NCBI GenBank assembly: GCA_964588305.1
Contig: CAZPOP010000001.1
Span: 56,736-120,735, forward strand
DNA from: an uncultured Ignavibacteria bacterium
Lineage (GTDB): Bacteria; Zixibacteria; MSB-5A5; SM1-73
Length of the DNA stretch: 64,000 nucleotides
Reading direction: 5' to 3'
Shown: positions 1-64,000 of the stretch, piece by piece
How positions within the stretch are numbered: the first letter of the stretch is position 1
Layout: every line of letters starts with the position of its first letter
Notes under the pieces: generated by a model
What the model was told of the DNA's origin: nothing
Seen by the model: the letters and a program-made list of their open reading frames with translations, nothing else
The model's database searches: none
Position numbers and translations under genes: made by a program

Positions 1-1
1 G

Positions 2-241
2 AAGAATGTGACCTGTATCGTTGCTGGCGGAATGGGAAGACGAGCCGAAGCCCTCTTTGCCGAGAATGGTATCCAGACAATCGTAGGAATCTCCGATCGA
101 GTGGACAAGGTGATAGAGAAGCTGATTTCCGGGACACTTGAAGGGGGAGAAACTCTGTGTAGCCCGGGATCAGGAAGAGGCTATGGTATGGAAAAAAGCG
201 AGTGCGATCATCCGGAAGGCCACAATCACGAGTCCTCGTAA
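2..241 (+). CDS. Dinitrogenase FeMo-cofactor-binding (NifX/NifB-C-like, COG1433-type) domain protein, 5-prime truncated by window edge
   Basis: ORF 8..241 is open back to position 2. MTCIVAGGMGRRAEALFAENGIQTIVG...VIEKL matches the conserved core of the Nitro_FeMo-Co family. Confidence 0.6.
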   Translation, partial: KNVTCIVAGGMGRRAEALFAENGIQTIVGISDRVDKVIEKLISGTLEGGETLCSPGSGRGYGMEKSECDHPEGHNHESS

Positions 242-370
242 GAGGTTTTGACTCATCATTTTCTAAAAAGAAACGGGCTTTTTCATTCATTTGTAAAGGC
301 TCTGGATATGATAAGGATGCGAAAACTACATGGCGGAAACAGAGGTTGGCCTGCATGGAGTCGGGAAGGC

Positions 371-739
371 ATGATTCCGGATCGTCGCCGGCCATTACTT
401 GATTTCTCCCCATCAGGAGGAGAGGATGAACTGGGTGTTTTGAGAAGCCGAGTCCACGTTCTTCGTCAAAGGTTAGAGAGAATCAAACAGAAGATCGGCG
501 AGCCCAGGCCGATCAGAAGTCAAAAGGTTTCGGCAATTGTGGATGAAGAGGAATGCGCAGGCTGTGGGTTATGTTATGAGGTGTGTCCGACCGGAGCGAT
601 TTCCGTTAATGGAATTGCCCAAATCGATAGCAGCAAATGTATAGCTTGCCTGGCCTGTGTGAACCGATGTCCTCAAGGAGCGATAGCTGTTAAGTACAGC
701 AATAGAGAAGGGAATTCTCTCTCCACCTTCGGAAGGTAG
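371..739 (+). CDS. 4Fe-4S dicluster ferredoxin-domain protein with N-terminal helical extension
   Basis: Two CxxCxxCxxxCP motifs ([24 protein letters not shown]). ATG 371 is preceded by GGGAAGG. The longest ORF begins at TTG 248, with alternative ATG at 308. Confidence 0.6.
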
Positions 740-937
740 CCAAGGAAAAAAACTGGAATAATCATATAATTCAAAAGAACATTGTTGACTTTGTGAGAAA
801 TCGCCCGTTTGGGCTGACAGGAAGCCAAGATAGGTAGCTAACAATCTGCCTGGTGATGAAAATGCGAGGAAGGTTTGCTATTGAGATTGAATGAGTGCAC
901 TAAGCAGAATTCCAACTTTTTTAAACGGAGGTGAAAG

Positions 938-1180
938 ATGCCGAGAGGTGATGGAACAGGACCGACGGGTCAAGGACCCGGAACAGGAAGAGGTATGGGT
1001 GGGGGAGGTGGCATGGGCAAAGGAGGAGGTCGAGGCCGAATGGGCGGCAACCGTCCCGGAGCTGGGCCAAGCGGCAACTGTATATGCCCTTCTTGCGGAG
1101 CCAAGACCCCACACCAAGTGGGAGTCCCTTGTTATGATGCAGCTTGCCCCAAATGCGGCGCCAAAATGACCAGAGAGTAG
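938..1180 (+). CDS. Gly-rich small protein with C-terminal CxxC...CxxC (DUF5320-like)
   Basis: RBS GGAGGTG is 6 nt before ATG 938. The N-terminus is a G-rich low-complexity stretch (GTGRGMGGGGGMGKGGGRGRMGG). The C-terminus is CPSCGAK...CPKCGAK. Confidence 0.55.
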   Translation: MPRGDGTGPTGQGPGTGRGMGGGGGMGKGGGRGRMGGNRPGAGPSGNCICPSCGAKTPHQVGVPCYDAACPKCGAKMTRE

Positions 1181-1261
1181 AGGCAGGAAGCGACAGATAC
1201 GCGGTGAGAGCAAAGCGGAGAACTGTGGCTTTGTGATTTTCGCAGACTATGGTGGAGGACC

Positions 1262-1510
1262 ATGCCAATATACGAATATCGATGTGAAGACTGTGGTAAT
1301 GTCTCAGAAATCCTCCAGAGGGGACTGAAGGAAGAAGAACCGCCCGTATGTGCAAACTGCGGTTCAACCAAACTCCGGAGATTGATCTCCTCTCCTGCCT
1401 CGATAATAATGGGAAACTCTTCTCCCAAGGGTACCACCTGCTGTGGGCGAGAAGAACGATGTGATACCCCCCCATGTTCTACCGATGGCACCTGCAGTAG
1501 AGACGGGTAG
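1262..1510 (+). CDS. FmdB-family zinc-ribbon protein
   Basis: MPIYEYRCEDCG...CANCGS is the characteristic CxxC_CxxC_SSSS-type ribbon. Confidence 0.75.
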   Translation: MPIYEYRCEDCGNVSEILQRGLKEEEPPVCANCGSTKLRRLISSPASIIMGNSSPKGTTCCGREERCDTPPCSTDGTCSRDG

Positions 1511-1764
1511 CTTCTTAGCTCACCTGAGGAATCTGTCAAAAAAGCCCAACTTCGGGGCAGGATGAATTCCCGCCCCCATGGGCAACAACGGCTCATCACC
1601 TATGTGCGGGGATTCACCCCGAAGGACACTTTCGCCCTGCCGATGAAGCTTTTGAACAGTGCCTGAAGTTGAACGCTCCGCTCATGCTTCGTGAACAGAT
1701 TCGTCCAAGGAAGACCCAAGAACATTTCGGTTTGGGCGAAAGTCAACAGAAAGGTGGATGCCCA

Positions 1765-2613
1765 ATGATCATCTCAGTCGCCAGCGGCAAGGGGGGAACC
1801 GGAAAGACAACCATAGCTACCAGTCTGGCTCTTTTTCTGTCGGAAGAAGGGTGGAAAAAGATGCAATTCCTCGATTGCGACGTAGAAGAGCCGAACGCCC
1901 ACATTTTCTTGAAGCCCCAAATTGACAGAAGCGAGCCGGTAAATCTCCTCATCCCTAAAGTGGACGAGGGAAAATGCACTTACTGCGGCGAATGCGCCAG
2001 GGTCTGTGCATACAATGCGATAGTCGTATTGAAAAGGGAGGCTTTGGTATTTCCCGAGCTCTGTCACGGGTGTGGTGGATGCAGTCTCCTTTGTCCGGAG
2101 AGCGCGATTAGCGAAGAGAAAAGAGGGATAGGGGTGGTAGAAGAGGGCCGAGTGGGATCTATCAGATTTGTGCAGGGGCGGCTGAACATCGGTGAACCTA
2201 TGGCCACTCCTTTGATAAGGTCTCTGAAGAGGAAAATCAACCCAGAGGGGATCACCATTATCGACGTTCCGCCCGGAACCTCCTGTCCGGTAATTGAAGC
2301 CGTCCACAAAAGTGATTTCTGCATCCTGGTAACTGAGCCGACTCCTTTTGGGCTGAATGATCTCAAGTTGGCAGTTGAAACGATGAAAAAGCTCAAGATC
2401 GATCATGGAGTGGTCATCAACCGGGCAAACATAGGTGATGACAAGGTGAAAGAATACTGTAACAAAGAATCCGTCCCGATTATAGCAGAGATTCCTTATG
2501 ATCGAAATGTTGCTGTTCTTTATTCCTCAGGTATCCCTATGCTGATTGAAGGTGAGAAGTATAGAAAAATTTTCGGTCAGTTATGGGCGTCAATTAAGAA
2601 GAGAGTTAAATAG
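1765..2613 (+). CDS. MinD/ParA-superfamily P-loop ATPase with 4Fe-4S ferredoxin insert (COG1149-like)
   Basis: Walker A GKGGTGKTT is followed by two Cys clusters (CTYCGECARVC, CHGCGGCSLLCP). RBS AAGGTGG is 7 nt before ATG 1765. The longer ORF from 1669 is an unlikely start. Confidence 0.8.
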   Translation: MIISVASGKGGTGKTTIATSLALFLSEEGWKKMQFLDCDVEEPNAHIFLKPQIDRSEPVNLLIPKVDEGKCTYCGECARVCAYNAIVVLKREALVFPELCHGCGGCSLLCPESAISEEKRGIGVVEEGRVGSIRFVQGRLNIGEPMATPLIRSLKRKINPEGITIIDVPPGTSCPVIEAVHKSDFCILVTEPTPFGLNDLKLAVETMKKLKIDHGVVINRANIGDDKVKEYCNKESVPIIAEIPYDRNVAVLYSSGIPMLIEGEKYRKIFGQLWASIKKRVK

Positions 2614-3504
2614 ATGAAACAGTTGACCGTGATAAGTGGGAAGGGGGGGACTGGAAAGACAGTCATCACAGCGTCGTTTGCTTCCCTGGCTGAAAAGAAA
2701 GTGATGGCTGACTGTGATGTGGATGCTGCCGATCTTCATCTTTTGCTTCATCCCAAGATAAGAAAGACCTGCGAATTTAGGGGAGGAAAGAAGGCCGTAT
2801 TGAACCAACAACTGTGCACGAATTGCGGCAGGTGTATAGAGGTGTGCCGGTTCGATGCAATCAGCGAGAACGAAAGACGCAGCCCAGAAGAAAGCCGAAC
2901 AACAATCGATCCTATCTCCTGTGAAGGTTGTGGCGTTTGTGCCCTGATCTGCCCGGTTCAAGCCATCCAAATGCAGGAGAGCCTTTCTGGAGAGTGGTAT
3001 ATTTCGGAGACAGAATACGGCCCCATGGTCCACGCCAGATTGGGAATTGCAGAGGAGAACTCCGGTAAACTGGTGACCGTGGTAAGACATAATGCCAGAC
3101 TTATTGCCCAGGAGAAAGACTTAGATCTGGTGATCGTAGATGGTCCGCCAGGTATCGGCTGTCCGGTGATTGCCTCCATAACCGGAGTGGATCTGGTGAT
3201 GGCGGTTACCGAACCCACCATCTCGGCGATTTCCGACTTAGAACGGGTGTTGAGTCTTGCCCGTCATTTCAAAATAGAGCCTGTGGTGTTAATCAACAAA
3301 TATGATATAAATTTAGAAAACACCAAAAGGATAGAAAACTTCTGCGAAAGAGATGGCATCGAGATTGTGGGGAAGCTCCCCCTCGATAGTGCCGTGACTC
3401 AGGCTATGGTGCAGGGTAAGACAATTATTGAATATGGTGCTTCTGGTCTGGTTACAGAAATCGAAGACTCGTGGGAAAGGATTTCTACAAAATTGAAAAA
3501 ATGA
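2614..3504 (+). CDS. MinD/ParA-superfamily P-loop ATPase with 4Fe-4S ferredoxin insert, second paralog
   Basis: GKGGTGKTV Walker A, then CTNCGRCIEVC and CEGCGVCALICP. The start ATG abuts the stop of the upstream paralog. Confidence 0.8.
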   Translation: MKQLTVISGKGGTGKTVITASFASLAEKKVMADCDVDAADLHLLLHPKIRKTCEFRGGKKAVLNQQLCTNCGRCIEVCRFDAISENERRSPEESRTTIDPISCEGCGVCALICPVQAIQMQESLSGEWYISETEYGPMVHARLGIAEENSGKLVTVVRHNARLIAQEKDLDLVIVDGPPGIGCPVIASITGVDLVMAVTEPTISAISDLERVLSLARHFKIEPVVLINKYDINLENTKRIENFCERDGIEIVGKLPLDSAVTQAMVQGKTIIEYGASGLVTEIEDSWERISTKLKK

Positions 3505-3559
3505 ATTCTCTAACCTCTTGTAGATTTATCAATCCCTAACAAGGGGTGTACATATCAGG

Positions 3560-4315
3560 ATGGAAGGGTTGTATTTTTTGGCTCCCGTGATTTTCTTTGT
3601 TATTTCCTTTGTCTTCTCTATGTTAGGAATGGGAGGGAGTCAGCTTTACGTTCCAATCCTCTATTGGTTGGGAATGGATTTTAAAAGCCAAGCCATACCC
3701 CTGGGACTTTTACTAAATTTATGTGTTCAATTGTCTGCCTTTACCACGTATTCAAGAAAAAGACTGGTGAAGCCCCAGATCGCCTTACCTTTCGCCTTGA
3801 TGATGGTTATCTTTGCCCCATTAGGAGCGATGCTTAACTTTGGGTTGCCGGCTAAACCTATAATATTTCTATTTGCAGTATTTACGCTTTTAGCCGCCAT
3901 TTTGGTTTTGTCCGGCTGGAAGCCTGAAAAAGGAAAATGGAGCAAAAATAGGGAGATGACAATAACTTTGGTCATTGGCTGTGTTCTGGGATTTCTGGTG
4001 GGGCTTATTGGCCGGGGCGGAGGGTCTTTTGTCGTCCCTACACTTCTTATTTTGGGTCTTGATCCTAAAAATGCTGCTGGAACTTCTACCCTCATCGTCA
4101 GCTTTTCATCGGCTACAGGCTTTGTGGCACATTTGCTCAAAGCCAGACTGGATTTCTGGGTAACTTTCCTAACAATTATCTGTGTGATTTCAGGGTCCCA
4201 GATCGGCTCTGGTTTGATGGCTACTAGATTGAAATCACAAACTATAAAAAAGGTTTTTGGAATCGTTTTGATTTTTGTTGCAACCCTACTTTTGAAGGAT
4301 GTGTTTTTGAAGTGA
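3560..4315 (+). CDS. TauE/SafE (TSUP) family membrane permease
   Basis: Polytopic membrane protein with duplicated halves and G-rich motifs (GMGGS.., GRGGGSF) typical of DUF81/TSUP. Confidence 0.65.
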   Translation: MEGLYFLAPVIFFVISFVFSMLGMGGSQLYVPILYWLGMDFKSQAIPLGLLLNLCVQLSAFTTYSRKRLVKPQIALPFALMMVIFAPLGAMLNFGLPAKPIIFLFAVFTLLAAILVLSGWKPEKGKWSKNREMTITLVIGCVLGFLVGLIGRGGGSFVVPTLLILGLDPKNAAGTSTLIVSFSSATGFVAHLLKARLDFWVTFLTIICVISGSQIGSGLMATRLKSQTIKKVFGIVLIFVATLLLKDVFLK

Positions 4316-5247
4316 AAACCATAGTCTATGGACCGGTTCCCTCCCGAAGATTGGGGATTTCTCTGGGAGTGGACATCGTTCCTTACAAGATCTGCAGCTA
4401 TGACTGCATTTACTGCCAGTTGGGGAAGACCACAAATCAAACCACCCAGAGGGGATCCTTTATTCCAGTCGACTCCGTGATAAAGGAGATAAAGGAAGTG
4501 ATAGATCAAAACAGCGACATTGACTACATAACCTTTTCCGGATCAGGTGAGCCAACTTTGAACAAAGACATTGGCCGGATGATAGAAAAGGTAAGGAGAA
4601 TTACCCCCATTCCGGTCGCTGTTCTGACCAATGGATCTTTGCTGTGGGACCGTGAGGTCAGAGAGGATCTGGGCGAGGCGGATCTGGTTGTCCCTTCGTT
4701 GGATGCCGTTTCAGAGAAGGTCTTTCGAAAAGTCAACCGTCCGGTTGCGGGTTTGGGAATTGAAAAGGTTCTACGTGGATTGAAAACCTTTTGCGCGCAG
4801 TTCAAGGGAAAGATCTATTTAGAGATCATGCTGGTCAAAACCGCCAATGACTCTGAAGAGGAAATCGGGGAGATCAATCGATTCGTTAAGAACCTCAGGA
4901 TCGATGAGATTCAGCTTAACACGGTGGTCCGCCCTCCAGGTGATCCAGATGCAAGGCCGCTGAACCAAGAGGAACTGAACGAAGTCAGAAGTTTGTTCGA
5001 TCCGAAGCTCAAAGTGGAAGTGATCGCCAATTTCAAGAGGGAAACAAGCAAGGCTTACCACAAGGATCTGGAGCAGGCAATAATTGAGCTCGTAAGAAGG
5101 AGGCCCACGAAGAAAGAGGAGATGGCCGTTTCCTTAGGAGTCCATCCTAATGAGATTGCCAAGTATTTGCAGGTTTTGGAGGATAATAGAACAATCAAAA
5201 GATCATGGGGCAAGGAGAAGTCGACCGTTTATTTTGTAATCGCTTAA
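4312..5247 (+). CDS. Radical SAM protein (COG0731-like) with C-terminal winged-helix-like region
   Basis: CSYDCIYC is a Cx3Cx2C motif after GPVPSRRLGISLGVD. The GTG start overlaps the TGA of the upstream gene by 4 nt. Confidence 0.7.
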   Translation: MKTIVYGPVPSRRLGISLGVDIVPYKICSYDCIYCQLGKTTNQTTQRGSFIPVDSVIKEIKEVIDQNSDIDYITFSGSGEPTLNKDIGRMIEKVRRITPIPVAVLTNGSLLWDREVREDLGEADLVVPSLDAVSEKVFRKVNRPVAGLGIEKVLRGLKTFCAQFKGKIYLEIMLVKTANDSEEEIGEINRFVKNLRIDEIQLNTVVRPPGDPDARPLNQEELNEVRSLFDPKLKVEVIANFKRETSKAYHKDLEQAIIELVRRRPTKKEEMAVSLGVHPNEIAKYLQVLEDNRTIKRSWGKEKSTVYFVIA

Positions 5248-5259
5248 CGGAGGAAGGCG

Positions 5260-6147
5260 ATGAAAACCTATTTAGATTGTGTCCCTTGCATAATTGAACA
5301 GACAATTAAAGCTGCCAGAGATTTGACCCAAGATTTGGAAAAACAGGAAAGCCTGTTACAGAAGGTATTGGAGATCCTCAGCAACATCTCCTACAACCAG
5401 TCTCCACCTTATCTGGGGAGAGAGGCACATCGGGTGATCCGCTCCATTCTGAATAATCCCGATCCTTATTCAAAACTGAAAAGACGGTTCAACCAGGTGG
5501 GGAAAGAGCTCTTTCCTTCCTTGCAGGAGCGGGTCAATGATTCGAAAGACCCGTTCGCCCAAGCAGTGAAGCTGGCCATTGCCGGTAACATCATCGATTT
5601 TGGTCCCCCGCATCACTTCGAGTTGAGAGAAACCATTGACAAAGCTTTGAAGGCGAAGCCTGCCATTGACCATACCGAGAGTTTAAGAGAAGACATAGAG
5701 TCAGCCTCGACCATCCTCTATCTGGGAGACAATGCTGGGGAGACCTTCTTTGACAGGATACTGATCGAACAAATGCCGGCCAAGGAGATTTACTTTGGGG
5801 TGAGGGGCAGTCCGGTGATAAACGATGCCACCTCGGAGGATGCCTACTGGGCGGGATTAGACAAAAGGACCAAGATCATCTCCAATGGCTCGGATGCCCC
5901 AGGAACCATACTTGAAGATTGTTCTAATGAATTCCAGGACCTCTTTGCCAGATCCGATCTGGTGATCGCCAAGGGACACGGAAACTACGAAACCTTAAGT
6001 GAGGTGCAGGGGAAAAGACTCTATTTCCTTCTCATGGTGAAGTGCGAAACCATAGCCAAGGATATTGGCTGTTCGGTCGGGGAATTCGTGGTCAAGAAAA
6101 CAGAGAGCGTCTTGGAGCCAAAGGCGCAGGCGCTTGGGAAAAAATGA
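5260..6147 (+). CDS. DUF89 / ARMT1-like (damage-control phosphatase family) protein
   Basis: The N-terminus MKTYLDCVPCIIEQ and overall size are typical of DUF89. RBS GGAGGAAGG is upstream. Confidence 0.6.
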   Translation: MKTYLDCVPCIIEQTIKAARDLTQDLEKQESLLQKVLEILSNISYNQSPPYLGREAHRVIRSILNNPDPYSKLKRRFNQVGKELFPSLQERVNDSKDPFAQAVKLAIAGNIIDFGPPHHFELRETIDKALKAKPAIDHTESLREDIESASTILYLGDNAGETFFDRILIEQMPAKEIYFGVRGSPVINDATSEDAYWAGLDKRTKIISNGSDAPGTILEDCSNEFQDLFARSDLVIAKGHGNYETLSEVQGKRLYFLLMVKCETIAKDIGCSVGEFVVKKTESVLEPKAQALGKK

Positions 6148-6395
6148 GACCTGACTTTTGGCCGAAGCCGTGCCGTATCGGGGGAATATTGGCAAAGGAC
6201 GTCCCATCTCTCCAGGCAAGGGTCGAGGGTTAGGGTACTCGCAACCAACTGTTCATTCAGAATCCGAGGCAAGGACCTTATTCTATTGCCCGACTTTGTC
6301 GGGTCACTCAGAGGCACTTCCCTTTTTGGAATTTACACACAACTCGAAGTAAATCCACACAGACGATAACCTCCAAACAAAGCCAAGAAAACCTA

Positions 6396-6424
6396 TTGAC
6401 TTTCGTAAGAGAATAAGATAAGAT
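6396..6424 (+). promoter_or_regulatory. Candidate sigma70-like promoter upstream of the YdiJ-like oxidoreductase
   Basis: TTGACT, then 17 nt, then TAAGAT, about 95 nt upstream of ATG 6519. Confidence 0.3.
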
Positions 6425-6518
6425 TGGAATAGGGAAAACCAATTTATCTTGGAGTCGGACAGAAACACGAATGTCATTAAGGAAGTTTCTTCGATAATCT
6501 TTTACAAGAGAATATAAT

Positions 6519-9500
6519 ATGGCAGGAAAAATGAATCCGGGGCGGCAATCATGGCTGCGAGAGAAATTTGGCAGCCGGGTGAGCTTCAACCGGATCGAGC
6601 GCAAACTGTACGGTCACGACATCGCTGCCATGCCCAGTTTGTTCAAACCGATTATAGGGAACACAATACCGGAGGCGGTGGTTCAGCCGGAGACGGAGCA
6701 CGAGGTCGTCGAGCTGGTACGTTGGGCGGTCACAAACAACATTGCACTGACTCCCCGGGCCAAAGCATCATCCGGCTATGGTGGAGTGATCCCGGTCAAG
6801 CAGGGATTGGTTGTTGACTTTTACCGAATGAAAAAGATTCTGCGCGTCGATGCTGAGGCTCAGACTGCGACGGTTGAAGCGGGAGTGGTTTGGGAGGCCC
6901 TGGACAGGGAACTGGCCAAGCACGGCTTAACTTTGCGGCTCTATCCCAGCAGCTATCCGTCGTCCACTGCCGGCGGCTGGCTGGCTCAGGGCGGTGCCGG
7001 GTTCGGTTCTTACGAGGCTGGTTGGTACCGCGACAACGTGCTGAGCGTCAGGGTGGTGTTGCCCTCCGGGGAGGTGCGCGCGTTTGCCGGCGATGAGTTG
7101 GACCTCATCGCTGACGCGGAAGGCATAACGGGTCTTATCACCGAGGTCACCCTCAAGGTTCAGCCGCTTGAAGAACTTGATGTAGTGAGCATCGGCTGCC
7201 CCAATCCGCATGACCTGCAGCGTCTGATAGAGTCGATCCTCGGCTCGAATTTGCCTATCTGGTCGCTGGTCTTCATCAATCCCAGAATGGCTGAGCTCAA
7301 GAACCGGGCACCTTTGATGGAGCATTACGGGCACCCGGTCGAGGAGCGCGTGCTGCTGCCCGCCGCATACATCATAACTTTAGCTTACCGCAAAAAAGAC
7401 CGCGGATCAGTCACGGACAAGCTGCCAAAACTTCTGAAGCAGTGCGAGGCAGAAATCCTGAGCGAGCGCATAGCTGAGCATGAATGGAAGAACCGGTTCA
7501 AGCTCATGATCGTAAAGCGGCTTGGGCCTTCGTTGGTGCCGGCTGAAGTCGTTATCCCGCTTTCTAACTTGGGAAAGGTGATGACCGAGATCGAGGCCGA
7601 GATTAACCAGCCTTTGGTCAAAGAGGGTTTGGTTATCCGGCAGGGTGCGGGCGGTAAGCCGGAGGTCATCATCCTGGGTTTCATCCCCAGTGACGAGCGC
7701 AAGTTCAGCTACAACTTCGTCTTTGCTTTGGCATTGACTTTGATGAAGATCGCGGAGAAGCACGGTGGTCGACCATACGCAACGGGCATGTATTTCGGAA
7801 GTCAGGCTGACGTTATCTTGGGTAAAGAGAGAGTACAAAAGCTGCGCGCCTTCAAGTCGCAGATCGATCCCAAAGGTATCATGAATCCGGGCAAGGTTAT
7901 TGGCAGAGGGTTGGTTGGCACAACGCTGAGCTTGGCCCGCGCGTTCGAGCCGCTGGTTCGCCCCTTTGGCAATCATGTCATAGCCCAGGTGGGCGAGCGT
8001 CCGACTAAGCCCGTAAGAGGCATTCCGGCGGACGTGGCCTGGTACGCATATGGCTGTTCTCAGTGCGGCTACTGCATCGACGAGTGCGACCAGTTCTACG
8101 GCCGAGGCTGGGAAAGCCAGAGCCCCCGAGGAAAGTGGTACTGGCTTCGGGAGTACATGGAAGGTCGCGAGGAGTGGACCCAGTTCATGGTGGATACCTT
8201 CTTAGTCTGCACTACCTGTGAGTTGTGCAACCTGCGCTGCTCGGCAGTCTTGCCTATTGAGCCGTCGTGGATGAAGCTGCGGGGCAAGCTTATTCATGAA
8301 GACAAGAGAATGACTTTCCCGCCTTTTGAGATAATGGCAGCCGCTCTGCGGGCCGAGGGCGACATCTGGGCCGGTTATCGCAAAGACCGGTCGAATTGGT
8401 TTCCCCCGGACCTTTTGGCAAAGCATGGGCCGGGTCGGAGGTCTAAGAATGTCTACTTTGCTGGCTGCACGGCAAGCTACGTGGAAAAGGACATAGCCAT
8501 GGCCAGCGTACGCTTGCTGGACGAGGCGGGCGTGGATTTCACCTATGTGGGCGAAAAGGAAAACTGCTGCTCCACCCCCATGTTGGTGGCCGGAAAATGG
8601 GACGTATTCCTTGAGACCATGAACAAGAATCTACAGGCAGTCAAGGAGACCGGAGCGGACACGGTGATCTGCTCCTGTCCTGCCTGCGACATGATGTGGC
8701 GCCAGGTGTATCCGAGATGGGCCGAGAAGCTTGGCATTGAGTATGGGATTACCGCCAGGCACTACAGCGAGATCCTATCAGAGAAGATCAAGGCCGGCCA
8801 GTTCAAGTTCCCTCCCAACGACAAGCAACCAGTGACGGTTTCCTGGCATGACTCGTGCCACATAGGTCGGGTTTCTGGAGTGTATGAGCCCCCGCGAGAC
8901 CTGATCAAGGCTATCCCCAACGTGAACTTGGTCGAGATGAGTCACAACCGGGAGGATGCACACTGCTGCGGCTCGGTTCTAACTTTAATTAAGGAGCCGG
9001 CAGTGGCTTATGAGATTGGTCGGACCCGTCTGGAAGAGGCGATTGAAGCCGGGGCAGAAAAAGTTTTGGCCCTGTGCCCTTGCTGTGAATTTCAGTTCCG
9101 GGTGGCCGCAGAAAAGAAGAAAGTCCCGGTAGAGATCGTGGATTTAGCCCGTTTCGCCTCATCGGCACTGGGCTACGAATTCCCCGATCCGCATCCGGAA
9201 GTGGAAGCCCAGTGGGCAGTCTTCGATGCGATGATCGCCCTGATGACGCCGGAAGGCTTCGCTGAGCTGATGAAAACCATGTGGCCGGAGCTTATCAGAG
9301 CCATGCCCTTCAAGATGGGGACAATGATGCGCGTCATGGGGAAGATTCCCGGTGCGCCGAATTTGATGAAGCCGTTGTTCCCTATCCTCTTCCCCAGGCT
9401 CTTGCCAAAGATGATGCCAAAAGTCATGGCGGTGATGCTAAAACGAGTAGGTGAGCGCATCCCCATGCCCGACTACATGGCCGAACAGATGCCGGAGCTG

Positions 9501-9599
9501 ATGCCGAAAGTTATGGACAACCTCATGCCTCACATGATTGGTGATGTGGTTCCCTTAGTAACACAGCCGATGATCGATCACCTAAGAGGAAAGAATTAA
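6519..9599 (+). CDS. FAD-linked oxidase (GlcD-like) fused to 4Fe-4S and two CCG (GlcF/heterodisulfide-reductase-like) domains; YdiJ-like oxidoreductase
   Basis: The N-terminus is an FAD_binding_4/oxidase region. Central region has Cx2Cx2Cx3C clusters (CSQCGYCIDEC, CTTCELCNLRC). The C-terminus has two CCG-type Cys motifs (CCSTP...CPAC, CCGS...CPCC). Total length is 1026 aa. Confidence 0.8.
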   Translation: MAGKMNPGRQSWLREKFGSRVSFNRIERKLYGHDIAAMPSLFKPIIGNTIPEAVVQPETEHEVVELVRWAVTNNIALTPRAKASSGYGGVIPVKQGLVVDFYRMKKILRVDAEAQTATVEAGVVWEALDRELAKHGLTLRLYPSSYPSSTAGGWLAQGGAGFGSYEAGWYRDNVLSVRVVLPSGEVRAFAGDELDLIADAEGITGLITEVTLKVQPLEELDVVSIGCPNPHDLQRLIESILGSNLPIWSLVFINPRMAELKNRAPLMEHYGHPVEERVLLPAAYIITLAYRKKDRGSVTDKLPKLLKQCEAEILSERIAEHEWKNRFKLMIVKRLGPSLVPAEVVIPLSNLGKVMTEIEAEINQPLVKEGLVIRQGAGGKPEVIILGFIPSDERKFSYNFVFALALTLMKIAEKHGGRPYATGMYFGSQADVILGKERVQKLRAFKSQIDPKGIMNPGKVIGRGLVGTTLSLARAFEPLVRPFGNHVIAQVGERPTKPVRGIPADVAWYAYGCSQCGYCIDECDQFYGRGWESQSPRGKWYWLREYMEGREEWTQFMVDTFLVCTTCELCNLRCSAVLPIEPSWMKLRGKLIHEDKRMTFPPFEIMAAALRAEGDIWAGYRKDRSNWFPPDLLAKHGPGRRSKNVYFAGCTASYVEKDIAMASVRLLDEAGVDFTYVGEKENCCSTPMLVAGKWDVFLETMNKNLQAVKETGADTVICSCPACDMMWRQVYPRWAEKLGIEYGITARHYSEILSEKIKAGQFKFPPNDKQPVTVSWHDSCHIGRVSGVYEPPRDLIKAIPNVNLVEMSHNREDAHCCGSVLTLIKEPAVAYEIGRTRLEEAIEAGAEKVLALCPCCEFQFRVAAEKKKVPVEIVDLARFASSALGYEFPDPHPEVEAQWAVFDAMIALMTPEGFAELMKTMWPELIRAMPFKMGTMMRVMGKIPGAPNLMKPLFPILFPRLLPKMMPKVMAVMLKRVGERIPMPDYMAEQMPELMPKVMDNLMPHMIGDVVPLVTQPMIDHLRGKN

Positions 9600-9871
9600 A
9601 CGCGCCCGATATTTGGCGGGAGATTTCGGCCTTCCTCTCTGGCTGGGAACCACGACTGTAATCGCTTCCTCTCGGAACAAGTCTTCGCTTTAGATGGTTC
9701 AATGTTAGCGGTTGCCGAAGGTAAATGGCCTTGACACTTCTTTGTGGATTTTTCATGAGGAATGCCGTGGGCATGATTTCTCGAAAATGAGTCCTTGATG
9801 CCGATATATCAAATGAAGAATCTCTTTTCAGAAATCCCTGGGGAGATTTCTTAATCACCAAAGGTCAACAT

Positions 9872-10852
9872 ATGCTGAAAACGACAGTTGTGGGAAACTA
9901 TCCTAAGATAACGGCGGACAAATCTGCTCCCAATCTCAGATCGGCGCTCAACAAGTTCGATCGAAATAAGATTTCCGAGGAGGAACTGGAGAGGGTTTAT
10001 CAGGAAACTATCCAGAGAGTGATAAGAGAACAGGAAGAGGCAGGCGTGGACCTGATCACCGACGGACAGATCAGGTGGGATGATCCGGTTACTCCATTTG
10101 CCAGAAATATCGATGGACTGGAGGTTGGTGGTTTGATTCGTTTTTTTGACAACAATGTTTATTACCGAAGACCTGTGGTCAAATCCAAGCTGGCATTCAA
10201 GGACTATTCAACCGTGGAGGAATTTGCATTCTTAAAACGGAACTCAACTAAGGAAGTCAAAGCAGTCATTGTCGGCCCGTTCACCTTTGCCAACCTTGCA
10301 AAGGATGAATACTATAACGACATTGACAAACTCACTTTGGATCTGGCCGAAATCCTGAAAAAAGAGGCAAAGAAGTTAGAGGAAGCGGGTGCAGAATTTA
10401 TTCAGATCGATGAGCCTTCATTATGCTTTTCACCCGAGAAGATCGATCTGGCAAATCAAGCAATTAAGGTCATTACCGACGGTTTGAAGGCCAAGACCTT
10501 CTTGTACCTTTATTTCGGGGGGATCAAAAATCTGATTCCCGCACCTTTTGATTTCCCGGTCGACGGGATCGCAATCGACGTTGTCAGCAGACCTGAGAAT
10601 CTTGATCTTATATTGGAAGGTTCATTTGACAAGGAACTTGTCTTGGGCTGTTTGGATGCAAGGAACACAAGGTTGGAGGAAGAAGAGGAGCTTTTGAAGC
10701 TATTCCAGAGAACAACTCAGAAGATTTCCAGTGAGAGGATATACGTCAGTCCATCCTGCGGGCTGGAGTTTCTGCCTCATGAGGCGGCACTCGCGAAATT
10801 GAAAAGGATGGTGCAGTCGGCAAAGAAGTTCAATCTCGGCGGAGACGATTGA
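9872..10852 (+). CDS. MetE-like (UROD/MetE superfamily) protein lacking the zinc-ligand His-x-Cys; resembles MetE N-terminal (folate-binding) domain
   Basis: Clear similarity to cobalamin-independent methionine synthase domains (VGNYPK, DGQIRWDD, IQIDEP, SPSCGLEF). The position of the HxC zinc motif reads FLYLYFGG. Confidence 0.6.
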   Translation: MLKTTVVGNYPKITADKSAPNLRSALNKFDRNKISEEELERVYQETIQRVIREQEEAGVDLITDGQIRWDDPVTPFARNIDGLEVGGLIRFFDNNVYYRRPVVKSKLAFKDYSTVEEFAFLKRNSTKEVKAVIVGPFTFANLAKDEYYNDIDKLTLDLAEILKKEAKKLEEAGAEFIQIDEPSLCFSPEKIDLANQAIKVITDGLKAKTFLYLYFGGIKNLIPAPFDFPVDGIAIDVVSRPENLDLILEGSFDKELVLGCLDARNTRLEEEEELLKLFQRTTQKISSERIYVSPSCGLEFLPHEAALAKLKRMVQSAKKFNLGGDD

Positions 10853-10870
10853 CCAACTGAAGAGGTTGTG

Positions 10871-11836
10871 ATGTTGCTTACTACCACAGTGGGAAGCTTT
10901 CCCAAACCCGATTATCTGGTCAAAGCAAGGAATCTGTTCAGCCGGAAAAAGATCAGCGAAGATGAACTGAGGGAGCTGGAGAGGAAAGCTACGCGCGAGA
11001 TTATAAAACTCCAAGAGGGAATAGGCCTGGATATTCTGGTGCACGGCGAGATGGAACGCGCCGATATGGTGACCTTTTTTGCCGAGAGACTAGAGGGCTT
11101 CGGCATAAGTGGCCTGGTCCGTTCCTATGGCAACAGATACTACAAAAAACCAATTGCTAAAGGGAAGATCAAAAGAAATCATCCCATCGCCCTGGAGATG
11201 TTCCAATATGCGCAGAGCTTGACCCAAAAACCGGTAAAGGGAATGCTTACCGGTCCCTATACCATGTGCGACTGGTCCTTTAATGAATACTTTCCAACAC
11301 GGCGGGATTTGGTTTTGAATTTGGCAGAGGTGGTTCATCAGGAGGCTTTAGATCTGGATCACGCGGGAGCGAAATACATTCAGATAGACGAGCCAGCCAT
11401 CTCCACCCGTCCTTCGGAGATTGATCTGGCAATCGAGGCCATGAAGATCGTTACCGATGGTTTGAGGGCTAAGACCGTTTCTCACATCTGTTACGGAGAC
11501 TTCACCACCATCTATCCCAGGATTCTTAGTCTCGCGGTGGATCAACTGGATTTGGAGTTCGCCAATAACGACTTTGCCAATCTGGAGATTTTCAAGAATC
11601 CCCGCTTCACCAAAGAGATTGCCGTGGGCGTCATCGATGTGCATTCGCACGTGATTGAGACCAAGCAGAAGGTGAAAAGTAACATCAAAAGGGCGTTAGA
11701 GGTTTTTCCTCTGGAAAAGGTCTATATCGACCCGGATTGCGGCTTGAAGACCAGGACGCTGGAAGAGTCAGAGGCGAAGCTGAAGGTTATGGTGTCGGCT
11801 GTGAGGGAAGTTAAGGAAGAAATGGGGCTGAAATAA
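10871..11836 (+). CDS. Core cobalamin-independent methionine synthase (MetE C-terminal catalytic domain-like) with intact Zn ligands
   Basis: VGSFPKP, VHGEMERADMV, IQIDEPA and the SHICYGDF (H-x-C) and DPDCGLK Zn-ligand motifs. ATG at 10871, with an in-frame GTG at 10868. Confidence 0.7.
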   Translation: MLLTTTVGSFPKPDYLVKARNLFSRKKISEDELRELERKATREIIKLQEGIGLDILVHGEMERADMVTFFAERLEGFGISGLVRSYGNRYYKKPIAKGKIKRNHPIALEMFQYAQSLTQKPVKGMLTGPYTMCDWSFNEYFPTRRDLVLNLAEVVHQEALDLDHAGAKYIQIDEPAISTRPSEIDLAIEAMKIVTDGLRAKTVSHICYGDFTTIYPRILSLAVDQLDLEFANNDFANLEIFKNPRFTKEIAVGVIDVHSHVIETKQKVKSNIKRALEVFPLEKVYIDPDCGLKTRTLEESEAKLKVMVSAVREVKEEMGLK

Positions 11837-11837
11837 A

Positions 11838-13733
11838 ATGGCAGATCCATTTTTGGAAAGACTGAAAAAGGGAACCATGCTCTGCGACGGTGCCATGGGA
11901 ACTCTGCTTTACTCCCGAGGAACAGGATTCGAGCATCCCTTTGATGAGCTGAATCTGTCTAAGCCGGACATGGTTCAGAAAGTCCATCAGGATTATATCA
12001 AGGCCGGAGCAGAGATTATCGAGACCAACACGTTCGGAGGGAACAGATACAGGCTGGGCGCTCATGGGCTTCCGGGAAGAATCAGAGAGATCAACATCAG
12101 AGGAGCAGGTATTGCCCGGGAGGCACGAGAGATTGAGGGTGAACCTGTCTTTGTGGGCGGGTCGATCGGACCTCTGGGAAGACCGCTGGCTCCCATCGGA
12201 AAGATCACCTCAAAGCAGGCTTTTGAAGCGTTTCAGGAGCAGGCAGAAGCACTGGCTGAAGCCGGAGTGGATCTTTTCATAATCGAGACCTTTTCCGATT
12301 TGGTTGAAATCAAGGAAGCTATCAGAGCCGTAAGAGGAGCATCCAAGCTACCGATCATTGCCCAGATGACATTTACCGAGGAGGGTTTGACCTTGATGGG
12401 CCACACACCTTCCGGGATTGCCAAAGAGCTGGAAAAGATAGAGGTTGACGTCATTGGCGTCAATTGCAGCGTAGGCCCGCAAAGGGTTCTGGATGCAATT
12501 CACCAGATGAGAAAAGTCACCTCTTCCAAATTATCTGCTCAGCCCAATGCAGGATTCCCCAGGTTTGTGGACGGAAGATTCATATATCTTTCCTCGCCGG
12601 AGTATTTTGCAGAATATACCAAGAGATTTCTCAGCGCTGGGGTGGCGGTTTTGGGAGGTTGCTGCGGCACCACGCCTGAGCACATTCAAGCCATGGCCAA
12701 GGTGCTCAAAGAGAAAGAATCCGGCTCAAATGAAAATGCCGGAGTAATCGAAGTCGAAAGAGAGTTCGAGGAGCAAGTCACCGTAGAAGAGTTGATTGAA
12801 CCCTCGACTTTTGCTTCTAAACTGAAAGAGAAATTCGTGATCTCGGTGGAATTGGATCCTCCCCGCGGCGTGAATCCCAAAAAGGTTTTAAGGCAAGCTC
12901 AATTGATCAGGGACAGGGGCATCGATGCGGTGAACATAGCCGACAGCCCCATGGCCAGGGTCAGGATGGGCTGTCTTTCTTTGGCCGCTCTGGTCAAAGA
13001 GAAAGTAGGGCTGGAGGTTATTCTTCATCTGACCTGCCGGGACAGAAACCTTATGGGACTGCAGTCCGATCTGATGGGAGCGCACGCTTTGGGCATTCGG
13101 AGTATACTTGCCGTAACCGGCGATCCTCCCAGATTGGGAGATTACCCTCATGCCACGGCAGTCTATGACGTCGATTCCATAGGTTTGGTAAAGATAATCA
13201 AGAAGCTGAACCAGGGCACGGACTGGGCCGGCAACTCCATAGGCTCGCCCACCTCCTTTTGTACCGGGGTAGGCGCAAATCCGAATGCACTCGATTTTGA
13301 AAAGGAAATGGAGAGATTGAGGCAGAAAGTTGAAGCCGGTGCAGATTTCATCTTCACTCAACCTCTGTATGATAATGAAACCTTGAATGGTTTTTTGGAA
13401 AGAGCGCAAGGGTTGAATCTTCCTATTCTGGTGGGCCTGCTCCCCTTGCACAGCTTCAGACAGGCGGAGTTTTTGCATCATGAAGTCCCAGGCATTGCCA
13501 TCCCTCAGAACATACGAGACAGAATGAAAAGCGCGGGTGAAAGGGGAATAGAAGAAGGCATTACTATCGCCAGAGAATTCTTAGAAGAGATTAAACAGAG
13601 AATTTCCGGAGTTTATCTGGTTCCCTCCTTTGGAAAAGTCGAGTTGGCATTGGAAGTAGTAGAAGATATCTCCTTTTCAAAATACCTTTCCTCTCCACAA
13701 AGCGACGGGGGTAGAAACCCTTTCACAGCGTGA
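11838..13733 (+). CDS. Bifunctional homocysteine S-methyltransferase / methylenetetrahydrofolate reductase (YitJ-like fusion)
   Basis: The N-terminal half is an Hcy-binding S-methyltransferase domain (CDGAMGT, ETNTFGGN, GGCCGTTP). The C-terminal half is MetF-like (ILHLTCRDRN, AVTGDPP). Confidence 0.8.
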   Translation: MADPFLERLKKGTMLCDGAMGTLLYSRGTGFEHPFDELNLSKPDMVQKVHQDYIKAGAEIIETNTFGGNRYRLGAHGLPGRIREINIRGAGIAREAREIEGEPVFVGGSIGPLGRPLAPIGKITSKQAFEAFQEQAEALAEAGVDLFIIETFSDLVEIKEAIRAVRGASKLPIIAQMTFTEEGLTLMGHTPSGIAKELEKIEVDVIGVNCSVGPQRVLDAIHQMRKVTSSKLSAQPNAGFPRFVDGRFIYLSSPEYFAEYTKRFLSAGVAVLGGCCGTTPEHIQAMAKVLKEKESGSNENAGVIEVEREFEEQVTVEELIEPSTFASKLKEKFVISVELDPPRGVNPKKVLRQAQLIRDRGIDAVNIADSPMARVRMGCLSLAALVKEKVGLEVILHLTCRDRNLMGLQSDLMGAHALGIRSILAVTGDPPRLGDYPHATAVYDVDSIGLVKIIKKLNQGTDWAGNSIGSPTSFCTGVGANPNALDFEKEMERLRQKVEAGADFIFTQPLYDNETLNGFLERAQGLNLPILVGLLPLHSFRQAEFLHHEVPGIAIPQNIRDRMKSAGERGIEEGITIAREFLEEIKQRISGVYLVPSFGKVELALEVVEDISFSKYLSSPQSDGGRNPFTA

Positions 13734-14190
13734 GTAAGGCCAGCTCCGGTGGCGTTGGTGGGCTTGGTGACCTTGGTGATCTTCGTTTTGAAAATTTTCT
13801 TCCTCACTAATCATCTCCTCCTGTCTTTCCATATAGCTCCCTCTCAATAACAGGCGACCTATAGGTTTCACCACAAAAGTTGTGGGGAAAATGCTCGGCG
13901 TGGGTGAGTGTTCCCCAAGTCAGTGATGATTTTTCCCGGTTGACCAACCCAAGTCATATTGTCAGTGAAAAACACCGACAGGGAGTGGGGACAGGGGGTC
14001 TTTGTCCTGTAGTTGGACCCATTCAACGATTTATCTTGACTTTTGTTCGTCTCGCAATTATAGTTCTACGAAACTCGACGAGAGAGAGAAAGTGATTGAG
14101 ATAGAATAGGCTTTACGCGCTAGATAGAGACAAGAAACAGTTCCTTCACTATGGTTATTTAACATCGACAGGAGCCGTTGTACTGAAGCG

Positions 14191-15429
14191 ATGAGGACAG
14201 TAACAACAAATCAGGAAAAAAGTGCTAAGGTGTATTCAAGTCCTATGAGTCCACCCATTGTTTCAAGCGACGTAACGCCGGATACGCCGCTTGACAATAT
14301 GAACCTGAATTGGCGTGAGAAGGATTTACCTGAGAAAGAGCGGACAAAACACGTTCACAGGCTACATCCATACTTAGGTAAATTCATACCCCAACTGGTC
14401 GAAATCTTCCTCCGAAAATACTTCCTTCCTGGCCAAACGGTACTTGACCCATTTTGCGGATCGGGAACGACCTTGGTTCAAGCTAATGAGCTTGGGATCA
14501 ATGCGATAGGGTACGACATCTCTGCTTTTAACATACTAATTTGTCGTGCAAAGACGACCAAGTACAATGTCGAGAAGGCACGTGTTGAGGTGTTTGATAT
14601 ATTGAATAAGGTGCGTTCTTTGACCGGGACCAACAAGAATCAGGGAGACTTTTGGGACCAGAGTTTTGCTTCGCACCCGTTGTGTGAGTCAGCTAGTCGG
14701 TACCTAAGAAATTGGTTCGCACCGCAGGCCCTGCGTGAATTGCTAACGTATAGGCAACTGATCGATGAAGGGGACTATTCTTGCAGTGACTTACTTAAAG
14801 TTGTCCTATCTCGGTCTGCGAGGTCAGCTCGTATGACTACTCATTACAACCTTGATTTCCCTAAGGACCCGCAAAGGGAGCCATATTGGTGCCATAAGCA
14901 CGCGAGAACATGTCAACCCACAAAGGAAGCCTTCAAGTTTTTGAGGCGATATAGCATAGACACCATGAGAAGAATTGAGCAATACGCCGCGCTGCGGACG
15001 AACGCAAGAGTGATCGCTAGACACGTAGACAGCCGCCGTGAGAAATACCCAGCAATCGACGGGGTGATTACGAGTCCGCCATATGTCGGGTTGATTGACT
15101 ACCACGAGCAGCACATTTACGCTTATCACTTACTTGGACTTAATGAACGCCGTCATCACGAAATTGGGTCTGCGGCTAATGGGTCAAGCCAAAAGGCGAA
15201 GGAGGAGTATCAGCGAGACATTTGTGAGGTTTTTGCGCGGATTGTGAAATCGATGTCGAGAGGAGGCTATCTAATTGTTGTGGCGAACGATAAGGCAAAT
15301 CTGTATGGGAAGATAGCGGACATGGTGGGAGCGGAGGTGGAGGGGATTGTGGAACGTCACGTCAATCGCAGGACGGGTAGACGAGCGACTGATTTCTACG
15401 AGTCAGTTTTCATCTGGCGGAAAGGGTAA
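14191..15429 (+). CDS. DNA methyltransferase, N6_N4_Mtase family (motif IV SPPY suggests N4-cytosine)
   Basis: DPFCGSGTT AdoMet motif and TSPPY catalytic motif. Adjacent to a candidate endonuclease. Confidence 0.75.
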   Translation: MRTVTTNQEKSAKVYSSPMSPPIVSSDVTPDTPLDNMNLNWREKDLPEKERTKHVHRLHPYLGKFIPQLVEIFLRKYFLPGQTVLDPFCGSGTTLVQANELGINAIGYDISAFNILICRAKTTKYNVEKARVEVFDILNKVRSLTGTNKNQGDFWDQSFASHPLCESASRYLRNWFAPQALRELLTYRQLIDEGDYSCSDLLKVVLSRSARSARMTTHYNLDFPKDPQREPYWCHKHARTCQPTKEAFKFLRRYSIDTMRRIEQYAALRTNARVIARHVDSRREKYPAIDGVITSPPYVGLIDYHEQHIYAYHLLGLNERRHHEIGSAANGSSQKAKEEYQRDICEVFARIVKSMSRGGYLIVVANDKANLYGKIADMVGAEVEGIVERHVNRRTGRRATDFYESVFIWRKG

Positions 15430-15440
15430 CTCAAGAGAAT

Positions 15441-16280
15441 ATGCGGGCTATTAAGCGCAACACACGAGTTAAGATTAAAGCTTACCTTGAGGTTTTTGTT
15501 GAGAACCTTGTGAAGGAGTACAGGGGCCGCGTAATTCCACCGATTGGCTCAGCGAAGAAGTACTTGAGAAAGAAATCCTCGAAGGGACAGCTTAAACCTT
15601 TTCATGCTGCAATAATTCCGCATGGGTTGCTTCGCATCAATGAGTTTGAAAGAGGCTTCAGCACCGGCTTGGGGACAACATTTGAAGAATGTGCCCGTCT
15701 GATTGCACAAGACCATCATAGCGAAGCTCAACGAGGTTATAACCTCACGGCCACAGTGAGCAATGCAGCTGTAGAGGAGATTGACAGACAGGTAAGTGTT
15801 TTGGAGCACACAGTGGACATGAAAAACCGAAAGCCTTCCCTTCACGCGATGATTGAGGCTGTTATGGGCGCTCGAAGAGATGACGATTTGTCACAAAGGA
15901 CAAGCCGGGCGGATTTATATATCCTTGAGAAAGACGGTAACGAGCTGTTCTTTGAGATGAAATCTCCGATGCCAAACAAAGGACAGTGTCTGGAAGTTAC
16001 ACAACGAGTGCTGAGATTTCATTTGTTGCGGGGCTCCGGCCGCCCAGTGGTGAGTTCGTACTTTGCTATGGCTTATAATCCTTATGGGCCTAATCGGTCT
16101 GACTACAGGTGGTCATTTGCCTTGAACTACACGCCCTTTGATGAAATGATACTACTTGCTCAAGAATTCTGGGAGCTTGTAGGAGGCAGGACGGCCTATG
16201 AGGAATTGATAGAGATTTACCGCGAGGTAGGCCATGAAAAGGCAAAGTATATGGTTGATGCTTTGGCTTTCGGATTTTAG
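15441..16280 (+). CDS. Putative Type II restriction endonuclease (PD-(D/E)xK-like motif)
   Basis: The gene starts 9 nt downstream of the MTase stop. RADLYILEKDGNELFFEMKS fits a D...E.K nuclease core. No family was recognised by eye. Confidence 0.4.
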   Translation: MRAIKRNTRVKIKAYLEVFVENLVKEYRGRVIPPIGSAKKYLRKKSSKGQLKPFHAAIIPHGLLRINEFERGFSTGLGTTFEECARLIAQDHHSEAQRGYNLTATVSNAAVEEIDRQVSVLEHTVDMKNRKPSLHAMIEAVMGARRDDDLSQRTSRADLYILEKDGNELFFEMKSPMPNKGQCLEVTQRVLRFHLLRGSGRPVVSSYFAMAYNPYGPNRSDYRWSFALNYTPFDEMILLAQEFWELVGGRTAYEELIEIYREVGHEKAKYMVDALAFGF

Positions 16281-16296
16281 TAATCCATTCTCTAAT

Positions 16297-16322
16297 GCTT
16301 CGGGAATACGAACTCCCGAAGC
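16297..16322 (+). terminator. Perfect 9-bp-stem hairpin immediately after the endonuclease gene
   Basis: GCTTCGGGA atacgaac TCCCGAAGC. No clear U-tract follows, so this would be an atypical terminator. Confidence 0.3.
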
Positions 16323-16395
16323 TAAATGGGGTCAGTATTTCCCTCAACACAACTCTCTTTCGTCGCGGGCGCCCCGTCCGTGGCGCTGACAATAT

Positions 16396-16420
16396 GGTAA
16401 CGGACGAGGCGTCCGTTACC
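16396..16420. repeat. Perfect 11-bp-stem GC-rich palindrome
   Basis: GGTAACGGACG agg CGTCCGTTACC. Confidence 0.6.
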
Positions 16421-16643
16421 AACAGTAGGGAGCGGGTATCCACTCGAAAGGTCAAGCTGAAGGGACGGTTGAAAGAGTCCAAAAGATCGTCTTTGCGAGC
16501 GGAGCGAAGCAATCTCGCTCCATATAAATCAATGAGTTAGAGATTGCGTCGTCGTCCATACGGACTCCTCGCAACGACAAAAAAGGGGTTTTTCAAGAAT
16601 CCTTGACGCTTGACAGTCCAGAGTCTCTCATAGCAGACTCAAT

Positions 16644-19010
16644 TTACGGTTTCTTGTGAATCATGAAATCTAAGTCTATCTTTTTCCCATCCGTTTTGCA
16701 GATTATGGCTCCGGAATTCAAGGTTCGGTGATATTCGACTTGGGGAAATTCAAGTGCCATCAAGGTGGGAATCTTGTCCCTTTGATAACGGAGATAATGA
16801 CGGGTGAAGATAATCTTCTGAGGCCTTATCTTTTGAATCATTCTCTTTGTGTCCTCATAATCTCCCAACTCGGAGATAACCAGAACCTCACAGCCCGTTA
16901 TTCTGTCCCACGCAAAGCCCGAGTCAAACTCTAGCTTCTTCATTCCATCCAGGAGGCAAAAATCCAGATCCTTGCATGAAATCTTGACGATCTTGCCGTC
17001 AGGAGAGAATTGATATTTTCGAGTGCTGGAGTAATCAAACAAGGAAATGCTTAGTTCCTTTTGCTCATCTGAGATTTCCTTGATCGAGTCCAGAGAGATC
17101 ATTTTGTCCGACATTCTCTCGACGAAGCCCTCCTCAATTGCTTCTGCTGAACCATCAGACTGCGGCATCAACAGTTGTTCTATTTTGACCTCTTCAGCAA
17201 CGGATTTGGCTGAGTTGATATTTTCCCCACTGCCATCTGTGAGGATTAATCTGTCAATCTCTGTGATGCCATTCTTATACAAGAACGGAATGACAACGTA
17301 TTCTCCAGAATCGAAATCGCCCTCTTTATTGCCGGCGTTTATCACAAAGGTCTGATTATCAGGAAGCTCCATAACAGCACAACTTCCCTGCCCCACATCC
17401 AAGAAGGTCAGCTTGAGAAGATGGCTATCACTTGTCAACAGTCCTTTCCATGCAAAGACATTTCCAAATATCACCAGGGAGAAAATGATGGCTTTTCGCT
17501 TTTGAGCTATGGGGCTGAGCAGAAGCCATATAAACAGATAATAGACGATGAAGGTTAGAATCGAGGGGGACGCCACGGTTAGTTTCGTTATCGGCAAGGT
17601 GGCAAAGAAGGTGTTGAGCTTCAAAGTCAAATGCAGAAAAACCCAGTTGGAAGCAGAGAAGATGCTTGCCAAGCCTGAGCTGAAGATAGCAGAAAACAGG
17701 GTAAAACCGGAGAAGACAACGGACAGGCTTGCCAATGGAACTATGAACAGATTCGCGACGACCACAATCATGGGAACCGTATTGAAATAATAGGCCAGAA
17801 TGGGGAACAGAATGATCTCCACAGACAATGAAACCAGGCAGGGAAGAATTATCCAACGCCACAGCTTTTTATGGGATTTGCTCACATACTTTGCTAACAT
17901 TTCGCTTAGCTTTGGAACCAAGATAACGATGGCAAAAACCGAGGCGAAGGAAAGCTGGAAACCTACATCGAAGAGGAAAAGAGGAGAGAAAAGCAAGATT
18001 ACCAAAGCAGAGAATGAGACCAGATTTATCAGCTGCACATCTTTGTACAAAAGCACACCTAGTAGCATCACCGAAGCCATTATTCCTGCCCTCACCACAG
18101 GGGGATCATTGTGGACCAAATTGGAGAAGATAAAGATGCAGATCAAAGTTATAATGGTGGTGGGGATTTTGGGAACTCGCAGCAGGCTGAGAAGCGCAAA
18201 GATGATACCGACGACCAGCCACACGTTGGAACCGGAAACTACCAGGAGATGAACCGTGCCCGTGTCTCGGAACATGTCGTAGATGTCTTTGGGAATGTCT
18301 CTGGTTTCGCCCAGCAGGAATCCGGAAAGGAGCGCCTTGTGATTGCCGGAGAGGGTCTGGTCAAATACTCCCAATATCCATTTCCTCAAGGGAATAACTA
18401 TTTTGGACAACAATACACCGCCCGGTTCCTTGCTGATTACTTGAACCTTGTCCGCTCCGGACAAGGTCACCATGCCATGGATTCCCTTCCGGCTAAGATA
18501 CTTTCTGTAATCAAACGCGCCTGGGTTTCTTACCGGAGATGGCTCGTACAAGAATCCTTTGAATTCGATTCTGTCCGCATAGTCAAACCTGAAGGTCGGT
18601 TCTTTTATCTTCAGAATTATCTGTCCTGAAGTGGCTATCGTCTTCTTTCCCGTAGAGAGAGTCTGGGCCTGGACTTTTAGGAAAGTTTTGTTGACTCTTA
18701 CGTCCGGCTGATCTCCGATCTTGCCGGTTATGGTAACGGATCGATTTAGATTCAGGAAATTGCTTACGTGATTTGGGGGGAAATCCCTGGTAAGAACCTC
18801 GTATCTAAAGAATCCGGCTAAAATGATGGCAAGGACCATAAAAACGCTGGCGCTTTTTTGGTCTTTTCTTAGGAGAAAAAGAAGGCAAAACAGAAGAGAA
18901 AGAATCAGAATGGAAAATATAAGAGGCGTGGGAAGGTCAAAGTAACTGCCGATGAGAATCCCGGTTACAAAAAGGATCAGAGCATAAAAGGCAGGTCGTC
19001 TCATGTCCAA
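16644..19010 (-). CDS. comEC: DNA internalization competence protein ComEC/Rec2 (DUF4131 + competence + MBL-fold domains)
   Basis: 788 aa polytopic protein. The C-terminal region (LTFLDVGQGSCAV...) is a metallo-beta-lactamase fold. The N-terminal and membrane core are ComEC-like. Confidence 0.85.
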   Translation of the reverse strand: MDMRRPAFYALILFVTGILIGSYFDLPTPLIFSILILSLLFCLLFLLRKDQKSASVFMVLAIILAGFFRYEVLTRDFPPNHVSNFLNLNRSVTITGKIGDQPDVRVNKTFLKVQAQTLSTGKKTIATSGQIILKIKEPTFRFDYADRIEFKGFLYEPSPVRNPGAFDYRKYLSRKGIHGMVTLSGADKVQVISKEPGGVLLSKIVIPLRKWILGVFDQTLSGNHKALLSGFLLGETRDIPKDIYDMFRDTGTVHLLVVSGSNVWLVVGIIFALLSLLRVPKIPTTIITLICIFIFSNLVHNDPPVVRAGIMASVMLLGVLLYKDVQLINLVSFSALVILLFSPLFLFDVGFQLSFASVFAIVILVPKLSEMLAKYVSKSHKKLWRWIILPCLVSLSVEIILFPILAYYFNTVPMIVVVANLFIVPLASLSVVFSGFTLFSAIFSSGLASIFSASNWVFLHLTLKLNTFFATLPITKLTVASPSILTFIVYYLFIWLLLSPIAQKRKAIIFSLVIFGNVFAWKGLLTSDSHLLKLTFLDVGQGSCAVMELPDNQTFVINAGNKEGDFDSGEYVVIPFLYKNGITEIDRLILTDGSGENINSAKSVAEEVKIEQLLMPQSDGSAEAIEEGFVERMSDKMISLDSIKEISDEQKELSISLFDYSSTRKYQFSPDGKIVKISCKDLDFCLLDGMKKLEFDSGFAWDRITGCEVLVISELGDYEDTKRMIQKIRPQKIIFTRHYLRYQRDKIPTLMALEFPQVEYHRTLNSGAIICKTDGKKIDLDFMIHKKP

Positions 19011-19160
19011 TCTTTGGCCTGAACCATTTGGTTCGCACCTGAGAATCCAGGAACCTTGGAGTCAAAATCAATTGGTTGTGATCATTATAGGACTTGGGAA
19101 CCGATTGTCAAGAGATTGTTCTTGGGATTTTCTAGAGTGAGGGAATTGAGAAGGCTGCCT

Positions 19161-19213
19161 GCGAAGTGATAGGTCCTAACCGGGATAGGGGTACAACCCC
19201 TATCCCAACAAAG
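19161..19213. repeat. 53-nt repeat copy A containing the 25-bp perfect palindrome GGGATAGGGGtacaaCCCCTATCCC
   Basis: Lies in the comEC-gtrA divergent intergenic region. The palindrome is at 19182..19206. Confidence 0.8.
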
Positions 19214-19236
19214 TGACGAAACGGAGAAAGCGACAT

Positions 19237-19289
19237 GCGAAGCGACAGGTCCTTATTGGGACAGGGGTACAACCCCTGTCCCAACAAAG
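19237..19289. repeat. 53-nt repeat copy B containing the palindrome GGGACAGGGGtacaaCCCCTGTCCC
   Basis: Differs from copy A by a compensatory T:A to C:G change within the stem. The palindrome is at 19258..19282. Confidence 0.8.
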
Positions 19290-19547
19290 GTGTGAGAAGA
19301 TTGAGAAGGTTCCATGCCAGGGTATTCTGCCCTGACCAAGATAAGGGGATAATGTTAGGCCGAAAGGCTGCACTGAACCACCGGCATTTGTCTGACCCTA
19401 AAAGAACTTGACTTTTTGAGGGGGATGGATAAAATAAAGCAAGATAAGAACGAGAAGCAGGGAGAAAGAAAAGCACAGGGACGTATATGTGGGCCTCGGA
19501 TACAGAGAACTTATCTGCAATGTCTTATCAAACATGAGAAAGCCTCA

Positions 19548-19958
19548 ATGATACAGATTCAATCATATGAAGACCTGTTACGGAAGTTTATCAAATTCGG
19601 GATTATTGGTTTTTCCGGCTTGATAATTGATTTTGGAGTTACCTATTTCTGCAAAGAAAAAGTCAAGATTCAGAAATACATTTCAAATGCCATAGGTTTT
19701 ACCACAGCCGCCAGCTCAAACTATTTTTTCAACAGGACCTGGACATTCCAAAGTGACAACCCTCGTATTCTGTCCGAATACTCAAGCTTTCTGGTTATAT
19801 CAGCAATTGGACTCGGAATAAATAGTCTTGTATTGTGGCTGTTAGTCAGCAGGTTCAAACAGAATTTCTACCTGTCGAAATTAATGGCCATAATAGTGAC
19901 CACAGTCTGGAACTTCACAGCCAATTACCTATATACTTTCAGTTATCTTCGTCGCTGA
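19548..19958 (+). CDS. GtrA-family membrane protein
   Basis: About 135 aa, 4 TM. FGIIGFSGLIIDFGV...WNFTANYLYTF is typical of GtrA. ATG 19548 is chosen over the long upstream extension of the ORF. Confidence 0.7.
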   Translation: MIQIQSYEDLLRKFIKFGIIGFSGLIIDFGVTYFCKEKVKIQKYISNAIGFTTAASSNYFFNRTWTFQSDNPRILSEYSSFLVISAIGLGINSLVLWLLVSRFKQNFYLSKLMAIIVTTVWNFTANYLYTFSYLRR

Positions 19959-19967
19959 ACAAGCAAT

Positions 19968-21479
19968 ATGGATAGAAAGCATTTACCTTTCTGGCTTGCC
20001 ACCATTTCCCTTTTTGCAGCACTGATCTTACCCACCCTGCTGAAAGACGGGATGTTCATGGATGGGCTTTTTTACAGTGTCCTTTCCAGAAATTTGGCTG
20101 AAGGTAGGGGCACCTTCTGGAACCCACATCTGACCGAAACGTTATACAATACATTCCACGAACATCCACCGTTGGTTTTTGGGATACAGTCTTTATTTTT
20201 CAGGATATTTGGTGATCACCTGCTGGTGGAGAGATTCTATTCGCTTCTTACAGCAATAATAACAGGCTGTTTTATCACGTTAATATGGAAGGAGATTTTC
20301 AAACAAAAGACTGAATTGGCAAGTTTGAGCTGGCTGCCTTTTCTTTTCTGGATTATTATTCCCCTGACCCATTGGTCATACAGGAACAACATGCTTGAAA
20401 ACACCATGGGCGTTTTCACCATTGTTGCCGTGTTTGTGTTTATCAAAGGGTTAAGTTCAAACAGGAAAATCTTTCTTCATTTGACTCTCGCTGGTTTCCT
20501 TATTCTCTTGGGGTTCTTGTGTAAGGGGTTTGTGGCATTGTTTCCGCTTGCAGTTGTGGCACTTTATTGGTTGATATTCAAAAACACCTCCTTTAGCAAA
20601 ATGACAGTTTATTCACTGATGCTGTGCTTTGTGGTCTTGTTGTTGTTATCGCTCATATTGCTTGACGCCGAGGCCCACCAAAGCTTATTGAAGTATCTTG
20701 ATGGACAAGTTGTGCGAAGCCTTAAAGGCGAAAGAGGACTCGTCGGTGAGAGGTATCATATCATCCAAACGTTGTTTACGGAGTTGCTCCCGGTGATGAT
20801 CTTGACAACAATAATGTTGATTCCCGCCAAGTTGAGAAAAATCAATATGAGTGGAATCGGAATTCACAAAAAATGGATGCTGTTGTTATTCGGCATCGGC
20901 GTTTCGGCTTCATTCCCAATAATGATAAGCGCTAAACAGTTAGGCTTTTATGCAGTACCCTCATTTCCGTATTTTGCAATTGGCTTCGCAATAATTGCGG
21001 CACCGGATCTGAATGAATTACTACAACGGGCAAACCCTGAAAACAAATGGTTCAGGATGTGTATGTGGGCATCTTCAATTCTTTTGATTTTTGTTATTGC
21101 TTTTTCAATGCTGCAAGTAGGAAAAATCGGCAGGGATCATGATAAACTCAGAGATATATATACGATTGGCAGAATCCTCCCCAGAGACTCAATTATCAGT
21201 ATTTGTCCTTCCATGCGAGGTGATTGGTCCTTACACGGCTACTTCGCACGTTATTTCAACATCAGTCTGGACCACACCGAGAAGGAATACAAGTATTATT
21301 TGACCGATAAAAGTTGTGATGGCTCTCTTTCAGAGGAATATAGCAAAATTGAACTGCCGACTAATATTTATAATTTATATCGAATCAAGGAGATAAAGAC
21401 AGGATTTTCAAGGCACTCCAAGCAATACAGCGTGAGCGCCGATTGCACTGGATCACACTTTGCTGCTTGCTCTCGGTGA
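19968..21479 (+). CDS. GT-C glycosyltransferase (family 39 / ArnT / PMT_2-like)
   Basis: 503 aa polytopic protein. The N-terminal loop is MDGLFYSVLSRNLAEGRGTFWNPHL...HEHPPL. Pairing with gtrA is typical. Confidence 0.65.
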   Translation: MDRKHLPFWLATISLFAALILPTLLKDGMFMDGLFYSVLSRNLAEGRGTFWNPHLTETLYNTFHEHPPLVFGIQSLFFRIFGDHLLVERFYSLLTAIITGCFITLIWKEIFKQKTELASLSWLPFLFWIIIPLTHWSYRNNMLENTMGVFTIVAVFVFIKGLSSNRKIFLHLTLAGFLILLGFLCKGFVALFPLAVVALYWLIFKNTSFSKMTVYSLMLCFVVLLLLSLILLDAEAHQSLLKYLDGQVVRSLKGERGLVGERYHIIQTLFTELLPVMILTTIMLIPAKLRKINMSGIGIHKKWMLLLFGIGVSASFPIMISAKQLGFYAVPSFPYFAIGFAIIAAPDLNELLQRANPENKWFRMCMWASSILLIFVIAFSMLQVGKIGRDHDKLRDIYTIGRILPRDSIISICPSMRGDWSLHGYFARYFNISLDHTEKEYKYYLTDKSCDGSLSEEYSKIELPTNIYNLYRIKEIKTGFSRHSKQYSVSADCTGSHFAACSR

Positions 21480-21563
21480 GGAACCTTAGCAGGGAGCGAT
21501 GCGCGGGAGTGTCAGGCCTGAAGGATTCTTGATGAAGCCATACTCGCAAGACGTCTCTATCAG

Positions 21564-21581
21564 GTTCACCTAAAGGTGAAC
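21564..21581. repeat. Hairpin GTTCACCtaaaGGTGAAC followed by ACTCC (family also at 43274 and 53314)
   Basis: Lies between convergent GT39 and osmC genes. The weak T-run (AGTTTTCT) makes it a candidate bidirectional terminator. Confidence 0.4.
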
Positions 21582-21612
21582 ACTCCAGTTTTCTATCTCT
21601 GCATCAAAATCG

Positions 21613-22029
21613 CTATTTATTGTTGATATTCCAATTATGGGTAATTTCAGCTTTTTCTCTCAACATGGCAGTGACCGAGCAATACTTTTCCTGAGACAGC
21701 TCGATTGCTTTTTTCACATTCTCTTCTTTGATGTCTCTTCCGACAAAATCATAATGGATGTTTATTTTGGTGAATATCTTGGGATGCTCCGGCGCCCGTT
21801 CGGAATCGATCTTGACGGTCATGCTTTCTAAATCGGTCCTCATCTTTTTTAGAATGGATACCACGTCCATGGCGGTGCAGCCGCCTAACGAGACCATCAG
21901 AAGCTCCATGGGCGCGGGTCCCTTGTCCTCGCCTCCGACTTCCGGTTTAGCATCCATCAGGACCGAATGCCCGGATTCGGTTTTTGCCTCAAATACCATT
22001 TTTCCCTTCCAGGTGAATTCGGTCAGCAT
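21613..22029 (-). CDS. OsmC/Ohr-family peroxiredoxin-like protein
   Basis: 138 aa. GGCTAMDV and CSVTAML are conserved Cys motifs of OsmC. Confidence 0.8.
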   Translation of the reverse strand: MLTEFTWKGKMVFEAKTESGHSVLMDAKPEVGGEDKGPAPMELLMVSLGGCTAMDVVSILKKMRTDLESMTVKIDSERAPEHPKIFTKINIHYDFVGRDIKEENVKKAIELSQEKYCSVTAMLREKAEITHNWNINNK

Positions 22030-22378
22030 GTGTTCTCCTTATTAAAGAAATCTATAAATTCTATTTAACATTTACCACCCAGCCAATGATTTATTCATTA
22101 GGAATGAACAAGCAAGCCGTGAAGGCTTGCCTGCGCGCCAAAGGGGAAGAAAGGCTGAGTCTTTTTATCTGATTTGGTCTTCGATGTTCTTCTGTTCCTC
22201 CGGAACAGCGCAACTTCTTTTCAGTCAGGTGTTGACACCCAATAAGGGCAGCAGGAATCCCCAGATCAAAAGCCACAAGACAAAGATCAAGACGAAAGTC
22301 AGGATGGTTTTTAAATCCATGATTTTACTTTTCATATTTTTAGGCTGCAGAGGAGACTCCTCTGAAGAAAGTGCTCTA

Positions 22379-22615
22379 TCACGTGCAAGGCTTGTGTCCG
22401 TATCCGCAGATCGGGCAAACGATCTCGTCGCCGTCTCTTTTCAGCTTGCCAAAATGGCAAAAGGGGCAATCCTGTCCTTCGGAGAGAATCTCAACCGCGC
22501 TCCCTGGATTTTGAGAGCTGATTTCAAGTTCCGCCTTCCTGACCGGGCAGATCGGCGGCGAGCTAATCGCTGTGGTTTTTTCTTGACTACCCATACGGGA
22601 AACCTGTTTGCTCAT
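22379..22615 (-). CDS. Small zinc-ribbon protein (hypothetical)
   Basis: CPFCHF...CPICGY ribbon. An internal ATG at 22615 is chosen to avoid overlap. The longest ORF runs to 22681. Confidence 0.35.
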   Translation of the reverse strand: MSKQVSRMGSQEKTTAISSPPICPVRKAELEISSQNPGSAVEILSEGQDCPFCHFGKLKRDGDEIVCPICGYGHKPCT

Positions 22616-22644
22616 ACGTTTTTCAGCCTTCACGGGAGATTCTT

Positions 22645-23073
22645 TCAATCGCAGTGTTTCCTGCACTCTTTGGCCATACATCTGTCCATCACCACTGTGA
22701 TGCCGTTTTGAGAAACTTTCAAGGCAGCAGGGTGATTTATCACCCCCTCCTGCATCCAGAGCACCTTGGCTTTAATCTTTATGGCCTGGTCCACTATGTC
22801 CGGGACGTGCTCCGGTCGGCGGAAGATGTCAACGATCTCTACCTTATCTGGTATGGAGGTTAAGTCGGGATAGGCTTTTTCTCCCAAGACCTCAGTCTCG
22901 TTGGGATTCACCGGAATGATCTTGAAGCCCTTTCTCTGCAAATGTCTTGCCACCCCGTACGAAGGTCTGGTGAGATCGGAGGAGAGCCCCACCACTGCCA
23001 CGTTCTTACGATTTGACAATATCTCCTTTATCCGGTCGTCCGATGGATTTTGGTGCTCTTCGGAATCAACCAT
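22645..23073 (-). CDS. CoA-binding domain protein (YccU-like)
   Basis: VAVVGLSSDLTRPSYGVARHLQRKGFKIIPVNP is a CoA_binding_2 Rossmann-type motif. Confidence 0.7.
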   Translation of the reverse strand: MVDSEEHQNPSDDRIKEILSNRKNVAVVGLSSDLTRPSYGVARHLQRKGFKIIPVNPNETEVLGEKAYPDLTSIPDKVEIVDIFRRPEHVPDIVDQAIKIKAKVLWMQEGVINHPAALKVSQNGITVVMDRCMAKECRKHCD

Positions 23074-23128
23074 AAAGGCCCTTCGGCATCCTCATTCGGC
23101 AAAAGGCGATCTTGCACATTCACACTCG

Positions 23129-23455
23129 CTATTTGACGATCTTGTCGATCTTTTCGACAAAATGCTGCTTGGGGACTGCCCCGACGATCTGATCCACCAC
23201 CTTCCCCTCTTTGAAAAACAGAACGCTGGGTATGCTCATGATCCCGTACTGGCCGGCAGTTTGACTATTCTCGTCCACATTTAATTTCCCCACCTTTATC
23301 TTTCCCTCATAATCTTCGCCGATCTCTTCGACAATCGGACTGACCATATGACAGGGTCCACACCAGGGAGCCCAGAAATCGACCAAAAAGAGCAGATCAG
23401 ATTTCAAAACTTCACCTTCAAAATTGCCGTCATTTATTTCTACGGGCGAACTCAT
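23129..23455 (-). CDS. trxA: Thioredoxin
   Basis: WCGPC active site. 108 aa. Confidence 0.9.
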   Translation of the reverse strand: MSSPVEINDGNFEGEVLKSDLLFLVDFWAPWCGPCHMVSPIVEEIGEDYEGKIKVGKLNVDENSQTAGQYGIMSIPSVLFFKEGKVVDQIVGAVPKQHFVEKIDKIVK

Positions 23456-23491
23456 TTTAACCTCCTCATATCAAAAATTGTGAATGATTGA

Positions 23492-24517
23492 TCACGAACG
23501 ACAAATCTCTTTCAGCTTTTCTTCCATCTCCTTCAACCGCTTGATATATTCAGGCAAACGGGAAAGGCAGGCTTCAATCTTTTTGGTTTTCTTGATTTCG
23601 CGTGCGGGATAGCCAAAGATAACCATGTTCTCAGGAATATCTTTGGTCACCCCTGACTTACCCCCGATCATTACGTTATTCCCGATTTTTATGTGTCCGA
23701 TTAATCCTACCTGTCCTCCCAGAATTACATTGTCTCCTATTTTCGTGCTTCCGCTGATTCCCACCTGGCCTGCGATGATGCAGTTTTTTCCTATGACCAC
23801 GTTATGCCCGATCTGCACCAGGTTGTCTATCTTCGTCCCTTGGCCTATCCGGGTGGCGCCCAGGGTGGCGCGATCGATGGTCACATTGGCCCCGATCTCC
23901 ACGTCATCCTCGATTATCACTTTGCCCATCTGAGGAATCTTGTGATGCATTCCCCTCTCCTGAGCATAGCCAAATCCATCCGAGCCAATCACCGCTCCCG
24001 AATGGATGATAACATTTTTGCCGATCTCTGTGTTTTCCCGTATGGTAACGTGCGGGTAGATCAGACAATTCTCTCCCACAATACTTCCGGCTCCGATAAA
24101 GGAGCCGGCCAAGACCGTTACCTTCCGCTCAAGACAAACATTATCCTCAATGACCACATAAGGTCCCAGATGGACCTCTTGGCCCAGCTTCACCTCCTTG
24201 CCCAAAACGGCAGTAGGATGGATGGTCTGGGGATACTCTCTTTTCGTTTCAAAAAAAAGCTCCATGACCCGGGAGAACGCAAGATAGGGATTGGCATGCC
24301 TGATCAACGGAACTTCTGCCTTTTCTGTTTCCTTCCCCACTATCACACAGGATGCGGAGGTCTTCTTCAGGAAAGCTTTATACTTTGGATTCGCCAAAAA
24401 GGTTAACTCGCCCACCTGGGCTTCCTCTATTCCCGCCACTCCGGATATTTCAACGGAGGGGTCCCCGACCAACTCTCCTTGGACGTACTCAGCTATCTCT
24501 TTCAACTTCTTCGGCAT
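23492..24517 (-). CDS. lpxD: UDP-3-O-acylglucosamine N-acyltransferase LpxD
   Basis: LpxD N-domain plus long left-handed hexapeptide-repeat region. ATG 24517 ([11 protein letters not shown]) is preferred over the extended ORF to 24655. Confidence 0.85.
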
Positions 24518-24659
24518 CTTGTCTTTAACTTGTTTGGTTCTTTTGCCGACCGAACGTGAGGCTCCCCACACAAAGGAGCCTTGCTCGCTCAATCTCTCCC
24601 ACCTGTGGTGCTTACCACAAGTCTCGTGCCAAAAGCAGGCACTACAGCCAGCCACCGCC

Positions 24660-25253
24660 TTATTCTAGTTTGTCCAGTTCCTCCAAAACCAAGTCGGTTA
24701 GATCCAGAGTTTTCTTTGCGTATGCGATGTTGCCGTTGACCGAATCAAAGATCATGATGATGTTTTCCTCCGTGGCGATCTTTTCCAAAACCAGATTGAT
24801 CTTATCCAGGATCGGTTTGGTCAACTCCGCATTTCTCTTTTCCGCCTTTCCCCCCGGACCGAAGACGTCATTGGTGAATTTTTGGTACCTGCGCTGCTGA
24901 ACTTCCAGTGAATCCTCTTTCTCCTGTCGTTTGGCCTGGCTCAAGATGAGACTGGTTTTTTCCAAGTCCGCCTTCAGGCTGTCAATGGTCTTTCCCATCT
25001 GGGCGGCTTCATCCTCCCAGGTTTTCACATCCTGATCGAATTTTGCCTGGGCATCCTTGAACTCCTTAAATTCGGTTCTGAGACGCATGGAATCCACGTA
25101 ACCGATTCTCCCCTCCTGGGAGGACGTGGAACTGGGGAGAAACAAGACAAACGATATGATCAAGGCCAGGCAAAAAGCAGCCAATGACGAATGACCGATG
25201 ACGAATGGTACTAGACTTTTTCGCCCTGCCCAACTTCCGGTTCCTGACGGCAT
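24660..25253 (-). CDS. skp: OmpH/Skp-family periplasmic chaperone
   Basis: Signal/TM segment followed by a coiled-coil Lys/Glu-rich region. Sits between bamA and lpxD, the conserved position. Confidence 0.7.
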
Positions 25254-25391
25254 TTTGTTTTTCCTCCTGCAAAAAGTGCTTTATCGTTTTACGTTCAACA
25301 AGACCTTCCAAATCCACCGAGGCACCGGTTAGACGATACCTCATGGCCGGAGATGAAGATGATCCTCAGACCCAGGACCTTTGGCCTGTTT

Positions 25392-27755
25392 CTAGAAGGT
25401 GGTTCCGAACTGGAAATGGGGTCTCCACTCACCCTTTTCCGGGTGATCGAATCCGTAGGCAAAATCAAATCCGATTACTCCCATGCCAGGCACCACCAAT
25501 CTGGCTCCCAAACCGGCAGATCTGAAAAGATCAAGGTCTGATTTGTGTCTTAAGGCAAAAGGTCGGATGGCCCGCCCCGACATCCAGGCGTTGCCCGCGT
25601 CGGCAAACAATAGCGCGTAAATCTGCTGCTCAACTATGGGGAATTGATATTCCACGTTGTAAACTAAAACCGACCGTCCCCTCAGAAGATTTCCTTCCGA
25701 GTCAGCCGGGCCAATGGATCCATCAGAGTATCCCCGGATCATTCCGTCTGGATCAGTCCCGCCGGGCGAGAAGCGTTCGCTGTAAACCTCCGCAGCTTCC
25801 CTGTCTTTCCCATCCAATACCCCCACCCTCGCGTGAAAGGCAAGGACGAATTTCCAAAAGGTCGTCAGATAGTATTTGGCCTCGAATATGTGTTTGTGAT
25901 AGGATGAGTTTCCTCCCAAGGCCTCTGCAGCTAATTCGGTGTACCAGGAGAGGACCGACCCCCGGGTGGCAAACTGAGGCAGGTCTCTTGAATCCCTGAG
26001 AAAGTTAATGGAGGTGCTTGCGCTTCTGCGAGGCCATTCGACTAAGGCAAGAGGATTAACGTAACCGGAAGGATTGATGAATTCAGACACATGATCAAAA
26101 GACAGGGGGAGATTTACCTGCCAAAGGGGATGAGAAGGACGAGTGATGTCGTAAGCGAAATCGTAGTATCTCAACTTCTCCAGCCGGTAGCGCCAATAGA
26201 CTCTGAAAAAATCGTCCGGCCAGGATAACCTTCTCCCCAACCTCAAGGAGAATCCTCTGGTCTCTTCGGTAAATTCATCGTACCAGTCCCGGTTTATCTG
26301 ATAGATGTCGAAGCCCACCGACGTGGGGGTGTCTCTGAACCAGGGCTCGGTGAAGCTGATCTCCACGGTCTGCCTGGTTTTACCGAAGTCCCAGTTTAGT
26401 TTGGCGCTTTGACCATTTCCGAAAAGATTGGGGATTCCCAACCCTATGTTTCCCACCAATTTGTCGCGGGCGCTGTATCCGGCTCCGAACATGATCTGCC
26501 CGGTGGGTTTCTCTTCGACTCTTATGGAGAGGTCGATGTCGCCATTCTCCAGAACCTCGTAATCCGGCTCCACATTGGCAAAGTAGTTGAGATACATCAC
26601 GTCCCTGATGCTGCGCATGAGAGATGAACGTCTAAACTTCTGCCCCGGAAGAAGGGAAAGCTCTCTCCGGATCACCTTCTCCTTGGTCTTGGTATTACCC
26701 TGGATATTTACCATCCGGACGTTCGCCGGCATCCCCTCGGTTATGTGATAATCGACGTTCACCATCGTATCCCGGGTGGTAGTCTTGTCCTCTATCACCA
26801 CATAGATGTGGCCCTCCTCCTGATAAAGCGAATAGATGTTGCCCAGAGTCTCTTCATATTTCTCTTGATTGTAGATTTCATCCTTTTTGAATTTGACCAG
26901 CTTATTCAGCTTTTCTTCAGAAAAAAGTTTGTTCCCTTCCCAGCTGGCCTCTCCGAACTTATACCTGTCCCCTTCGGTCAAGAGAATCTGGATATACATG
27001 TCCTTGGGGGAAAGACTATCATACCAAATCGAGTCAGAGATTACACCCGCATCCAAATATCCCTCTTTTTTGTAGAATTCTACGATTTTCTCCTTATCCT
27101 CTTCGAATTCCTCGGGGTCAAACCCGCCGGAGCGCCACCAGCGATCTTCCTTGTTCTTCATCTGCTTTCTGATCTTTTTGTCTGTGAAGACCTGGTTGCC
27201 TTCGACGGTGATCCTTTTGATACTTACCTTTTTGCCCTCCTTTATCTTGAACTCCAAAGCCACTTCCCCTTCTTTGTCCGTCTCCAGAACCTGAGATTGG
27301 ATTTCAGCGGCAAGATAACCTTTCTCCCTGTAGATTGATCTTATGTTCTCCACGTCAGCCTTCACGTCCATGGGGCTTATTACCTTGCCCAAAGTGGTAT
27401 TAAGCTTCTCTTTGATTTCGTCTGTTTTTATTTTTTTATTTCCCGATATCTGGACGCTGGACGCTCTGGGATATTCTTTTACCTTGAAGTAAAGCTGCAT
27501 CCCCTCCTCTGTCTCTTTGCCTTGGATCTGAACGTCGGAGAAGAGTTTAATGGCGTATAACCTCTTGATGGCATTCTGGATTGCGGCTGGGTCCAACTCC
27601 GAGCCAGCTTTCAGCCCCGATGCATTCATAATCAGGGACCTGTCCACAGTCCGGTTGCCCTGCACCTCTATCTTGGAGATAACCACGGCGGAGGAGATTT
27701 GGCAACACAATGCGGAGAGGAAAAAGGTGAGTGCGAAAAAAATCCTTCTTAGCAT
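25392..27755 (-). CDS. bamA: Outer membrane protein assembly factor BamA
   Basis: Signal peptide, POTRA repeats, C-terminal beta-barrel ending in FQFGTTF. 787 aa. Confidence 0.85.
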   Translation of the reverse strand: MLRRIFFALTFFLSALCCQISSAVVISKIEVQGNRTVDRSLIMNASGLKAGSELDPAAIQNAIKRLYAIKLFSDVQIQGKETEEGMQLYFKVKEYPRASSVQISGNKKIKTDEIKEKLNTTLGKVISPMDVKADVENIRSIYREKGYLAAEIQSQVLETDKEGEVALEFKIKEGKKVSIKRITVEGNQVFTDKKIRKQMKNKEDRWWRSGGFDPEEFEEDKEKIVEFYKKEGYLDAGVISDSIWYDSLSPKDMYIQILLTEGDRYKFGEASWEGNKLFSEEKLNKLVKFKKDEIYNQEKYEETLGNIYSLYQEEGHIYVVIEDKTTTRDTMVNVDYHITEGMPANVRMVNIQGNTKTKEKVIRRELSLLPGQKFRRSSLMRSIRDVMYLNYFANVEPDYEVLENGDIDLSIRVEEKPTGQIMFGAGYSARDKLVGNIGLGIPNLFGNGQSAKLNWDFGKTRQTVEISFTEPWFRDTPTSVGFDIYQINRDWYDEFTEETRGFSLRLGRRLSWPDDFFRVYWRYRLEKLRYYDFAYDITRPSHPLWQVNLPLSFDHVSEFINPSGYVNPLALVEWPRRSASTSINFLRDSRDLPQFATRGSVLSWYTELAAEALGGNSSYHKHIFEAKYYLTTFWKFVLAFHARVGVLDGKDREAAEVYSERFSPGGTDPDGMIRGYSDGSIGPADSEGNLLRGRSVLVYNVEYQFPIVEQQIYALLFADAGNAWMSGRAIRPFALRHKSDLDLFRSAGLGARLVVPGMGVIGFDFAYGFDHPEKGEWRPHFQFGTTF

Positions 27756-27896
27756 CTATTCTTTACCCGATAGTTGCTGACTCGGATTGGCAAGCCCCGC
27801 CAGAGCGGGATCTACGACTTCAGCTTAACCGTTTTAACCTCTGGAAAATAAATCGTCTTAGTCCGCCTAAAGGGCGTCTTCAAAGGGCCCGACGCA

Positions 27897-27963
27897 TCAT
27901 TCTGAGGAAACCCACCAGAGGTGTGAACCGCATGCTGCACACCAAGGGTGGGGTCAGAATGAC
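27897..27963. repeat. MITE/BIME-like element bounded by TCATTCTGAGG ... GGTCAGAATGAC inverted termini
   Basis: Inverted termini enclose an internal imperfect hairpin (CCACCAGAGGTGTG...CACACCAAGGGTGG). Lies between rplU and bamA. Confidence 0.6.
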
Positions 27964-28075
27964 AAGTTTGTCAATTTCAAGTTTTTCGGAAGTTCCAAAA
28001 GGTGGACACTCCAACTCATCTCATACCGAAGTTTCCAAAAAACTCATCCTTCGTCCGTTACCCATAATTCGTTAT

Positions 28076-28390
28076 TTACAAAGGCGCGTGTATTTTGTTG
28101 ATCCTGACCTCGGTATACTGCTGCCTGTGACCTTTCTTTCTTCTATACTTCACTCTCCGTTTGAATTTAAAGACGGTGATTTTTTCAGCTTTTCCTTGGG
28201 ACAAGACTTCTCCTTCGACCTTGGCGTCATTCACGTAAGGCGCGCCTATCAAAGGTTTCTCTCCGCCGACCAACAGGACTTTGTCGAAGGTGATCTTATC
28301 CTTCGGTTTTGCTCCCAACCGGGGAATCCGAACCTTTTCTCCCTCTTTGACGTTGAACTGAAATCCCCCGCTTTCCACAATGGCGTACAT
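28076..28390 (-). CDS. rplU: 50S ribosomal protein L21
   Basis: MYAIVESGGFQFNV...KFKRRVKYRRKKGHRQQYTEVRI. Confidence 0.9.
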   Translation of the reverse strand: MYAIVESGGFQFNVKEGEKVRIPRLGAKPKDKITFDKVLLVGGEKPLIGAPYVNDAKVEGEVLSQGKAEKITVFKFKRRVKYRRKKGHRQQYTEVRINKIHAPL

Positions 28391-28568
28391 AATGTTCTCC
28401 TTTGAATTCGTTACCGTGCCGGAATCACTTCACCGTAACCCCTGGTTTGGAGGGCTCACCGGTTGGGTCAAGGAATTCGACCGGCACAAAAGACCCCAGC
28501 TTCCTTCCCCAAAGGTTTATACTAATATATTTCGCTTTAGTTTCAAGTCAAGGCAAATCCGGGATTGG

Positions 28569-30122
28569 TTACTTGTTCTTTGCGATTCCGTATAGCTCCG
28601 TTATATCCATGTCTTCATCGGCCGAAAAAACCTTGAATCTTTCGGCGGGCAACTTCTCGTCCTTGATCAGTTCTATATCTAACTTCAACTCCTTGTGCAA
28701 CGTCTGAATACGATTCGCCTTGCGACTGGCTAAGATCTCGCCCAGCTCCGGGTTGACATAGAGTTTATATCTCTTGGACTTCGAGCCGACCTTTGCCCTC
28801 TTGAACCACCTTTCGATTTTCATGCACACCGTCTCTTTGGACACCACCCGGCCGATGCCCTGACAACACGGACATCTTTCGCTCAGGGTGTACAATATGG
28901 AGGGTCTGATCCTCTGCCGGGTCATCTCGATCAATCCGAAATCAGAGATGGGGAGGATGCTGTTTTTGGATCTATCATTTCTGAAAGCGTGTCTAAATTC
29001 GTCAAAGACCTTTTTTCGGTTCTCCGCGGACTCCATGTCTATGAAATCCACGACGATCAGACCCCCGATATCCCTTAACCTGATCTGGCGAGCGATCTCC
29101 TTGACTGCTTCCATATTGGTTTTGAGCACGGTGGACTCCTGGGTGGTTTTTCCCACAAATCGGCCGGTGTTCACGTCGATGGTGACCATGGCCTCGGTCT
29201 GGTCGATGACGAAGTAGGCTCCTTTTTTTATCCATACTTTTCTCTCCAGCATCTTTTCGATCTCCGGCTCGATGTTGTAGGCATCGAAGATGGGAACCTT
29301 GCCTTCATATAGTTTCACCTTGAAACGCAGACTCCGGGCGACGGACTTAAGATAAGAGAGGATGGTTTTGCATTCCTTCTTGGAGTCCACTATTACCGTG
29401 TTCACCTCGGGAGTGAGAATGTCTCGCATTATGCTGGAGACCATCCCAATATCCTTATGAAGCAAGGCCGGAGGCTTTTTCTTCTCGGCTTGTTTTTTTA
29501 TCTTTTTCCAGAGCCCGACCAAATTCTTGATATCCGATTTGAGTTCCTTTTTCTCCTTTTTTTCGGCCACGGTGCGAACGATGCATCCAAATCCATCCGG
29601 CAGAAGCTCATAGGCGAGTCTTTTCAGCCTTCTCTTCTCTGTCCAGTTGGATATCTTTCGGGAAACCCCCACATGATCCTCGCCGGGAACCAAGACCACG
29701 TATCTTCCCGGGAGGGAAAGCTGGGTGGTCACCCGGGATCCTTTTGTGCCGATGGGCTCTTTGGTAACCTGCACAAAGATCTTCTGCCCCTGCTTCAGGA
29801 CCTCCTGGATACTCTGGGGAGTTGCTTTTTGTCTTTCTCTCCCTTCCTCCTCCTCCAAGAGTTCAGCCTCATAGAGAAGATCAAGCTGGCTTTTGAAATC
29901 TCCGATGTCCGAGAAATGGAGAAAGGCGCTTTTGTCCAATCCGATATCGACGAAGGCGGCCTGCATCCCCGGGAGAACCGCCTTGACCACGCCATGATAG
30001 ATGTCCCCCACCATTCTTTCCTTTTCCGGACGTTCCACCAAAAGCTCCACCAGCTTCAAATCCTCCAATATGGCCAGGCGGGTTTCATATTCGGAGACGT
30101 TGATGATTATGTCCTTCTGCAA
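28569..30122 (-). CDS. rng: Ribonuclease E/G family protein (RNase G-like)
   Basis: N-terminal S1 domain followed by the RNase E/G catalytic core. 517 aa. Confidence 0.8.
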   Translation of the reverse strand: MQKDIIINVSEYETRLAILEDLKLVELLVERPEKERMVGDIYHGVVKAVLPGMQAAFVDIGLDKSAFLHFSDIGDFKSQLDLLYEAELLEEEEGRERQKATPQSIQEVLKQGQKIFVQVTKEPIGTKGSRVTTQLSLPGRYVVLVPGEDHVGVSRKISNWTEKRRLKRLAYELLPDGFGCIVRTVAEKKEKKELKSDIKNLVGLWKKIKKQAEKKKPPALLHKDIGMVSSIMRDILTPEVNTVIVDSKKECKTILSYLKSVARSLRFKVKLYEGKVPIFDAYNIEPEIEKMLERKVWIKKGAYFVIDQTEAMVTIDVNTGRFVGKTTQESTVLKTNMEAVKEIARQIRLRDIGGLIVVDFIDMESAENRKKVFDEFRHAFRNDRSKNSILPISDFGLIEMTRQRIRPSILYTLSERCPCCQGIGRVVSKETVCMKIERWFKRAKVGSKSKRYKLYVNPELGEILASRKANRIQTLHKELKLDIELIKDEKLPAERFKVFSADEDMDITELYGIAKNK

Positions 30123-30922
30123 CTTTTTTCTCCTTTCACTCTTTCCCAGAGGCGGGGTGAACTGCCATCGAGGACGAAGCCGATTGCTTGTTCCAATTCC
30201 TCAAAATCAACCTCAGTGTTCACACAGGGGCCGTGCGGTCTCTGATTCAGAATGCCGTAGACCGGAATGGGATAAGCGTCCTGGATCCCTGATGATAAGT
30301 CCCTTTCGCAGGCAACTGCCACGATTACCGTGGGATTCTCATCCACGATCACCTTGCGGGCCAGAGTTCCGCCGGTGGCAATGGAGACGGAGGCACCGCA
30401 CCTATCCCCCAACTGGAGGATCTCTCCGATCTTACACCGTCCGCATCTGTGACAATTGTCTATACTTGCAGTCACCCGGTAAGGACAATCGTAATTCTGT
30501 AAACACTGAGGAAGAAGAATCAGAAGCCGGTCTTTGGCTATCCTCTTCCGAGTCGCCTTGAAAAGCGAGTTGTTTACCGCAATGAACGACTTGCGAATCT
30601 GGTCTTTTGAGAGTCCAAAGATTTTTCCTAAGATGATGTTGATGGGAAAAAGGATCTTCAGGGTGATCTGTTTCTCCCCATGGGGGAACAGAAAATCCTT
30701 TTCCAAAGCCGAGGACAAGACGATTAGAAACAGTCCTCCGGAGACGGTGATCAAAAACAGGAAAATCGTCACCTTTGCCACCAGACTTAGAAAAGGACTG
30801 ATGGCAATGAGCCGGGGGGAGATCAGATACCAGAGAAGAAATACCAGAAGTATCAAAACCATCTGGCTCAAAATGGACAGGAGCAGAAACTCCCATTTCT
30901 TTCTGGTCAAAGACTTTTCCAT
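30107..30922 (-). CDS. DUF116-like membrane protein with Cys cluster
   Basis: N-terminal TM segments. LLPQCLQNYDCPY...CHRCGRCKIG Cys motifs. Overlaps the rng start by 16 nt. Confidence 0.5.
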   Translation of the reverse strand: MEKSLTRKKWEFLLLSILSQMVLILLVFLLWYLISPRLIAISPFLSLVAKVTIFLFLITVSGGLFLIVLSSALEKDFLFPHGEKQITLKILFPINIILGKIFGLSKDQIRKSFIAVNNSLFKATRKRIAKDRLLILLPQCLQNYDCPYRVTASIDNCHRCGRCKIGEILQLGDRCGASVSIATGGTLARKVIVDENPTVIVAVACERDLSSGIQDAYPIPVYGILNQRPHGPCVNTEVDFEELEQAIGFVLDGSSPRLWERVKGEKSCRRT

Positions 30923-31058
30923 CGCGTTTTTGCCTCTATCTTATCTTCTCGCCGGACCAGTGCCGGAACAACCTTATTTGGCGTCCGGGCAGCATTCATG
31001 GTAAGGAAATTAACCTCAGAGGATTCCGGGGCCGTGTCGGAACGATTAACAAAGATGT

Positions 31059-31991
31059 CTACCCCAACTTTTCTCCCACGCTGATTCTGTATCCCCGAAC
31101 GAATTCTTCCGCCGACATCTCTCTCTTGCCCTCGGGCTGCAGCTCCAGGATGTTCAAAATCCCCTTTTTGGTCTTTACCCATATTTTCTCTTTGCCATCC
31201 GCCGACACCACTTCGCCGAATCCATCGGAAAAAGGGGTTTCACCGACAACCTCGGCTTTGCGAATCTTCAGGATTTTCCCTCGGTAGAAAGTGAAGGCGG
31301 CCGGCACGGGCGAAAGTCCTCTGATCTGATTCTTGATTGGAATCGCCTCGTTCGACCAGTCAATCCGGCAATGCTCCCGGGTGATCTTCGGAGCCGGGGT
31401 AGCTGAGGTATGATCCTGTTTTATGGGTTTCGCTTCACCCTTTTCAATTAGATCCACCGTCTCCAGCAGAAGATCCGCGCCCAAGCTTGCCATCCTATCG
31501 TGGAGTTCCCCAAAATTCTCCTCCGGCAGAATATCCACCTCTTTTTGCAGAAGCAGATCACCGGTATCCACCTTTTTTTGGATGTAGAAAGTGGTCAATC
31601 CGGTCTTGGTCTCCCCATTTATCAAGGCCCAATTGATGGGAGCAGCACCCCTGTATTTAGGCAGAAGAGAGGCATGAAGATTTACCGTCCCCAACCGGGG
31701 CAGAGAAAGAATCCTCTCCGGCAGGATACGAAAGGCTACCACTACAGAAAGATCAGGATATAGTTCCTTCAAAGAGTGGAAAAAACCGTCAGATTTCAGA
31801 TTCTGCGGAGTCAGAATTTTCAGATTATGCTCTTTGGAGAATCTTTTTACCGAAGATTCCGAAAGCACCAAACCTCTCCCCTTGGGCTTATCCGGGCCGG
31901 TTACCACTCCCACCACTTCACACTTGCTGTTTACCAGTCTCTCCAAACTGGGAATGGCAAAATCGGGAGTCCCCATGAATACGACTTTCAT
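31059..31991 (-). CDS. fmt: Methionyl-tRNA formyltransferase
   Basis: MKVVFMGTPDFA...NLHASLLPKYRGAAPI. Confidence 0.9.
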   Translation of the reverse strand: MKVVFMGTPDFAIPSLERLVNSKCEVVGVVTGPDKPKGRGLVLSESSVKRFSKEHNLKILTPQNLKSDGFFHSLKELYPDLSVVVAFRILPERILSLPRLGTVNLHASLLPKYRGAAPINWALINGETKTGLTTFYIQKKVDTGDLLLQKEVDILPEENFGELHDRMASLGADLLLETVDLIEKGEAKPIKQDHTSATPAPKITREHCRIDWSNEAIPIKNQIRGLSPVPAAFTFYRGKILKIRKAEVVGETPFSDGFGEVVSADGKEKIWVKTKKGILNILELQPEGKREMSAEEFVRGYRISVGEKLG

Positions 31992-32011
31992 GGATTCGTA
32001 ACGAATTGAGA

Positions 32012-32524
32012 TTATCGGTTAGATAGTTTCTTCAGTTTCTTGGCCAGGAGCCGCCGCCTTATGGAGCTCAGGCGATCAACGAACAAAAGACCATTCAGAT
32101 GATCGATCTCATGTAGCAGGACACGGCTCAGAAAACCCTTCCCCTGGATTTCGATCTCTTTTTCATCCAAGTTTACACCTTTGACTAACACTTCCAACCG
32201 GCGGGTCACGTCGGCATAGGTGCCGGGAAGGGAGAGACATCCCTCCTCGGAAGTCTGTTCTCCATGCGATTCCACCAACACAGGGTTGACTACGATCAGA
32301 GGAGAGTCCTGCCCGGGGCGGGCGGAAAAGAACGAACGGTCGATCACGAAAAGCATCTTCTCTTCCCCAACCTGATTGGCCGCCAGTCCGATTCCTCCTG
32401 CTTCCTTCAGAGTTTTCAGCATATCGAAGGCCAGTTTCCGTGTATCTTCATCAACCCGGGTGATCTTTTTGGCTCGTTTTCTTAAGACCGCATCGCCGTA
32501 TATTTTGATGGGCAAAATGGCCAT
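32012..32524 (-). CDS. def: Peptide deformylase
   Basis: GIGLAANQVG, EGCLS, HEIDHLNG motifs. Confidence 0.9.
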   Translation of the reverse strand: MAILPIKIYGDAVLRKRAKKITRVDEDTRKLAFDMLKTLKEAGGIGLAANQVGEEKMLFVIDRSFFSARPGQDSPLIVVNPVLVESHGEQTSEEGCLSLPGTYADVTRRLEVLVKGVNLDEKEIEIQGKGFLSRVLLHEIDHLNGLLFVDRLSSIRRRLLAKKLKKLSNR

Positions 32525-32610
32525 TTAGTAACCTTTTGTTATCTTCAGAACGAACTCGTAACCTTTTGTTTCTTATGCGGACCAAACTCTGCCGCTACAC
32601 GTAACGAGCT

Positions 32611-32931
32611 CTACTCTTCTGTTCCTACTCGACCTGCAACAGAACTTTTCAGGAATTCTATCTTCACGTTGTCCGCCACCTTCAAGACTACCGTATTATC
32701 CTTCTCATTCATTCCCACGATGGTCCCGAACATGCCGCTGTTGGTGACCACCTTATCTCCCTTCCTTAAGGTGGACAGCATCCCTTTTTGCTCCTTTTGC
32801 CTTTTCTGCTGGGGCCTTATAAGGAGAAAATAAAGTATTACTATCATGGCAATGAAGGGCAAAAACGCTGCTATTCCTCCTCCTTGCCCTCCACCACCCT
32901 GAGTGCCCATAGCATAGGCTGTCTCGATCAT
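32611..32931 (-). CDS. yajC: Preprotein translocase subunit YajC
   Basis: Single TM followed by LRKGDKVVTNSGMFGTIVG. Confidence 0.8.
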   Translation of the reverse strand: MIETAYAMGTQGGGGQGGGIAAFLPFIAMIVILYFLLIRPQQKRQKEQKGMLSTLRKGDKVVTNSGMFGTIVGMNEKDNTVVLKVADNVKIEFLKSSVAGRVGTEE

Positions 32932-33149
32932 GACTCCTCCGAAAATTAGAAATTCAAAAAGAAAAATTCGAAAATTCCATCAAAAGATAAAAATCGTTGT
33001 TTAAGCAATGTTCTTTTCAAAATACCAAGTACCAACAGACGTTTTGCGCTTCTTCACAAACCAGGTGTAGGCACGCATATGGGTGCCAGACCAGGTCATG
33101 AAGTCGTAGCTTCTATAAATATTAATCTTCAATTTTGAATTGCAATTTT

Positions 33150-33224
33150 GCACTTCGTGCTGCCCTTCGGTTCCGCATTTCGTCCTGCCCTTCGGTCCCG
33201 CATTTCGTCCTGCCCTTCGGTCCC
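33150..33224. repeat. Three tandem copies of a 25-nt unit (GCATTTCGTCCTGCCCTTCGGTCCC)
   Basis: Direct tandem repeats in the tgt-yajC intergenic region. The first copy is slightly diverged. Confidence 0.85.
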
Positions 33225-33225
33225 G

Positions 33226-33299
33226 AGACCTCAGGGTCGAGGGAAGACTCAATGTCGAAGGAAGACCTCAGGGTCGAGGGAAGACTCAGTGTCGAAGGA
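33226..33299. repeat. Two tandem copies of a 37-nt unit (AGACCTCAGGGTCGAGGGAAGACTCARTGTCGAAGGA)
   Basis: Immediately follows the 25-nt array. One A/G difference between copies. Confidence 0.85.
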
Positions 33300-33324
33300 C
33301 ATTTTGCTTTTTCAGTTTTCAATT

Positions 33325-34536
<1,212 letters not shown>

Positions 34537-34584
34537 TCAAGGCGAGTCTCCGGTCGTTAGAAACCCCTTGAACTCTCGAAAGAT

Positions 34585-34671
34585 GTCATTCTGATCCCGC
34601 CGAGGCGGGAGAAGAATCTAAAACTTATGACATATTTAATTCATTAGATTCTTCACTTCGTTCAGAATGAC
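34585..34671. repeat. MITE/BIME-like element: GTCATTCTGA...GAAGAATCT unit and its inverted copy
   Basis: Left unit carries an inserted GC hairpin CCCGCCgagGCGGG. Right unit is AGATTCTTCacttcgTTCAGAATGAC. Lies in the tgt-downstream intergenic region. Confidence 0.65.
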
Positions 34672-34771
34672 AGAAGTGATATTTTCATCGTTGTAGCGTC
34701 CCGCCTTTGGCGGGATTACCCGCCACATCTCTGGGTTCGGGGTGAGGGCACCCCGAAACAACGGTAGCTAT

Positions 34772-35353
34772 TTAAATCCTTCCCTCGGTATATCCATACG
34801 CTCCCAAAGGACGAGACAATCCCCAATACTGTTGAGCCTTGGTGCAGTATGCCACCGGCTTCAATTTGGCAATGTCGGGACTACCTTTGCCGTCCAGATA
34901 CTCTGAATCTATGTGTGTGGCCAAAATCTCCCCGACGAAAAGATCGTGAGATCCCAAACTGGTGATGGTTCTGACCGCGCACTCAAGATTAATCGGGCAC
35001 TGGTCAATCAACGGCGCGTCCACCCTTGTTCCCTTGACTGGAGTCAGTTTTGTCTCCTTGAATTTGTCCACGCTCTTTCCCGATTTTATCCCGCAATAAT
35101 CGGTTTGCGGAAGCAACTTCTCGGTTATGACGTTGACCACGAACTCCTTTGACTCGGAGATGATGCCGTGCGAAAATCGTCCCTTTCTTATGGCTATGGT
35201 TATCATGGGCGGCTCGGAACATGCTATGCCCGACCAGGCGATGGTGATGATATTCGGCTTTTGGCCTTTCCTCTGACAGCTCACCATCACCACCGGCATG
35301 GGAATCAACATGGTCTGAGGTTCCAGTAGTTTTTTGGGCATCCCCTTCTCCAA
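34772..35353 (-). CDS. Flavin reductase-like (FMN-binding split barrel) family protein
   Basis: LIPMPVVMVSC...NIITIAWSG is the typical flavin_reduct N-terminus. Confidence 0.7.
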   Translation of the reverse strand: MEKGMPKKLLEPQTMLIPMPVVMVSCQRKGQKPNIITIAWSGIACSEPPMITIAIRKGRFSHGIISESKEFVVNVITEKLLPQTDYCGIKSGKSVDKFKETKLTPVKGTRVDAPLIDQCPINLECAVRTITSLGSHDLFVGEILATHIDSEYLDGKGSPDIAKLKPVAYCTKAQQYWGLSRPLGAYGYTEGRI

Positions 35354-35432
35354 GATTATTTGTCAATCGTGCAGTTCATTCCTCCTCAAGCTCGTCTTGT
35401 TTAACTGAGGTAACTTGAGAAGAAATAACAAC

Positions 35433-35472
35433 GTCAAGCAGTCCCCCGCCTCTGGCGGGAGACATGCTTGAC
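35433..35472. repeat. Hairpin element GTCAAGCA...TGCTTGAC carrying an internal CCCGCCtctGGCGGG hairpin
   Basis: 8-bp outer stem plus 6-bp GC inner stem. The same inner hairpin occurs in the GTCATTCTGA family. Confidence 0.6.
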
Positions 35473-35582
35473 CTGTGGTAACCGGTCAAGCTTCCGATCT
35501 CGACCAAAAGGAATTTCGAAAATCCCAATTCTTTTTAACCTCATCTGTTACAAAGGCTGAAACCCTAGTTCCACCACTGACA

Positions 35583-35882
35583 CTACATCTCCACCACTTC
35601 CTCGCCGCTGAAGGTATCCACCTGGCTCAAAAGCTCGGTTAGTCTGTTTCTGATGGCTTCCTTTGTTTTGCCGATCACCTCTTCTGCCTCTTCGGGAGCC
35701 TGACACTTGAGGGAGATGTTTATCTCGTCGAGCCTTCTGGTTCCAAGACCGTCGGAGGAGAAGTCCACAAAGGGCATCCCGAACTTCTCGATTTTTTGGG
35801 TTTCCTCTTCGTTGAAATCTACATTCTCAAAAGAGATGTGATATTCACCGGCCCTCAACAGCTTTGTTACTTTCAACCTCAT
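35583..35882 (-). CDS. Hypothetical protein (99 aa)
   Basis: ORF only. No recognisable motif. Confidence 0.3.
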   Translation of the reverse strand: MRLKVTKLLRAGEYHISFENVDFNEEETQKIEKFGMPFVDFSSDGLGTRRLDEINISLKCQAPEEAEEVIGKTKEAIRNRLTELLSQVDTFSGEEVVEM

Positions 35883-35979
35883 CTTTCCTCCTTTCAGCTA
35901 GATGCTGAGCAAGCGTTTCCTTTGAAGCTGCATCACGATGCCGTTATCCTGATGCGCAAATGCAACCACGGTGTCGGGA

Positions 35980-37371
35980 TCACGAAATCCCCGTACACCT
36001 AAATGCCTCCCTTACCGTCTTCACCCCGGCCAGCTTGATGTCGAATCGTTGATTCAAGGATTTCAGGTTACCTTGCGGGATGATACAGTTCTCAAAACCC
36101 AATTTTTCCGCCTCCTTTATCCTCCTTTCCATCTGGTTTACCGCACGCACCTCCCCTCCCAATCCCACTTCTCCGATTATAGCAGATTTATTATCTGCCG
36201 GGACGTCTTTGAAACTGGAGGCGATTGCCACCATAGTCCCCAAATCCACCGCTGGTTCCTCGGTCCTGACCCCCCCCGCCACGTTGACGAATACGTCGAA
36301 TGCTCCCAGGCCTATGTCCGCCCTCTTCTCCAGAATGGCCAAAAGCAAAGCCAATCTCTTGTAATCGATTCCCGAGCATACCCTCTGGGGCATGCCATAA
36401 CTGGAGGGAGAGACCAAAGCCTGCAATTCCAGAAGCAGAGGTCTGGTTCCCTCCAGAGTACATACCACCACAGAGCCGGAGATGTTCCTGGCCCTTTCGG
36501 AGAGGAACAAAAGCGAAGGATTCTCCACCTGACGAAGTCCCTTCTCCTGCATCTGAAATATACCGATTTCATTGGTGGAACCAAAACGATTCTTGACCGT
36601 TCTCAAAATTCGATAGATATGATTTTTTTCGCCTTCAAAATAGAGAACCGTATCCACCATGTGTTCTAATACTTTCGGCCCGGCGATGGAACCATCCTTG
36701 GTCACGTGCCCGACCAGAAACACCGAACTGCCGGTCTCCTTGGCGAAATTAATAAGACTGTGTGCGCATTCCCTGATCTGGCTTACGCTTCCCGGAGTGC
36801 TTTCCAGGTTTTGAGTGTAAGTAGTCTGGATCGAATCGATCACCACGATGAAGGGAACCTCCTGCTTTAAGACCTCCAGGATCAAATCAAGATTGGTTTC
36901 GGTCAAAATCTCGATTTTATCCGGGAGGATTCCTAGCCTTTCCGCCCGGAGTTTAATCTGCTTCAAAGACTCCTCTCCGGTAATATACAACACTTTGCCA
37001 CAATTCGAAGCATAAACCTTGTGGTTCATATCGGAGGTGATCTTTTCTGATATTTGCAGAAGCAGAGTCGATTTGCCGATCCCCGGATCTCCACCTACCA
37101 GAACCACTGATCCCCTGACGATCCCGCCTCCCACCACCCGGTCGAACTCCTTTAGACCAGTTTTGATTCTGTCTTCATCCCGAACGTCCACCTCGCCCAA
37201 GGGAATGGGAGCGATTTTTCGCCTTGCACCCGCTCTCTTGTGCCCCCTGACCCGCTCCTCGATCATGCTGTTCCAGGTACCGCAATCCGGACATTTCCCC
37301 ACCCAGCGCAGGGAGTGATGGCCGCAGCTCTGGCAGATATAAACTGTTTTGACTTTATTTGGGTTAAGCAT
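35980..37371 (-). CDS. radA: DNA repair protein RadA/Sms
   Basis: N-terminal C4 zinc finger (CQSCGHH...CPDCGTW), Walker A GDPGIGKST, Lon-like C-domain. Confidence 0.9.
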   Translation of the reverse strand: MLNPNKVKTVYICQSCGHHSLRWVGKCPDCGTWNSMIEERVRGHKRAGARRKIAPIPLGEVDVRDEDRIKTGLKEFDRVVGGGIVRGSVVLVGGDPGIGKSTLLLQISEKITSDMNHKVYASNCGKVLYITGEESLKQIKLRAERLGILPDKIEILTETNLDLILEVLKQEVPFIVVIDSIQTTYTQNLESTPGSVSQIRECAHSLINFAKETGSSVFLVGHVTKDGSIAGPKVLEHMVDTVLYFEGEKNHIYRILRTVKNRFGSTNEIGIFQMQEKGLRQVENPSLLFLSERARNISGSVVVCTLEGTRPLLLELQALVSPSSYGMPQRVCSGIDYKRLALLLAILEKRADIGLGAFDVFVNVAGGVRTEEPAVDLGTMVAIASSFKDVPADNKSAIIGEVGLGGEVRAVNQMERRIKEAEKLGFENCIIPQGNLKSLNQRFDIKLAGVKTVREAFRCTGIS

Positions 37372-37380
37372 AGGTCTTTT

Positions 37381-37415
37381 TTGTCCGTTGTCCGCCGTCC
37401 GCAGTCCGCCGTCTG
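37381..37415. repeat. Left inverted repeat flanking the four-helix-bundle gene
   Basis: TTGTCCGTTGTCCGCCGTCCGCAGTCCGCCGTCTG. Its partner lies at 37799..37828. Confidence 0.6.
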
Positions 37416-37422
37416 GCAGAAT

Positions 37423-37776
37423 CTACTTAAGCTTCTTCCTGAGTGCCTGCAACTTGGCGAACATTTTCTCACCGAAAACATAAGCGTCGTTAAAAACTCT
37501 CTCCTCAACATATTTCCTTCGCTTTGCCAGATGCAAACAACCGATAACCTCTATCAGAGACCTAATGGCGATGCCGATAAAGCGGTGAAACTCCATATTT
37601 GATTGACTGGTGGAACCTTCCGCGATATTTAAGGAACTAGAAGTGGCGGCTCTTAGCATTTGAGACGTTAAGTTATACTGCTCTTTTGCAGGTAATTTCT
37701 TGCTGATTTCGTATACCTTATCCGAATACTCTAGTGACAACTGCCACACTTCCAATTTTTCGAATTTAAAAGCCAC
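37423..37776 (-). CDS. Four-helix-bundle protein (23S rRNA intervening-sequence protein family)
   Basis: LEVWQ...A...NIAEG is the signature of the TIGR02436-type family. GTG start. Confidence 0.75.
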   Translation of the reverse strand: MAFKFEKLEVWQLSLEYSDKVYEISKKLPAKEQYNLTSQMLRAATSSSLNIAEGSTSQSNMEFHRFIGIAIRSLIEVIGCLHLAKRRKYVEERVFNDAYVFGEKMFAKLQALRKKLK

Positions 37777-37798
37777 GTCGATTCTCTTATCAGTCTTA

Positions 37799-37828
37799 CT
37801 GCGGACGGCCGACGGCGGACAACCGACG
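37799..37828. repeat. Right inverted repeat flanking the four-helix-bundle gene
   Basis: CTGCGGACGGCCGACGGCGGACAACCGACG. Its reverse complement shares GTTGTCCGCCGTC and CGTCCGCAG with the left copy. Confidence 0.6.
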
Positions 37829-37831
37829 TCT

Positions 37832-38578
37832 TCAGACTGCCGTTATAGGTCCCTGCCCGCTTCCTTCGATGAACTGCTTGACCACAGGATGATCGGTATC
37901 TTTCGTCTCATCCGGCGTTCCCACAAAGATGATCTTTCCTTCATATAGCATGGCGATGCGATCGGCTATTTTGTAAGCTGAGGTCATGTCGTGGGTGACG
38001 GCGATGGAAGTGATGGAGAGCGCATCTCGGCAGCTGACGATGAGCTCGTTTATCACGTCTGCCATGATCGGGTCCACGCCGGTGGTGGGCTCGTCGTAGA
38101 GAACGTACTCCGGATCCATGGCGATAGCTCGGGCCAGCCCCACCCTCTTTCTCATACCTCCTGAAAGCTCGGCCGGCTTTTTCTCTTCGATCCCGGAGAG
38201 CCCCACCAACTTCAAAGTCTTGGTGACTTTCTCTTTTATTTCCACTTCCGGCATTTTGGTGTGTTCCCTTAGGCCCAATCCCACGTTTTCATCCACGGTC
38301 ATGGAATCGAACAGGGCCGAGCCTTGAAAAAGCATTCCGAATTTCTGCCTCATTTGGTTCAATTGCCCATCGTTATACGCAGTTATATCTTCGCCGTCCA
38401 CCAGAACCTGTCCCCGGTCGGGTTTTAGAAGTCCAATGATGTGTTTCAGAAGGACGCTTTTCCCACAGCCACTTCTTCCTATGATCACCGTGGTTTCGCC
38501 CTTTTGGATATCCAAATCCACGCCTCGCAACACCTGATTCTCTCCGAAGTCCTTGTGTACGTCCTTGATTTCTATCAT
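37832..38578 (-). CDS. mlaF: ABC transporter ATP-binding protein, MlaF/Ttg2A-like
   Basis: GRSGCGKS Walker [15 protein letters not shown] signature, about 248 aa. The matching MlaE permease lies 3.8 kb upstream. Confidence 0.7.
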
Positions 38579-38596
38579 GCTCTTTTTCTAAAACTT

Positions 38597-39952
38597 CTAA
38601 AGGGTTTCACTTTCTATCGCCTCTTCCACTTTTCTTTTCGCCTCTTCCAATAATTCTTTCGCTTTTCTTCTTGCTTCATGAGATTGACGGACGAGTAAGG
38701 CGATTTCTTTCTGGATCTTATCAGGCATTATGGGAATTGTAATTCTCTTGAGAGACGCCTTCGGAACGGCAGTCAAAATCGTGCCTGCACATTGTTTTTT
38801 GAGTTGCGCTTGGAGAACTATACTTTTTGATAAAACCAATAACACCTCGGGAAGGATTTTTATATACCTGAACTGGAAAAAACCAGTAGAGGCTAAGGCT
38901 CCTTCATACGCTTGACCGACCAAGGCTACTTTCTCTAAAGAACCTTCCACGCTTGAAACTATTATGTCATTCTTTCTTAAAACCCTCCTCGCTCTGCTTG
39001 GGGCCTCTTCACCTTTTATCTCACTTACGCTGTTTACGACTCCAATAGAAGGGTCTATGTCAGCCAATTCGACATAAGAAAAGGTTTTATGGGGGTGTCT
39101 CATGGGATCAAAATCAGGCTTGATACTCTTAACATAATTTAACAACCACGAATGACCATTTTGATAATCCAATATGCATTTTATCACTTCTTCGTAAGCA
39201 GGCTGGAAATACTCAGCATCTGCACGATGAACTGCAAATGTTTTGGAAAGATTAGCAGTATAAGAAAGTTCGTATTTTGCCTTAAAATTGGTTAATCCTA
39301 ATTCTTCTAAAAGCAGGTTTTCAGCTTGCGAAAATAAATTACGCGAATCTTCAAGCAATATAGTGGCCTGTTTAGTTGTTTTCCCTATCTGCTCAGCATT
39401 CTTTATTTCGGGGATTAATAACTCTTCGATTTTTTCGATAAACAGATTCAATTGAACATTACCAGTTGACTCTCTGAATGCCTGGAATCTCCCGTATTTT
39501 GAATTGAGAAATGTCGATACATAAAATGGATCAAACTTCTTATTCTTTAACCGCACAATTCCAACATGCCTATCTGCATTAATTGGTAACATGCACGCTG
39601 AAACAACAGCAGTGTTGCCAATGGTGCCTACTGATGAAATAATTATGTCTCCGACACTTAATGAAGTTCTAAGATTTCTTTGGTGTTGCTCAGCAGAGAT
39701 GCGAGTATTTGCCGATAAGTCAAAATCATTATCTTGAACTGATTGAGCAGAGATTATTCTTATTTTGCTATTAGGATCATAGTCAATGGATGAATGAATC
39801 CCATCCGTGATTAAGGCAAAGCGTTTTAATGGTTTACTACTGATTTTGAGAAGTCTCTTTTCTAATTTTAGATATAATGGCTGATAATATTCAGCATCCA
39901 ACCTTTTGGTTCCTTTAAGATCAGATATATTAGATACACTTACCACAGCCAT
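38597..39952 (-). CDS. Restriction-modification specificity (S) subunit with two target-recognition domains
   Basis: 451 aa. Two TRD halves separated and terminated by conserved coiled-coil spacers (HsdS/BcgIB-like). Immediately downstream of a methylase gene. Confidence 0.75.
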   Translation of the reverse strand: MAVVSVSNISDLKGTKRLDAEYYQPLYLKLEKRLLKISSKPLKRFALITDGIHSSIDYDPNSKIRIISAQSVQDNDFDLSANTRISAEQHQRNLRTSLSVGDIIISSVGTIGNTAVVSACMLPINADRHVGIVRLKNKKFDPFYVSTFLNSKYGRFQAFRESTGNVQLNLFIEKIEELLIPEIKNAEQIGKTTKQATILLEDSRNLFSQAENLLLEELGLTNFKAKYELSYTANLSKTFAVHRADAEYFQPAYEEVIKCILDYQNGHSWLLNYVKSIKPDFDPMRHPHKTFSYVELADIDPSIGVVNSVSEIKGEEAPSRARRVLRKNDIIVSSVEGSLEKVALVGQAYEGALASTGFFQFRYIKILPEVLLVLSKSIVLQAQLKKQCAGTILTAVPKASLKRITIPIMPDKIQKEIALLVRQSHEARRKAKELLEEAKRKVEEAIESETL

Positions 39953-39955
39953 ATC

Positions 39956-42358
39956 TTAACCGCGCCAAAAATCGAAACTTTGCTCTTTGGCAAATTTAAC
40001 AAAAGCTTCTGCTATCTCATCCAAATCATGGTTTATTTCTGGGTGTTCATCTTTTCCGAGTACAAGCTCACCATTTGGGCCTTTTTTATATCTATATTCG
40101 CCACTCTCGTCTTTGACTGGTTTCTGATTTACAGCAAAGAATATAGGATAATCCATCTCTTTTATAACTTTGCCGTCAAGCCAGAATTTCTTGAACTGCT
40201 CGGTTATCTTTTCTTCATTCAAAACTAGATAAATTTGCCCTCCCAATACTCGCGCTGAGACTTCACGGCGAAGTTTTTTAAGTTTAATGTTTAAGATTTT
40301 GATTTCTTTGTTCAACTCTCTTTTTCTGTGATGTTGTGTGGTGCTGTCTAATTGTTTCTGTTTTTCTTCTAATATTTCTTGTAGTTCTTGTATCTCGTCA
40401 ATTACGGCCTTAATCGGCTTTGTCGCTTTTGTTTCCTTTTCTTCAGACTGTTCACCTTCTTCCGTCTCCTCTTCCTCCAATTCTTCTACAGTCCCAAAAT
40501 AAGTTTCAATGAAAGATTTTAGTTCCTCGGTGAGACCCTCTTCATTTGTGGGTTTAGCCCAGTTCACCCCCTTGTATTTGTCTTTCAGGTTTGCAATAAA
40601 ACCTTCCCATTCTCCCTCATACTTCGCTTTAGTTTCCTGAATTGTTTGCTTTTCTTTGTCTGTGTATTTCTGTAAGAATAAGACGCTGGTTTTTGTTCCA
40701 GTATGGGGTTTAAAGGAATTTCCATGCAAACCAACCACTGCTAAAATTCGAGCTTGGTCGATAACAAACCTACGAATATATTCAGCATTTGTGTTATTTA
40801 ATATGCCTTGGGGCAGAACGATAGCGATTCTACCGCCCTGTCGTATAAATTGGAGGCAGCGATTTAGAAAGAGAATATGTCTCCCTATTTTTTTCACTAA
40901 TTTACCATTTTTCTCAGCTAACTCATACAACCTTAAGATATCCTTTTCCTTGACAGTTCCCGCGAAAGGCGGATTAGTCATGAGAACATCAAAATCGAAG
41001 TATAGGAACTTGTCTTGATTTTCTCTGTCCTTTTCCGGCTCACCAAATCTGAAAAGTCTGGATCTCAATCCCGCCTTAGTTTCATCGTTCCAAGTTTGCG
41101 GTGCTAACGAGTTATCTTTGTACACATGAGATTTACCGTCTCCCACTATCAGATTAATAGCTTTTGCTATTTTTACTGCCTTTTTAGCAAAATCAATCCC
41201 CACAATATTGTTTTGGGCAAAATTCTTAGCGGCTGGCGGAAGCTCCTTGCCGGTAATAGCACCGCCAGCAACCCGCATAACAGAATGCAAAAGGAAACCA
41301 GCTGAGCCACATGCAGGGTCTATCACAAATTCGTCTGGCTTGGGATTGAGCATCTCCACAACCATATCTTCAACCGGTCTCGGTGTGAAGAATTGCCCTT
41401 CCTTTTTCTTAGATACTTGTGGAATTAGGTATTCAAACGCCTCATCAATTATTCGAAGATTTGAATTGAACAACTTTATCTTTTCCAGAAAGGAGACACA
41501 AACCTTTAAGTGTTCATCTCTGAGTTCTATTTTGTCTGTAGGTTCAAACACTCCGCTCCATTGTCTTTTTGCTCCTTCGAGTAGATTGCTTATCTCTCTT
41601 TTTATTTTCGCAGCACTTCTGTCACCTACATAAAATCCTAATTGGTAATTTTTGTCGTTTATTCCCTTTGTTTCATCATATAGTTTTGCATATATTAACT
41701 TAAAAATCTCTTCGAAGGGATCCACGCCAGCATTGCCTAGAACAAGTTCCTCGAGATCCAGGAGTATTTTCTTGAGTGTTGTTTTGCCTTGTCGCAATTC
41801 ATCATATTCCTCTAACCAACCTATGGTCCATCTTTCTGTGAGAATATCTATAAGTGTTTCTGTGACTCTTGGAATCCGTGGGATTTCTACAAAAATATTT
41901 GGCTTCTCGCGATGGAGCCGTATTATCTCATTCCCGTTAGACCATACTCCTATGGGGGCTCCCTCTGCGTTACAATAACTCTTCAGTTGTTCTAAACCGT
42001 CTGTTCTTTTTGGTCTTTTTACTTCGAATATTATATATGGATGTGTTAAGTCGTCATGTAAAACGAGAATATCGGCCAGTCCAGAATCCCGAGACCCAAA
42101 ATAAACTACTCTTTCAACGTCAATTCGATTCAGTGGGTAATGGTATTCGTGGAAAAGTCTTTTAATCCAAAGTTGCCTGACAATCTCTTCTGGTTTTGCC
42201 GGTTTATATTTATTTTTTACTTGACACTTGATAGCAAATTTTCCGTCCCTCTTTATTATTAGTCCCTCTATTTCCTTTATCTCTCTTGTAGTAAAAAGAG
42301 ACAAACCATGCTTAACATCAGGGGTGGAGAAAATCGTTTGGATCTTTCCGTTCGGCAT
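39956..42358 (-). CDS. N6-adenine DNA methyltransferase (gamma-class, HsdM/BcgIA-like) fused to an N-terminal PD-(D/E)xK nuclease-like domain
   Basis: FxGxG-type motif DPACGSAGFL, then NPPFAG. The N-terminal ~170 aa contain ADILVLHDD...IIFEVKRPK (D...E.K). The C-terminus is an acidic coiled-coil. The locus has no helicase/HsdR gene. Confidence 0.7.
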   Translation of the reverse strand: MPNGKIQTIFSTPDVKHGLSLFTTREIKEIEGLIIKRDGKFAIKCQVKNKYKPAKPEEIVRQLWIKRLFHEYHYPLNRIDVERVVYFGSRDSGLADILVLHDDLTHPYIIFEVKRPKRTDGLEQLKSYCNAEGAPIGVWSNGNEIIRLHREKPNIFVEIPRIPRVTETLIDILTERWTIGWLEEYDELRQGKTTLKKILLDLEELVLGNAGVDPFEEIFKLIYAKLYDETKGINDKNYQLGFYVGDRSAAKIKREISNLLEGAKRQWSGVFEPTDKIELRDEHLKVCVSFLEKIKLFNSNLRIIDEAFEYLIPQVSKKKEGQFFTPRPVEDMVVEMLNPKPDEFVIDPACGSAGFLLHSVMRVAGGAITGKELPPAAKNFAQNNIVGIDFAKKAVKIAKAINLIVGDGKSHVYKDNSLAPQTWNDETKAGLRSRLFRFGEPEKDRENQDKFLYFDFDVLMTNPPFAGTVKEKDILRLYELAEKNGKLVKKIGRHILFLNRCLQFIRQGGRIAIVLPQGILNNTNAEYIRRFVIDQARILAVVGLHGNSFKPHTGTKTSVLFLQKYTDKEKQTIQETKAKYEGEWEGFIANLKDKYKGVNWAKPTNEEGLTEELKSFIETYFGTVEELEEEETEEGEQSEEKETKATKPIKAVIDEIQELQEILEEKQKQLDSTTQHHRKRELNKEIKILNIKLKKLRREVSARVLGGQIYLVLNEEKITEQFKKFWLDGKVIKEMDYPIFFAVNQKPVKDESGEYRYKKGPNGELVLGKDEHPEINHDLDEIAEAFVKFAKEQSFDFWRG

Positions 42359-42411
42359 TTTTCACCCGATCAATCAATATTTTGATTAATTTGATTGTGC
42401 ATAATAAGTCT

Positions 42412-43164
42412 TTATCCAAAGAGAATCGAAGCCACCACGTAATCTGCTATGAGTATCAGAACCGATGCTACAACCACGGCCTTGGTAGCCGATCTTCCCA
42501 CGCCTTCCGCTCCCCCTGTGGTTCTAAATCCCTGATAACAGCCAATGATTGAGATTATGCCGCCGAAGACGAAGGCCTTCAAAAGTCCGGAGGTCAAATC
42601 CATCATTTTGAAAAAACTTTTTAAGCCATTGAAAAAGGTATACGGCGAGACGTGCAGGGAAACTGTCGATACCCCCAGTCCTCCCAGTATGGCGATGGCA
42701 TCCGCAAAGACGGTGAGTACCGGAAGCATAATCAACCCAGCCACGAATCGGGGTACCACCAGGTATTCCACCGGATCCAAGGCTAAAGTCTCCAGGGCAT
42801 CGATCTGTTCGGTTACTTTCATGGTACCCAATTCAGCCGCTATCGCAGCCCCTACCCTTCCCGCCACCACCAGAGCGGTCAACACCGGCGCCAGCTCGAT
42901 CATCACCGCCTTGCCTACAGCCGTACCTATATACCTCATGGGGACGTAATCCGATATTTGGTAGACTGCTTGAACCGCGGTTACGGCTCCGGTGAAAATG
43001 GAGACCAAAACAACCAGAGGAAGAGAATTTACGCCCATCACCAGCATCTGCTCGGTGGTGAGCCGGGACCTGGTGAAAACGCTGGGCAGACCCAGAAAGG
43101 TTCTTCTGATCAGTATTGCCAGTCCGCCCACGTTCTCAACAAACGAAAGGGCCTTCCTTCCCAC
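42412..43164 (-). CDS. mlaE: ABC transporter permease, MlaE family
   Basis: 250 aa polytopic protein. The N-terminus is VGGLAILIRRTFLGLPSVF...TTEQMLVMGVNSLPLV. Confidence 0.75.
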   Translation of the reverse strand: MGRKALSFVENVGGLAILIRRTFLGLPSVFTRSRLTTEQMLVMGVNSLPLVVLVSIFTGAVTAVQAVYQISDYVPMRYIGTAVGKAVMIELAPVLTALVVAGRVGAAIAAELGTMKVTEQIDALETLALDPVEYLVVPRFVAGLIMLPVLTVFADAIAILGGLGVSTVSLHVSPYTFFNGLKSFFKMMDLTSGLLKAFVFGGIISIIGCYQGFRTTGGAEGVGRSATKAVVVASVLILIADYVVASILFG

Positions 43165-43273
43165 GAAGGTGAAAGCGTTGTCTTGAGTGGTGAAAAGCCT
43201 CGTCTTATTCTCCTTTACAAGGTTTAAGGTGAAGGGTGTAAGGTTAAGTCCCCACCCTTCTCGCCTTTGCCTG

Positions 43274-43319
43274 GCTCACCTATTTATGGTGAGCTTATCG
43301 AACGGAAGGTGAACACTCC
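43274..43319. repeat. Hairpin GCTCACCtatttatGGTGAGC followed by GGTGAACACTCC motif
   Basis: Lies between mlaE start and dnaB stop. Shares the GGTGAACACTCC tail with the 21564 element. Confidence 0.4.
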
Positions 43320-43631
43320 GAATTCCTTCTCTCCCAGCAACGCGACGAATTTACCTGTCCACTCGTATAGGCATACAGTCGTGCCTACAAAGAAGGTTTC
43401 TGTTTTCATCGGTTAGCGGTGTAGGTTTAGATTCGCTTCACTCACTACAAGTCGACTACGTATCGTATCCCGTCTGTGGGTTTCGTCTACCGTATTTCGG
43501 TCGATAGACGTGTGACGAGGACTCTTCAGACGATACGTGACCGAGGCCGTAACCTCCCAAAACGAAAACCCAAGATGCAACAGTTATTTAATTGTCAAAG
43601 CAGCAGACACCTACTTAAACCTCTCGTCTTC

Positions 43632-45011
43632 TTAGAACGGTACTTCCTTATGGATAAACTCCATATTTTCAAACCTGGCGTAGTCCTTTATGAAGGTTAA
43701 TCTGAGGTCTCCGGTGGGACCGTTGCGGTGTTTGCTCACAATTATCTCGGCCACCCCTTCGGCCGGGGCTCCGTCTCTGAACTTTTCTATGCCGTAGAAT
43801 TCGGGGCGATAGACGAAAACCACCACGTCCGCATCCTGTTCGATGGCTCCGGATTCACGCAAATCGGCAAGCATGGGCCTTTTATCTCCGCCTCGATCCT
43901 CCACCTTTCTAGAAAGCTGTGACACCGCAATTACCGGAACTTCGAGCTCCTTGGCCAATCCCTTCAGTGATCGGGAGATCATGGAAATCTCCTGTTGTCT
44001 GGACTCCGATCTCTTGGGTCCCTGCATCAGTTGCAGGTAATCCACGATGACCAATCCCACGTTATGTTGAGCCTTGAGCCTTCTGGCTTTTGCCCGCATC
44101 TGGAGGATTCCCAGATTGGGGGTGTCGTCTATGAATATCTTGGACTCGGCCAAAGGCCCCACCGCCACTGCCAGGTTACTGTATTCATGGTCGCTGATTC
44201 TTCCGGTTCTCATCTTATGGGTGGAAAAGCGCGCCCGGCTGCACAGCATCCTCTGTGCCACCTGGCTTTTTGCCATCTCCAGGCTGAAAACTCCCACCGG
44301 GACTTTCTCTTCGATAGCTAAGTGCTCGGCAACGGATAAACAGAAGGCGGTTTTTCCCATGGAGGGACGGCTGGCCACCACGATGAGATCCGAATTTTGC
44401 AGTCCTCCGGTCAAGGTATCCAATTCGACGAAACCGGTGGGGAGCCCGGTGACCATCCCCCCTTTCTTCTGGTATTCCTCTATGGCTTCAAAAGTGTGCG
44501 GAAGAAGCTCGCCGACCGAGACAAATCCCTCCTTTATTCTTTTCTCGGAGATGCTGAAAATCACCTGTTCTGCCCGATCCAGAAGATCGTCCACCTCCAG
44601 GCTGGCGTCGTAACATTGCGAGACTATCTGGGTGGAGGTGTCGATCAACTTTCGCAGGGTGGCTTTTTCTAAGACGATGTTGGCATGATACTCTATGTTG
44701 GCGGTGGTGGCGATTCTTTCGGTCAACTCCAGAAGGTATACCCTCCCCCCCACGTTATCCAGTTCTTTTCTTCTGGCTAATTCATCCGAAACCGTGATGA
44801 TGTCTACCGGCTGGTTCTTATCATACAGATCCACCACAGCAGAGAATATCTTCTGATGGTCGTCCCGATAAAAGGAATCCTTCTCGATTATCTCCACCGC
44901 CTTTCCGATAGCTTCTTTATCCAGAAGCATTGCGCCCAAGACCGCCTGTTCTACTTCGACGGACTGCGGAGGGATTCTCTCATGTGGTGATGTGTCTTTT
45001 CGGTCTACCAT
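43632..45011 (-). CDS. dnaB: Replicative DNA helicase DnaB
   Basis: N-terminal domain (PPQSVEVEQAVLGAMLLD) and RecA-like domain with GSRPSMGKTAF Walker A. Confidence 0.9.
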   Translation of the reverse strand: MVDRKDTSPHERIPPQSVEVEQAVLGAMLLDKEAIGKAVEIIEKDSFYRDDHQKIFSAVVDLYDKNQPVDIITVSDELARRKELDNVGGRVYLLELTERIATTANIEYHANIVLEKATLRKLIDTSTQIVSQCYDASLEVDDLLDRAEQVIFSISEKRIKEGFVSVGELLPHTFEAIEEYQKKGGMVTGLPTGFVELDTLTGGLQNSDLIVVASRPSMGKTAFCLSVAEHLAIEEKVPVGVFSLEMAKSQVAQRMLCSRARFSTHKMRTGRISDHEYSNLAVAVGPLAESKIFIDDTPNLGILQMRAKARRLKAQHNVGLVIVDYLQLMQGPKRSESRQQEISMISRSLKGLAKELEVPVIAVSQLSRKVEDRGGDKRPMLADLRESGAIEQDADVVVFVYRPEFYGIEKFRDGAPAEGVAEIIVSKHRNGPTGDLRLTFIKDYARFENMEFIHKEVPF

Positions 45012-45041
45012 GTAGGCCTCATATCAATTGAGAATGACAAG

Positions 45042-46310
45042 CTAATTCAGGTTTGGGAAATGAAAGGCAATCACTGCTAGTTTGACCTCTCGACTTTCGT
45101 CACCTGGCAGGTGAAAACGAAAATTGAACCATGACTCTTCGGTTTTGCCGGAAAGATCGAGATAGTCCTCATGTTCTTTCGTACGGTTTTCTACAACTTC
45201 GAGCACTGACGAGAAACCTTTGTTTCGCACAAAGAGAATCACAGCTGCTTTCGAGTCTCGCCAAGTCAAATAACCTAGCAGTTGAGAAATTGCTTTCATA
45301 TATTCTTTTATGCCCTCCCAGAACTTGCATTCTGCCACAAAGACATTTTTGTTCTCATGACGGATCAAAATGTCAGTTTTTCCGCTCTTGTTGAATGTCT
45401 CACCAGTCGCCGCTCCTTCAAACCAGGGCCCAAGTTGCATAAGAAAATGATCCCGTAAAGCCTCTTCGTTCTTTTGATCATAGGTGGCCGGCAGGCGCTC
45501 TAAAGCTTTGCCAAAATCATAAATAATCTTAAGAATATCGTTGTAGACTTGGATGTCGAGGGTCGGCTCTGGTGAAAAACCCCCTGATTGCGTGCTGGGT
45601 TTCTTTATTAGTTGTCTCTTCGCTGGTGCAGCGGGAATCGCAAACGTCTCGGGAACATCCTTACGTTTCCGTACTGGAACACCGAGACTGGCCACGAAAT
45701 TCCTCTGTTTCAGGATGTTTTGTTTGCGCCCTTGGAATAGGTTGCTGACCAAGGTCCGGAGTTGCGAATTATAGGAGCTGACCTGTCCCGCTACGCTTGC
45801 GTGTTGCTGTTGAATCAGCCTTATTCTCTCATCGGCTTCCCTTTTTATTTTCTCCGCATCCCCATATAAGTCTGGAATCTTAAAGCAAATGCACCCTTCT
45901 TCTATCATTACCTCATAGGTCATCATAGCAAAGGCGCTTGGCCGACATCGCAGGAGATCAACGTCTCCGCTGAACGGCAAATGGTACTTTATGACCTGTC
46001 GTGGATGTGTGCCGCTTCTGTTAACGAAATGGACTTCTCGTGGAAAGCGCGCTTTAGGTATTTGCTCCTCAGCTGTCGTTACATACTTCCCGGCGAAGTC
46101 GATTTCTAGGTTGTCAACTCTGAATTCTTCTCTCAAATACTCGATATACTGGTTCTCGTTCACGTTCAAAATATAGTCCTCATCTTCCGATTTTATTTTT
46201 CCTCGGAGTCTTTCAGTGTTTGCATCTAAGTAGTCACTTAGTTGAATGTTCCAAAAGATACTGAAGCCTCCCGTATTCCTAAAGGACATGCTCCTCTCCC
46301 TCCCCTTCAC
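45042..46310 (-). CDS. Hypothetical protein with C-terminal PD-(D/E)xK nuclease-like core
   Basis: GKTDILIRHENKNVFVAECKFWEG is a canonical D-x(n)-E-x-K motif. The N-terminal ~300 aa is unrecognised. Single gene between dnaB and udg. Confidence 0.4.
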   Translation of the reverse strand: MKGRERSMSFRNTGGFSIFWNIQLSDYLDANTERLRGKIKSEDEDYILNVNENQYIEYLREEFRVDNLEIDFAGKYVTTAEEQIPKARFPREVHFVNRSGTHPRQVIKYHLPFSGDVDLLRCRPSAFAMMTYEVMIEEGCICFKIPDLYGDAEKIKREADERIRLIQQQHASVAGQVSSYNSQLRTLVSNLFQGRKQNILKQRNFVASLGVPVRKRKDVPETFAIPAAPAKRQLIKKPSTQSGGFSPEPTLDIQVYNDILKIIYDFGKALERLPATYDQKNEEALRDHFLMQLGPWFEGAATGETFNKSGKTDILIRHENKNVFVAECKFWEGIKEYMKAISQLLGYLTWRDSKAAVILFVRNKGFSSVLEVVENRTKEHEDYLDLSGKTEESWFNFRFHLPGDESREVKLAVIAFHFPNLN

Positions 46311-47014
46311 TGTGTGCCCAATCTCTCATACTGTCGTCTTAGCAGTTTCACATCCTCCCAGGTAGGCCTCTTGTACTGGGGGTATCTCAAGAGTGCCGCC
46401 GGGTGATAGGTAACCAGGAATTTCGTCCCGTGATAATCGTGAATCTTACCTCTCAATTGGCCCAAAGGAGCTTTTGTTTTCAGAAGTGCCTGCGCGGCTA
46501 TCCTTCCCAATGCGCATATTATCTTGGGTTGGATGATTCTGATCTGCTCCAACAGATGTGGCTCGCACATCTGGACCTCATCCGGCAAGGGATCCCGATT
46601 CTCCGGAGGACGGCATTTCAGGATATTGGCGATATAGACCTCGTTCCTGCTGAACTTTATCGCCGCCAAAATCTTGTCTAAGAGGTGTCCTGCTCTCCCT
46701 ACAAAAGGCTCTCCCTGCAAGTCCTCTTCTCTTCCCGGAGCCTCTCCTACGAACATGACTTCAGCATTCTGGTTTCCCGCTCCAAAAACGAGGTTGGTTC
46801 TGCTCTGGTGGAGATTGCATTTCTTACAGTCCTTTATCTCTTGATGGAGATCAATCAATGTCTTAACCGAGGTATTGAGTTTTTTCACACTTGATTTCCT
46901 GCCCCTTGGCTGGGCATAGACTTCATCGAACCCGAGCTCTACCTGTTGCTTCAAGAAGTTTCTTGCCAGGGCAACGGCCTGAAGCATTTTCTCGTAGCGA
47001 TCATCCGGTCTCAT
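46307..47014 (-). CDS. Uracil-DNA glycosylase, family 4 (Fe-S type)
   Basis: CKKCNL...GEAPGREED...GRAGHLL motifs. Confidence 0.85.
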
Positions 47015-47059
47015 CTTTTTCGGATTTGAGGCGTAAGATTTCTGTAAAATCCTTACGGA

Positions 47060-48271
47060 TCAACTCCCTTTCTTTTTTCTTAGAAGCAGCTTAACTCTGT
47101 CTACTATCTTGGCTGCCACCTCTTTTTTGGAGAGCAAGGGAAGCTTCTCCGTTCTTCCACGTCTGTCAATCAGCGTGACCTGATTGGTAGCCACTTCGAA
47201 GCCTGCGCCGGAGACTTTGGGATTGTTGACCACGATCAGATCCAGATTTTTTTCGGCCATCTTCTTTTTTGCATTTTTTATATCGTCCTCAGTCTCAAGA
47301 GAGAAGCCGACTAGAATTTTGTCTTTTTTTCTCTTGCCCATTTCTTTCAAAATGTCTACAGTGGGCTTAAGTTTCAAGAGGATCTCCTGCTCTCCCTTTT
47401 TGATTTTCTCTTTTGAGATTAGGCTGGGAGAAAAATCGGAGACCGCCGCGGCCATGATCAAGGCATCCGCTCTTCTGAAAGCGGCTCTGACCGCACCAAG
47501 CATTTCTTTGGCGGTTTTAACCTGGACGAAACTCAAGCCGGAGGGACGGGGCAAGCTTGAAGGTCCGCTGATCAAGGTCACCTTTGCCCCTCTTTGAAAA
47601 GCCTCACAGGCTATGGCATATCCCATCTTTCCGCTGGAGCGGTTGGAGAGAAATCTTACCGGGTCCCAGGGTTCTTCGGTTCTGCTTGCGGTCACCAAAA
47701 TCGACCTTCCTTTAAGATCTTTTTCTCTGGTCAACAGCTCCACCGCCTCAGCCACGATGGTCTCTGGCTTGGCCAATCTTCCTTTCGCCACAATGCCGGA
47801 AGCCAACTCTCCCACCTCCGGTTCGATGAATTTGTATCCTAATTTCTCCAAATAGGAGAGATTTTCCTGGAAGATTGCATTCTCATACATGTTGACGTTC
47901 ATGGCCGGAGCGATTAAAACAGGTGCTTTGGAGGAGATGACGATGGTGGTGAGTATATCGTCCGCCATGCCCGATCTTATTTTGCCGACGACATTGGCTG
48001 TGGCCGGTGCGATCAGGATCAAATCGGCCCAGCCGGCTAAATCCACATGTCTTATCCCCACGAATCTTCTCTTGGGAAACATTTCGGTGACCACCTCGTT
48101 TTCCGAGAGGGTCTCTAAAGTTAAGGGGGTGATGAATTTCTTGGCATTCTCGGTCATCACCACCACAACCTCGGCGCCGAGCTTTTTCAATCTCCTGGTG
48201 ATGTCGCAGGCCTTGTAAGCGGCGATGCCGCCGGTGATTCCCAGGATTATTTTCTTGTTTTCAAGTGTCAT
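47060..48271 (-). CDS. coaBC: Bifunctional phosphopantothenoylcysteine decarboxylase / phosphopantothenate-cysteine ligase
   Basis: Flavoprotein N-domain (ILGITGGIAAYKA) plus DFP C-domain. ATG 48271 is preferred. The ORF extends to 48295. Confidence 0.9.
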   Translation of the reverse strand: MTLENKKIILGITGGIAAYKACDITRRLKKLGAEVVVVMTENAKKFITPLTLETLSENEVVTEMFPKRRFVGIRHVDLAGWADLILIAPATANVVGKIRSGMADDILTTIVISSKAPVLIAPAMNVNMYENAIFQENLSYLEKLGYKFIEPEVGELASGIVAKGRLAKPETIVAEAVELLTREKDLKGRSILVTASRTEEPWDPVRFLSNRSSGKMGYAIACEAFQRGAKVTLISGPSSLPRPSGLSFVQVKTAKEMLGAVRAAFRRADALIMAAAVSDFSPSLISKEKIKKGEQEILLKLKPTVDILKEMGKRKKDKILVGFSLETEDDIKNAKKKMAEKNLDLIVVNNPKVSGAGFEVATNQVTLIDRRGRTEKLPLLSKKEVAAKIVDRVKLLLRKKKGS

Positions 48272-48339
48272 TATCTTAAGAAAACCCCGAGGCATAAAGG
48301 CTCGGCTGCGCGATAATATGAGGAAAACATGATGACCGT

Positions 48340-48412
48340 GTCATTCTGAGCCCCGCCTCTGGCGGGACGAAGAATCTCAAAAGACGAGATGCTTCGCTTC
48401 GCTCAGCATGAC
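48340..48412. repeat. MITE/BIME-like element of the same family (GTCATTCTGAG...CTCAGCATGAC)
   Basis: Left unit has the CCCCGCCtctGGCGGG insert. Right unit is GAGATGCTTCgcttcGCTCAGCATGAC, with a compensatory T>G / A>C pair relative to the left unit. Confidence 0.65.
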
Positions 48413-48442
48413 GACTGCCTTTCGCTTCAGTGTTATTTATGA

Positions 48443-50572
48443 CTATTTCAAAAGCAGCATTTTCTTCGTCTCCGAGACCACCGTTTCATTTCTTTCCACG
48501 GTAAGCTTATAGAAGTAGATGCCGCTTGCGACACGCTCTCCGGCGTTCCCCTTTCCATCCCACGTAATCGTATAAGCACTTGAGGGCTGGAATCCATGTA
48601 CAAGTGTCCTGATTTCCTGACCCAACAGGTTATATATCTTGAGCGTAACCTGGCTGCGCTTGCTTAGCGCGTACTCGATAGTCGTCTGAGGATTGAACGG
48701 ATTGGGAAAATTCTGCGCCAGATCGAAATCTTTGGGAGAGCCGACGAATTCGTCGTCATCCTCTTCTACCGACGTACAACCGCCGTTTGTGGTGTGCAGG
48801 ATTGTGCCATACTCGCCTACGGCCCAACCGGTGCTGGTATCCGTAAAACAGACGCTGTAAAGCCAATTCGAAGTTCCGGAGCTCTGCGCGTCCCAGTTGC
48901 TTCCACCATCAGTGGTGTGTATGATCGTGCCGGAGGCTCCTACCGCCCAACCCTTACCGACATCGATGAAACAGACGCTTTCGAGGTAGTTGAAAGTTCC
49001 AGAATCCTGAACGGCCCAGTTGCCTCCTCCATCGGCGGTGTGTAAGATTATACCGTCCCCACCCACTATCCACCCAGTGTCGGCATCGGTGAAGTAGACG
49101 CTATTGAGCCGCAGGGAAGTTCCAGAACTTTGAGGACTCCAGTTACCCCCAGCATTGATGGTGTGCAAGATTGTGCCGGAATCTCCTGAAACCCAGCCGA
49201 CATCGGCGTCTATGAAATACACGCAATAAAGCCACTGGGAAGTTCCGGAATTTTGGGCATCCCAACTGCTTCCCCCGTCGGTGGTCTGTAAGATTACGCC
49301 GGAATCTCCTACTGCCCAGCCAGTATCGCCGTCCGAGAAATATACACCGTAAAAATGATCTGAAGTTCCAGGAGTTTGAGCATCCCAGTGGCCACCTTGA
49401 TCGGTGGTGCGTAAGATCGTGCTGTCCAAACCTGCCGCCCAACCAGTGCTGTCGTCTGCAAAATGGATACTGAAAAGGTGACTAAAAGTTCCAGAGCTAT
49501 CGGCATGCCAGCTGCTGCCTTTATCGGTGGTGTGTAAGATCGTGCCAAAATCCCCTGCTGCCCAGCCAGCGCTGTCATCTGTGAAACAAACACTCCTCAG
49601 GTGATTTGGGGTCCCGGAAGTTTGACGATTCCAGTGGTCCCCTTCGTCTGCGGTCTTTAAGATGGTACCGCCGTATCCTACCGTCCAGCCCGTAGTGGCG
49701 TCCGCGAAATAGACGCCATTCAGACCACTTGACGCTCCGGAAGTCTGAGCATCCCAGTCGGCACCGCCGTTGGTGGTGTGCAAGATCGTACCGTACTCTC
49801 CTACTGCCCAGCCGGCATCGGCATCTACAAAATAGACGCCGAAAAGCGGCTGTAAAGTTTCGGAAGTCTGAGGACTCCAGTTGCCTCCGCTATTGGTGGT
49901 GTAAAGGATCGTGCCTGCCTCCCCTACTGCCCAGCCAGCACTGGCGTCCGCAAAATAGACGCCGTTAAGCCACTCCAGAATTCCAGAAGTCTGAGCATCC
50001 CAGTTGCTTCCCCCATTGGCGGTGTGTAGGATCGTCCCTGAATCTCCTACTGCCCAGCCGGTATCGGCATCCACAAAATAGACACCGTAAAACGATTGGT
50101 TAGTTTCCGATGTCTGAGGATTCCACTTGCTTCCACCGTTTGTGGTGTGCACGATTACGCCACTCTGTCCGACTGCCCAGCCGTTATCGGCATCCGTAAA
50201 ATAGACGCTCTTGAGGCGATTGGGAGTCTCGGAATCCTGAGGATCCCAATTGTCCCCACCGTCGGTGGTGTGCAGTATCGTGCCATGATCACCTACTATC
50301 CACCCGGTATCGGCATTCATGAAATGGACACCGAAAAGGTGACTTGACGTTCCGGAACTCTCAGGACTCCAGCTGCTTCCGCCGTCTGTGGTGTATAAGA
50401 TCGTCCCAACATCTCCTACCGCCCAGCCAGTATCGTCGTCTGTGAAAAAAACACTCCAAACGGTATTACCCTGAAGCAGAGGATTCTGCCAGTGCCAGCC
50501 TTGCTGGGCATAGCTCGTGGCTGCCACAAGCGTCAATCCCAAAATTATCAAGATTCTCTTGAACAAAACCAC
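48443..50572 (-). CDS. Secreted Ycf48/BNR-like repeat beta-propeller protein with T9SS C-terminal sorting domain
   Basis: Signal peptide. About 14 repeats of GTILHTTDGGxxWxxQxSGT...L..V.F.D...GWAVG. C-terminal FPNPFNPQTTIEY...LKIYNLLGQEI...GIYFYKL is the T9SS CTD. Confidence 0.75.
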   Translation of the reverse strand: MVLFKRILIILGLTLVAATSYAQQGWHWQNPLLQGNTVWSVFFTDDDTGWAVGDVGTILYTTDGGSSWSPESSGTSSHLFGVHFMNADTGWIVGDHGTILHTTDGGDNWDPQDSETPNRLKSVYFTDADNGWAVGQSGVIVHTTNGGSKWNPQTSETNQSFYGVYFVDADTGWAVGDSGTILHTANGGSNWDAQTSGILEWLNGVYFADASAGWAVGEAGTILYTTNSGGNWSPQTSETLQPLFGVYFVDADAGWAVGEYGTILHTTNGGADWDAQTSGASSGLNGVYFADATTGWTVGYGGTILKTADEGDHWNRQTSGTPNHLRSVCFTDDSAGWAAGDFGTILHTTDKGSSWHADSSGTFSHLFSIHFADDSTGWAAGLDSTILRTTDQGGHWDAQTPGTSDHFYGVYFSDGDTGWAVGDSGVILQTTDGGSSWDAQNSGTSQWLYCVYFIDADVGWVSGDSGTILHTINAGGNWSPQSSGTSLRLNSVYFTDADTGWIVGGDGIILHTADGGGNWAVQDSGTFNYLESVCFIDVGKGWAVGASGTIIHTTDGGSNWDAQSSGTSNWLYSVCFTDTSTGWAVGEYGTILHTTNGGCTSVEEDDDEFVGSPKDFDLAQNFPNPFNPQTTIEYALSKRSQVTLKIYNLLGQEIRTLVHGFQPSSAYTITWDGKGNAGERVASGIYFYKLTVERNETVVSETKKMLLLK
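49567..50572. repeat. About 1-kb near-identical direct repeat (copy 1) covering the N-terminal third of the first T9SS propeller gene
   Basis: Identical 83-aa antisense ORFs at 50096..50347 and 52504..52755 demonstrate at least 252 nt of perfect identity. Protein N-termini are near-identical for ~335 aa. Confidence 0.8.
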
Positions 50573-50604
50573 CTCCTGTCTGATTTCTTCCGTCTCACTT
50601 TTCC

Positions 50605-52971
50605 CTATTTCACCAGCAACATCTTCCTCGTTTCCGAGACCACGGTCTCATTTCTTTCCACGGTAAGCTTATAGAAGTAGATGCCGCTTGCCGCCCTCTC
50701 TCCGGATGTCCCCTTTCCGTCCCAGGTTATCTTGTGAGGACCTGAGGGTTGGAATCCATCTACAAGAGTCCTGATTTCCTGACCCAATAGGTTATATATC
50801 TTGAGAGTGACCTGGCTGTGTTTAGTTAGCGCATACTGGATGGTGGTCTGAGGATTAAATGGATTGGGGTAGTTCTGTGCCAAGCTTAGAGTCTTGGGCA
50901 AGTTGACGAATTCGCTTCCCTCTTCTTCTACAGCAGTTACACCTCCTGTTGTGGTGTGCAAGATTGTGCCAAAGTTACCTACTGCCCAGCCTGTGTTGGC
51001 ATCGACAAAAAAGATACTATTGAGCGCATTTGAAGTGCCGGAATTCTGTTCGCTCCAACTGCTTCCCCCATCGGTGGTGTGCATAATTATGCCAGACTCA
51101 CCTACTATCCAGCCGGTATCAGCGTCTATGAAATAGACGCCATAATGGTGACTGGAGGTTCCAGAAGTTTGAGGATTCCAATTGCTTCCACCATTGGCGG
51201 TGTGTAAGATTGTGCCACTATTTCCCACTGCCCAGCCAATGTTCGCATCCACAAAACAGACAGCGGAGAGGTCCCTCGGAGTTGGGGGAGCTTGAGCATT
51301 CCAGTGATCTCCGCCATCGGTGGTGTGTAAGATTGTGCTATCATATCCTACCACCCAACCTGTATTGGCATCTGTGAAATAGACACTTGGAAGGTAATTT
51401 GAAGTTCCAGAAACTTGAGCAATCCAGTTGCTTCCACCATTGGTGGTGTGCAAGATCGTGCCCTTATTTCCCACTGTCCAACCAGTGCTGTCATTTGCAA
51501 AAAAGACACTGACAAGATGATTTGAGGTTCCCGGAGTTTGGGGATTCCAGTTTTCGCCTCCATCCATGGTGTGTAAGATTGTGCTATCCCGTCCTACTGC
51601 CCAGCCCAGATTCTCATCTGTAAAACAAACGCCTAAAAGGTTCTTTGAAGTGTGAGATGTCTGATCAGTCCAGGTGTCTCCACCATCACTGGTGTGTAAG
51701 ATGGTGCCAGCATCTCCTGCTGCCCAGCCAGTATTGTCATCTATAAAATGGAGTCCATAAAGCTTTTCTAAAGTTCCGAAAGTCTGATGGTTCCAGTAGC
51801 TTCCGCCGTCAGTAGTGTAAAAGATTGAACCAGCACTTCCCACTGCCCAGCCAACCCTGGCATTAATAAAATAAACACCACTAGCGCAAGCTGAAGTCCA
51901 GGGAGTTTGAGCATTCCAGTTGGTTCCGCCATCTGTGGTGTGTAAGATCGTGCCGAAATCCCCTGCTGCCCAGCCAGCACTGTCATCTGTGAAACAAACA
52001 CTCCTCAGGTGATTTGGGGTCCCGGAGGTTTGACGATTCCAGTGGTCCCCTTCGTCTGCGGTCTTTAAAATCGTACCGCCGTATCCTACCGTCCAGCCCG
52101 TAGTGGCGTCCGCGAAATAGACGCCATTCAGACCACTTGAAGCTCCAGAAGTCTGAGCCTCCCAGTCGGTACCGCCGTTGGTGGTGTGTAAGATCGTTCC
52201 GTACTCCCCTACTGCCCACCCGGCATCGGCATCCGTAAAATAGACTCCGAAAAGCGGCTGCAAAGTTTCGGAAGTCTGAGGACTCCAGTTGTCTCCGCCA
52301 TTGGTGGTGTAAAGGATTGTGCCTGCCTCCCCTACTGCCCAGCCAGTACCGGCGTCGGCAAAATAGACACCGTTCAGCCACTCCAGAATTTCAGAACTCT
52401 GAGCAGTCCAGTTGTTTCCCCCATTGGCGGTGTGTAGGATCGTCCCTGAATCTCCTACTGCCCAGCCGCTATCGGCATCCACAAAATAGACACCGTAAAA
52501 CGATTGGTTAGTTTCCGATGTCTGAGGATTCCACTTGCTTCCACCGTTTGTGGTGTGCACGATTACGCCACTCTGTCCGACTGCCCAGCCGTTATCGGCA
52601 TCCGTAAAATAGACGCTCTTGAGGCGATTGGGAGTCTCGGAATCCTGAGGATCCCAATTGTCCCCACCGTCGGTGGTGTGCAGTATCGTGCCATGATCAC
52701 CTACTATCCACCCGGTATCGGCATTCATGAAATGGACACCGAAAAGGTGACTTGACGTTCCGGAACTCTCAGGACTCCAGCTGCTTCCGCCGTCTGTGGT
52801 GTATAAGATCGTCCCAACATCTCCTACCGCCCAGCCAGTATCGTCGTCTGTGAAAAAAACACTCCAAACGGTATTACCCTGAAGCAGAGGATTCTGCCAG
52901 TGCCAGCCTTGCTGGGCATAGCTTGTGGATGCTAAGAGTATTAGTCCTAAAACGATAAGGGTTCTCCTCAA
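50605..52971 (-). CDS. Secreted Ycf48/BNR-like repeat beta-propeller protein with T9SS C-terminal sorting domain (tandem paralog)
   Basis: Same architecture at 788 aa. The N-terminal ~335 aa is nearly identical to the downstream paralog. Confidence 0.75.
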   Translation of the reverse strand: MRRTLIVLGLILLASTSYAQQGWHWQNPLLQGNTVWSVFFTDDDTGWAVGDVGTILYTTDGGSSWSPESSGTSSHLFGVHFMNADTGWIVGDHGTILHTTDGGDNWDPQDSETPNRLKSVYFTDADNGWAVGQSGVIVHTTNGGSKWNPQTSETNQSFYGVYFVDADSGWAVGDSGTILHTANGGNNWTAQSSEILEWLNGVYFADAGTGWAVGEAGTILYTTNGGDNWSPQTSETLQPLFGVYFTDADAGWAVGEYGTILHTTNGGTDWEAQTSGASSGLNGVYFADATTGWTVGYGGTILKTADEGDHWNRQTSGTPNHLRSVCFTDDSAGWAAGDFGTILHTTDGGTNWNAQTPWTSACASGVYFINARVGWAVGSAGSIFYTTDGGSYWNHQTFGTLEKLYGLHFIDDNTGWAAGDAGTILHTSDGGDTWTDQTSHTSKNLLGVCFTDENLGWAVGRDSTILHTMDGGENWNPQTPGTSNHLVSVFFANDSTGWTVGNKGTILHTTNGGSNWIAQVSGTSNYLPSVYFTDANTGWVVGYDSTILHTTDGGDHWNAQAPPTPRDLSAVCFVDANIGWAVGNSGTILHTANGGSNWNPQTSGTSSHHYGVYFIDADTGWIVGESGIIMHTTDGGSSWSEQNSGTSNALNSIFFVDANTGWAVGNFGTILHTTTGGVTAVEEEGSEFVNLPKTLSLAQNYPNPFNPQTTIQYALTKHSQVTLKIYNLLGQEIRTLVDGFQPSGPHKITWDGKGTSGERAASGIYFYKLTVERNETVVSETRKMLLVK
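51966..52971. repeat. About 1-kb near-identical direct repeat (copy 2)
   Basis: See copy 1. Boundaries are approximate, +/- 30 nt. Confidence 0.8.
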
Positions 52972-53313
52972 CGTAATTACCTCCTTTTCAAATTTTGGCG
53001 GGCACGTTTACCTTGCCTAATGCTATATAGCAAATTTCAATTCCGAAATCAAGATTTTTCATTGAAAGCTCTGAAAGAGTCGAATTGGGTTTCGTTCGTC
53101 ACTAACCCCCTCGTCCGTGACGCCTTATGGTAACGGGCAAGGCGAGCTTGTGGAATTGCTTTCCCTCCCTCGATGGGAGGGATTAAGGGAGGGTGAAAAA
53201 TCATGATTCAGCAACATGTTCACCCCCACCTTTATCCTCCCCCGTCAAGGGGGAGGAACTGTTCAACAGACTCAAGGTGTCCGTTACCAACGACAGAACA
53301 AAAACTTGGCCTG

Positions 53314-53331
53314 GTTCGCCTAAAGGCGAAC
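53314..53331. repeat. Hairpin GTTCGCCtaaaGGCGAAC followed by ACTGC
   Basis: Same element as 21564 with a compensatory A:T to G:C change. Lies between the T9SS gene and purH. Confidence 0.4.
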
Positions 53332-53377
53332 ACTGCAGATTCTCTCCAGATTCTTCTGCCAAGTTTCTCAGGACTTC

Positions 53378-54973
53378 TCACCCATGTCTGAAATGCCTTA
53401 TTCCCGTAAAGACCATGGCGATCTTGTGTTCGTTGGCCGCCTTGATTACCTCCGGATCGCCCTTGGAACCTCCTGGCTGAATTATCGCCACCACCCCGGC
53501 CTGGGCAGCAGCATCCACCCCATCTCTCATGGGAAAGAAGGCGTCGGATGCCAGAACTGAGCCTTTGGCCTTCTCGCCGGCCTTTCTTGCGGCAATTATG
53601 GAGGAATCAACCCGGCTCATTTGACCGGCGCCGATGCCTACCGTCCTCTCACCCTGGGCCAGGAGTATGGCATTGGATTTAACGTGTTTCACCATCCTCC
53701 AGGCGAAGAGAAGTGATTTGATCTGCTCCGCTGTCGGAGAAAGGTCGGTCACCACCTTCAGATCGTTCTCTTTTATCTGATGGTCGTCGGGGCTCTGAAC
53801 CAGAGCTCCTCCTCTGATAATCCTAACCTCGTTTAGCTTGCCATTCTTCGATTCCAACAATTCGGGACACGCAAGAAACCTGCGGTTCTTCTTCTTCTTC
53901 AAAAGCTCAAGCGCCTCCGGTTCGTATCCGGGTGCAAGCACGCATTCTACAAAGAAGGTTTCATGTATCTTCTTGGCGGCTTCCATATCAACCACTCCAT
54001 TTAGACCTATTATGCATCCAAAGGCGGAGACCGGATCGCAAGCCAAGGCATCTTCGTAAGCTTGGGCCAGATTGTCGGCACAGGCAGCGCCACATGGGTT
54101 CGTGTGTTTCAACACTACTGCAAAATGCCTTTCCGAAAAATCCCTTAACATGGCTAATGCCGCTTCCAGATCGTTGATGTTGTTATAGGAAAGCTCCTTG
54201 CCGGATAGGATCTGGCAGCGGGGAATGCTTGCTCCCTTGAAGATAGTGTCTCTGTAAAACGAAGCCCTCTGATGGGGATTTTCCCCGTATCTTAGGCTCT
54301 GGATCTTTTCGAAACTCAGGTTCAGGTAATCGGGGAATTGGTTTTCCTCTTGGAAAGAAAGCTGACTGAAGTAATTGGAAATCATGGTGTCGTAATGGGC
54401 GGTGTACTCAAACACCTCTCGGGCCAAATCCTGACGCGTGGCCAGGCAAAACGAGCCATCGTTTTCCTCAAGCTCTTTTATGATCTGGTCATACTTTTTT
54501 GGATTCACCACCACCGCCACCGATTCGAAATTCTTGGCTGCAGCCCTGATCATGCTCGGCCCGCCTATGTCGATGTTCTCGATTGCCTCCTCCTGGGTGA
54601 CATCAGCCTTCTTCACCGTCTCCTCAAAGGGATACAGGTTAACCACAACCAAATCGATACATTTGATGTCCTGTTCGCCCATCTCCTTTTTGTGGTGTTC
54701 GTCTTGCCTTCTGGCCAGGATCCCCCCGAAGACCTTGGGATGCAAGGTCTTCACCCTTCCGCCCAGGATTTCGGGAAAACCGGTGAAGGACGAGATGGAG
54801 ATCGATTTTATGCCTGCCTTCTTCAACTCGGCCTGGGTCCCTCCGGTGGAGACGATTTCCACTCCAAGTTTTGATAGAATCGTGGCAAGGTCAACTATAC
54901 CTCTTTTGTCCGACACGCTTAGCAAGGCCCTTTTTATCTTCACCCGTCCCGAATCATTTTCTTCTTTTGTCAT
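53378..54973 (-). CDS. purH: Bifunctional AICAR transformylase / IMP cyclohydrolase
   Basis: KRALLSVSDK MGS-like N-domain plus AICARFT domain. ATG 54973 is preferred to the ORF start at 55036. Confidence 0.9.
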   Translation of the reverse strand: MTKEENDSGRVKIKRALLSVSDKRGIVDLATILSKLGVEIVSTGGTQAELKKAGIKSISISSFTGFPEILGGRVKTLHPKVFGGILARRQDEHHKKEMGEQDIKCIDLVVVNLYPFEETVKKADVTQEEAIENIDIGGPSMIRAAAKNFESVAVVVNPKKYDQIIKELEENDGSFCLATRQDLAREVFEYTAHYDTMISNYFSQLSFQEENQFPDYLNLSFEKIQSLRYGENPHQRASFYRDTIFKGASIPRCQILSGKELSYNNINDLEAALAMLRDFSERHFAVVLKHTNPCGAACADNLAQAYEDALACDPVSAFGCIIGLNGVVDMEAAKKIHETFFVECVLAPGYEPEALELLKKKKNRRFLACPELLESKNGKLNEVRIIRGGALVQSPDDHQIKENDLKVVTDLSPTAEQIKSLLFAWRMVKHVKSNAILLAQGERTVGIGAGQMSRVDSSIIAARKAGEKAKGSVLASDAFFPMRDGVDAAAQAGVVAIIQPGGSKGDPEVIKAANEHKIAMVFTGIRHFRHG

Positions 54974-55151
54974 TTGTTGTCTCCTTTGGCTGAGAGTATC
55001 AATTAAAAATGCGGAATTCAAAACTCTAAATTGCAATTCAAAAATTCGGTCGAAATCTAAGTACAGGAAGAGTAATTTTAAATTTTGAGTTGAAGTTTTG
55101 CGTTTTTAGTTTTGATCTTTTAATTTTCACGGACCATTCACCAAGTGATTC

Positions 55152-56057
55152 TCATGCGACTAATCTCAGATAAGCCTGCTCGTATCTTTCTAGAGTTTTA
55201 AGTATCACCTCTTCGGGCAGTTCCGGGGCCGGAGGTTTTTTATTCCAACCTATGCTTTCCAAATAATCCCGGACAATCTGTTTATCAAAAGCTTCCTGTG
55301 GTTTCCCCACCTTGTAAATCTTCTTATCCCAGAATCTGGACGAGTCCGAGGAGAATATCTCGTCGATTAAGATTAACTTTTTATCTATCATCCCGAATTC
55401 AAATTTGGTATCCGCAATGATCATTCCTCTTTTTTCCGCATAATCCGCAGCCTTTTTGTACACCCGAATACTTTTGCTCCTTAATCTCAAGGCCACGTCT
55501 TCTCCGACCATTTTTATCACTTGTTCAAAGGTAAGGCTTTCATCATGCCCCTCTTCCGCTTTGGTGGTGGGCGTAAATATGGGATAAGGTAGTCTTTCTG
55601 ATTCTCTGAAATGAGTCGGGAGGTCTATTCCGAAGAGGTCTACCGATTTTGACTTACCTACATACAATCTTTTTTGCTTGTACTCCTTCCACAGAGATCC
55701 GGAGATGTATCCTCTCACCACACACTCGATGTCGATCCTCTTGGCCTTCTTGACCAGCATGGATCTCCCTTCGAGAACGTTTCGGTATTTCTGAAGATCT
55801 TCAGGATACTGATCAACATCAGAGGTGATCAGATGATTTCCAACCACGCCCTTGACCAGATCAAACCAGAACAAGGACATCTGGGTCAAGACTTTGCCTT
55901 TTCCGGGAATGCCGGTGGGAAGAACCACGTCGAAAGCGGATATTCTGTCGGTTGCCAGGATTAGAAGCTTATCACCCAGATCGTAAACGTCCCTGACCTT
56001 TCCCTTGGCGAAGAGTTTGTATTCTTTGATATCAGTTTCCATCAACGGTTGTTCCAT
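55152..56057 (-). CDS. purC: Phosphoribosylaminoimidazole-succinocarboxamide synthase
   Basis: GKVRDVYD...LILATDRISAFD SAICAR synthetase motifs. Confidence 0.9.
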   Translation of the reverse strand: MEQPLMETDIKEYKLFAKGKVRDVYDLGDKLLILATDRISAFDVVLPTGIPGKGKVLTQMSLFWFDLVKGVVGNHLITSDVDQYPEDLQKYRNVLEGRSMLVKKAKRIDIECVVRGYISGSLWKEYKQKRLYVGKSKSVDLFGIDLPTHFRESERLPYPIFTPTTKAEEGHDESLTFEQVIKMVGEDVALRLRSKSIRVYKKAADYAEKRGMIIADTKFEFGMIDKKLILIDEIFSSDSSRFWDKKIYKVGKPQEAFDKQIVRDYLESIGWNKKPPAPELPEEVILKTLERYEQAYLRLVA

Positions 56058-56083
56058 TTAACCTCCGAATTTGTAGTGAGTTT

Positions 56084-56109
56084 GTCAAGCAGGCTTCGCC
56101 ATGCTTGAC
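56084..56109. repeat. Hairpin element GTCAAGCAggcttcgccaTGCTTGAC
   Basis: 8-bp stem in the purC-purN intergenic region. Confidence 0.6.
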
Positions 56110-56200
56110 CTACAAGCTGCTCTTCTGGAGTGTAAAGCTTCAGCTTTACCATTGGCAAACCTGAAGGTCAACTTTGATCTTGAGATTTGCACTCCAGGTT

Positions 56201-56827
56201 TTAGTCTCTGATATATGCTTTCTTATCCTTTATCTCGACTTTACCTTCCGCAAAAAGCCGAATGGCTTTGGAATAAAGCTCGTGCTCGTGCGGCAATACC
56301 CTCTGCTGCAAAATCTCCGGAGTGTCCTCAGCCAGAACCGGCACGCATTTCTGCACGATGATGGCACCATGGTCATAGATTTCATCCACCAGGTGGACGG
56401 TCACGCCGGTGACCTTCACTCCCGAATCGATCACCGCCTCGTGCACGTGGATGCCATACATACCCGATCCGCCAAAGCTGGGAAGAAGCGCCGGATGAAT
56501 GTTCAGTATCTTATTCTTATATGCCCTGACCACATTGGGCGAAAGCATTTTCATGTATCCGGCCAAAATGATCAGATCGGTTTCATTCTCTTTCAGGATG
56601 GAAAGGAGCTTTTGATCGAACTCTTCCGGCGTGGCAAATTGCTTGTGGCTTAGGTGAATTGCCGGAATGTTATGGTTTCTGGCACGCTCCAGGGCACCCG
56701 ATTTGCTGTTGTTGCTTATCACCGCTTTGATCTGTGCATTCAGAATTCCTTTTTCGATATTGTCGATTATGGCTTGCAGGTTAGTTCCACCACCTGAAGC
56801 CAAAGCCACCAAATTCAACTTTTTCAT
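56201..56827 (-). CDS. purN: Phosphoribosylglycinamide formyltransferase
   Basis: LASGGGTNLQAII...NIHPALLP formyl-transferase motifs. Confidence 0.85.
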   Translation of the reverse strand: MKKLNLVALASGGGTNLQAIIDNIEKGILNAQIKAVISNNSKSGALERARNHNIPAIHLSHKQFATPEEFDQKLLSILKENETDLIILAGYMKMLSPNVVRAYKNKILNIHPALLPSFGGSGMYGIHVHEAVIDSGVKVTGVTVHLVDEIYDHGAIIVQKCVPVLAEDTPEILQQRVLPHEHELYSKAIRLFAEGKVEIKDKKAYIRD

Positions 56828-56857
56828 ATCGAAAAATCTCCTCTATTACTTTCATCT

Positions 56858-56908
56858 GTAGCGGAGGTCTTCAGACCTCCATTGTGGAAAGCTGAAGCTT
56901 TCCGCTAC
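56858..56908. repeat. Composite structured element: outer stem GTAGCGGA/TCCGCTAC enclosing two hairpins
   Basis: Inner hairpins are GGAGGTCttcaGACCTCC and GGAAAGCtgaaGCTTTCC. Lies between purN and the MNT gene. Confidence 0.55.
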
Positions 56909-57028
56909 ATTTGCCGTTCTGCGTGTATCTGAGGTGGCCAGAAGGCGAGTTGGGCAAAGTATCATAATGATGAAGTCAGATACACTCTCTTGGGTGATGG
57001 ACGATTTTTCACGCCTCCTTTTTTTCTT

Positions 57029-57343
57029 TCATGCTGGCATTCCTTCCCTTCGCACATTCATAAGCAATGGACTGTTAACTGTGGAGTAGTCTTCCTCAGA
57101 CACGGGGTAAACCGATATAAGCGCACCGTATTTTAGGTTTATATCTGTGATTATATCTATCATCCTGTCTATCTCTCTCCCGGGAATAACTTTTCCTTCC
57201 AGAATGATAAGCAGGTCTATATCTGATTCTTCTTTTGCCTCACCTCTTGCCCAGGAGCCATAAAGGATAACATTCCTTAATCTGTTGCCATATAATTCAT
57301 TGATTTCTTCTTTGAATTCCTTAAGTATTCCTTTTATTCTCAT
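57029..57343 (-). CDS. Nucleotidyltransferase-domain protein (minimal nucleotidyltransferase, MNT-type)
   Basis: GSWARGEAKEESDIDLLI is the GS-x9-13-DxD pol-beta-type NTase motif. 104 aa. Confidence 0.75.
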   Translation of the reverse strand: MRIKGILKEFKEEINELYGNRLRNVILYGSWARGEAKEESDIDLLIILEGKVIPGREIDRMIDIITDINLKYGALISVYPVSEEDYSTVNSPLLMNVRREGMPA

Positions 57344-57638
57344 GGCACTGCCGTCTTTCTGTAATTTAATTATTATGCGACCAATATATTTCTTCTGTTT
57401 GAAGTTCGGCTAGTGTTCTGCGTGCTTGTGAGGTGCCGAAGGCATTTGGGCCAATGCACGAAGCGCCACAGCTGGTTGAACGGTGTTAGCCACTTTTGGC
57501 TTTCTTGTATCACTACTTGATGAACTCAAACCTTTTCCCCCTTTATTTGCGTAGTCCGACCATATTGCTATTGCGAGCCGTTGCTGAGCCAACGCTAGGC
57601 ACGACTGAGCCTAACAGATTCGTGACTTCGGCATAAAA

Positions 57639-57854
57639 TTACACACCGTAATCTTGCTTAAATTGCAGCCATATAGCATTGGCTGTGAGTAGCTCTGCAT
57701 CGCTTTTAGCTATTTTGGCGATTTGCTGAATAATCTTGAGTTTTCTTTTGGCATAGGCTTTTTCGCTTATACCACGAGTCCAGACAGCACGGTGGAGATT
57801 GTCAAGCTCATCCATCAATTGCTTAAATGTCTTCTTCTTCCGAGATAAACCCAT
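57639..57854 (-). CDS. Small hypothetical protein (71 aa)
   Basis: Strong RBS GGAGG is 7 nt upstream of ATG 57854. Lys-rich helical sequence. The ORF track extends to 57911 via an alternative start. Confidence 0.35.
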   Translation of the reverse strand: MGLSRKKKTFKQLMDELDNLHRAVWTRGISEKAYAKRKLKIIQQIAKIAKSDAELLTANAIWLQFKQDYGV

Positions 57855-57955
57855 GATTAACCTCCTTTCAAGAATGTGGATGTTGTGGTGGTGCTTCAGT
57901 CCAAAGTTCAAAAAGTCTTAGCTTTTTTCGCTTCCTATAAGGGTACATTTTCAAG

Positions 57956-58390
57956 CTACAATTTAAGAAATTTATCCATGGCTTTTTTCTCATCACCCTT
58001 ACAACGAGCTACCAGGTACCAATACATAACTTGGCTATTAGCAACAGGCGCCCCATGATGTCTCAAAATGTCCAGAAGTTGTTTCAACTCTTGCTCTGCT
58101 TCGGGGAATCGTCCCACCTTACAGTACGCCATGGCCCGGATTTTCCTCACCTCGTATGAGTTGACCAGGCCTGGCGGGGCATCCAGCAAGTAGTCGTAAA
58201 GCACAATAGCCCCAGAGAAATCACCTCTCTCATACAAGACATTTGCTTGGTCATAAGTAGCTCGAGCTTGCTCAGGAGTGGCAATCTGCCCGGACGGCGG
58301 GACTTGAAGACTTGCATCAGCTTTGTCCCTAGAAGCTGGTTTTCCATATTTCCGAAGCTTTCTTCTAGACAACCAATGAAAGAATCCCAT
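57956..58390 (-). CDS. Tetratricopeptide-repeat-like protein
   Basis: TPR-like pattern (YDQANVLYERGDFSGAIVLYDYLL...AYCKVGRFPEAEQ). Confidence 0.5.
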   Translation of the reverse strand: MGFFHWLSRRKLRKYGKPASRDKADASLQVPPSGQIATPEQARATYDQANVLYERGDFSGAIVLYDYLLDAPPGLVNSYEVRKIRAMAYCKVGRFPEAEQELKQLLDILRHHGAPVANSQVMYWYLVARCKGDEKKAMDKFLKL

Positions 58391-58555
58391 TTTGTTTCCT
58401 TTCTATTGCGCTCGCCCAATCCTAGCTGACGTGTCCCAGATGAGCGAAGTCGCAAACCGGTTCGGACGCGGGAAGTGAAGTCGGCAACCCAGCATTATCT
58501 GCTGTTACGGACAATTCCCCTTTCAGAACCCCTTATAATAGAGAATTAACCTGAC

Positions 58556-59296
58556 TCACCTTCCCTTACCGAATCCAGACAGCCAAACCGGTATGAGGGC
58601 TCCAATTCCACCAGCAAAGGCCGGCCCTACATACAGGACTATAAGCGATATCAAACGGTCTGGTTTTTGACCACCTTCAGTTAGGAACCCTTCAACATGT
58701 GGTGCCAATAGCAGGACAACGAGTGTGAGGATAAAGGCCAGAATATAGCTGACCACCATGGCTCCTTCGAAGGGTCTAAACTTTCCTTTAGATCTCAGTT
58801 GGTCGATCTGTACTTTAATACCAGAGGAGATCAGAATCGTTCCAAGCACTCCTCCGACCACAGCTCCACCGATGCCGTGACGTACTCCCCCAATCATCAC
58901 CCCTATAAGAGAACCTATTCCAGAAAACGCAGAGATGCCTTTGTCTTTCGCCTCGTGTGTAATTTCTTCCTCTATTGCTTCTTTGACTGCTTTTTTCTGA
59001 GGGGGAGGCGTCTCACCTCGCTCTATGAGTAATTGCTTTACAGCTTCAAATTCTTCTTCTGAATACTGTTCTCTATCATTTTCTTCCCATATTTTCAGTA
59101 ACTCCTCGGTGTTTTCGGACTCCATATTTTTGCGAATTTCCTGTACTAATTCTCTGTCCGTGAGTTGGAGGGCAGTCTGCTGATTTGGTATCACATTGTT
59201 AGCCCCACAATGTTTACACTCTGCCATTTCTCCTCGTTTCAGGAACTTAACTATAATATCTTCTCCGCAATTTTGACATTTAAATTTAAAAGCCAT
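58556..59296 (-). CDS. Zinc-ribbon membrane protein (hypothetical)
   Basis: N-terminal CQNCG...CKHCG ribbon, acidic linker, then C-terminal Gly-zipper TM segments. Confidence 0.45.
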   Translation of the reverse strand: MAFKFKCQNCGEDIIVKFLKRGEMAECKHCGANNVIPNQQTALQLTDRELVQEIRKNMESENTEELLKIWEENDREQYSEEEFEAVKQLLIERGETPPPQKKAVKEAIEEEITHEAKDKGISAFSGIGSLIGVMIGGVRHGIGGAVVGGVLGTILISSGIKVQIDQLRSKGKFRPFEGAMVVSYILAFILTLVVLLLAPHVEGFLTEGGQKPDRLISLIVLYVGPAFAGGIGALIPVWLSGFGKGR

Positions 59297-59432
59297 TCTC
59301 AGCCTCCTTCCTTTTGCAAGACGGCAAATAACAAGTAATACCCGTATTATTGCGTTTTATTCGCAAAAAAAGGGGATTTTTCACCAGTTAGGCGAATATG
59401 CCGAACCACGAGTTGTTTAATGGCATTTTGCT

Positions 59433-59642
59433 TTATTTAGTAAGGTATTTCAAGCGTGTTTCACATTCCGGACAAACTTGATTCAACTTCCATTTTTGTT
59501 CACACTCAAGACACATTACGTTACCACATTGTTTAGAGTAAAGAGGCACACAACTCCGAAGATAAGATATAGCCTCACCATTTAATGTATCAGCAAGAGC
59601 TTGCCTCAGGGGGACTGTAGATGGCAACGCCACTTGTTTCAA
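59433..59642 (-). CDS. Small Cys-rich hypothetical protein
   Basis: TTG start. C-terminal CLECEQ...CPECE ribbon. Weak call. Confidence 0.25.
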   Translation of the reverse strand: MKQVALPSTVPLRQALADTLNGEAISYLRSCVPLYSKQCGNVMCLECEQKWKLNQVCPECETRLKYLTK

Positions 59643-60039
59643 ACCACATACACAACAGTATCTTTCACCTGTTTTGCGAAACTCAGCATTTTCGAACCGG
59701 TTATATTTATCATTATGTTTACATTTAACATCCGTTCTCAGTTTAAAACGTTTCTTATGTTGAGCCCCCCCTTTCTTTGCCTTGAAGCCTTAAAATCAAC
59801 AGTGGTTGCAGGAGTACATCGCTTGCGTTGAGCCTTTTTTGGTATGCGTTGGTACTCCTACTTGACCTTATGCCGTCCAAACAACTTGTCTAGGAGGCCT
59901 ATTCTGATACTCCTTTCTTTTGTGCGCGAAATGGCATATAACTATTAACAACCATCTTACTACTTTTATGACCATAAAGGGAAAATCTTTCCTGCCTGTC
60001 AGCAGACAGGGATTCCCTTTCCTCTGCCGTTCCACAACG

Positions 60040-60510
60040 TTACCTATAAGCATCTTGCCCAAAGAAGTATCTAAACCCGATAGCTCCGTTGAGACTAAAG
60101 TCTGTGCTGGGCGCCAAATCAAGTATGGGAACGATCTCAAGGAAAAAGTCGAAGGGTGACTTATCGAAAAGGTAGTCAATGCCCAAAGGAAAACGAACAC
60201 CCACTTTGCTGTCCTCCTCGAACTTGACCCGCCCGCCTATTCCATAATAAGGAAGCAACTCGCCTTTGTCTACATCAGAGAACCTGAACTTGTGCAGAAG
60301 GAAATCTCCGTGCACGTGCATGGAACTTTCCTTCTCGAATGACCAGGCGACTGCTCCATCGATTGCTGTGCCGTGTCCGGTCCACAGCTTGCCGCTTATT
60401 CCGGTAGGCTCGCCTAAGATGACTCCCAATCCAAAACCATGATTCTGTGCCTGAACACTGCCACAGATTAGCACTGCGGTTAGCACAAGAAAAATCATTG
60501 ACCTAACCAT
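60040..60510 (-). CDS. Small outer-membrane beta-barrel-like protein with signal peptide
   Basis: RBS AAAGGAGAG precedes ATG 60510. Signal peptide ends ...SVQAQ. Alternating amphipathic beta-strand pattern. C-terminal aromatic residue. Confidence 0.5.
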   Translation of the reverse strand: MVRSMIFLVLTAVLICGSVQAQNHGFGLGVILGEPTGISGKLWTGHGTAIDGAVAWSFEKESSMHVHGDFLLHKFRFSDVDKGELLPYYGIGGRVKFEEDSKVGVRFPLGIDYLFDKSPFDFFLEIVPILDLAPSTDFSLNGAIGFRYFFGQDAYR

Positions 60511-60617
60511 CTTAAACTCTCCTTTTTGGACCGACACCAGATGATCATCCCCATTGTCGCGTCTGTGACTGCAACCGGGAAAACTACGAGTTCGATTTTA
60601 TCCCCTGTTGCGGAATA

Positions 60618-61091
60618 CTACTCACAGCTACCTTTGCCAAAAACAAATCTGATCCCAAAGCCCGCCTTTAAATCACCTTCCGTCGCTGGCGTCAACTCCA
60701 GCAAAGGAACGATCTCAAAAAAGACGTCGAGAGGTGTTTTTGGGAAGAAGTAATCTATGCCCAAAGGAATTCGAAGCCCAACTTTGTTGCTGTCGGCAAA
60801 CTCAAACTTAGCTCCCATCCCGTAATAAGTCAGGAATTTGCCCTTCACCTCTTGTGACAGATGTTGGTGGTGGAGAAGGAAATCCCCGTGCAGATAGAAG
60901 AAATCATCCCCGTCATCTGACCAGGCAACCTCTGCATCAATTGCCGTGCTCTTTCCTATCCACAGCTTGGTGCTTATTCCTGTTGGATCATCCACAATAA
61001 TGCCCAGTCCAAAACCTTTGCCCTGTGCTTCAACCGCGCCGCAGGTTGCCAGGGCCGTTAGTGCAATAACCAGAATCCACCTAACCGTCAT
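60618..61091 (-). CDS. Small outer-membrane beta-barrel-like protein (tandem paralog)
   Basis: About 45% identical to the downstream gene, with the same GFGLG...PTGIS..LW.G...AID..VAWS...HGDFLLH core. ATG 61091 follows an AAGGAA RBS. Confidence 0.5.
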   Translation of the reverse strand: MTVRWILVIALTALATCGAVEAQGKGFGLGIIVDDPTGISTKLWIGKSTAIDAEVAWSDDGDDFFYLHGDFLLHHQHLSQEVKGKFLTYYGMGAKFEFADSNKVGLRIPLGIDYFFPKTPLDVFFEIVPLLELTPATEGDLKAGFGIRFVFGKGSCE

Positions 61092-61213
61092 AACAGTTCC
61101 TTTCTTTGAAAATGTCTTCTTTGTAAGAAGCGCTCCAGCCTTGGACAAGTGTCATGCTTAGTTGCCGTTGTTACTGGCAGCGTTGTGCACATTCGTCTCC
61201 AGGCGCATATCTG

Positions 61214-61579
61214 TTATCGAAACTCCACCAATTCATGAACGTTGCCAAATGGATCTTTGAAGGCTGCATACACACCCGCAGGGAACTTCTGCGGCGTTTC
61301 GTGGATGAATTCGACTCCTTTGTTCTTCAAGTCATTCATGCTGGAAGTCAGATCATCGGTCTGAATACAAATCAGAGTTTGGACCACGCTCGGGTAGTCT
61401 ATTTGTGCCGGCTTGTCTGCCTCATGCAAGAGGAGACGGCATCCTTCATGAACTAAATCCACGGCAACCGGATGATAGTAATGCTCTTTCGAGACTTCAA
61501 ACCCCAAGGTGTTGCTGTACCAGTCCATGGCCTTATCGAGGTCGCTAACGCCAATTTGGATAATACAAACGTTCGGCAT
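61214..61579 (-). CDS. VOC (glyoxalase/bleomycin-resistance) family protein
   Basis: 121 aa with a paired beta-alpha-beta-beta-beta module pattern. C-terminal FKDPFGN...EL is typical of VOC. Confidence 0.75.
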   Translation of the reverse strand: MPNVCIIQIGVSDLDKAMDWYSNTLGFEVSKEHYYHPVAVDLVHEGCRLLLHEADKPAQIDYPSVVQTLICIQTDDLTSSMNDLKNKGVEFIHETPQKFPAGVYAAFKDPFGNVHELVEFR

Positions 61580-61611
61580 TCTTCACCTGTTCTGGTTGCC
61601 TGTTGAAACAC

Positions 61612-63063
61612 CTATTCTGTCTCACGTTTTGAAAGCTTCCCCTTCAGGATTTCATTTACCAGTTTGGGATTCGCCTTTCCTTTGGTTTCTTTCATAACCT
61701 CGCCCACAAAAAACCCAAAGAGCTTTTTTTCTCCGGCATGATATCTTTCTACATTCTCCTCATATTCCTTTAATACACTTTCTATAATCAAAGTCAAATC
61801 CTTTTTGTCGGTTATCTGCACCAATCCTTTTTCTTCTATTATCTGTGAAGCTTCCTTCCCGGTCTCTGCCATCTGGGCAAACACCTCTTTTCCCATCTTC
61901 CCGCTGATGGTTCCCTGATCTATCGCTCTTAACAAACCCGCTAAATCCACCGGGCTGATTTTGAAATCTGTTATCCCAATCTTTCTCTGGTTCAATTCTC
62001 TTAAGATTTCTGTCATCACCCAATTGCTTACCTTTTTCCCATCCGCGTAGTTCTTCATGCACTCCTCATAATATTCCGCCAACTCTTTGGAGACAGTCAG
62101 AACTTCGGCGTCATATTCCGGGATTTGGTAATCCCGGATGAATCTCTCCCTCGTCTGATCCGGAAGTTCCGGTAGGTCTCTTCTGACCTGATGGAGCCAT
62201 TCATCTGAGATAGCCAAGGTGACCAGATCAGGCTCGGGGAAGTATCTGTAATCGTGAGATTCCTCCTTGCTCCTCATGACAAACGACATTTGCCTTCTTT
62301 CATCCCAGAGCAGGGTCTCCTTTTCTATGGTTCCGCCTTTTTCCAAAATGCCGATCTGCCTTCTTATCTCATAATCCAAAGCCTTCTCCACACCCCGGAA
62401 GGAATTCATGTTCTTGACTTCTGTGTTGATTCCTAATTCTTCCGCGCCCCTGGGTCTTACAGACACATTTGCATCGCATCGCAGTGCCCCCTCTTCCATA
62501 TTGCCGCTGCATACCCCAAGATATTGAACCATCTGCTTCAATTTGTTCAGGTACAGATATGCCTCCTGAGGAGAACTTATATCCGGCTCACTGACGATTT
62601 CAAGAAGAGGGATACCGCACCGGTTCATATCCACAGAGGTTCGCGCATCATCCCCCTCGTCTTCCGGATGCACTGATTTTCCAGCGTCCTCCTCCAGATG
62701 AATCCGGGTAATTCTGACTTTTTTACTGTCGCCGTTTGTTTGAATCTCGATGAAGCCAGCCGTAGCCAAAGGCTCTTCGTATTGGGATATCTGGTAGCCT
62801 TTGGGCAAATCGGGATAAAAATAATTCTTTCGGGCGAAGATGCTTTTGGGATTGACTTGTCCACCGACTGCCAAAACCATCTTTATAGCATACTCCACAG
62901 CCTTTTTGTTCAACACCGGCAAGACTCCTGGCATCCCCAGACAGACCGGACAGGTCTGGGTATTGGGGGGACTGCCAAATTTGGTGGAACATCCACAGAA
63001 TATCTTGGACTCTGTCAGAAGCTGAGCGTGAACCTCCAGGCCGATTTTGCTTTCGTATTCCAT
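61612..63063 (-). CDS. gatB: Asp-tRNA(Asn)/Glu-tRNA(Gln) amidotransferase subunit B
   Basis: IGLEVHAQL...CGC...CPVCLGMPGVLP N-terminus and GatB/YqeY C-domain. Confidence 0.9.
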   Translation of the reverse strand: MEYESKIGLEVHAQLLTESKIFCGCSTKFGSPPNTQTCPVCLGMPGVLPVLNKKAVEYAIKMVLAVGGQVNPKSIFARKNYFYPDLPKGYQISQYEEPLATAGFIEIQTNGDSKKVRITRIHLEEDAGKSVHPEDEGDDARTSVDMNRCGIPLLEIVSEPDISSPQEAYLYLNKLKQMVQYLGVCSGNMEEGALRCDANVSVRPRGAEELGINTEVKNMNSFRGVEKALDYEIRRQIGILEKGGTIEKETLLWDERRQMSFVMRSKEESHDYRYFPEPDLVTLAISDEWLHQVRRDLPELPDQTRERFIRDYQIPEYDAEVLTVSKELAEYYEECMKNYADGKKVSNWVMTEILRELNQRKIGITDFKISPVDLAGLLRAIDQGTISGKMGKEVFAQMAETGKEASQIIEEKGLVQITDKKDLTLIIESVLKEYEENVERYHAGEKKLFGFFVGEVMKETKGKANPKLVNEILKGKLSKRETE

Positions 63064-63090
63064 CTTCTCGGATTGACTCTTGGTTCTTCT

Positions 63091-63144
63091 CGCGTAGCGG
63101 AGTCTTTATGGCTCCGTGCAGAGGCGTGAAGCCTCTGCTACGCG
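63091..63144. repeat. Composite structured element homologous to 56858..56908
   Basis: Outer stem CGCGTAGC/GCTACGCG. Hairpins are CGGAGtctttatggCTCCG and GCAGAGGCgtgaaGCCTCTGC. The second hairpin covaries with the first copy (GAAAGC/GCTTTC vs AGAGGC/GCCTCT) and keeps the loop yTGAAG. Confidence 0.55.
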
Positions 63145-63211
63145 GTAATCAGACCGGACCTTCGCAGGCTAGACCTTGCGGCTACCAAAACCATGATTCT
63201 GAGTCTTGTAG

Positions 63212-63237
63212 GTCGAGCATGGCGAAGCCTGCTCGAC
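63212..63237. repeat. Hairpin element GTCGAGCAtggcgaagccTGCTCGAC (inverted copy of 56084..56109 with compensatory stem change)
   Basis: Loop is the reverse complement of the 56084 copy. The stem A:T becomes G:C on both arms. Flanking CTACAAG / CTTGTAG are also conserved. Confidence 0.6.
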
Positions 63238-63256
63238 ATTCCTTCTCCGAAAAAGG

Positions 63257-63997
63257 CTATTTGACATTATCTCTAATCAATGCAAGCATCTCGTCAAGCC
63301 CCTGTATCATTCGGCGGTAGCTGCCAACAAAGAAATCCGGTAACTCATCTCTTTCCTGCTGAAGTCTAGATAGCTCCTCAGGGTTTTGGACATTCTTCAG
63401 GAAAGACTCGAAGTACGTCGCTGTCGAGCATTTTCTGTGGACTATTTGCCGACGTCTTCGGTTAATTGTGTCCTTGTATTGCTCTTCTTTAAATCTCAAA
63501 AGACTTTGGAAATTTCGGTCTGCTGCTAGTTCTGTAGCGAGCTTGTCCATTAGAGGCGAAAAATATACTTTCTCTGAGTCACTTTCAGCTTGAAAAAAGA
63601 TATTCAAGAAATTTGCGACTCTATTCCAGAAGTTGTATAAACGCATAAACACATCGTCGACAAAGTAGAAAAAGCGGTTGTCCAGTTCCGTCTCGAATAA
63701 ACCGCCTATGGGACCGTATTGGCTTCGAGTTATTTGGAATCTTACCAAGCCTATTTCGGATAACAAAAGTGCATTGGCGATCGCAAATCTCGCCTCACGC
63801 CCAATGCGAAGCAAATCTTCCTCTTGGAAGTCCACCTGTCCGTTCTTGTTGTATTTGGGTCTCAGATGACCTATGTGCTCCGCAAACTTCTTAAAGTAGT
63901 TACCCTCGTGGACCACATCAATTAGCCGCTGCTGTTTGAAAATCCTATGGATTTCTTCTAAATAACGTTTGAAGGTTTCTCGTGAGGTTGTCCTCAT
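63257..63997 (-). CDS. Hypothetical protein (246 aa)
   Basis: ORF with ATG 3 nt from the window end. No family recognised. Confidence 0.4.
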   Translation of the reverse strand: MRTTSRETFKRYLEEIHRIFKQQRLIDVVHEGNYFKKFAEHIGHLRPKYNKNGQVDFQEEDLLRIGREARFAIANALLLSEIGLVRFQITRSQYGPIGGLFETELDNRFFYFVDDVFMRLYNFWNRVANFLNIFFQAESDSEKVYFSPLMDKLATELAADRNFQSLLRFKEEQYKDTINRRRRQIVHRKCSTATYFESFLKNVQNPEELSRLQQERDELPDFFVGSYRRMIQGLDEMLALIRDNVK

Positions 63998-64000
63998 GAC

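Follow-up and report, generated by a model that had tools for sequence, protein, structure and literature searches.

The window, the whole 64-kb stretch of Zixibacterial DNA analysed here, carries three copies of a short palindromic repeat (elements C, A and B). Each copy lies in a spacer flanked by co-directional minus-strand genes (gene labels are from Pfam). On the + strand, TCATTCTGA occurs three times, starting at 27897, 34586 and 48341. Its reverse complement TCAGAATGA occurs twice (27954 and 34662), and the AGCAT variant of the latter, TCAGCATGA, once (48403). All three nine-mers are absent from the rest of the window. We observed that the paired pattern TCATTCTGA-N40-70-TCAGMATGA matched three loci in the window and none across 100 dinucleotide-preserving shuffles. 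Direct reading confirmed the three sites named in a preliminary description of this DNA. A looser scan of the window with the 11-mer, with two mismatches allowed, was uninformative (25 matches, 21.8 expected). The features are as follows.

Element C, 27896..27963: collapsed remnant that keeps only the outer halves TCATTCTGA / TCAGAATGA; rplU>bamA spacer, minus-strand genes
Element A, 34584..34672: complete head-to-head dimer, TGTCATTCTGA...TCAGAATGACA; spacer between a flavin-reductase-like gene and tgt, minus-strand genes
Element A unit, 34584..34618, + strand: T-GTC-ATTCT-GA-(TCCCGCC GA GGCGGGA)-GA-AGAAT-C
Element A unit, 34647..34672, - strand: T-GTC-ATTCT-GA-(ACGAAGT)-GA-AGAAT-C; canonical, with a C-GAA-G mini-hairpin
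Element B, 48339..48413: complete head-to-head heterodimer of an ATTCT unit and an ATGCT unit; spacer between a gene for a 709-aa repeat protein and coaBC, minus-strand genes
Element B unit, 48339..48376, + strand: T-GTC-ATTCT-GA-(GCCCCGCC TCT GGCGGGAC)-GA-AGAAT-C
Element B unit, 48388..48413, - strand: C-GTC-ATGCT-GA-(GCGAAGC)-GA-AGCAT-C; ATGCT subtype with a CGTC tag

The window contains two intact dimers of tagged hairpins and one relic.

Anatomy of the unit and its conserved pairing

Read 5' to 3' on its forward strand, the unit is [T/C]GTC-ATNNN-GA-(apical part)-GA-N'N'N'AT-C. Elements A and B have two units each, inverted and with the tags outward. The stem consists of five Watson-Crick pairs, a tandem GA/GA step and then at least 2 bp. 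Its five-mer is ATTCT/AGAAT in three of the window units and ATGCT/AGCAT in one, the latter being the right unit of element B (48389-48412), which the preliminary description had read correctly. The tag is TGTC at 34584, 48339 and 34672(-), and CGTC at 48413(-). All critical positions (tag, AT, GA and tail C) are kept in both units of both intact dimers.

The apical part is the variable portion of the unit. Loops either have 3 nt (GNA) or consist of a nested hairpin 14-45 nt long, and the apical part tolerates anything from 3 to more than 45 nt. The + units of the window carry CCCGCC-n-GGCGGG, and the - units carry ACGAAGT or GCGAAGC. A GC hairpin had been noted in the left unit of two copies, and we located it at 34596-34609 and 48352-48366. 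In the + unit of element A, this nested CCCGCC/GGCGGG hairpin forms the apical part, with the GTC tag and the tail C both kept. The left unit with the GC hairpin is a recurrent variant, present in at least 120 metagenome stretches. The apical loop acts like a docking site for other small hairpins. Most often it reads C-GNA-G with N free, which belongs to a family of DNA mini-hairpins of unusual stability.

Element C has only its outer 9-10 nt in common with elements A and B; the inner halves GAAGAATC / GATTCTTC are gone. Inside the outer halves lies one nested hairpin, CCCACC..GGTGTG..CACACC..GGTGGG. The tail C is lost and one tag is changed to ATC. The left end of this copy had been given as GTCATTCTGAG; the actual sequence is ATCATTCTGAG.

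We assessed which pairing is conserved across the family. In the lowest-energy folds of either strand, as DNA or as RNA, the two outer halves of a dimer form one stem and the two inner halves another, giving a junction. We considered this outer-plus-inner-stem junction as the selected structure and rejected it because heterodimers pair within units only. Stem five-mers other than ATTCT/AGAAT were always matched inside the unit (ATCCT/AGGAT, ATGCT/AGCAT, ATTGC/GCAAT, ATTCC/GGAAT and ATTTC/GAAAT). When dimers were defined with no requirement for complementarity, 10 were complementary within units only and 0 between arms only, a count that uses two clean classes, as our first dimer regular expression mis-parsed many spacers.

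A second test used a metagenome scan seeded by the left unit alone, which gave 97 distinct elements. Of these, 57 had a partner: 20 were homodimers with an ATTCT right unit, 35 were heterodimers, and 2 were complementary at their outer ends only. The remaining 40 of the 97 had no recognisable partner. Right units of the heterodimers were ATCCT (18), ACCCT (5), ATGCT (4), ACTCT (3), ATTGC (3) and two others. Every right unit of a homodimer or heterodimer in this set was internally complementary. Pairing is conserved inside the unit and not between the arms of the dimer. The earlier claims that pairing is preserved within units, and that this is a REP/BIME-type repeat family under structural constraint, both hold across the family.

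The preliminary description had read the T>G / A>C pair in element B as a compensatory change. ATGCT is a recurrent subtype (4 of the 57 partnered elements), and the same ATTCT+ATGCT heterodimer occurs in close relatives of element B (L272, L168/L180, L209, L257 and L203). Because this dimer recurs elsewhere, the change in element B is not a local compensatory mutation.

Occurrence across phyla and in Zixibacterial relatives

We scanned for the family with the termini pattern GTCATTCTGA-N40-70-TCAGAATGAC. The termini were found in 16 IMG/VR contigs. Among GTDB species genomes, at least 120 stretches carry them, spread over more than 15 phyla. The family is not restricted to the three copies in the window or to the genome they come from. 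The GTDB matches listed include Bacteroidota, Ignavibacteria/Kapabacteria, Chlorobiales, Acidobacteriota, Chloroflexota, Planctomycetota, Verrucomicrobiota, Omnitrophota, Armatimonadetes, Cyanobacteria/Melainabacteria, Bacillota, Patescibacteria, several proteobacterial classes, Campylobacterota and Methylomirabilia. Cultivable carriers are among them, such as Chryseobacterium hispalense, Flavobacterium swingsii and Spirosoma profusum. Nearly all matches listed have the canonical interior GAAGAATCT...AGATTCTTC. The canonical element reads GTCATTCTGA-(GCGAAGC-like)-GAAGAATCT - spacer - AGATTCTTC-(GCTTCGC-like)-TCAGAATGAC.

Positions outside the search pattern are also conserved. The G of the GTC tag is present in 118 of 122 units, and the base before the tag is T in 95 and C in 25 (T/C in 120/122). 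GA-AGAAT closes 100 of the 122, with a C directly after AGAAT in 97 of these 100. At the level of whole elements, a T precedes GTCAT in 107 of 125 and an A follows ATGAC in 103 of 125. The 10-11-bp termini of the preliminary description stand as shared inverted ends, with conservation reaching one more base outward (T...A). The elements are mostly intergenic, with only nine overlapping an ORF of at least 90 aa. Their gene context is tandem in 54 cases, convergent in 27 and divergent in 15 (tandem plus convergent, 81/96).

Homologues of the window's BamA place the organism in the Zixibacteria. Synteny around elements A and C (flavin-reductase gene-tgt-yajC-def-fmt-rng-rplU-bamA) is retained in Zixibacterial relatives with 83-87% BamA identity. 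The rplU>bamA spacer of one relative (L143) has a full two-unit element at 6321-6478, orthologous to the site of element C. Each unit of this element holds a nested hairpin CCCCRCC..GGTGTGCAYCATGCGGTTCACACC..GGGG, present as a direct repeat. Element C corresponds to the left part of the first L143 repeat fused with the right part of the second, a deletion between the direct repeats that took away both inner halves as well as the tail C. The preliminary description had treated this copy as another interior type; the comparison with L143 identifies it as a deletion remnant instead.

Other sites differ between relatives as well. The flavin reductase>tgt spacer of two relatives (L144 and L145) is free of element A and its adjoining hairpins. 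L145 has its own dimer in the tgt>yajC spacer (4364-4447), where the window has none. Because copies differ between relatives at 83-87% BamA identity, gain, loss and decay take place on the timescale of close relatives. Four contigs of the same population (L001, L002, L004 and L005) carry element C in the rplU>bamA spacer with 100% identity. The spacer upstream of coaBC is also 147 nt long in L146 and L147, a comparison of length only. We found no base-exact empty site in the same-population contigs or relatives examined, and an empty-site look-up via the flavin-reductase gene returned nothing. Insertion boundaries are not placeable to the base because the spacers at this level of BamA identity are too diverged.

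A GIY-YIG gene bracketed by units

We searched all ORFs of 1.14 Mb of fetched loci with jackhmmer, using as seed the E. coli YhbQ sequence. The sole GIY-YIG ORF was at 10844-11188(-) of L017, with a solo forward unit before it and a complete dimer after it. Its homologues are 93-116 aa long and consist of a single PF01541 domain. Among the 120 closest homologues listed, ~95 have their stop codon inside a unit. About 60 of the 120 end in ...RDSSLRSE*, which is the translation of AGATTCTTCGCTTCGCTCAGAATGA, and therefore the TGA stop lies inside the reverse unit. Another ~35 of the 120 end in ...NRVSF*, with TGTCATTCTGA supplying the TGA stop. In the longer gene calls, the upstream VILSEAKNLSVTVLA corresponds to the forward unit plus leader.

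At the DNA level, L148-L152 show a unit-leader-ssn-unit architecture. The layout in L149, L151 and L152 is TGTCATTCTGAGCGAAGCGAAGAATCTCTCT, a ~55-nt leader, the ORF and ...AGAGAGATTCTTCGCTTCGCTCAGAATGAca. As an independent check, we performed a profile search of 752 kb from the metagenome loci seeded by the left unit. This search returned five clear ssn-like ORFs (L241, L209, L163, L173 and L264), and all five were bracketed by units. The unit downstream of the L241 gene has the same CCCGCC loop as the window. The 64-kb window yielded no ssn-like ORF, nor did 51 kb from syntenic relatives. A search of PDB and NCBIfam with the associated nuclease gave no sequence match, and a viral search with the L017 GIY-YIG protein returned only the self-match.

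A comparable arrangement is known from Neisseria, where the extended dRS3 repeat forms the NTS CGTCATTCCCGCGMAVGCGGGAATCYRG (Chenal et al. 2025, Nat Commun; PMC11893778). SsnA, a 94-aa GIY-YIG protein (cd10448), binds and cuts the NTS; it acts on single-stranded DNA only and on the forward strand only, cuts a few nucleotides upstream of the motif and does not bind RNA (PMC11893778). Binding by SsnA depends critically on the C after the palindrome, and cleavage on the 3 nt before the palindrome (PMC11893778). SsnA restricts transformation in N. meningitidis (PMC11893778). Related motifs (SRM) flank 71% of ssnA homologues in many phyla, and the NTS-ssnA-NTS arrangement resembles a possibly domesticated insertion sequence (PMC11893778). 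One of our associated proteins (P0230, 94 aa) has Y17 and E64, the positions mutated in Neisseria SsnA. On the basis of PF01541, the single domain of 93-116 aa and Y17/E64, we predict that the associated protein is a small Ssn-type GIY-YIG nuclease.

The units resemble the NTS closely. The NTS reads C-GTC-ATTCCCGCG-MAV-GCGGGAAT-C and the window-type unit T-GTC-ATTCTGAGC-GAA-GCGAAGAAT-C. Both kinds are intergenic and multicopy, both occur in many phyla, and in other genomes both bracket a small (~94-111 aa) single-domain GIY-YIG gene as motif-ssn-motif. The conserved unpaired GTC and the 3' C are the positions critical for cleavage and binding, respectively, in Neisseria (PMC11893778). The differences lie in the stem, which is ATTCT plus GA/GA here and ATTCCCG in the NTS, in the tandem G.A step and the permissive apical part, and in the Zixibacterium host. 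The published SRM motif, HGTCWYN(0-2)YYVSBRHN(0-5)WNVSBRGN(0-2)RNCYNB, recognised the NTS controls and matched 0 of 250 units of GTDB elements, 0 of 5 window units and no other position of the window. It misses these units because they have A, rather than C or G, at position S, and because of loop length.

The dimers also fit an older class of repeats, the CGTC-tagged REPs (Di Nocera et al. 2013, BMC Genomics; PMC3733652). Those repeats have a CGTC tag or TGTC/CCTC, a perfect stem of 8-9 bp that starts with A-T, a loop of 4-5 nt and a short tail starting with C (PMC3733652). They occur mostly as head-to-head homo- and heterodimers with tags outside and 20-100 bp apart, between unidirectional or convergent ORFs, and the dimers sometimes sit within larger palindromes (PMC3733652). 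Families CGTC-1 to -4 include Neisseria dRS3 and Rickettsia RPE-4/-6 and span five phyla (PMC3733652). The window units share the unpaired TGTC/CGTC tag, the A-T stem start and the tail C, as well as the arrangement in head-to-head homo- and heterodimers, and 3 of 3 window copies are intergenic between unidirectional ORFs. They differ in having five Watson-Crick pairs, GA/GA and a variable hairpin in place of the perfect 8-9 bp stem. We set the ATTCTGA type beside CGTC-1 to -4 on the published description of the class.

Probable recognition by an Ssn-type nuclease and competing readings

Taken with these likenesses, the window sites are probably head-to-head dimers of TGTC/CGTC-tagged, Ssn-type REP hairpins, with recognition by a ssDNA nuclease in view. 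Each unit would most likely be recognised as a single-stranded hairpin by an Ssn encoded elsewhere in the genome. The working unit would then be one DNA hairpin and not the entire palindrome. Its recognition features would be the unpaired 5' [T/C]GTC, the A-T/T-A start of the stem, GA/GA, a variable apex and the unpaired C. An Ssn of ~94 aa, as in characterised homologous systems, would bind the hairpin only when single-stranded and only on the tag-bearing strand, and its cut would fall a few nucleotides 5' of the tag. A head-to-head dimer presents one forward unit per strand, on the 5' side, so that both cuts, one per strand, would fall immediately outside the element. The cognate Ssn would be encoded elsewhere in the Zixibacterium genome. 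Ssn may have helped the dimers to spread, and they may derive from unit-ssn-unit by internal deletion. They may now mark ssDNA for cleavage, for instance when single strands come in or arise during replication.

A bolder reading, which we put forward tentatively, sees in the unit-ssn-unit cassette itself a mechanistically new class of autonomous mobile element, mobilised by a ~100-aa GIY-YIG ssDNA nuclease, with the short dimers as its non-autonomous deletion derivatives. Such a cassette would spread via single-stranded intermediates, with no target duplication and across phylum boundaries. In the same genomes, short dimers match the gene-carrying cassette over 33-45 contiguous nt at its 5' end and ~40 nt at its 3' end, more than the 26-nt units account for. 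These shared ends fit the expectation for a full-length element and its internal-deletion derivatives. In three genomes (L149, L150 and L151), ssn occupies one chromosomal position, beside rng-rodA-pbp2-mreDCB, which counts against hopping of the gene.

Another possibility is that the window copies are orphan relics, that is, units inherited and decaying in a genome with no cognate nuclease and with no present function. The lack of an ssn gene in the window and its syntenic relatives is in keeping with this, as are the collapse of one of the three copies and the 40 of 97 seeded units with no partner. There is also precedent: where a genome has more than 200 SRMs, an SsnA homologue is missing in 19% of cases (PMC11893778). 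We nevertheless consider this account unlikely: every critical position is kept in both intact dimers, and the differences between copies at 83-87% BamA identity imply recent gain or loss.

A role at the RNA level, as terminators, mRNA stabilisers or processing sites, alongside or instead of a DNA role, is less likely still. It would suit the position of all three copies within co-directional minus-strand pairs and the bias of the family towards tandem and convergent contexts. The predicted RNA folds are strong (z = -4.7 to -6.8), and many REPs have been argued to be transcribed (PMC3733652). However, the elements are not followed by a T-tract (their flank logo shows mainly A at +1 to +3), and intrinsic terminator prediction was negative at all three sites. 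Rfam gave no match at the gathering score for the whole window, and the elements returned only sub-threshold generic hairpin and miRNA matches. The heterodimers contradict the thermodynamic fold. The apical loop seen most often, C-GNA-G, is also of a stable DNA mini-hairpin type. Recognition by Ssn, which does not bind RNA, would explain the unpaired GTC and C (PMC11893778). Searches of the literature by sequence strings or by read-through peptides returned primer and vector noise only.

The two remaining proposals invoke a transposase. REPINs and BIMEs are reportedly mobilised by RAYT transposases, as Bertels and Rainey (in 2011) and Nunvar (in 2010) are said to have described, and such REPINs, mobilised by an IS200/IS605-type Y1 enzyme, were what the preliminary description proposed. 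Several points speak for it: two inverted REP hairpins with a spacer form a REPIN/BIME architecture, a single-copy gene is flanked by the repeats, a ssDNA hairpin would be recognised, target-site duplications are missing as expected for HUH enzymes, and other hairpins in the window have GTAG heads. We give this proposal almost no weight, since the tag is TGTC/CGTC and not GTAG, the gene bracketed by units in other genomes encodes a GIY-YIG nuclease and not a HUH/Y1 enzyme, REPINs are lineage-specific whereas the ATTCTGA unit is near-identical across phyla, clustering revealed no protein family recurring within 600 bp of 125 elements, and CGTC repeats were described as having 'no dedicated transposase', with no tyrosine transposase flanked by them (PMC3733652).

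A classical MITE derived from a DDE insertion sequence, with 25-nt terminal inverted repeats, is just as improbable: terminal inverted repeats exist, entire dimers including the spacer are dispersed at unrelated sites and one nested insertion was seen (L049, 3523-3693), but direct repeats of 2-8 nt flanking 125 elements were no commoner than in permutations, the arms are often not complementary (35/57 heterodimers), no transposase gene was found between or beside the units, and BLAST gave 0 matches in 72,556 plasmids and 50,697 phages. In the DDE sense, the MITE label of the preliminary description was dropped.

With recognition by an Ssn-type nuclease as the preferred reading, the three palindromes can be annotated as one relic and two sites that an ssDNA nuclease probably recognises. 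This reading predicts an Ssn-type gene elsewhere in the Zixibacterial genome. The kind of repeat is already known and widespread; what is added here is the breadth of the ATTCTGA subtype, the failure of the published motif to detect it, and the relation between cassette and derivatives. Sharing of cassette ends by the short dimers bears on the idea of a domesticated mobile element (PMC11893778). If the cassette reading were true, the ATTCTGA subtype would represent a large, so far unmapped share of Ssn systems. Ssn enzymes are under development as ssDNA tools, and new pairs of motif and enzyme may thus be of some practical value. The ATTCTGA subtype itself, near-identical in sequence in more than 15 phyla, is missed by surveys that use the published SRM motif.

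A larger element around relatives of the 34585 copy

The subfamily closest to the window copy at 34585, a head-to-head dimer of TGTC-tagged hairpin units, was seen in loci outside the window: L156, L172, L225, L228 (two copies) and L243. We observed that outer inverted repeats (GAGCCTGTCGAGAAAT ... TTTTCGACAGGCTC) enclose this subfamily and form a larger element; homology therefore extends past the TGTC tags. The 34585 copy itself retains only a degraded left part of the larger element, and further copies of the outer repeat were not found elsewhere in the window.

Nested and interleaved repeats

One element in L143, a locus from a Zixibacterial relative, carries the same nested hairpin in both of its units:

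L143 6321-6478: element with identical nested hairpin GGTGTGCAYCATGCGGTTCACACC in both inverted units

The asymmetric loop of this hairpin lies in direct, not inverted, orientation across the two inverted units. Because of this orientation, these data suggest strand-oriented insertion or conversion of the apical hairpins.

Two other loci showed nested or interleaved arrangements. Within L049 (3523-3693), the spacer of a dimer with the ATTCT/AGAAT stem houses a second dimer of a different subtype (GTCATTCCGG.../...CGGGAATGAC), which is close in sequence to the NTS motif of Neisseria. In the IMG/VR contig L015 (4000-5400), forward units and dimers are densely arrayed and interleaved with a second repeat, CACAAAGTTTCACAAAGAAGGCACAGAGGATCACAGAGAGAAG.

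Other repeats and gene order in the window lineage

The window contains further repeats:

34690-34760, 35433-35471 and 27796-27812: free-standing CCCGCC-n-GGCGGG hairpins
32932-33324: long GTCCTTCGAC...CCTGAGGTCT / CGGGACCGAAGGGCAGGACGAA repeat array in the tgt>yajC spacer, with both tandem and inverted copies
56857-56909: intergenic palindrome ended by GTAGCG...CGCTAC, with two sub-hairpins
63091-63144: intergenic palindrome of the same form

The motif of the free-standing hairpins is identical to that of the hairpin nested in left units. Positions 34696-34749 gave a weak, sub-threshold whalefall-1 match (17 bits vs a gathering score of 37). The tgt>yajC array differs in copy number between the window and the relative L144, and the corresponding spacer of the relative L145 is quite unlike it in sequence. 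Both GTAG-ended palindromes (for example, TGTAGCGGAGGTCTTCAGACCTCCA / TGGAAAGCTGAAGCTTTCCGCTACA) have the appearance of GTAG-tagged REP dimers, which would make them members of a second REP superfamily present in this genome.

In the window lineage, rplU (28076-28390) is followed directly by bamA (25392-27755), ompH and lpxD, and the rpmA (L27) gene is absent beside rplU. This order without adjoining rpmA is kept in L143-L145, and the CCCGCC-n-GGCGGG hairpin upstream of bamA is kept in L145.

GIY-YIG nuclease genes in other genomes

An ssn-like gene, encoding a small GIY-YIG nuclease (10001-10351), occupies one common chromosomal position in three genomes (L149, L150 and L151), where it is convergent with rng and adjoins rodA-pbp2-mreD-mreC-mreB. 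Such a shared location is consistent with a single-copy, possibly domesticated gene that has been inherited vertically. L215 contains a more distant GIY-YIG ORF (5609-5875) whose 3' end extends into tRNA-like sequence; immediately upstream of the ORF lies a second copy of the 5' portion of this tRNA-like sequence.

Follow-up and report, generated by a model that had tools for sequence, protein, structure and literature searches.

Why should a gene of the kind carried by 23S rRNA intervening sequences (IVSs) lie between two protein-coding genes, and what are the repeats that bracket it? We addressed this question for a 117-aa four-helix-bundle gene in a 64-kb stretch of Zixibacteria DNA (the window). 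To our knowledge, the PF05635 family to which it belongs is large, structurally solved and functionally orphan, the DGR protein Avd being its only characterised relative.

A four-helix-bundle gene between two heptamer arrays

As listed in Table 1, the cassette fills the spacer between an mlaF-like gene and radA, and all three genes lie on one strand. The best NCBIfam match of the upstream ABC ATPase was MlaF, at 215 bits and so under the 441-bit equivalog cut-off, and in relatives this gene adjoins an MlaE permease gene (PF02405). The genes characterised around the cassette (33325-42358, 4 kb on either side) were tgt, a flavin reductase gene, a 99-aa ORF, radA, the mlaF-like gene and genes for S and M subunits, with no reverse transcriptase among them. 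The 99-aa ORF had no Pfam match. Since the flanks are an mlaF-like gene and radA, the element is not an insertion in helix 25 or 45 of 23S rRNA, and no Rfam family matched in 33000-45500. Because the cassette shares its strand with both genes, and a scan of 37200-38700 detected neither a sigma-70-like promoter nor an intrinsic terminator, the cassette most likely forms part of an mlaF-cassette-radA transcript.

The encoded protein matched both PF05635 (23S rRNA-intervening sequence protein, S23p; E 6e-29, 100.8 bits against a cut-off of 33.8) and TIGR02436 (E 7e-28, 96.9 bits against 24). Its N-terminus, MAFKFEKLEVW, is kept in 30 homologues that are mostly initiated by ATG at the same position, and the GTG start is therefore taken to be right; 27 columns are invariant across these 30 sequences. 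An exact-sequence look-up returned no identical database record, and the nearest one (P0002) is 99% identical and annotated 12 codons shorter. The AlphaFold monomer model (pLDDT 96.7) consists of four long helices arranged as an up-down four-helix bundle like those of XCC0516 and BT_0352, with TM values of 0.97 to the former (2GSC) and 0.83 to the latter (2RLD). The TM values to Avd were 0.77-0.80 (4DWL and 8UB7), 4DWL giving 0.80. PADLOC returned no defence-system match for the protein. The leader of the window copy offers a weak Shine-Dalgarno-like motif only, while orthologues carry AAGAGG or AGGAGG together with an ATG start. Thus the profile matches and the conserved N-terminus bear out the first-pass annotation in its call of a GTG-initiated, rRNA-IVS-type four-helix-bundle gene between radA and mlaF.

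Table 1. Positions of the cassette, its parts and its two neighbours in the window.
Feature	Position	Strand	Description
radA, downstream, co-directional	35980..37371	(-)	TIGR00416, 596 bits (cut-off 403)
3' arm	37383..37413	(-)	sense GACGGCG GACTGCG GACGGCG GACAACG GAC; 4-5 GAC-type heptamers
Short spacer, stop codon to 3' arm	37414..37422	(-)	
Four-helix-bundle CDS	37423..37776	(-)	117 aa, GTG start, TAG stop, PF05635 / TIGR02436
Leader, 5' arm to GTG start (TAAGACTGATAAGAGAATCGAC)	37777..37797	(-)	weak Shine-Dalgarno-like AAGAGA only
5' arm	37798..37828	(-)	sense GTCGGTT GTCCGCC GTCGGCC GTCCGCA G; about 4 GTC-type heptamers
MlaF-like ABC transporter ATPase gene, upstream, co-directional	37832..38578	(-)	profile matches; syntenic in all Zixibacteria relatives

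The GC-rich inverted repeats described in the first-pass annotation are present, at 37383-37412 and 37798-37827 (30 nt each, 87% complementary), and both GTTGTCCGCCGTC and CGTCCGCAG are found in each of the two arms. However, they are more than plain repeats. The arms are two oppositely oriented tandem arrays of about four heptamers each, built on the conserved core GACSRHN or its complement; TRF reported 3.4 copies of GTCCGCC with period 7 at 37390-37413 and a period of 14 at 37801-37828. The mlaF stop codon and the 5' arm are 3 nt apart, and 11 nt lie between the 3' arm and the radA ATG. When up to two mismatches were allowed, GTCCGCCGTCCGC occurred six times in the 64 kb, always within the two arms, against 0.77 expected, and none of 100 shuffles reached six occurrences. 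The window holds four GAC/GTC chains, with 1.6 expected by chance, and two of the four are the arms; only one further GAC-type array was seen (25186-25216). A chance origin of the arms was rejected.

Gene and arrays across the family

A metagenome scan gave 80 loci encoding proteins 50-90% identical to that of the window. The flank survey set consisted of the 68, the window among them, in which each side of the gene extended over 100 nt or more. Arrays were scored by counting GAC/GTC chains, a strict period-7 self-match detector being too stringent for degenerate heptamers, and a locus was counted when one flank held at least three GAC at a 7-nt period and the other at least three GTC. Inverted arrays of this kind were present at 49 of the 68 loci and in none of 814 control pairs drawn at random from the contigs concerned. 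The effect depended on the period (no locus at 6 nt, three at 8 nt) and on the trinucleotide, GAC being the only one of the 64 to behave in this way (39 loci; next best, 6). An alignment-based inverted-repeat score gave a similar picture, with values of at least 24 at 45 of 68 loci and in 2 of 435 controls. This local-alignment score was used in place of RNAduplex energies, which did not separate the 100-nt flanks from controls (medians of -57 and -42 kcal/mol, respectively, with wide overlap).

Across these loci the heptamer consensus is GACSRHN, and arrays of four units are the commonest on either side of the gene. The GAC-type array lies 5' of the ORF at 42 loci and the GTC-type array at 7, the rarer polarity being that of the window, four of its orthologues, L089 and L104. 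Direct arrays occur at about 5 of the 68 loci, and 8 have no arrays. The heptamer flavour is specific to the locus and common to both arms, as the median score was 29.5 for a locus's own arms and 16 across loci. In a set of 44 loci, the gene was co-directional with both neighbours at 34 and not so at 10, and the median distance from the upstream stop codon to the start was 64 nt.

A more distant set consisted of ten homologues on plasmids, 30-37% identical to the window protein. Seven of them have inverted arrays on both flanks (cyanobacteria, Riemerella and an Azospirillum rRNA IVS), two have direct arrays (Pseudanabaena and Gemmatirosa), and the copy on pCC7120gamma of Nostoc PCC 7120 has an array on one side only. 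The settings vary. A Nostoc copy lies between ribonucleotide reductase genes, with (GTAGGGA)8 on its 5' side and (TCCCTAC)5 on its 3' side, and an Anabaena copy (GGTGACA 5', TGTCACC 3') lies between cas6 and cas4, as does the Pseudanabaena copy with its direct arrays on both sides. The inverted arrays of Picosynechococcus are found between cas10 and cmr3, those of Calothrix (GGGTGTA 5', CTACACC 3') after a phage-integrase-family gene, and those of Riemerella (GGTTCAA 5', TTGAACC 3') after an Fe-S cluster assembly accessory gene, while the direct arrays on both sides of the Gemmatirosa gene come from an unannotated record. These arrays of distant homologues are built on other heptamer sequences.

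Genuine rRNA IVSs show the same anatomy. The Azospirillum lipoferum plasmid sequence recovered by tblastn of plasmids (L128) is LSU rRNA by Rfam (835.8 bits). Its PF05635 ORF is preceded by AGGACGG ATGACAG AGGACGG AGGACAG and followed by CCGTCCT CTGTCTT CTGTCAT CCGTCTT, that is, by a GAC core on the 5' side and a GTC core on the 3' side, and the terminal stem between the two arrays runs for at least 25 bp without interruption. In the Coxiella IVS, three copies of GACAGAT stand ahead of the ORF, the terminal stem is 28 bp long, and RNase III cuts it in vitro at the first repeat; the ORF is reported to be degenerating, and its protein is apparently not made (PMC4990558). The suggestion in the first-pass annotation that an IVS architecture occurs here outside rRNA is therefore supported by both elements. 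Taken together, the gene is accompanied by inverted heptamer arrays in different phyla, whether it lies in rRNA or not. In our search of openly accessible literature, a remark on Coxiella was the only prior report linking PF05635 genes with heptamer arrays; the family-wide association appears to be undescribed.

Arrays were also found away from the gene. In 240 kb (80 contigs) there were 28 off-gene GAC/GTC arrays of at least four units, against 0.2 expected. One contig has gene-free inverted array pairs in two spacers (L064, 2333-2611 and 5601-5834), and another has an array within an epimerase ORF (L047, 1411-1484). A 50-kb stretch of a Nostoc plasmid contains 16 period-7 arrays, several of which are empty inverted pairs, and its two strongest arrays flank the four-helix-bundle gene. 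XCC0516 abuts (GGGAATC)4, one of 186 such arrays in its genome, which the supplement of PMC4692102 gives in a list with no remark on it.

Retention of the cassette and pairing of its arms

The gene order dnaB-mlaE-mlaF-radA-flavin reductase-tgt is common to nine Zixibacteria relatives. In seven more genomes (L039-L045; RadA 72-84% identical to that of the window), the same gene with the same arm type is found at the exact mlaF-radA junction, and the reading frame is intact in all of these orthologues. The four-helix-bundle protein is 90% identical to that of L039, while MlaF, RadA, MlaE and DnaB are 81-90% identical. The dN/dS value was 0.06 against L039 and 0.09 for L040 against L041; in other comparisons synonymous sites were saturated and pN was 0.15-0.18. 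The flanking genes of an identical homologue were the same on all 24 contigs where it was seen, which amounts to a single genomic context. Judged from these comparisons, the window copy is an old, vertically kept and functional resident, neither a recent insertion nor a pseudogene. The first-pass annotation had proposed a selfish cassette that was either transposed or retained outside rRNA. For the window copy, "selfish" and "transposed" are not supported, given the shared junction, the purifying selection and the single context, and "retained" fits better than recent insertion. Relatives that have the gene also have the repeats.

An empty site in relatives had been suggested as a check as well. 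More distant Zixibacteria (RadA 64-66%) lack the gene, and their spacers contain other heptamer runs. The genome with the most similar RadA (L001, 85%) retains the 5' arm and a strong Shine-Dalgarno sequence, but its gene breaks off after ten codons into unrelated sequence and is therefore regarded as a deletion remnant.

No sign of recent movement of the window cassette was found. There is no transposase or recombinase in or beside it, the flanks read in the window and in its orthologues show no consistent target-site duplication, and the 64 kb contain one copy. These three findings and the single context of the homologue on 24 contigs speak against a transposable element with terminal inverted repeats (IS or MITE), and an integron-type cassette was rejected for want of an integrase and of an attC-like single site. 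The scattered sites of the family members nevertheless indicate that such cassettes reached many spacers over evolutionary time.

The arms can pair. Joined by a short loop, they fold at -52.7 kcal/mol compared with -27.6 +/- 3.0 kcal/mol for shuffles (z -8.3), forming a stem of about 26 bp, so that the long stem anticipated in the first-pass annotation was obtained. The terminal stem is also present in both the MFE and the centroid fold of the whole 469-nt element (z -3.9). All six orthologues examined at the mlaF-radA junction formed stems of about 30 bp (-43 to -56 kcal/mol) despite differing heptamers, for example GTCCGTG/CACGGAC in L044 and GTCCGCC/GGCGGAC in the window. Compensatory changes were seen at 6 of the 21 consensus pairs.

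A helix under selection at the RNA level normally shows an excess of G.U over A.C mismatches. Among the arm mismatches on the sense strand there was no such excess (36 G.U and 35 A.C), nor was there with a looser alignment (59 and 83). Hence, selection at the RNA level is not demonstrated by these counts, and the complementarity could reflect a DNA-level process or conservation of the motif in each arm. The mismatches are moreover periodic, with rates of 31% at heptamer position 4, 35% at position 7 and only 2-3% in the GAC core, and many of them are C.C or G.G at the S position. This periodicity, together with the intact core, points to a constraint on the motif and not on pairing alone. That each arm is also constrained as a motif is further indicated by the conserved core with its 7-nt period, by the preference for four units and for one polarity, and by the direct arrays of some loci.

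Mechanism, competing readings and known systems

The reading that we prefer, and to which we give an even chance, is that of an IVS-type cassette in an mRNA spacer that is co-transcribed with its neighbours, has its hairpin cut by RNase III and has its arrays bound by a pentamer of the encoded protein. The PF05635 gene would lie in the loop of a long-range hairpin whose arms are the inverted arrays of about four heptamers. In the transcript, these arms would pair into the duplex of about 26 bp, which, by analogy with the homologous rRNA elements, may be a substrate of RNase III. The cut would then free the ORF-bearing loop as its own mRNA and part the flanking messages. In Avd, a pentamer with a positive charge, all five protomers take part in binding an RNA stem-loop, and flipped-out bases are inserted between them (bioRxiv 10.1101/2023.10.23.563531). 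By homology, the 117-aa protein probably forms a homopentamer of the Avd/XCC0516 kind and binds structured nucleic acid. The conserved, strictly periodic core, together with this mode of RNA binding by Avd, suggests that the pentamer recognises the heptamer arrays, either to regulate its own expression or to protect the transcript that encodes it. Co-transcription with RNase III processing is favoured by the rRNA precedent, the co-directional embedding in an operon spacer, the stable stem and the compensatory changes. Counted against it are the missing G.U excess, the periodic mismatches and the loci with direct or missing arrays. The 10 of 44 loci that are not co-directional and the rarer polarity of the window were counted against it as well.

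Several of these observations are accommodated by a different account, in which the arrays are primarily binding sites, in RNA or DNA, for the four-helix-bundle pentamer or another sequence-specific factor and the stem is a by-product of the inverted placement of one motif; RNase III would have no role at the window locus, and the targets of the protein would be its own flanks and arrays elsewhere in the genome. Pairing alone does not call for a GACSRHN core at a strict 7-nt period, and the periodic mismatches at positions 4 and 7 with the core left intact, the lack of G.U bias, the polarity bias of 42 to 7, the preference for four units and the direct arrays on both sides of some genes all agree with binding sites. 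So do the different heptamers that accompany distant protein subfamilies, the off-gene arrays of the contigs and of the Nostoc plasmid, the array next to XCC0516 and the contacts of all five Avd protomers with RNA. However, binding is known from the DGR family member only, the single further GAC-type array in the window leaves little for a factor acting in trans, and the Nostoc and Xanthomonas heptamers match the host's general repeat, so that they could reflect where the genes survive. We regard this account as possible though rather unlikely. A strand-symmetric mismatch spectrum also fits a DNA-level process, and the arms could then be terminal inverted repeats of a mobile element that moves by transposition or site-specific recombination, or be kept alike by template switching at a hairpin or cruciform. 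Inverted termini do bound the element, members of the family occupy unrelated spacers (mlaF-radA, wzm-wzt, cas6-cas4, cas10-cmr3 and rRNA helix 45), the cassette was lost with a remnant in L001, and a transposition origin of IVSs was proposed earlier (PMC4990558). We consider this improbable in view of the missing transposase or recombinase, the lack of a consistent target-site duplication, the single copy in the window, the stable inheritance at one site in eight genomes, where the protein has diverged as much as its housekeeping neighbours, and the invariable neighbours of the homologue on 24 contigs.

The repeats could also be a hairpin or simple-sequence repeat of a generic kind, placed between genes of this genome (REP-like, stabilising mRNA or produced by slippage) and by chance around an unrelated small gene. 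In many bacteria, long simple-sequence repeats are described as being most often heptanucleotide ones (Mrazek 2007, as cited in PMC4679880 and PMC4692102), the gene-less mlaF-radA spacers of distant Zixibacteria hold other heptamer runs, and empty inverted arrays exist in L064, L047 and L129. Yet the association is specific to the gene (49 of 68 loci and no control), it is conserved across phyla and into rRNA, and the arms account for two of the four GAC/GTC chains in a window where 1.6 are expected, which makes a generic repeat very improbable. We find it hardest of all to believe that the ORF is a decaying relic, as proposed for that of Coxiella, with the RNA element alone being of consequence. 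The GTG start and weak Shine-Dalgarno motif of the window copy, the loss of the gene in the closest relative (L001) and the Coxiella protein that is apparently not made would agree with decay, whereas the dN/dS of 0.06-0.09, the nonsynonymous divergence of only 0.15-0.18 in comparisons with saturated synonymous sites, the 27 invariant columns and the intact frame in all orthologues speak against it.

Taken alone, the cassette in the window is a well-behaved resident that encodes a member of a known protein family. A wider proposal, which we put forward as doubtful yet worth stating, is that PF05635 pentamers and dispersed hairpins of inverted heptamer arrays form one system, of which rRNA IVSs are a special case. 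It stems from the dispersed gene-free arrays, which resemble the setting of RAYT genes among REPs. If so, the protein would be a specific binder, possibly also a maintainer or spreader, of array hairpins such as STRR of cyanobacteria, GGGAATC of Xanthomonas, GGACCGG of Geobacter and the GACSRHN arrays described here, and its gene would sit inside one such hairpin, as RAYT genes do between REPs. The 23S rRNA IVSs would be array hairpins that landed in rRNA loops, and the reported links to CRISPR adaptation modules would be passenger insertions into the spacers of cas operons. More generally, the "associations" of PF05635 with CRISPR, restriction-modification and other operons may only reflect a habit of occupying operon spacers. 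Such a system would join two loose ends, namely the function and origin of ORF-bearing IVSs and PF05635, and the over-representation of heptanucleotide repeats.

Compared with known proteins, XCC0516 and BT_0352 belong to the same family as the window protein by sequence (E 7e-21 and 5e-10, respectively), and their crystal entries, 2GSC and 2RLD, contain five chains each. The likeness extends to the locus of XCC0516, where the four-unit heptamer array lies between accB (bccP) and the start of the gene; its GGGAATC heptamer differs from that of the window, and the supplement lists no partner array on the other side. Avd (4DWL, 8UB7) has the same fold with a sequence identity of only 11-15%, and unlike the DGR Avd locus, the window gene has no reverse transcriptase among the genes characterised within 4 kb.

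The cassette also resembles REPtrons, in which a RAYT gene lies inside inverted REPs, in that a gene is placed within an inverted short-repeat pair and gene-free copies of the repeat occur in related contigs and in the Nostoc plasmid. Nevertheless, it encodes a small helical bundle and not a Y1 transposase, it has tandem heptamer arrays and not single palindromes, and dispersal of the repeat is not evident in the 64-kb window, so the likeness is an analogy only. Intergenic tandem heptamers are further shared with STRR (cyanobacteria), GGGAATC (Xanthomonas), four-unit GGACCGG (Geobacter metallireducens) and TAACTGA (Beggiatoaceae), which often have four units and sometimes form inverted pairs. 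The window arrays are a matched inverted pair around a PF05635 gene, and the published heptamer-repeat studies that we found make no link to PF05635.

The closest likeness is to the ORF-bearing 23S rRNA IVSs of Coxiella burnetii, Leptospira and Azospirillum, in which a PF05635 ORF is looped out by a stem of terminal inverted repeats. As in Coxiella (three GACAGAT units) and Azospirillum (four units on each side), the arms are tandem heptamer arrays with a GAC/GTC core, and the element (about 430-490 nt) and stem (about 26-28 bp) are of the same size. The window cassette differs from rRNA IVSs in lying between protein-coding genes, so that its host RNA works without excision, and in its reversed polarity, the array 5' of the ORF being of the GTC type. 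Finally, unlike the degenerating ORF of Coxiella, the ORF of the window is under strong purifying selection.

The mlaF-radA and mlaE-mlaF junctions

The locus of the relative whose RadA is most similar to that of the window (L001) retains the 5' heptamer arm, the AGGAGG Shine-Dalgarno sequence and codons 1-10 of the four-helix-bundle gene, and the ten retained codons are followed by a GC-rich hairpin (CCCTCTCCCCAAAGGGGAGAGGG). This stretch is a cassette remnant left by deletion. In a Zixibacteria-like genome (L006), a 1.4-kb insertion encoding two proteins was observed in the mlaF-radA spacer. Insertions seem to have landed repeatedly at the mlaF-radA junction. Meanwhile, distant relatives without the four-helix-bundle gene (L002-L008, L031) carry different tandem heptamers directly 3' of the mlaF stop codon, as listed in the table.

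In the window, mlaE is parted from mlaF by a low-GC island (35-40% vs about 50%), while the two genes are adjacent in all relatives and the island is missing there. No restriction subunit is present within the island, which encodes a Type I-like specificity subunit and a methyltransferase.

Features of the window and of related loci
Sequence	Positions	Feature	Strand
L001	2125-2210	Cassette remnant	
L006	4633-6000	Insertion with 69-aa HTH protein and 258-aa protein	opposite
L004	mlaF-radA spacer	Heptamers, ATGACGA x3	
L008	mlaF-radA spacer	Heptamers, GGAAGAT and GGTTCAA-like	
L007 and L031	mlaF-radA spacer	Heptamers, GTAGCNN runs	
L047	1411-1484	Gene-free inverted GAC/GTC heptamer array	
L064	2333-2611	Gene-free inverted GAC/GTC heptamer array	
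L064	5601-5834	Gene-free inverted GAC/GTC heptamer array	
Window	25183-25216	Lone GAC-type array (ATGACGA ATGACCG ATGACGA)	
Window	33149-33299	Adjacent tandem arrays, 25-mer x3 then 37-mer x2	
Window	38597-42358	Low-GC island	
Window	inside 38597-42358	Type I-like specificity subunit, 451 aa	
Window	inside 38597-42358	Methyltransferase, 800 aa, N-terminal HSDR_N_2 domain	
Window	49677-52843	Three blocks of 123/246-bp tandem repeats, 68-78% matches	

Arrays without the gene and array variants

Inverted heptamer arrays free of the gene were identified on two of the homologue contigs. An epimerase ORF runs through the one in L047, and the two in L064 bound spacers of 165-225 nt with metabolic genes on either side. 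The window itself holds a lone GAC-type array near the bamA-skp junction, and this array lacks an inverted partner.

Around the homologues, the arrays vary as well. Two orthologous cassettes (L042 and L045) have an extra 5'-arm-type array between the ORF and the true 3' arm, and this second array thus offers an alternative short local hairpin. In a sub-group of homologues (L073, L094, L099, L105, L109 and L110), the flanking arrays have a period of 8 nt instead of being heptamers (GGACTTCC / GGAAGTCC), with GAC still present.

It should be pointed out that the window contains other repeats. The 25-mer and 37-mer arrays just downstream of tgt look partly complementary to one another, which suggests another repeat-built hairpin, and the long 123/246-bp repeats presumably correspond to domains that recur within large proteins.

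Cassettes in other operon spacers

The 118-aa homologue P0111 (L130-L135) is identical on 24 contigs, and on each of them its neighbours are a wzm-type permease gene on one side and, on the other, a radical-SAM gene located upstream of wzt; this locus is another operon-spacer residence. Among the distant plasmid homologues (L120, L121, L122), the four-helix-bundle cassette is found between cas6 and cas4 on the Anabaena and Pseudanabaena plasmids, and between cas10 and cmr3 on the Picosynechococcus plasmid. The '23S rRNA IVP' has been listed as associated with CRISPR adaptation modules (PMC10910872), and passenger insertions may explain this association.

At XCC0516-XCC0517 of Xanthomonas campestris, a four-unit GGGAATC-type array, passed without remark by the authors, lies 6 nt from accB (bccP) and overlaps the annotated start of XCC0516, the crystallised family member (supplement, PMC4692102).

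Follow-up and report, generated by a model that had tools for sequence, protein, structure and literature searches.

The closest described counterpart of the gene analysed here is PDC-S54, a catalogued, experimentally uncharacterised family of defence candidates represented in PADLOC by the HMM PDLC05036. The PDC candidates were derived by guilt-by-embedding, which picks out genes lying inside BREX, DISARM and Type I restriction-modification (R-M) systems (10.1101/2024.01.29.577857, Payne et al.), and according to a 2026 survey, validation is still pending for most of them (PMC12988326). In our literature search, neither PDC-S54 nor its HMM accession nor any of several accessions of members turned up in a paper or supplement, and no published phage-resistance test of any member was recovered. 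PDC-S54 is a very large family, yet one with no Pfam family, solved structure or published functional test. The whole protein described below is matched by more than 5,200 clusters (90% identity) and its N-terminal module by 3,156 (50% identity). Members with a named source include sequences of Ignavibacteriae, Caldilineaceae, Terriglobia and Shewanella, and plasmid-borne ones are known from Rhizobium, Thauera, Streptomyces, Nostoc, Paludisphaera, Spiroplasma and the archaeon Haloplanus. The spread of the family is patchy over bacterial phyla (including Mollicutes plasmids) and haloarchaea, at about 30-50% identity; phage records account for two members only.

The gene between udg and dnaB

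The stretch of DNA analysed here (hereafter, the window) comprises 64,000 nucleotides from an uncultured Ignavibacteria bacterium. On its minus strand, an uninterrupted open reading frame at 45042..46310 encodes 422 aa, as the sequence-only reading had claimed, when read from a GTG at 46310, and its placement between udg and dnaB, likewise claimed there, is confirmed by the PF03167 and PF03796 matches of the flanking genes. The domains were delimited on an AlphaFold2 model built from 91 homologues (mean pLDDT 85.8), with secondary structure assigned by DSSP and residues given in the numbering of the 422-aa form. The features are as follows.

46307..47014, minus strand: udg, the upstream neighbour, encoding a family-4-type UDG of the uracil-DNA glycosylase superfamily (PF03167, 5.4e-41)
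46290..46310, minus strand: alternative 7-codon 5' extension to GTG 46310, holding a purine-rich Shine-Dalgarno-like stretch
45042..46289, minus strand: PDC-S54 family CDS, 415 aa from ATG 46289, with the stop codon TAG at 45042-45044
45861..46268, minus strand: N-terminal alpha/beta domain, residues 15-150; three helices, then four long strands
45687..45857, minus strand: single long helix, residues 152-208 (DSSP H152-208, pLDDT 95-98)
45555..45686, minus strand: conserved linker predicted to be disordered, residues 209-252 (pLDDT 35-58)
45051..45554, minus strand: C-terminal PD-(D/E)xK (restriction-endonuclease-fold) nuclease domain, residues 253-420
45324..45374, minus strand: catalytic core D313 ... 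E327-C-K329 (TDILIRHENKNVFVAECK), codons checked
43632..45011, minus strand: dnaB, the downstream neighbour, encoding the replicative helicase (PF03796, 2.6e-106; PF00772, 6e-35)

The gene most likely starts at ATG 46289 rather than at GTG 46310, because the identical database protein (P0001) and close homologues are called as 415 aa from the ATG corresponding to 46289, a GGAGG at 46299-46303 lies 9 nt upstream of this codon, and residues 1-12 of the 422-aa form are unconserved and modelled with pLDDT < 50. The GTG lies inside the udg coding sequence and is not accompanied by a GGAGG-like motif, and in the 91-homologue alignment, family conservation starts only near residue 19 of the 422-aa form. 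The 46290..46310 extension is, then, probably untranslated, and the 4-nt overlap with udg, which had been read from the sequence alone as a sign of operon coupling, hinges on the GTG start and is probably a product of picking the longest open reading frame; with the ATG start, it becomes a 17-nt gap after the udg stop, and the gene ends 30 nt ahead of the dnaB start. Comparison with close homologues yields dN/dS of 0.12-0.135, indicative of purifying selection; these values, together with the abundance of matching database clusters, mark the gene as real and functional.

The protein matches PDC-S54 over its full length (E = 2.5e-146, 486 bits), with residues 17-419 aligned to positions 6-407 of the 410 positions of the HMM, and we assign the predicted product to this family as a further member. 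Scans of the protein against Pfam, NCBIfam and PHROGs returned nothing above threshold, the sub-threshold matches being DUF234 at 0.06 and a PHROG of unknown function at 2e-5 on the C-terminal domain; sequence and profile searches against the PDB returned coiled-coil proteins only, which we judged to be noise, and a Foldseek search against viral structures gave no match at E <= 0.001. For the N-terminal part, there was no match to any family in Pfam or NCBIfam or to any sequence in the PDB, in agreement with the sequence-only reading, to which this region resembled nothing recognisable.

Domain architecture and predicted nuclease site

The N-terminal alpha/beta domain carries a conserved DYILNVNE motif, and we propose that it is a sensor module. 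The single long helix that follows is proposed to be a coiled-coil, dimerisation or signal-transmitting element, the coiled-coil role being suggested because the PDB profile matches are to coiled-coil proteins only. The linker has the consensus LASLGVPIKKR...TFAIPTP...PEPTLD across the 91 homologues; L209 and P238 are invariant, and at least 90% of the homologues share G210, V211, P212, T222, P226, P247, P249 and L251.

The C-terminal domain displays the alpha-beta-beta-beta-alpha-beta core and the E...D...ExK arrangement of PD-(D/E)xK nucleases, and the best structural matches of the model are Type II restriction enzymes and McrC. The nuclease-core motif claimed from the sequence alone, GKTDILIRHENKNVFVAECKFWEG, is indeed present (residues 310-333, window 45312-45383). 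D313 and E327 do not vary among the 91 aligned homologues, nor does the helix glutamate E283 upstream of the catalytic core (codon 45462-45464), and K329 is found in at least 90%, so that the predicted active site is complete, intact and restriction-enzyme-like. The overall layout previously claimed, an uncharacterised N-terminal domain followed by a C-terminal PD-(D/E)xK domain, is borne out by the AlphaFold2 model. The extra C-terminal beta-hairpins of the nuclease domain (residues 380-417, about 45060-45173) contain invariant H380, H400, D404 and H417, which could form a second metal- or ligand-binding site.

Among the described systems, PDC-S54 itself is matched over the full length, with the same single-gene organisation and nothing differing in sequence. 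With Shedu (SduA), the protein shares a general sensor-plus-nuclease design, namely, a single protein with a variable or uncharacterised N-terminal region and a C-terminal PD-(D/E)xK domain. The proposed resemblance to the Shedu/DUF4263 type does not, however, extend to membership: the protein falls outside the DUF4263 (PF14082) and PADLOC SduA models, and DUF4263, NucS and Mrr_cat are each matched by 0 of the 91 homologues. BamHI, OkrAI, BstYI and BglII show only 10-17% identity to the protein and lack its N-terminal extension of roughly 250 residues. Furthermore, the site of BamHI is ExE, whereas that of the window protein is ExK. A BamHI-like Type II R-M assignment was rejected given that no cognate methyltransferase is adjacent and the neighbours are udg and dnaB. 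The ligand-activated defence nucleases NucC, Cap4 and Can2/Card1 differ from the protein, which lacks SAVED and CARF domains and is not accompanied by cyclase or CRISPR genes in the window; its proposed sensor is unrelated to those of these nucleases and is fused in cis. The sole recurrent, weak Pfam match is to DUF234, the PD-(D/E)xK-type C-terminal domain of archaeal and bacterial ATPases, which is hit by 27 of the 91 homologues (best 9.5e-5); in the window protein, this match covers the catalytic core (residues 296-332) at 14.2 bits against a threshold of 22.5, and there is no ATPase domain.

Two further assignments were considered and rejected. The Type IV enzymes Mrr and McrBC do not fit, with no Mrr_cat or McrC match, GTPase/AAA partner or modified-DNA reader domain detected. 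The same holds for housekeeping nucleases (RecB-family, NucS/EndoMS and Holliday-junction resolvases), for which we found no family match and no conserved presence or synteny in relatives; clear homology to such a nuclease, combined with synteny in all relatives, was what the sequence-only reading had named as evidence against its proposal, and neither was observed.

Exchange of effector domains on the N-terminal module

Among the best 150 profile matches of the N-module, we examined the 55 proteins of full-length size (at least 380 aa), of which 50 contain a nuclease domain. In P0148 and P0155, the N-module and helix are followed instead by a TIR domain (TIR_2, PF13676; 1.6e-20 and 5e-27, respectively), in P0228, by an adenylate/guanylate cyclase domain (Guanylate_cyc, 3e-11), and in P0217 and P0174, by C-termini without assignment; another TIR fusion is P0271. 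Relatives with such swapped effectors are apparently rare; when the TIR and cyclase variants were themselves used to seed a profile search, at least 6 proteins were recovered. In PADLOC, the TIR and cyclase fusions match only the N-terminal half of the PDC-S54 model, in which the N-module corresponds to HMM positions about 4-232, and the TIRs resemble those of known defence systems. The leading LASLGVP part of the linker is kept, in variable form, in both types of fusion.

The converse case is found on the conjugative IncHI2 plasmid pEC_CBJ3C of E. coli (L177; NZ_ON960341.1, 4467-8892), where only the C-terminal half of PDC-S54 is present: a 344-aa protein with an unrelated N-terminus matches HMM positions 246-407 (9e-38), and the next gene encodes a DEAD/DEAH helicase of 1020 aa that weakly resembles PbeA, REase_I and HamB. 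This pair may represent an unnamed two-gene nuclease-helicase system.

A fixed N-terminal module combined with interchangeable nuclease, TIR or cyclase effectors is the pattern of many immune sensor-effector proteins. Given that these three effectors swap on the N-module, the pattern argues for a module that senses or assembles and against one that reads DNA sequence. On balance, we consider it more likely than not that the product of the window gene is an immune nuclease of PDC-S54, directed against phages or mobile DNA and self-contained in a single polypeptide. In such a protein, the N-terminal alpha/beta domain would serve as the sensor and the C-terminal nuclease as the effector. Binding of a trigger by the N-terminal domain would alter the packing of the long helix and linker, this change would bring two or more effector domains together, and the assembled nuclease would cut DNA, either that of the invader or, in an abortive-infection mode, that of the host too. 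Activity depends on the formation of dimers or larger assemblies in BamHI-type nucleases, TIR NADases and class III cyclases alike, and because this holds for all three effector types found on the N-module, we infer, as the most economical mechanism, that the trigger would act via induced assembly.

The strongest alternative, a solitary classical restriction endonuclease such as a modification-dependent Type IV enzyme or an orphan Type II enzyme, strikes us as rather unlikely. In such an enzyme, the N-terminal domain would read DNA, whether a sequence or a modified base, and the BamHI-like domain would be a constitutive dimer, with no activation step. The structural affinity of the model to Type II restriction enzymes and McrC is compatible with this possibility, as are the frequent location of homologues directly after R-M operons, the lack of a cognate methyltransferase beside the gene in the window, which is expected of a Type IV enzyme, and the weak matches to HSDR_N and HSDR_N_2 in 2 of 91 family members. 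Nevertheless, no Mrr_cat, McrBC or similar family was matched, the N-terminal domain has no winged-helix, SRA or other known DNA-reader fold, and the fusion of the same module to TIR and cyclase domains fits the sensing of a signal better than recognition of a DNA target.

Other domain combinations were observed around the family. Some PDC-S54 proteins have DUF4926 as an N-terminal extension (P0101/P0116, 527 aa; L086 10001-11584). The same domain occurs nearby as a small stand-alone protein and within a 1501-aa protein with similarity to the Cap4 nuclease (L005 761-5266; L087 41-523), and AF2212-like genes lie beside DUF4926 proteins near PDC-S54 loci.

Genomic context and alternative roles

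Outside the clade of the window, several homologues adjoin Type I or Type III R-M operons or form their last gene, whereas the window gene is flanked by udg and dnaB instead. In a Terriglobia MAG (L088), the homologue directly follows the hsdR-hsdM-hsdS genes of a Type I R-M system, overlapping hsdS by 4 nt; on two Mb-scale contigs (L005 and L087), it comes immediately after Type III mod-res, and L087 also has CBASS-like genes (patatin and DncV-like) close by; and at L003, it comes after Mrr, AbiJ-N and HNH genes. Plasmid homologues lie near hsdS, toxin-antitoxin RelE/HigA, IS5, NACHT and PIN genes, and no defence neighbours were seen in Shewanella (L089) or at L086. An all-against-all comparison of two genes on either side in 80 metagenome loci revealed no recurrent partner gene, which is consistent with a single-gene system. 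When 139 neighbouring proteins were surveyed with PADLOC and Pfam, counting members per family rather than the fraction of defence genes, defence-type families (among them methyltransferases, a Type IIG enzyme, HamB, PDC-M23B, SIR2, Type ISP, BsuBI/PstI, STAND and integrases) proved to be scattered, with 2-3 members each, among metabolic and transport genes. The idea of a single-gene defence nuclease, put forward from the sequence alone, gains from both the full-length PDC-S54 match and the adjacency of homologues to R-M and other defence genes.

What weighs against it is the scattered picture of the census, the loci with no defence neighbours, the absence of a published phage-resistance test of any member and the setting of the window gene itself, which sits not in a defence island but in a housekeeping string, coaBC-udg-X-dnaB, and has been stable there. 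For comparison, we used the window's DnaB to retrieve 80 loci from related genomes; these take in L006, the nearest relative available (78% identity in DnaB), and L007, a Zixibacteria MAG. No homologue of the gene was found in any of the 80. By contrast, udg directly adjoins dnaB in about 35 of them, including L006 and L007, both of which have a contiguous coaBC-udg-dnaB-mlaE-mlaF block that in L006 runs on into radA. Because coaBC, udg and dnaB are contiguous in relatives and the gene is absent from all 80 loci, it must have been inserted into this conserved block of housekeeping genes. At 0.48, its GC3 is lower than the 0.58-0.63 of the adjacent genes. Thus, given the absence from the 80 DnaB loci, the deviating GC3 and the patchy distribution of the family, the gene is a horizontally mobile accessory gene.

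The insertion is, however, not recent. At least 4 related lineages keep the udg-X-dnaB position, the most divergent protein among them being 72% identical. Directly after udg lie three homologues from metagenomes (88%, 73% and 72% identical), and one of these loci (L173) also has dnaB directly downstream, with flanking-gene identities (udg 71%, dnaB 79%) similar to that of the gene itself. The position has, then, persisted while the proteins diverged by roughly 20-30%, and, because the flanks diverged to a similar extent and dN/dS is low, the gene is inherited vertically in a clade whose depth is close to that of the split from L006, where the gene is missing. Under the immune-nuclease reading, the gene would have been captured between udg and dnaB in this clade, probably co-transcribed, and then vertically inherited. 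A scan of the udg-gene-dnaB gaps for consensus promoters and terminators found no such sites in either short gap, with hits at background overall, and co-transcription with udg and dnaB is, we infer, plausible. The linkage to udg is a local historical accident or a clade-specific adaptation, not a property of the PDC-S54 family: outside the clade of the window, udg or dnaB is nearby in 0 of 89 homologue loci. The functional coupling to udg and DNA repair that the sequence-only reading had suggested is, accordingly, unlikely: the udg-X-dnaB arrangement is confined to one small clade, the gene is missing from all 80 DnaB loci, and these 89 homologue loci have neither udg nor dnaB nearby.

For the same reasons, we regard as quite improbable the possibility that the gene encodes a housekeeping or domesticated repair or replication nuclease that works with UDG and/or DnaB, for instance, on uracil/abasic intermediates or stalled forks. 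The preservation of the udg-X-dnaB order in at least 4 lineages with divergence like that of the flanks, the 17- and 30-nt spacing with no promoter or terminator signal between the genes and the strong purifying selection speak for such a role. However, the gene is absent from the equally related L006 as well as the other 79 DnaB loci, its GC3 is atypical, PDC-S54 also occurs on plasmids and beside R-M systems, the remaining homologue loci have neither udg nor dnaB nearby, and there is no similarity to RecB, NucS or resolvases beyond the common fold.

We searched for scars of the insertion and found no target-site duplication or inverted repeats flanking the gene. A 14/16 imperfect direct repeat, with one copy at the dnaB start (45005-45020) and the other inside the udg 3' end (46355-46370), is probably coincidental, about 0.4 such repeats being expected by chance by our own estimate. 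A selfish element, homing-endonuclease-like or addiction-type, inserted between conserved genes without benefit to the host would account for the clean one-gene insertion with no other cargo and for the patchy phyletic distribution, but is highly improbable in view of the lack of such flanking repeats above chance level, the lack of an antitoxin-like partner, the long vertical retention under strong purifying selection and the TIR and cyclase fusions, which are typical of immune sensors.

Several other features of the region were observed. In L006, the empty site is a 235-nt udg-dnaB spacer (7770-7995) with GC-rich hairpin-like palindromes, e.g., gtcgggttgcgatcccgcctttggcgggagagctacccgac, which are reminiscent of REP-type elements; the window lacks them. 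Comparison of window 35980-48295 with L006 5826-12745 and with L007 shows that synteny of the coaBC-udg-dnaB-mlaE-mlaF-radA block extends across this FCB-type lineage. In the window, a two-gene R-M-like cassette (38597-42358, minus strand) lies between mlaE (42412-43164) and an mlaF-like ABC ATPase gene (37832-38578), which are adjacent in L006 and L007. One gene of the cassette (39956-42358) encodes an 800-aa protein with an HSDR_N_2 nuclease-like domain and an N6_Mtase/Eco57I methyltransferase (PADLOC MTase_I, 3e-187), and the second, a 451-aa Methylase_S specificity protein; no separate HsdR gene was seen with the cassette. Its GC content is 38-39% and its GC3 0.33-0.36, compared with about 0.6 in the neighbours, so that the cassette looks like a recent horizontal insertion that split the mla operon. 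It lies 2.7 kb from the PDC-S54 gene, represents a separate insertion and holds the nearest methyltransferase; this genome has two independent defence-type insertions within 8 kb of the coaBC-udg-dnaB-mlaE-mlaF-radA block. At 48443-50572 on the minus strand, a 709-aa protein consists of many GWAVGDxGTILHTTDGGxxW repeats, BNR/Ycf48-like by eye, and its C-terminus, which resembles a type IX secretion sorting domain (FPNPFNPQTTIEY), suggests an FCB-group organism. The GC skew is positive from 1 to about 20 kb and negative from about 21 to 64 kb, with a cumulative peak near 20-21 kb, and the switch at about 20000-22000 may mark a change in gene orientation or a replication landmark.

A bolder extension of the immune-nuclease reading can be envisaged, in which the N-module is an undescribed sensor fold that drives nuclease, TIR and cyclase effectors by induced assembly, constituting a new class of single-chain abortive-infection proteins, and the gene has become fixed in the coaBC-udg-dnaB operon as a guard of the replication and repair machinery, firing, for example, on phage UDG inhibitors or DnaB hijackers, or has been domesticated for a replication-linked role. 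Taken as a whole, this scenario is a long shot.

The new elements of the present analysis are the domain map, the catalytic residues, the evidence of effector swapping and the clade-specific fixation in a replication/repair operon. For annotation of this genome, the gene should be labelled as a candidate defence nuclease (PDC-S54 family) rather than as a repair enzyme, and its start moved to ATG 46289. For the family at large, the domain map, the probable catalytic residues and the exchange of effectors make PDC-S54 a well-defined target for validation as a single-gene defence system.

Follow-up and report, generated by a model that had tools for sequence, protein, structure and literature searches.

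The two short palindromic elements found at positions 56858-56908 (A1) and 63091-63144 (A2) of the 64,000-nt stretch of DNA analysed here (the window) are very probably head-to-head dimers, or REPIN-like doublets, of a GTAG-tagged REP (repetitive extragenic palindrome), REPs being ssDNA hairpins that are recognised by RAYTs (REP-associated tyrosine transposases, HUH/Y1). They are genuine, non-random and conserved, and they belong to an ordinary and well-described kind of selfish bacterial repeat whose cognate RAYT is identified in related loci. A first-pass annotation of the same DNA had presented them as two copies of a three-stem element, in which a conserved loop and compensatory stems pointed either to a structured RNA or to a hairpin recognised by a protein. 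It is the second of these options that fits, given the REP anatomy of the elements and the RAYT genes flanked by the same family in related loci, while the first one encounters a number of difficulties that are discussed below.

In each doublet, one unit is present twice and inverted head-to-head, the unit being composed of a GTAGC head followed by a hairpin of 6-8 bp with a TTYA-type loop, and the GTAG heads lying on the outside. A1, recognised by its sequence, its fold and as an inverted repeat, is formed by unit 1 (56858-56880, plus strand; GTAGC GGAGGTC TTCA GACCTCC), the spacer ATTGT (56881-56885) and unit 2 (56886-56908, minus strand; GTAGC GGAAAGC TTCA GCTTTCC, which on the plus strand is GGAAAGC TGAA GCTTTCC GCTAC). 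A2 is a subfamily variant whose unit 1 (63094-63115, plus strand; GTAGC GGAGTC TTTAT GGCTCC) is separated by GT from unit 2 (63118-63141, minus strand; GTA GCAGAGGC TTCAC GCCTCTGC, or GCAGAGGC GTGAA GCCTCTGC TAC on the plus strand), and the trinucleotides CGC and GCG that flank the pair lengthen its outer pairing. The four units of A1 and A2 all begin with GTAG(C) and measure 22-24 nt, with stems of 6-8 bp (perfect or with G-T), loops of 4-5 nt and spacers between the units of 5 nt in A1 and 2 nt in A2. For the family as a whole, the unit consensus is 5'-GTAGC + GGA-NNNN / 4-nt loop / NNNN-TCC-3', two inverted units 3-12 nt apart making up an element of ~50 nt.

The sequences stand exactly where the first-pass annotation had placed them, and their folds are far more stable than those of shuffled sequences (z = -5.6 for A1 and -5.9 for A2, with none of 200 shuffles as good); in addition, A1 and A2 are the two longest short-range inverted repeats of the entire 64 kb. 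The second hairpin does differ between the copies while staying self-complementary, as had been claimed. Of the architecture proposed for them, on the other hand, only a part stands. The three-stem fold is the minimum-free-energy (MFE) fold of A2 but is not uniquely favoured in A1, where the three-way junction (-26.4 kcal/mol) is equalled by a single long imperfect hairpin (-26.6 kcal/mol, the MFE). The closing stem of 8 bp has to be shortened, since its base (GG/CC in A1, GC in A2) is shared with the inner hairpins and only ~5-7 outer pairs can therefore coexist with them; this stem is nothing other than two GTAGC heads facing each other. Finally, the conserved loop yTGAAG does recur, but it is no independent motif, being the reverse complement of the TTCA loop of the unit together with its closing pair.

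A search of the window with the CM R1, which was built from the family members of the genome scan described below, recovers A1 at 79.1 bits on the plus strand and 65.8 bits on the minus strand, the near-symmetric inverted doublet scoring on both strands, and A2 at 44.6 bits, with E-values for these window copies of 2e-22 and 1.5e-11. With the filters off, a third and decayed doublet is detected as well (32.4 bits, E = 1e-7) at 56121-56201, in the purC-purN spacer, where it is also recognisable as an inverted repeat (GTAAAGC TTCA GCTTTAC, CATTG, GCAAACC TGAA GGTCAAC). Its heads are mutated and its first hairpin has been preserved through a compensatory double change. The first 56 kb of the window hold no copy found by R1, and the two intact doublets and the decayed one all lie within 56-63.2 kb.

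The same region carries a second GTAG-tagged REP family (B), with the consensus GTAGG + 9-bp stem TCRAGCATG / loop GCGAAG / CCTGCTYGA, then C. One of its units (GTAGG TCGAGCATG GCGAAG CCTGCTCGA C, 63208-63237, plus strand) occupies the same spacer as A2, and another (GTAGG TCAAGCATG GCGAAG CCTGCTTGA C, 56084-56113, minus strand) adjoins the decayed A copy, a compensatory G>A/C>T stem change separating the two. The stretch from 56 to 63.3 kb is thus a local REP cluster, in which the purC-purN-MNT and HEPN-gatB spacers carry at least three REP types (A1, A2 and B); the tally for the source genome within the 64 kb amounts to two intact and one decayed A doublet and two B units. A comparable arrangement is seen in L004, a locus from a MAG labelled Ignavibacteria that is syntenic with the window (gatB 76% and the HEPN protein 63% identical), whose HEPN-gatB interval contains two A2-type doublets and three further B units (at 4433, 5065 and 6190). 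That interval (4285-6479) also holds two extra genes, encoding a bPH_5 protein (165 aa) and a DUF7544 protein (285 aa), each followed by A2 and/or B REPs, whereas the equivalent interval of the window (63064-63256) lacks both genes. This indel, bounded by REP copies, is compatible with REP-mediated recombination.

Some other repeats of the window deserve a mention. A B-like outer stem (GTCAAGCAG...CATGCTTGAC) encloses the inner hairpin CCCGCC TCTG GCGGG at 35433-35471, the same inner hairpin appearing again at 48349-48366 and at about 6237-6256 of L004, and GTAGCG + TCCCGCC TTT GGCGGGA is found at 34693-34716; these nested palindromes may represent additional types of REP or variants in the loop. 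The adjacent paralogous genes at 48443-50572 and 50605-52971 (both on the minus strand; 709 and 788 aa) contain ~26 copies of a 123-nt (41-aa) repeat and share a 296-nt segment that is 83% identical. Tandem repeats are also present in or near the spacers at 19136-19287 and 33150-33299, comprising two copies of 76 nt, both with the hairpin GGGAYAGGGGT-ACA-ACCCCTRTCCC at the end, and three copies of 25 nt that precede two of 37 nt.

The first-pass annotation had named the lack of further copies as the result that would speak against it; hundreds of copies exist elsewhere. A pattern spanning both window copies gave 47 matches in GTDB genome contigs, a number that is about the chance expectation. 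Clear family members account for 16 of them. The labels of these 16 loci comprise Zixibacteria (three MAGs), Ignavibacteria (five), Desulfobacteraceae, Dehalococcoidia, Vulcanimicrobiota and Doudnabacteria, two being unclassified. R1 located more copies inside the same 8-kb loci in L004, L006, L011 and L014, and the A2 subtype is found in L004 (5198-5245 and 6122-6176) and in L011 (6590-6637 and 4940-4999). The neighbours in the 16 loci are unrelated housekeeping genes (e.g., pyrD/pyrF, an ammonia-lyase or membrane proteins), to which the elements are oriented both ways and at distances from starts or stops of 2-179 nt. One of the members, in a GC-rich MAG labelled Dehalococcoidia (L006, 3219-3338), has a hairpin-rich insertion of ~45 nt within its first unit.

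In metagenomes, a pattern whose sole constraints were the heads and the GGA/TCC bases of the stems, with any sequence allowed in the loops, in the spacer and at the four inner pairs of each stem, gave at least 120 loci with at least 123 elements, 114 of which are unique after strand collapse among the matches listed. The GC content of the family loci goes from about 37% to 75%. There were 0 matches among 2.9 million viral contigs, so the element is not phage-borne. The GTAGC head is imposed by the search patterns, and its constancy among the members gathered here is therefore no separate piece of evidence; single units with no inverted partner keep it too (L082, at 1645, 1754, 2405 and 2514).

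The family is repetitive in these loci and mostly extragenic. GTAGC-hairpin units number 362 in the 787 kb of family loci listed, versus 3 in the 236 kb of 31 control loci with chance matches, and the element clusters beyond the seeded one amount to 0.078 per kb of family loci, which would extrapolate to a few hundred per genome, a figure that is indirect and biased by clustering. All the copies in the window are intergenic. In related loci, a frame of at least 60 codons is open on both sides of only 20% of the elements, compared with 72% of random positions, according to a both-sides open-frame criterion that replaced a measure of the stop-free span, too crude for GC-rich contigs.

This larger collection bears out the suspicion that the stems are compensatory rather than the result of drift. 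In the 114 strand-collapsed unique elements among the matches listed, the eight unconstrained stem pairs are Watson-Crick in 97.5% of cases, versus 47.0 +/- 1.4% with shuffled partners (3' halves swapped between elements), and 91% of the hairpins are perfect at the unconstrained positions, versus 7% after shuffling. In the CM alignment, 99.5% of the cells pair, as opposed to 35-45% in slid controls, and 15 of the 19 pairs vary on both sides, something that none of 500 shuffles reaches; restricted to the hairpins, the pairs varying on both sides are 12 of 14. The hairpins are therefore under selection for pairing. By contrast, the outer GTAGC/GCTAC helix is essentially invariant and shows no covariation, and since that invariance was imposed by the search patterns, it does not speak for the heads pairing with each other. 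Pairs other than Watson-Crick, including G-U, make up ~0.5% of the pair cells in the same alignment, which fits a DNA palindrome working on both strands better than a constraint acting on RNA only.

The loops of one doublet are exact reverse complements of each other in 63 of these 114 elements, which confirms that each element arose as a unit and its inverted duplicate. The loops form the subfamilies TTYA/TRAA, GCCA/TGGC, GTGA/TCAC and CTTC/GAAG. The inner stem is alike in both halves in only 16 of the 114.

A further link to REP biology comes from the genes that accompany the family. A tblastn search over the metagenome loci, for which the sequence of an E. coli RAYT served as bait only, led to five loci (L082, L074, L135, L130 and L075) with a RAYT gene at most 2.2 kb from an element. 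The five ORFs pass the NCBIfam model NF047646 'REP-associated tyrosine transposase', whose cut-off is 80, with 82-114 bits, and they also pass Pfam Y1_Tnp. All five proteins, which are only 48-54% identical, keep the catalytic Tyr and the HUH motif. To meet five such genes within ~0.57 Mb of element-seeded metagenome loci greatly exceeds the expectation for a gene of which a genome typically has a single copy. In L082, L074 and L135, the RAYT gene is bracketed on both sides by arrays of units or doublets, and in L130 and L075 it lies within 2.2 kb of an element. The arrangement is particularly regular in L082, where the gene (1910-2383) is placed between two blocks of ~270 nt, each consisting of three REP-headed 109-nt repeats and ending in a full doublet. 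L135 provides the connection to the window itself: the unit GTAGCGGAGGTCTTCAGACCTCC, 128 nt upstream of the RAYT gene, is identical in 23 of 23 positions to the window unit at 56858-56880, and the doublet at 4140-4194 of that locus joins GTAGCGGAGGTCTTCAGACCTCC with GGAAAGC, that is, with the partner stem that it has in A1. The A2 subtype never adjoins a RAYT gene in the loci of this analysis, and a search for RAYT or IS200 TnpA found none in the 64-kb window and none in the 16 GTDB loci. The only match in the window, a weak one to TnpA (38972-39067, E = 0.006), was rejected, as it falls inside an ORF of 451 aa (38597-39952, minus strand) that, judging by its sequence, looks like the specificity subunit (HsdS) of a type I restriction-modification system.

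An alternative explanation, suggested in part by the position of A1 and A2 among the genes of the window, is a dedicated cis-regulatory or small structured RNA that would fold as a three-way junction and would belong to the 5' leader of purN in one case and of gatB in the other. On the minus strand, purN (Formyl_trans_N; 56201-56827) follows the gene of an MNT-type nucleotidyltransferase (57029-57343), and gatB (61612-63063) follows orf246, a Cthe_2314-like HEPN gene (63257-63997). A1 stands 120 nt past the MNT stop codon, downstream of this gene as had been noted, and 30 nt ahead of the purN ATG. A2 had been placed downstream of gatB, which is wrong because gatB is on the minus strand: the element comes 112 nt after the end of the HEPN gene, and from it to the gatB ATG, which it precedes, there are 27 nt. 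Measured from the GTAGC head, the distance to the ATG is exactly 30 nt for both intact copies (56828-56857 for purN and 63064-63093 for gatB), the flanking genes are co-directional, the folds are stable and the hairpins covary, all of which speaks for such an RNA. There is also no promoter-like site between either element and the ATG, so that the elements are probably transcribed. Promoter and terminator scans around A1 and A2 give nothing that coincides with either element, and their spacers, compared outside the elements, have no similarity beyond chance. Beside A1, at 56924-56986 in the MNT-purN spacer, an inverted repeat can be made out by eye (GTGTATCTGA ... TCAGATACAC), its arms of 10 bp being separated by 43 nt.

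Nonetheless, a dedicated RNA is a very unlikely explanation. The equal spacing to the ATG, considered as a functional clue, is probably a coincidence in view of the distances of 2-179 nt found elsewhere, where the neighbours are unrelated and both orientations occur. Rfam 15, one of the checks proposed in the first-pass annotation, has 0 families that reach their gathering threshold anywhere in the window, and relaxing the limit to E <= 10 over 56000-57100 brings up nothing but noise (E >= 1.4). Further points against an RNA are the strand symmetry of the element, an outer stem that does not covary, the near absence of G-U pairs, the existence of partnerless single units and of tandem arrays, and the association with RAYT genes. 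The REP doublets are probably co-transcribed with the neighbouring genes, judging from their location between co-directional genes and 27-30 nt from a start codon; that they secondarily serve as hairpins in the mRNA (stabilisers or processing barriers) is a speculation, and such a role would not be the reason for their existence.

According to a second alternative, the elements would be MITE/PATE-type derivatives of an autonomous IS200/IS605, moved by a classical TnpA(IS200) or by a TnpB element and not by a domesticated RAYT. RAYTs are homologous to the TnpA of IS200, the five proteins do match the IS200 model NF033573 weakly, and the broad spread of phylum labels would suit an IS that moves horizontally. 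However, the scores for that model are 23-36 bits, below its cut-off of 55, whereas the same proteins exceed the cut-off of the RAYT equivalog. The elements have a RAYT-typical GTAG head and inverted halves, while the ends of IS200/IS605 are direct on one strand; no tnpB-like ORF is found beside the RAYT genes of the five metagenome loci, and the result for the viral contigs weighs against such an IS as well. All this makes the alternative very improbable. It is hardly conceivable that the elements are ordinary intrinsic terminators, attC sites of an integron or palindromes arisen by chance, in spite of the location between co-directional genes 112-120 nt past the stops of accessory-type genes (MNT, HEPN) and of imperfect palindromes of roughly attC size. 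On both strands a T-run is missing after the element, neither copy is called by the terminator scan, the ends are GTAGC...GCTAC with the core sites RYYYAAC/GTTRRRY absent from both boundaries, and a chance origin is excluded by the CM E-values and the hundreds of homologous copies. A scan for tRNA and tmRNA found none.

The REP doublets agree in most respects with the GTAG-tagged REPs described by Di Nocera, De Gregorio & Rocco (2013, PMC3733652): a GTAG tag by a stem-loop of 6-9 bp, HH dimers with GTAG outside, complementary stem changes between subfamilies and a location between unidirectional ORFs. The likeness to this class, which includes the E. coli REP/BIME and the Pseudomonas REPs, covers the unpaired tag, the stem of 6-9 bp, the HH dimers, the compensated subfamilies, the coexistence of several types within a genome (in this case A1, A2 and B) and the placement between unidirectionally transcribed ORFs. 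Unlike the known GTAG REPs, which are mainly from Gammaproteobacteria, those reported here have hosts in uncultivated lineages (MAGs labelled Ignavibacteria, Zixibacteria and others), and the spacer of the dimer is very short (3-12 nt). The motif GTAGC-GGANNNN-(TTYA)-NNNNTCC does not appear in the running text of PMC3733652 (0 occurrences of GTAGC), a work that gives its 24 family consensuses in a figure, and a literature search for the literal sequence GTAGCGGA/TCCGCTAC retrieved only unrelated primer lists.

The similarities extend to REPINs, which are inverted REP pairs (Bertels & Rainey 2011, PMC3116915; Bertels 2017, PMC5581495): the REPs are inverted, the spacer is short and one long hairpin is possible, as in the MFE fold of A1. 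The RAYT genes flanked by the same repeats in L082, L074 and L135 are likewise what is seen in REPIN-RAYT systems. One difference is that the two halves here usually have different inner stems, resembling in this the Y/Z REP pairs of E. coli BIMEs. As for the subterminal hairpins of IS200/IS605 and the PATEs, they are alike in being small ssDNA hairpins for a HUH/Y1 enzyme of the same superfamily, but differ in the adjacent enzymes, which here pass the RAYT model, in the GTAG head, in the inverted arrangement (IS ends being direct) and in the tnpB-like ORF, which is missing beside the RAYT genes here.

Transferring what is known of REP/RAYT biology (Nunvar 2010; Bertels & Rainey 2011, PMC3116915; Messing 2012, PMC3479197; Ton-Hoang/Corneloup 2021, PMC8266576) to this family, the source genome would be expected to encode a cognate RAYT. 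The enzyme would bind each unit as a single-stranded DNA hairpin, reading the unpaired GTAG head, and by cleaving and rejoining nearby it would allow the doublets to spread as non-autonomous elements.

For the annotation of the window, the consequence is that a candidate "novel RNA" is removed and that the spacers concerned are recognised as a REP cluster. A GTAG-REP family and its RAYT are thereby documented in lineages that have received little study, from MAGs labelled Ignavibacteria, Zixibacteria and others, and the CM R1 and the search patterns are usable to mask such repeats when metagenomes are searched for ncRNAs. The only aspect of some wider interest is the host breadth of the shared head and stem base, which is relevant to the way in which REPIN-RAYT systems are disseminated. 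A REP family is usually confined to one lineage, and the REPIN-RAYT systems described are lineage-specific and vertically inherited, whereas here one head and stem base is found under many phylum labels. This is unusual and could reflect horizontal spread, an ancient recognition code or, in part, the mislabelling of MAGs. That one REP/RAYT lineage (GTAGCGGA...TCC near-invariant, RAYTs 48-54% identical) is common to uncultivated bacteria labelled as at least six phyla is a tentative idea, and a rather doubtful one. If true, it would mean either an inter-phylum horizontal spread of REPIN-RAYT in sediment and soil communities or a very ancient conservation of the recognition code, and either option would conflict with the view that REPIN-RAYT pairs are specific to a lineage and passed on vertically.
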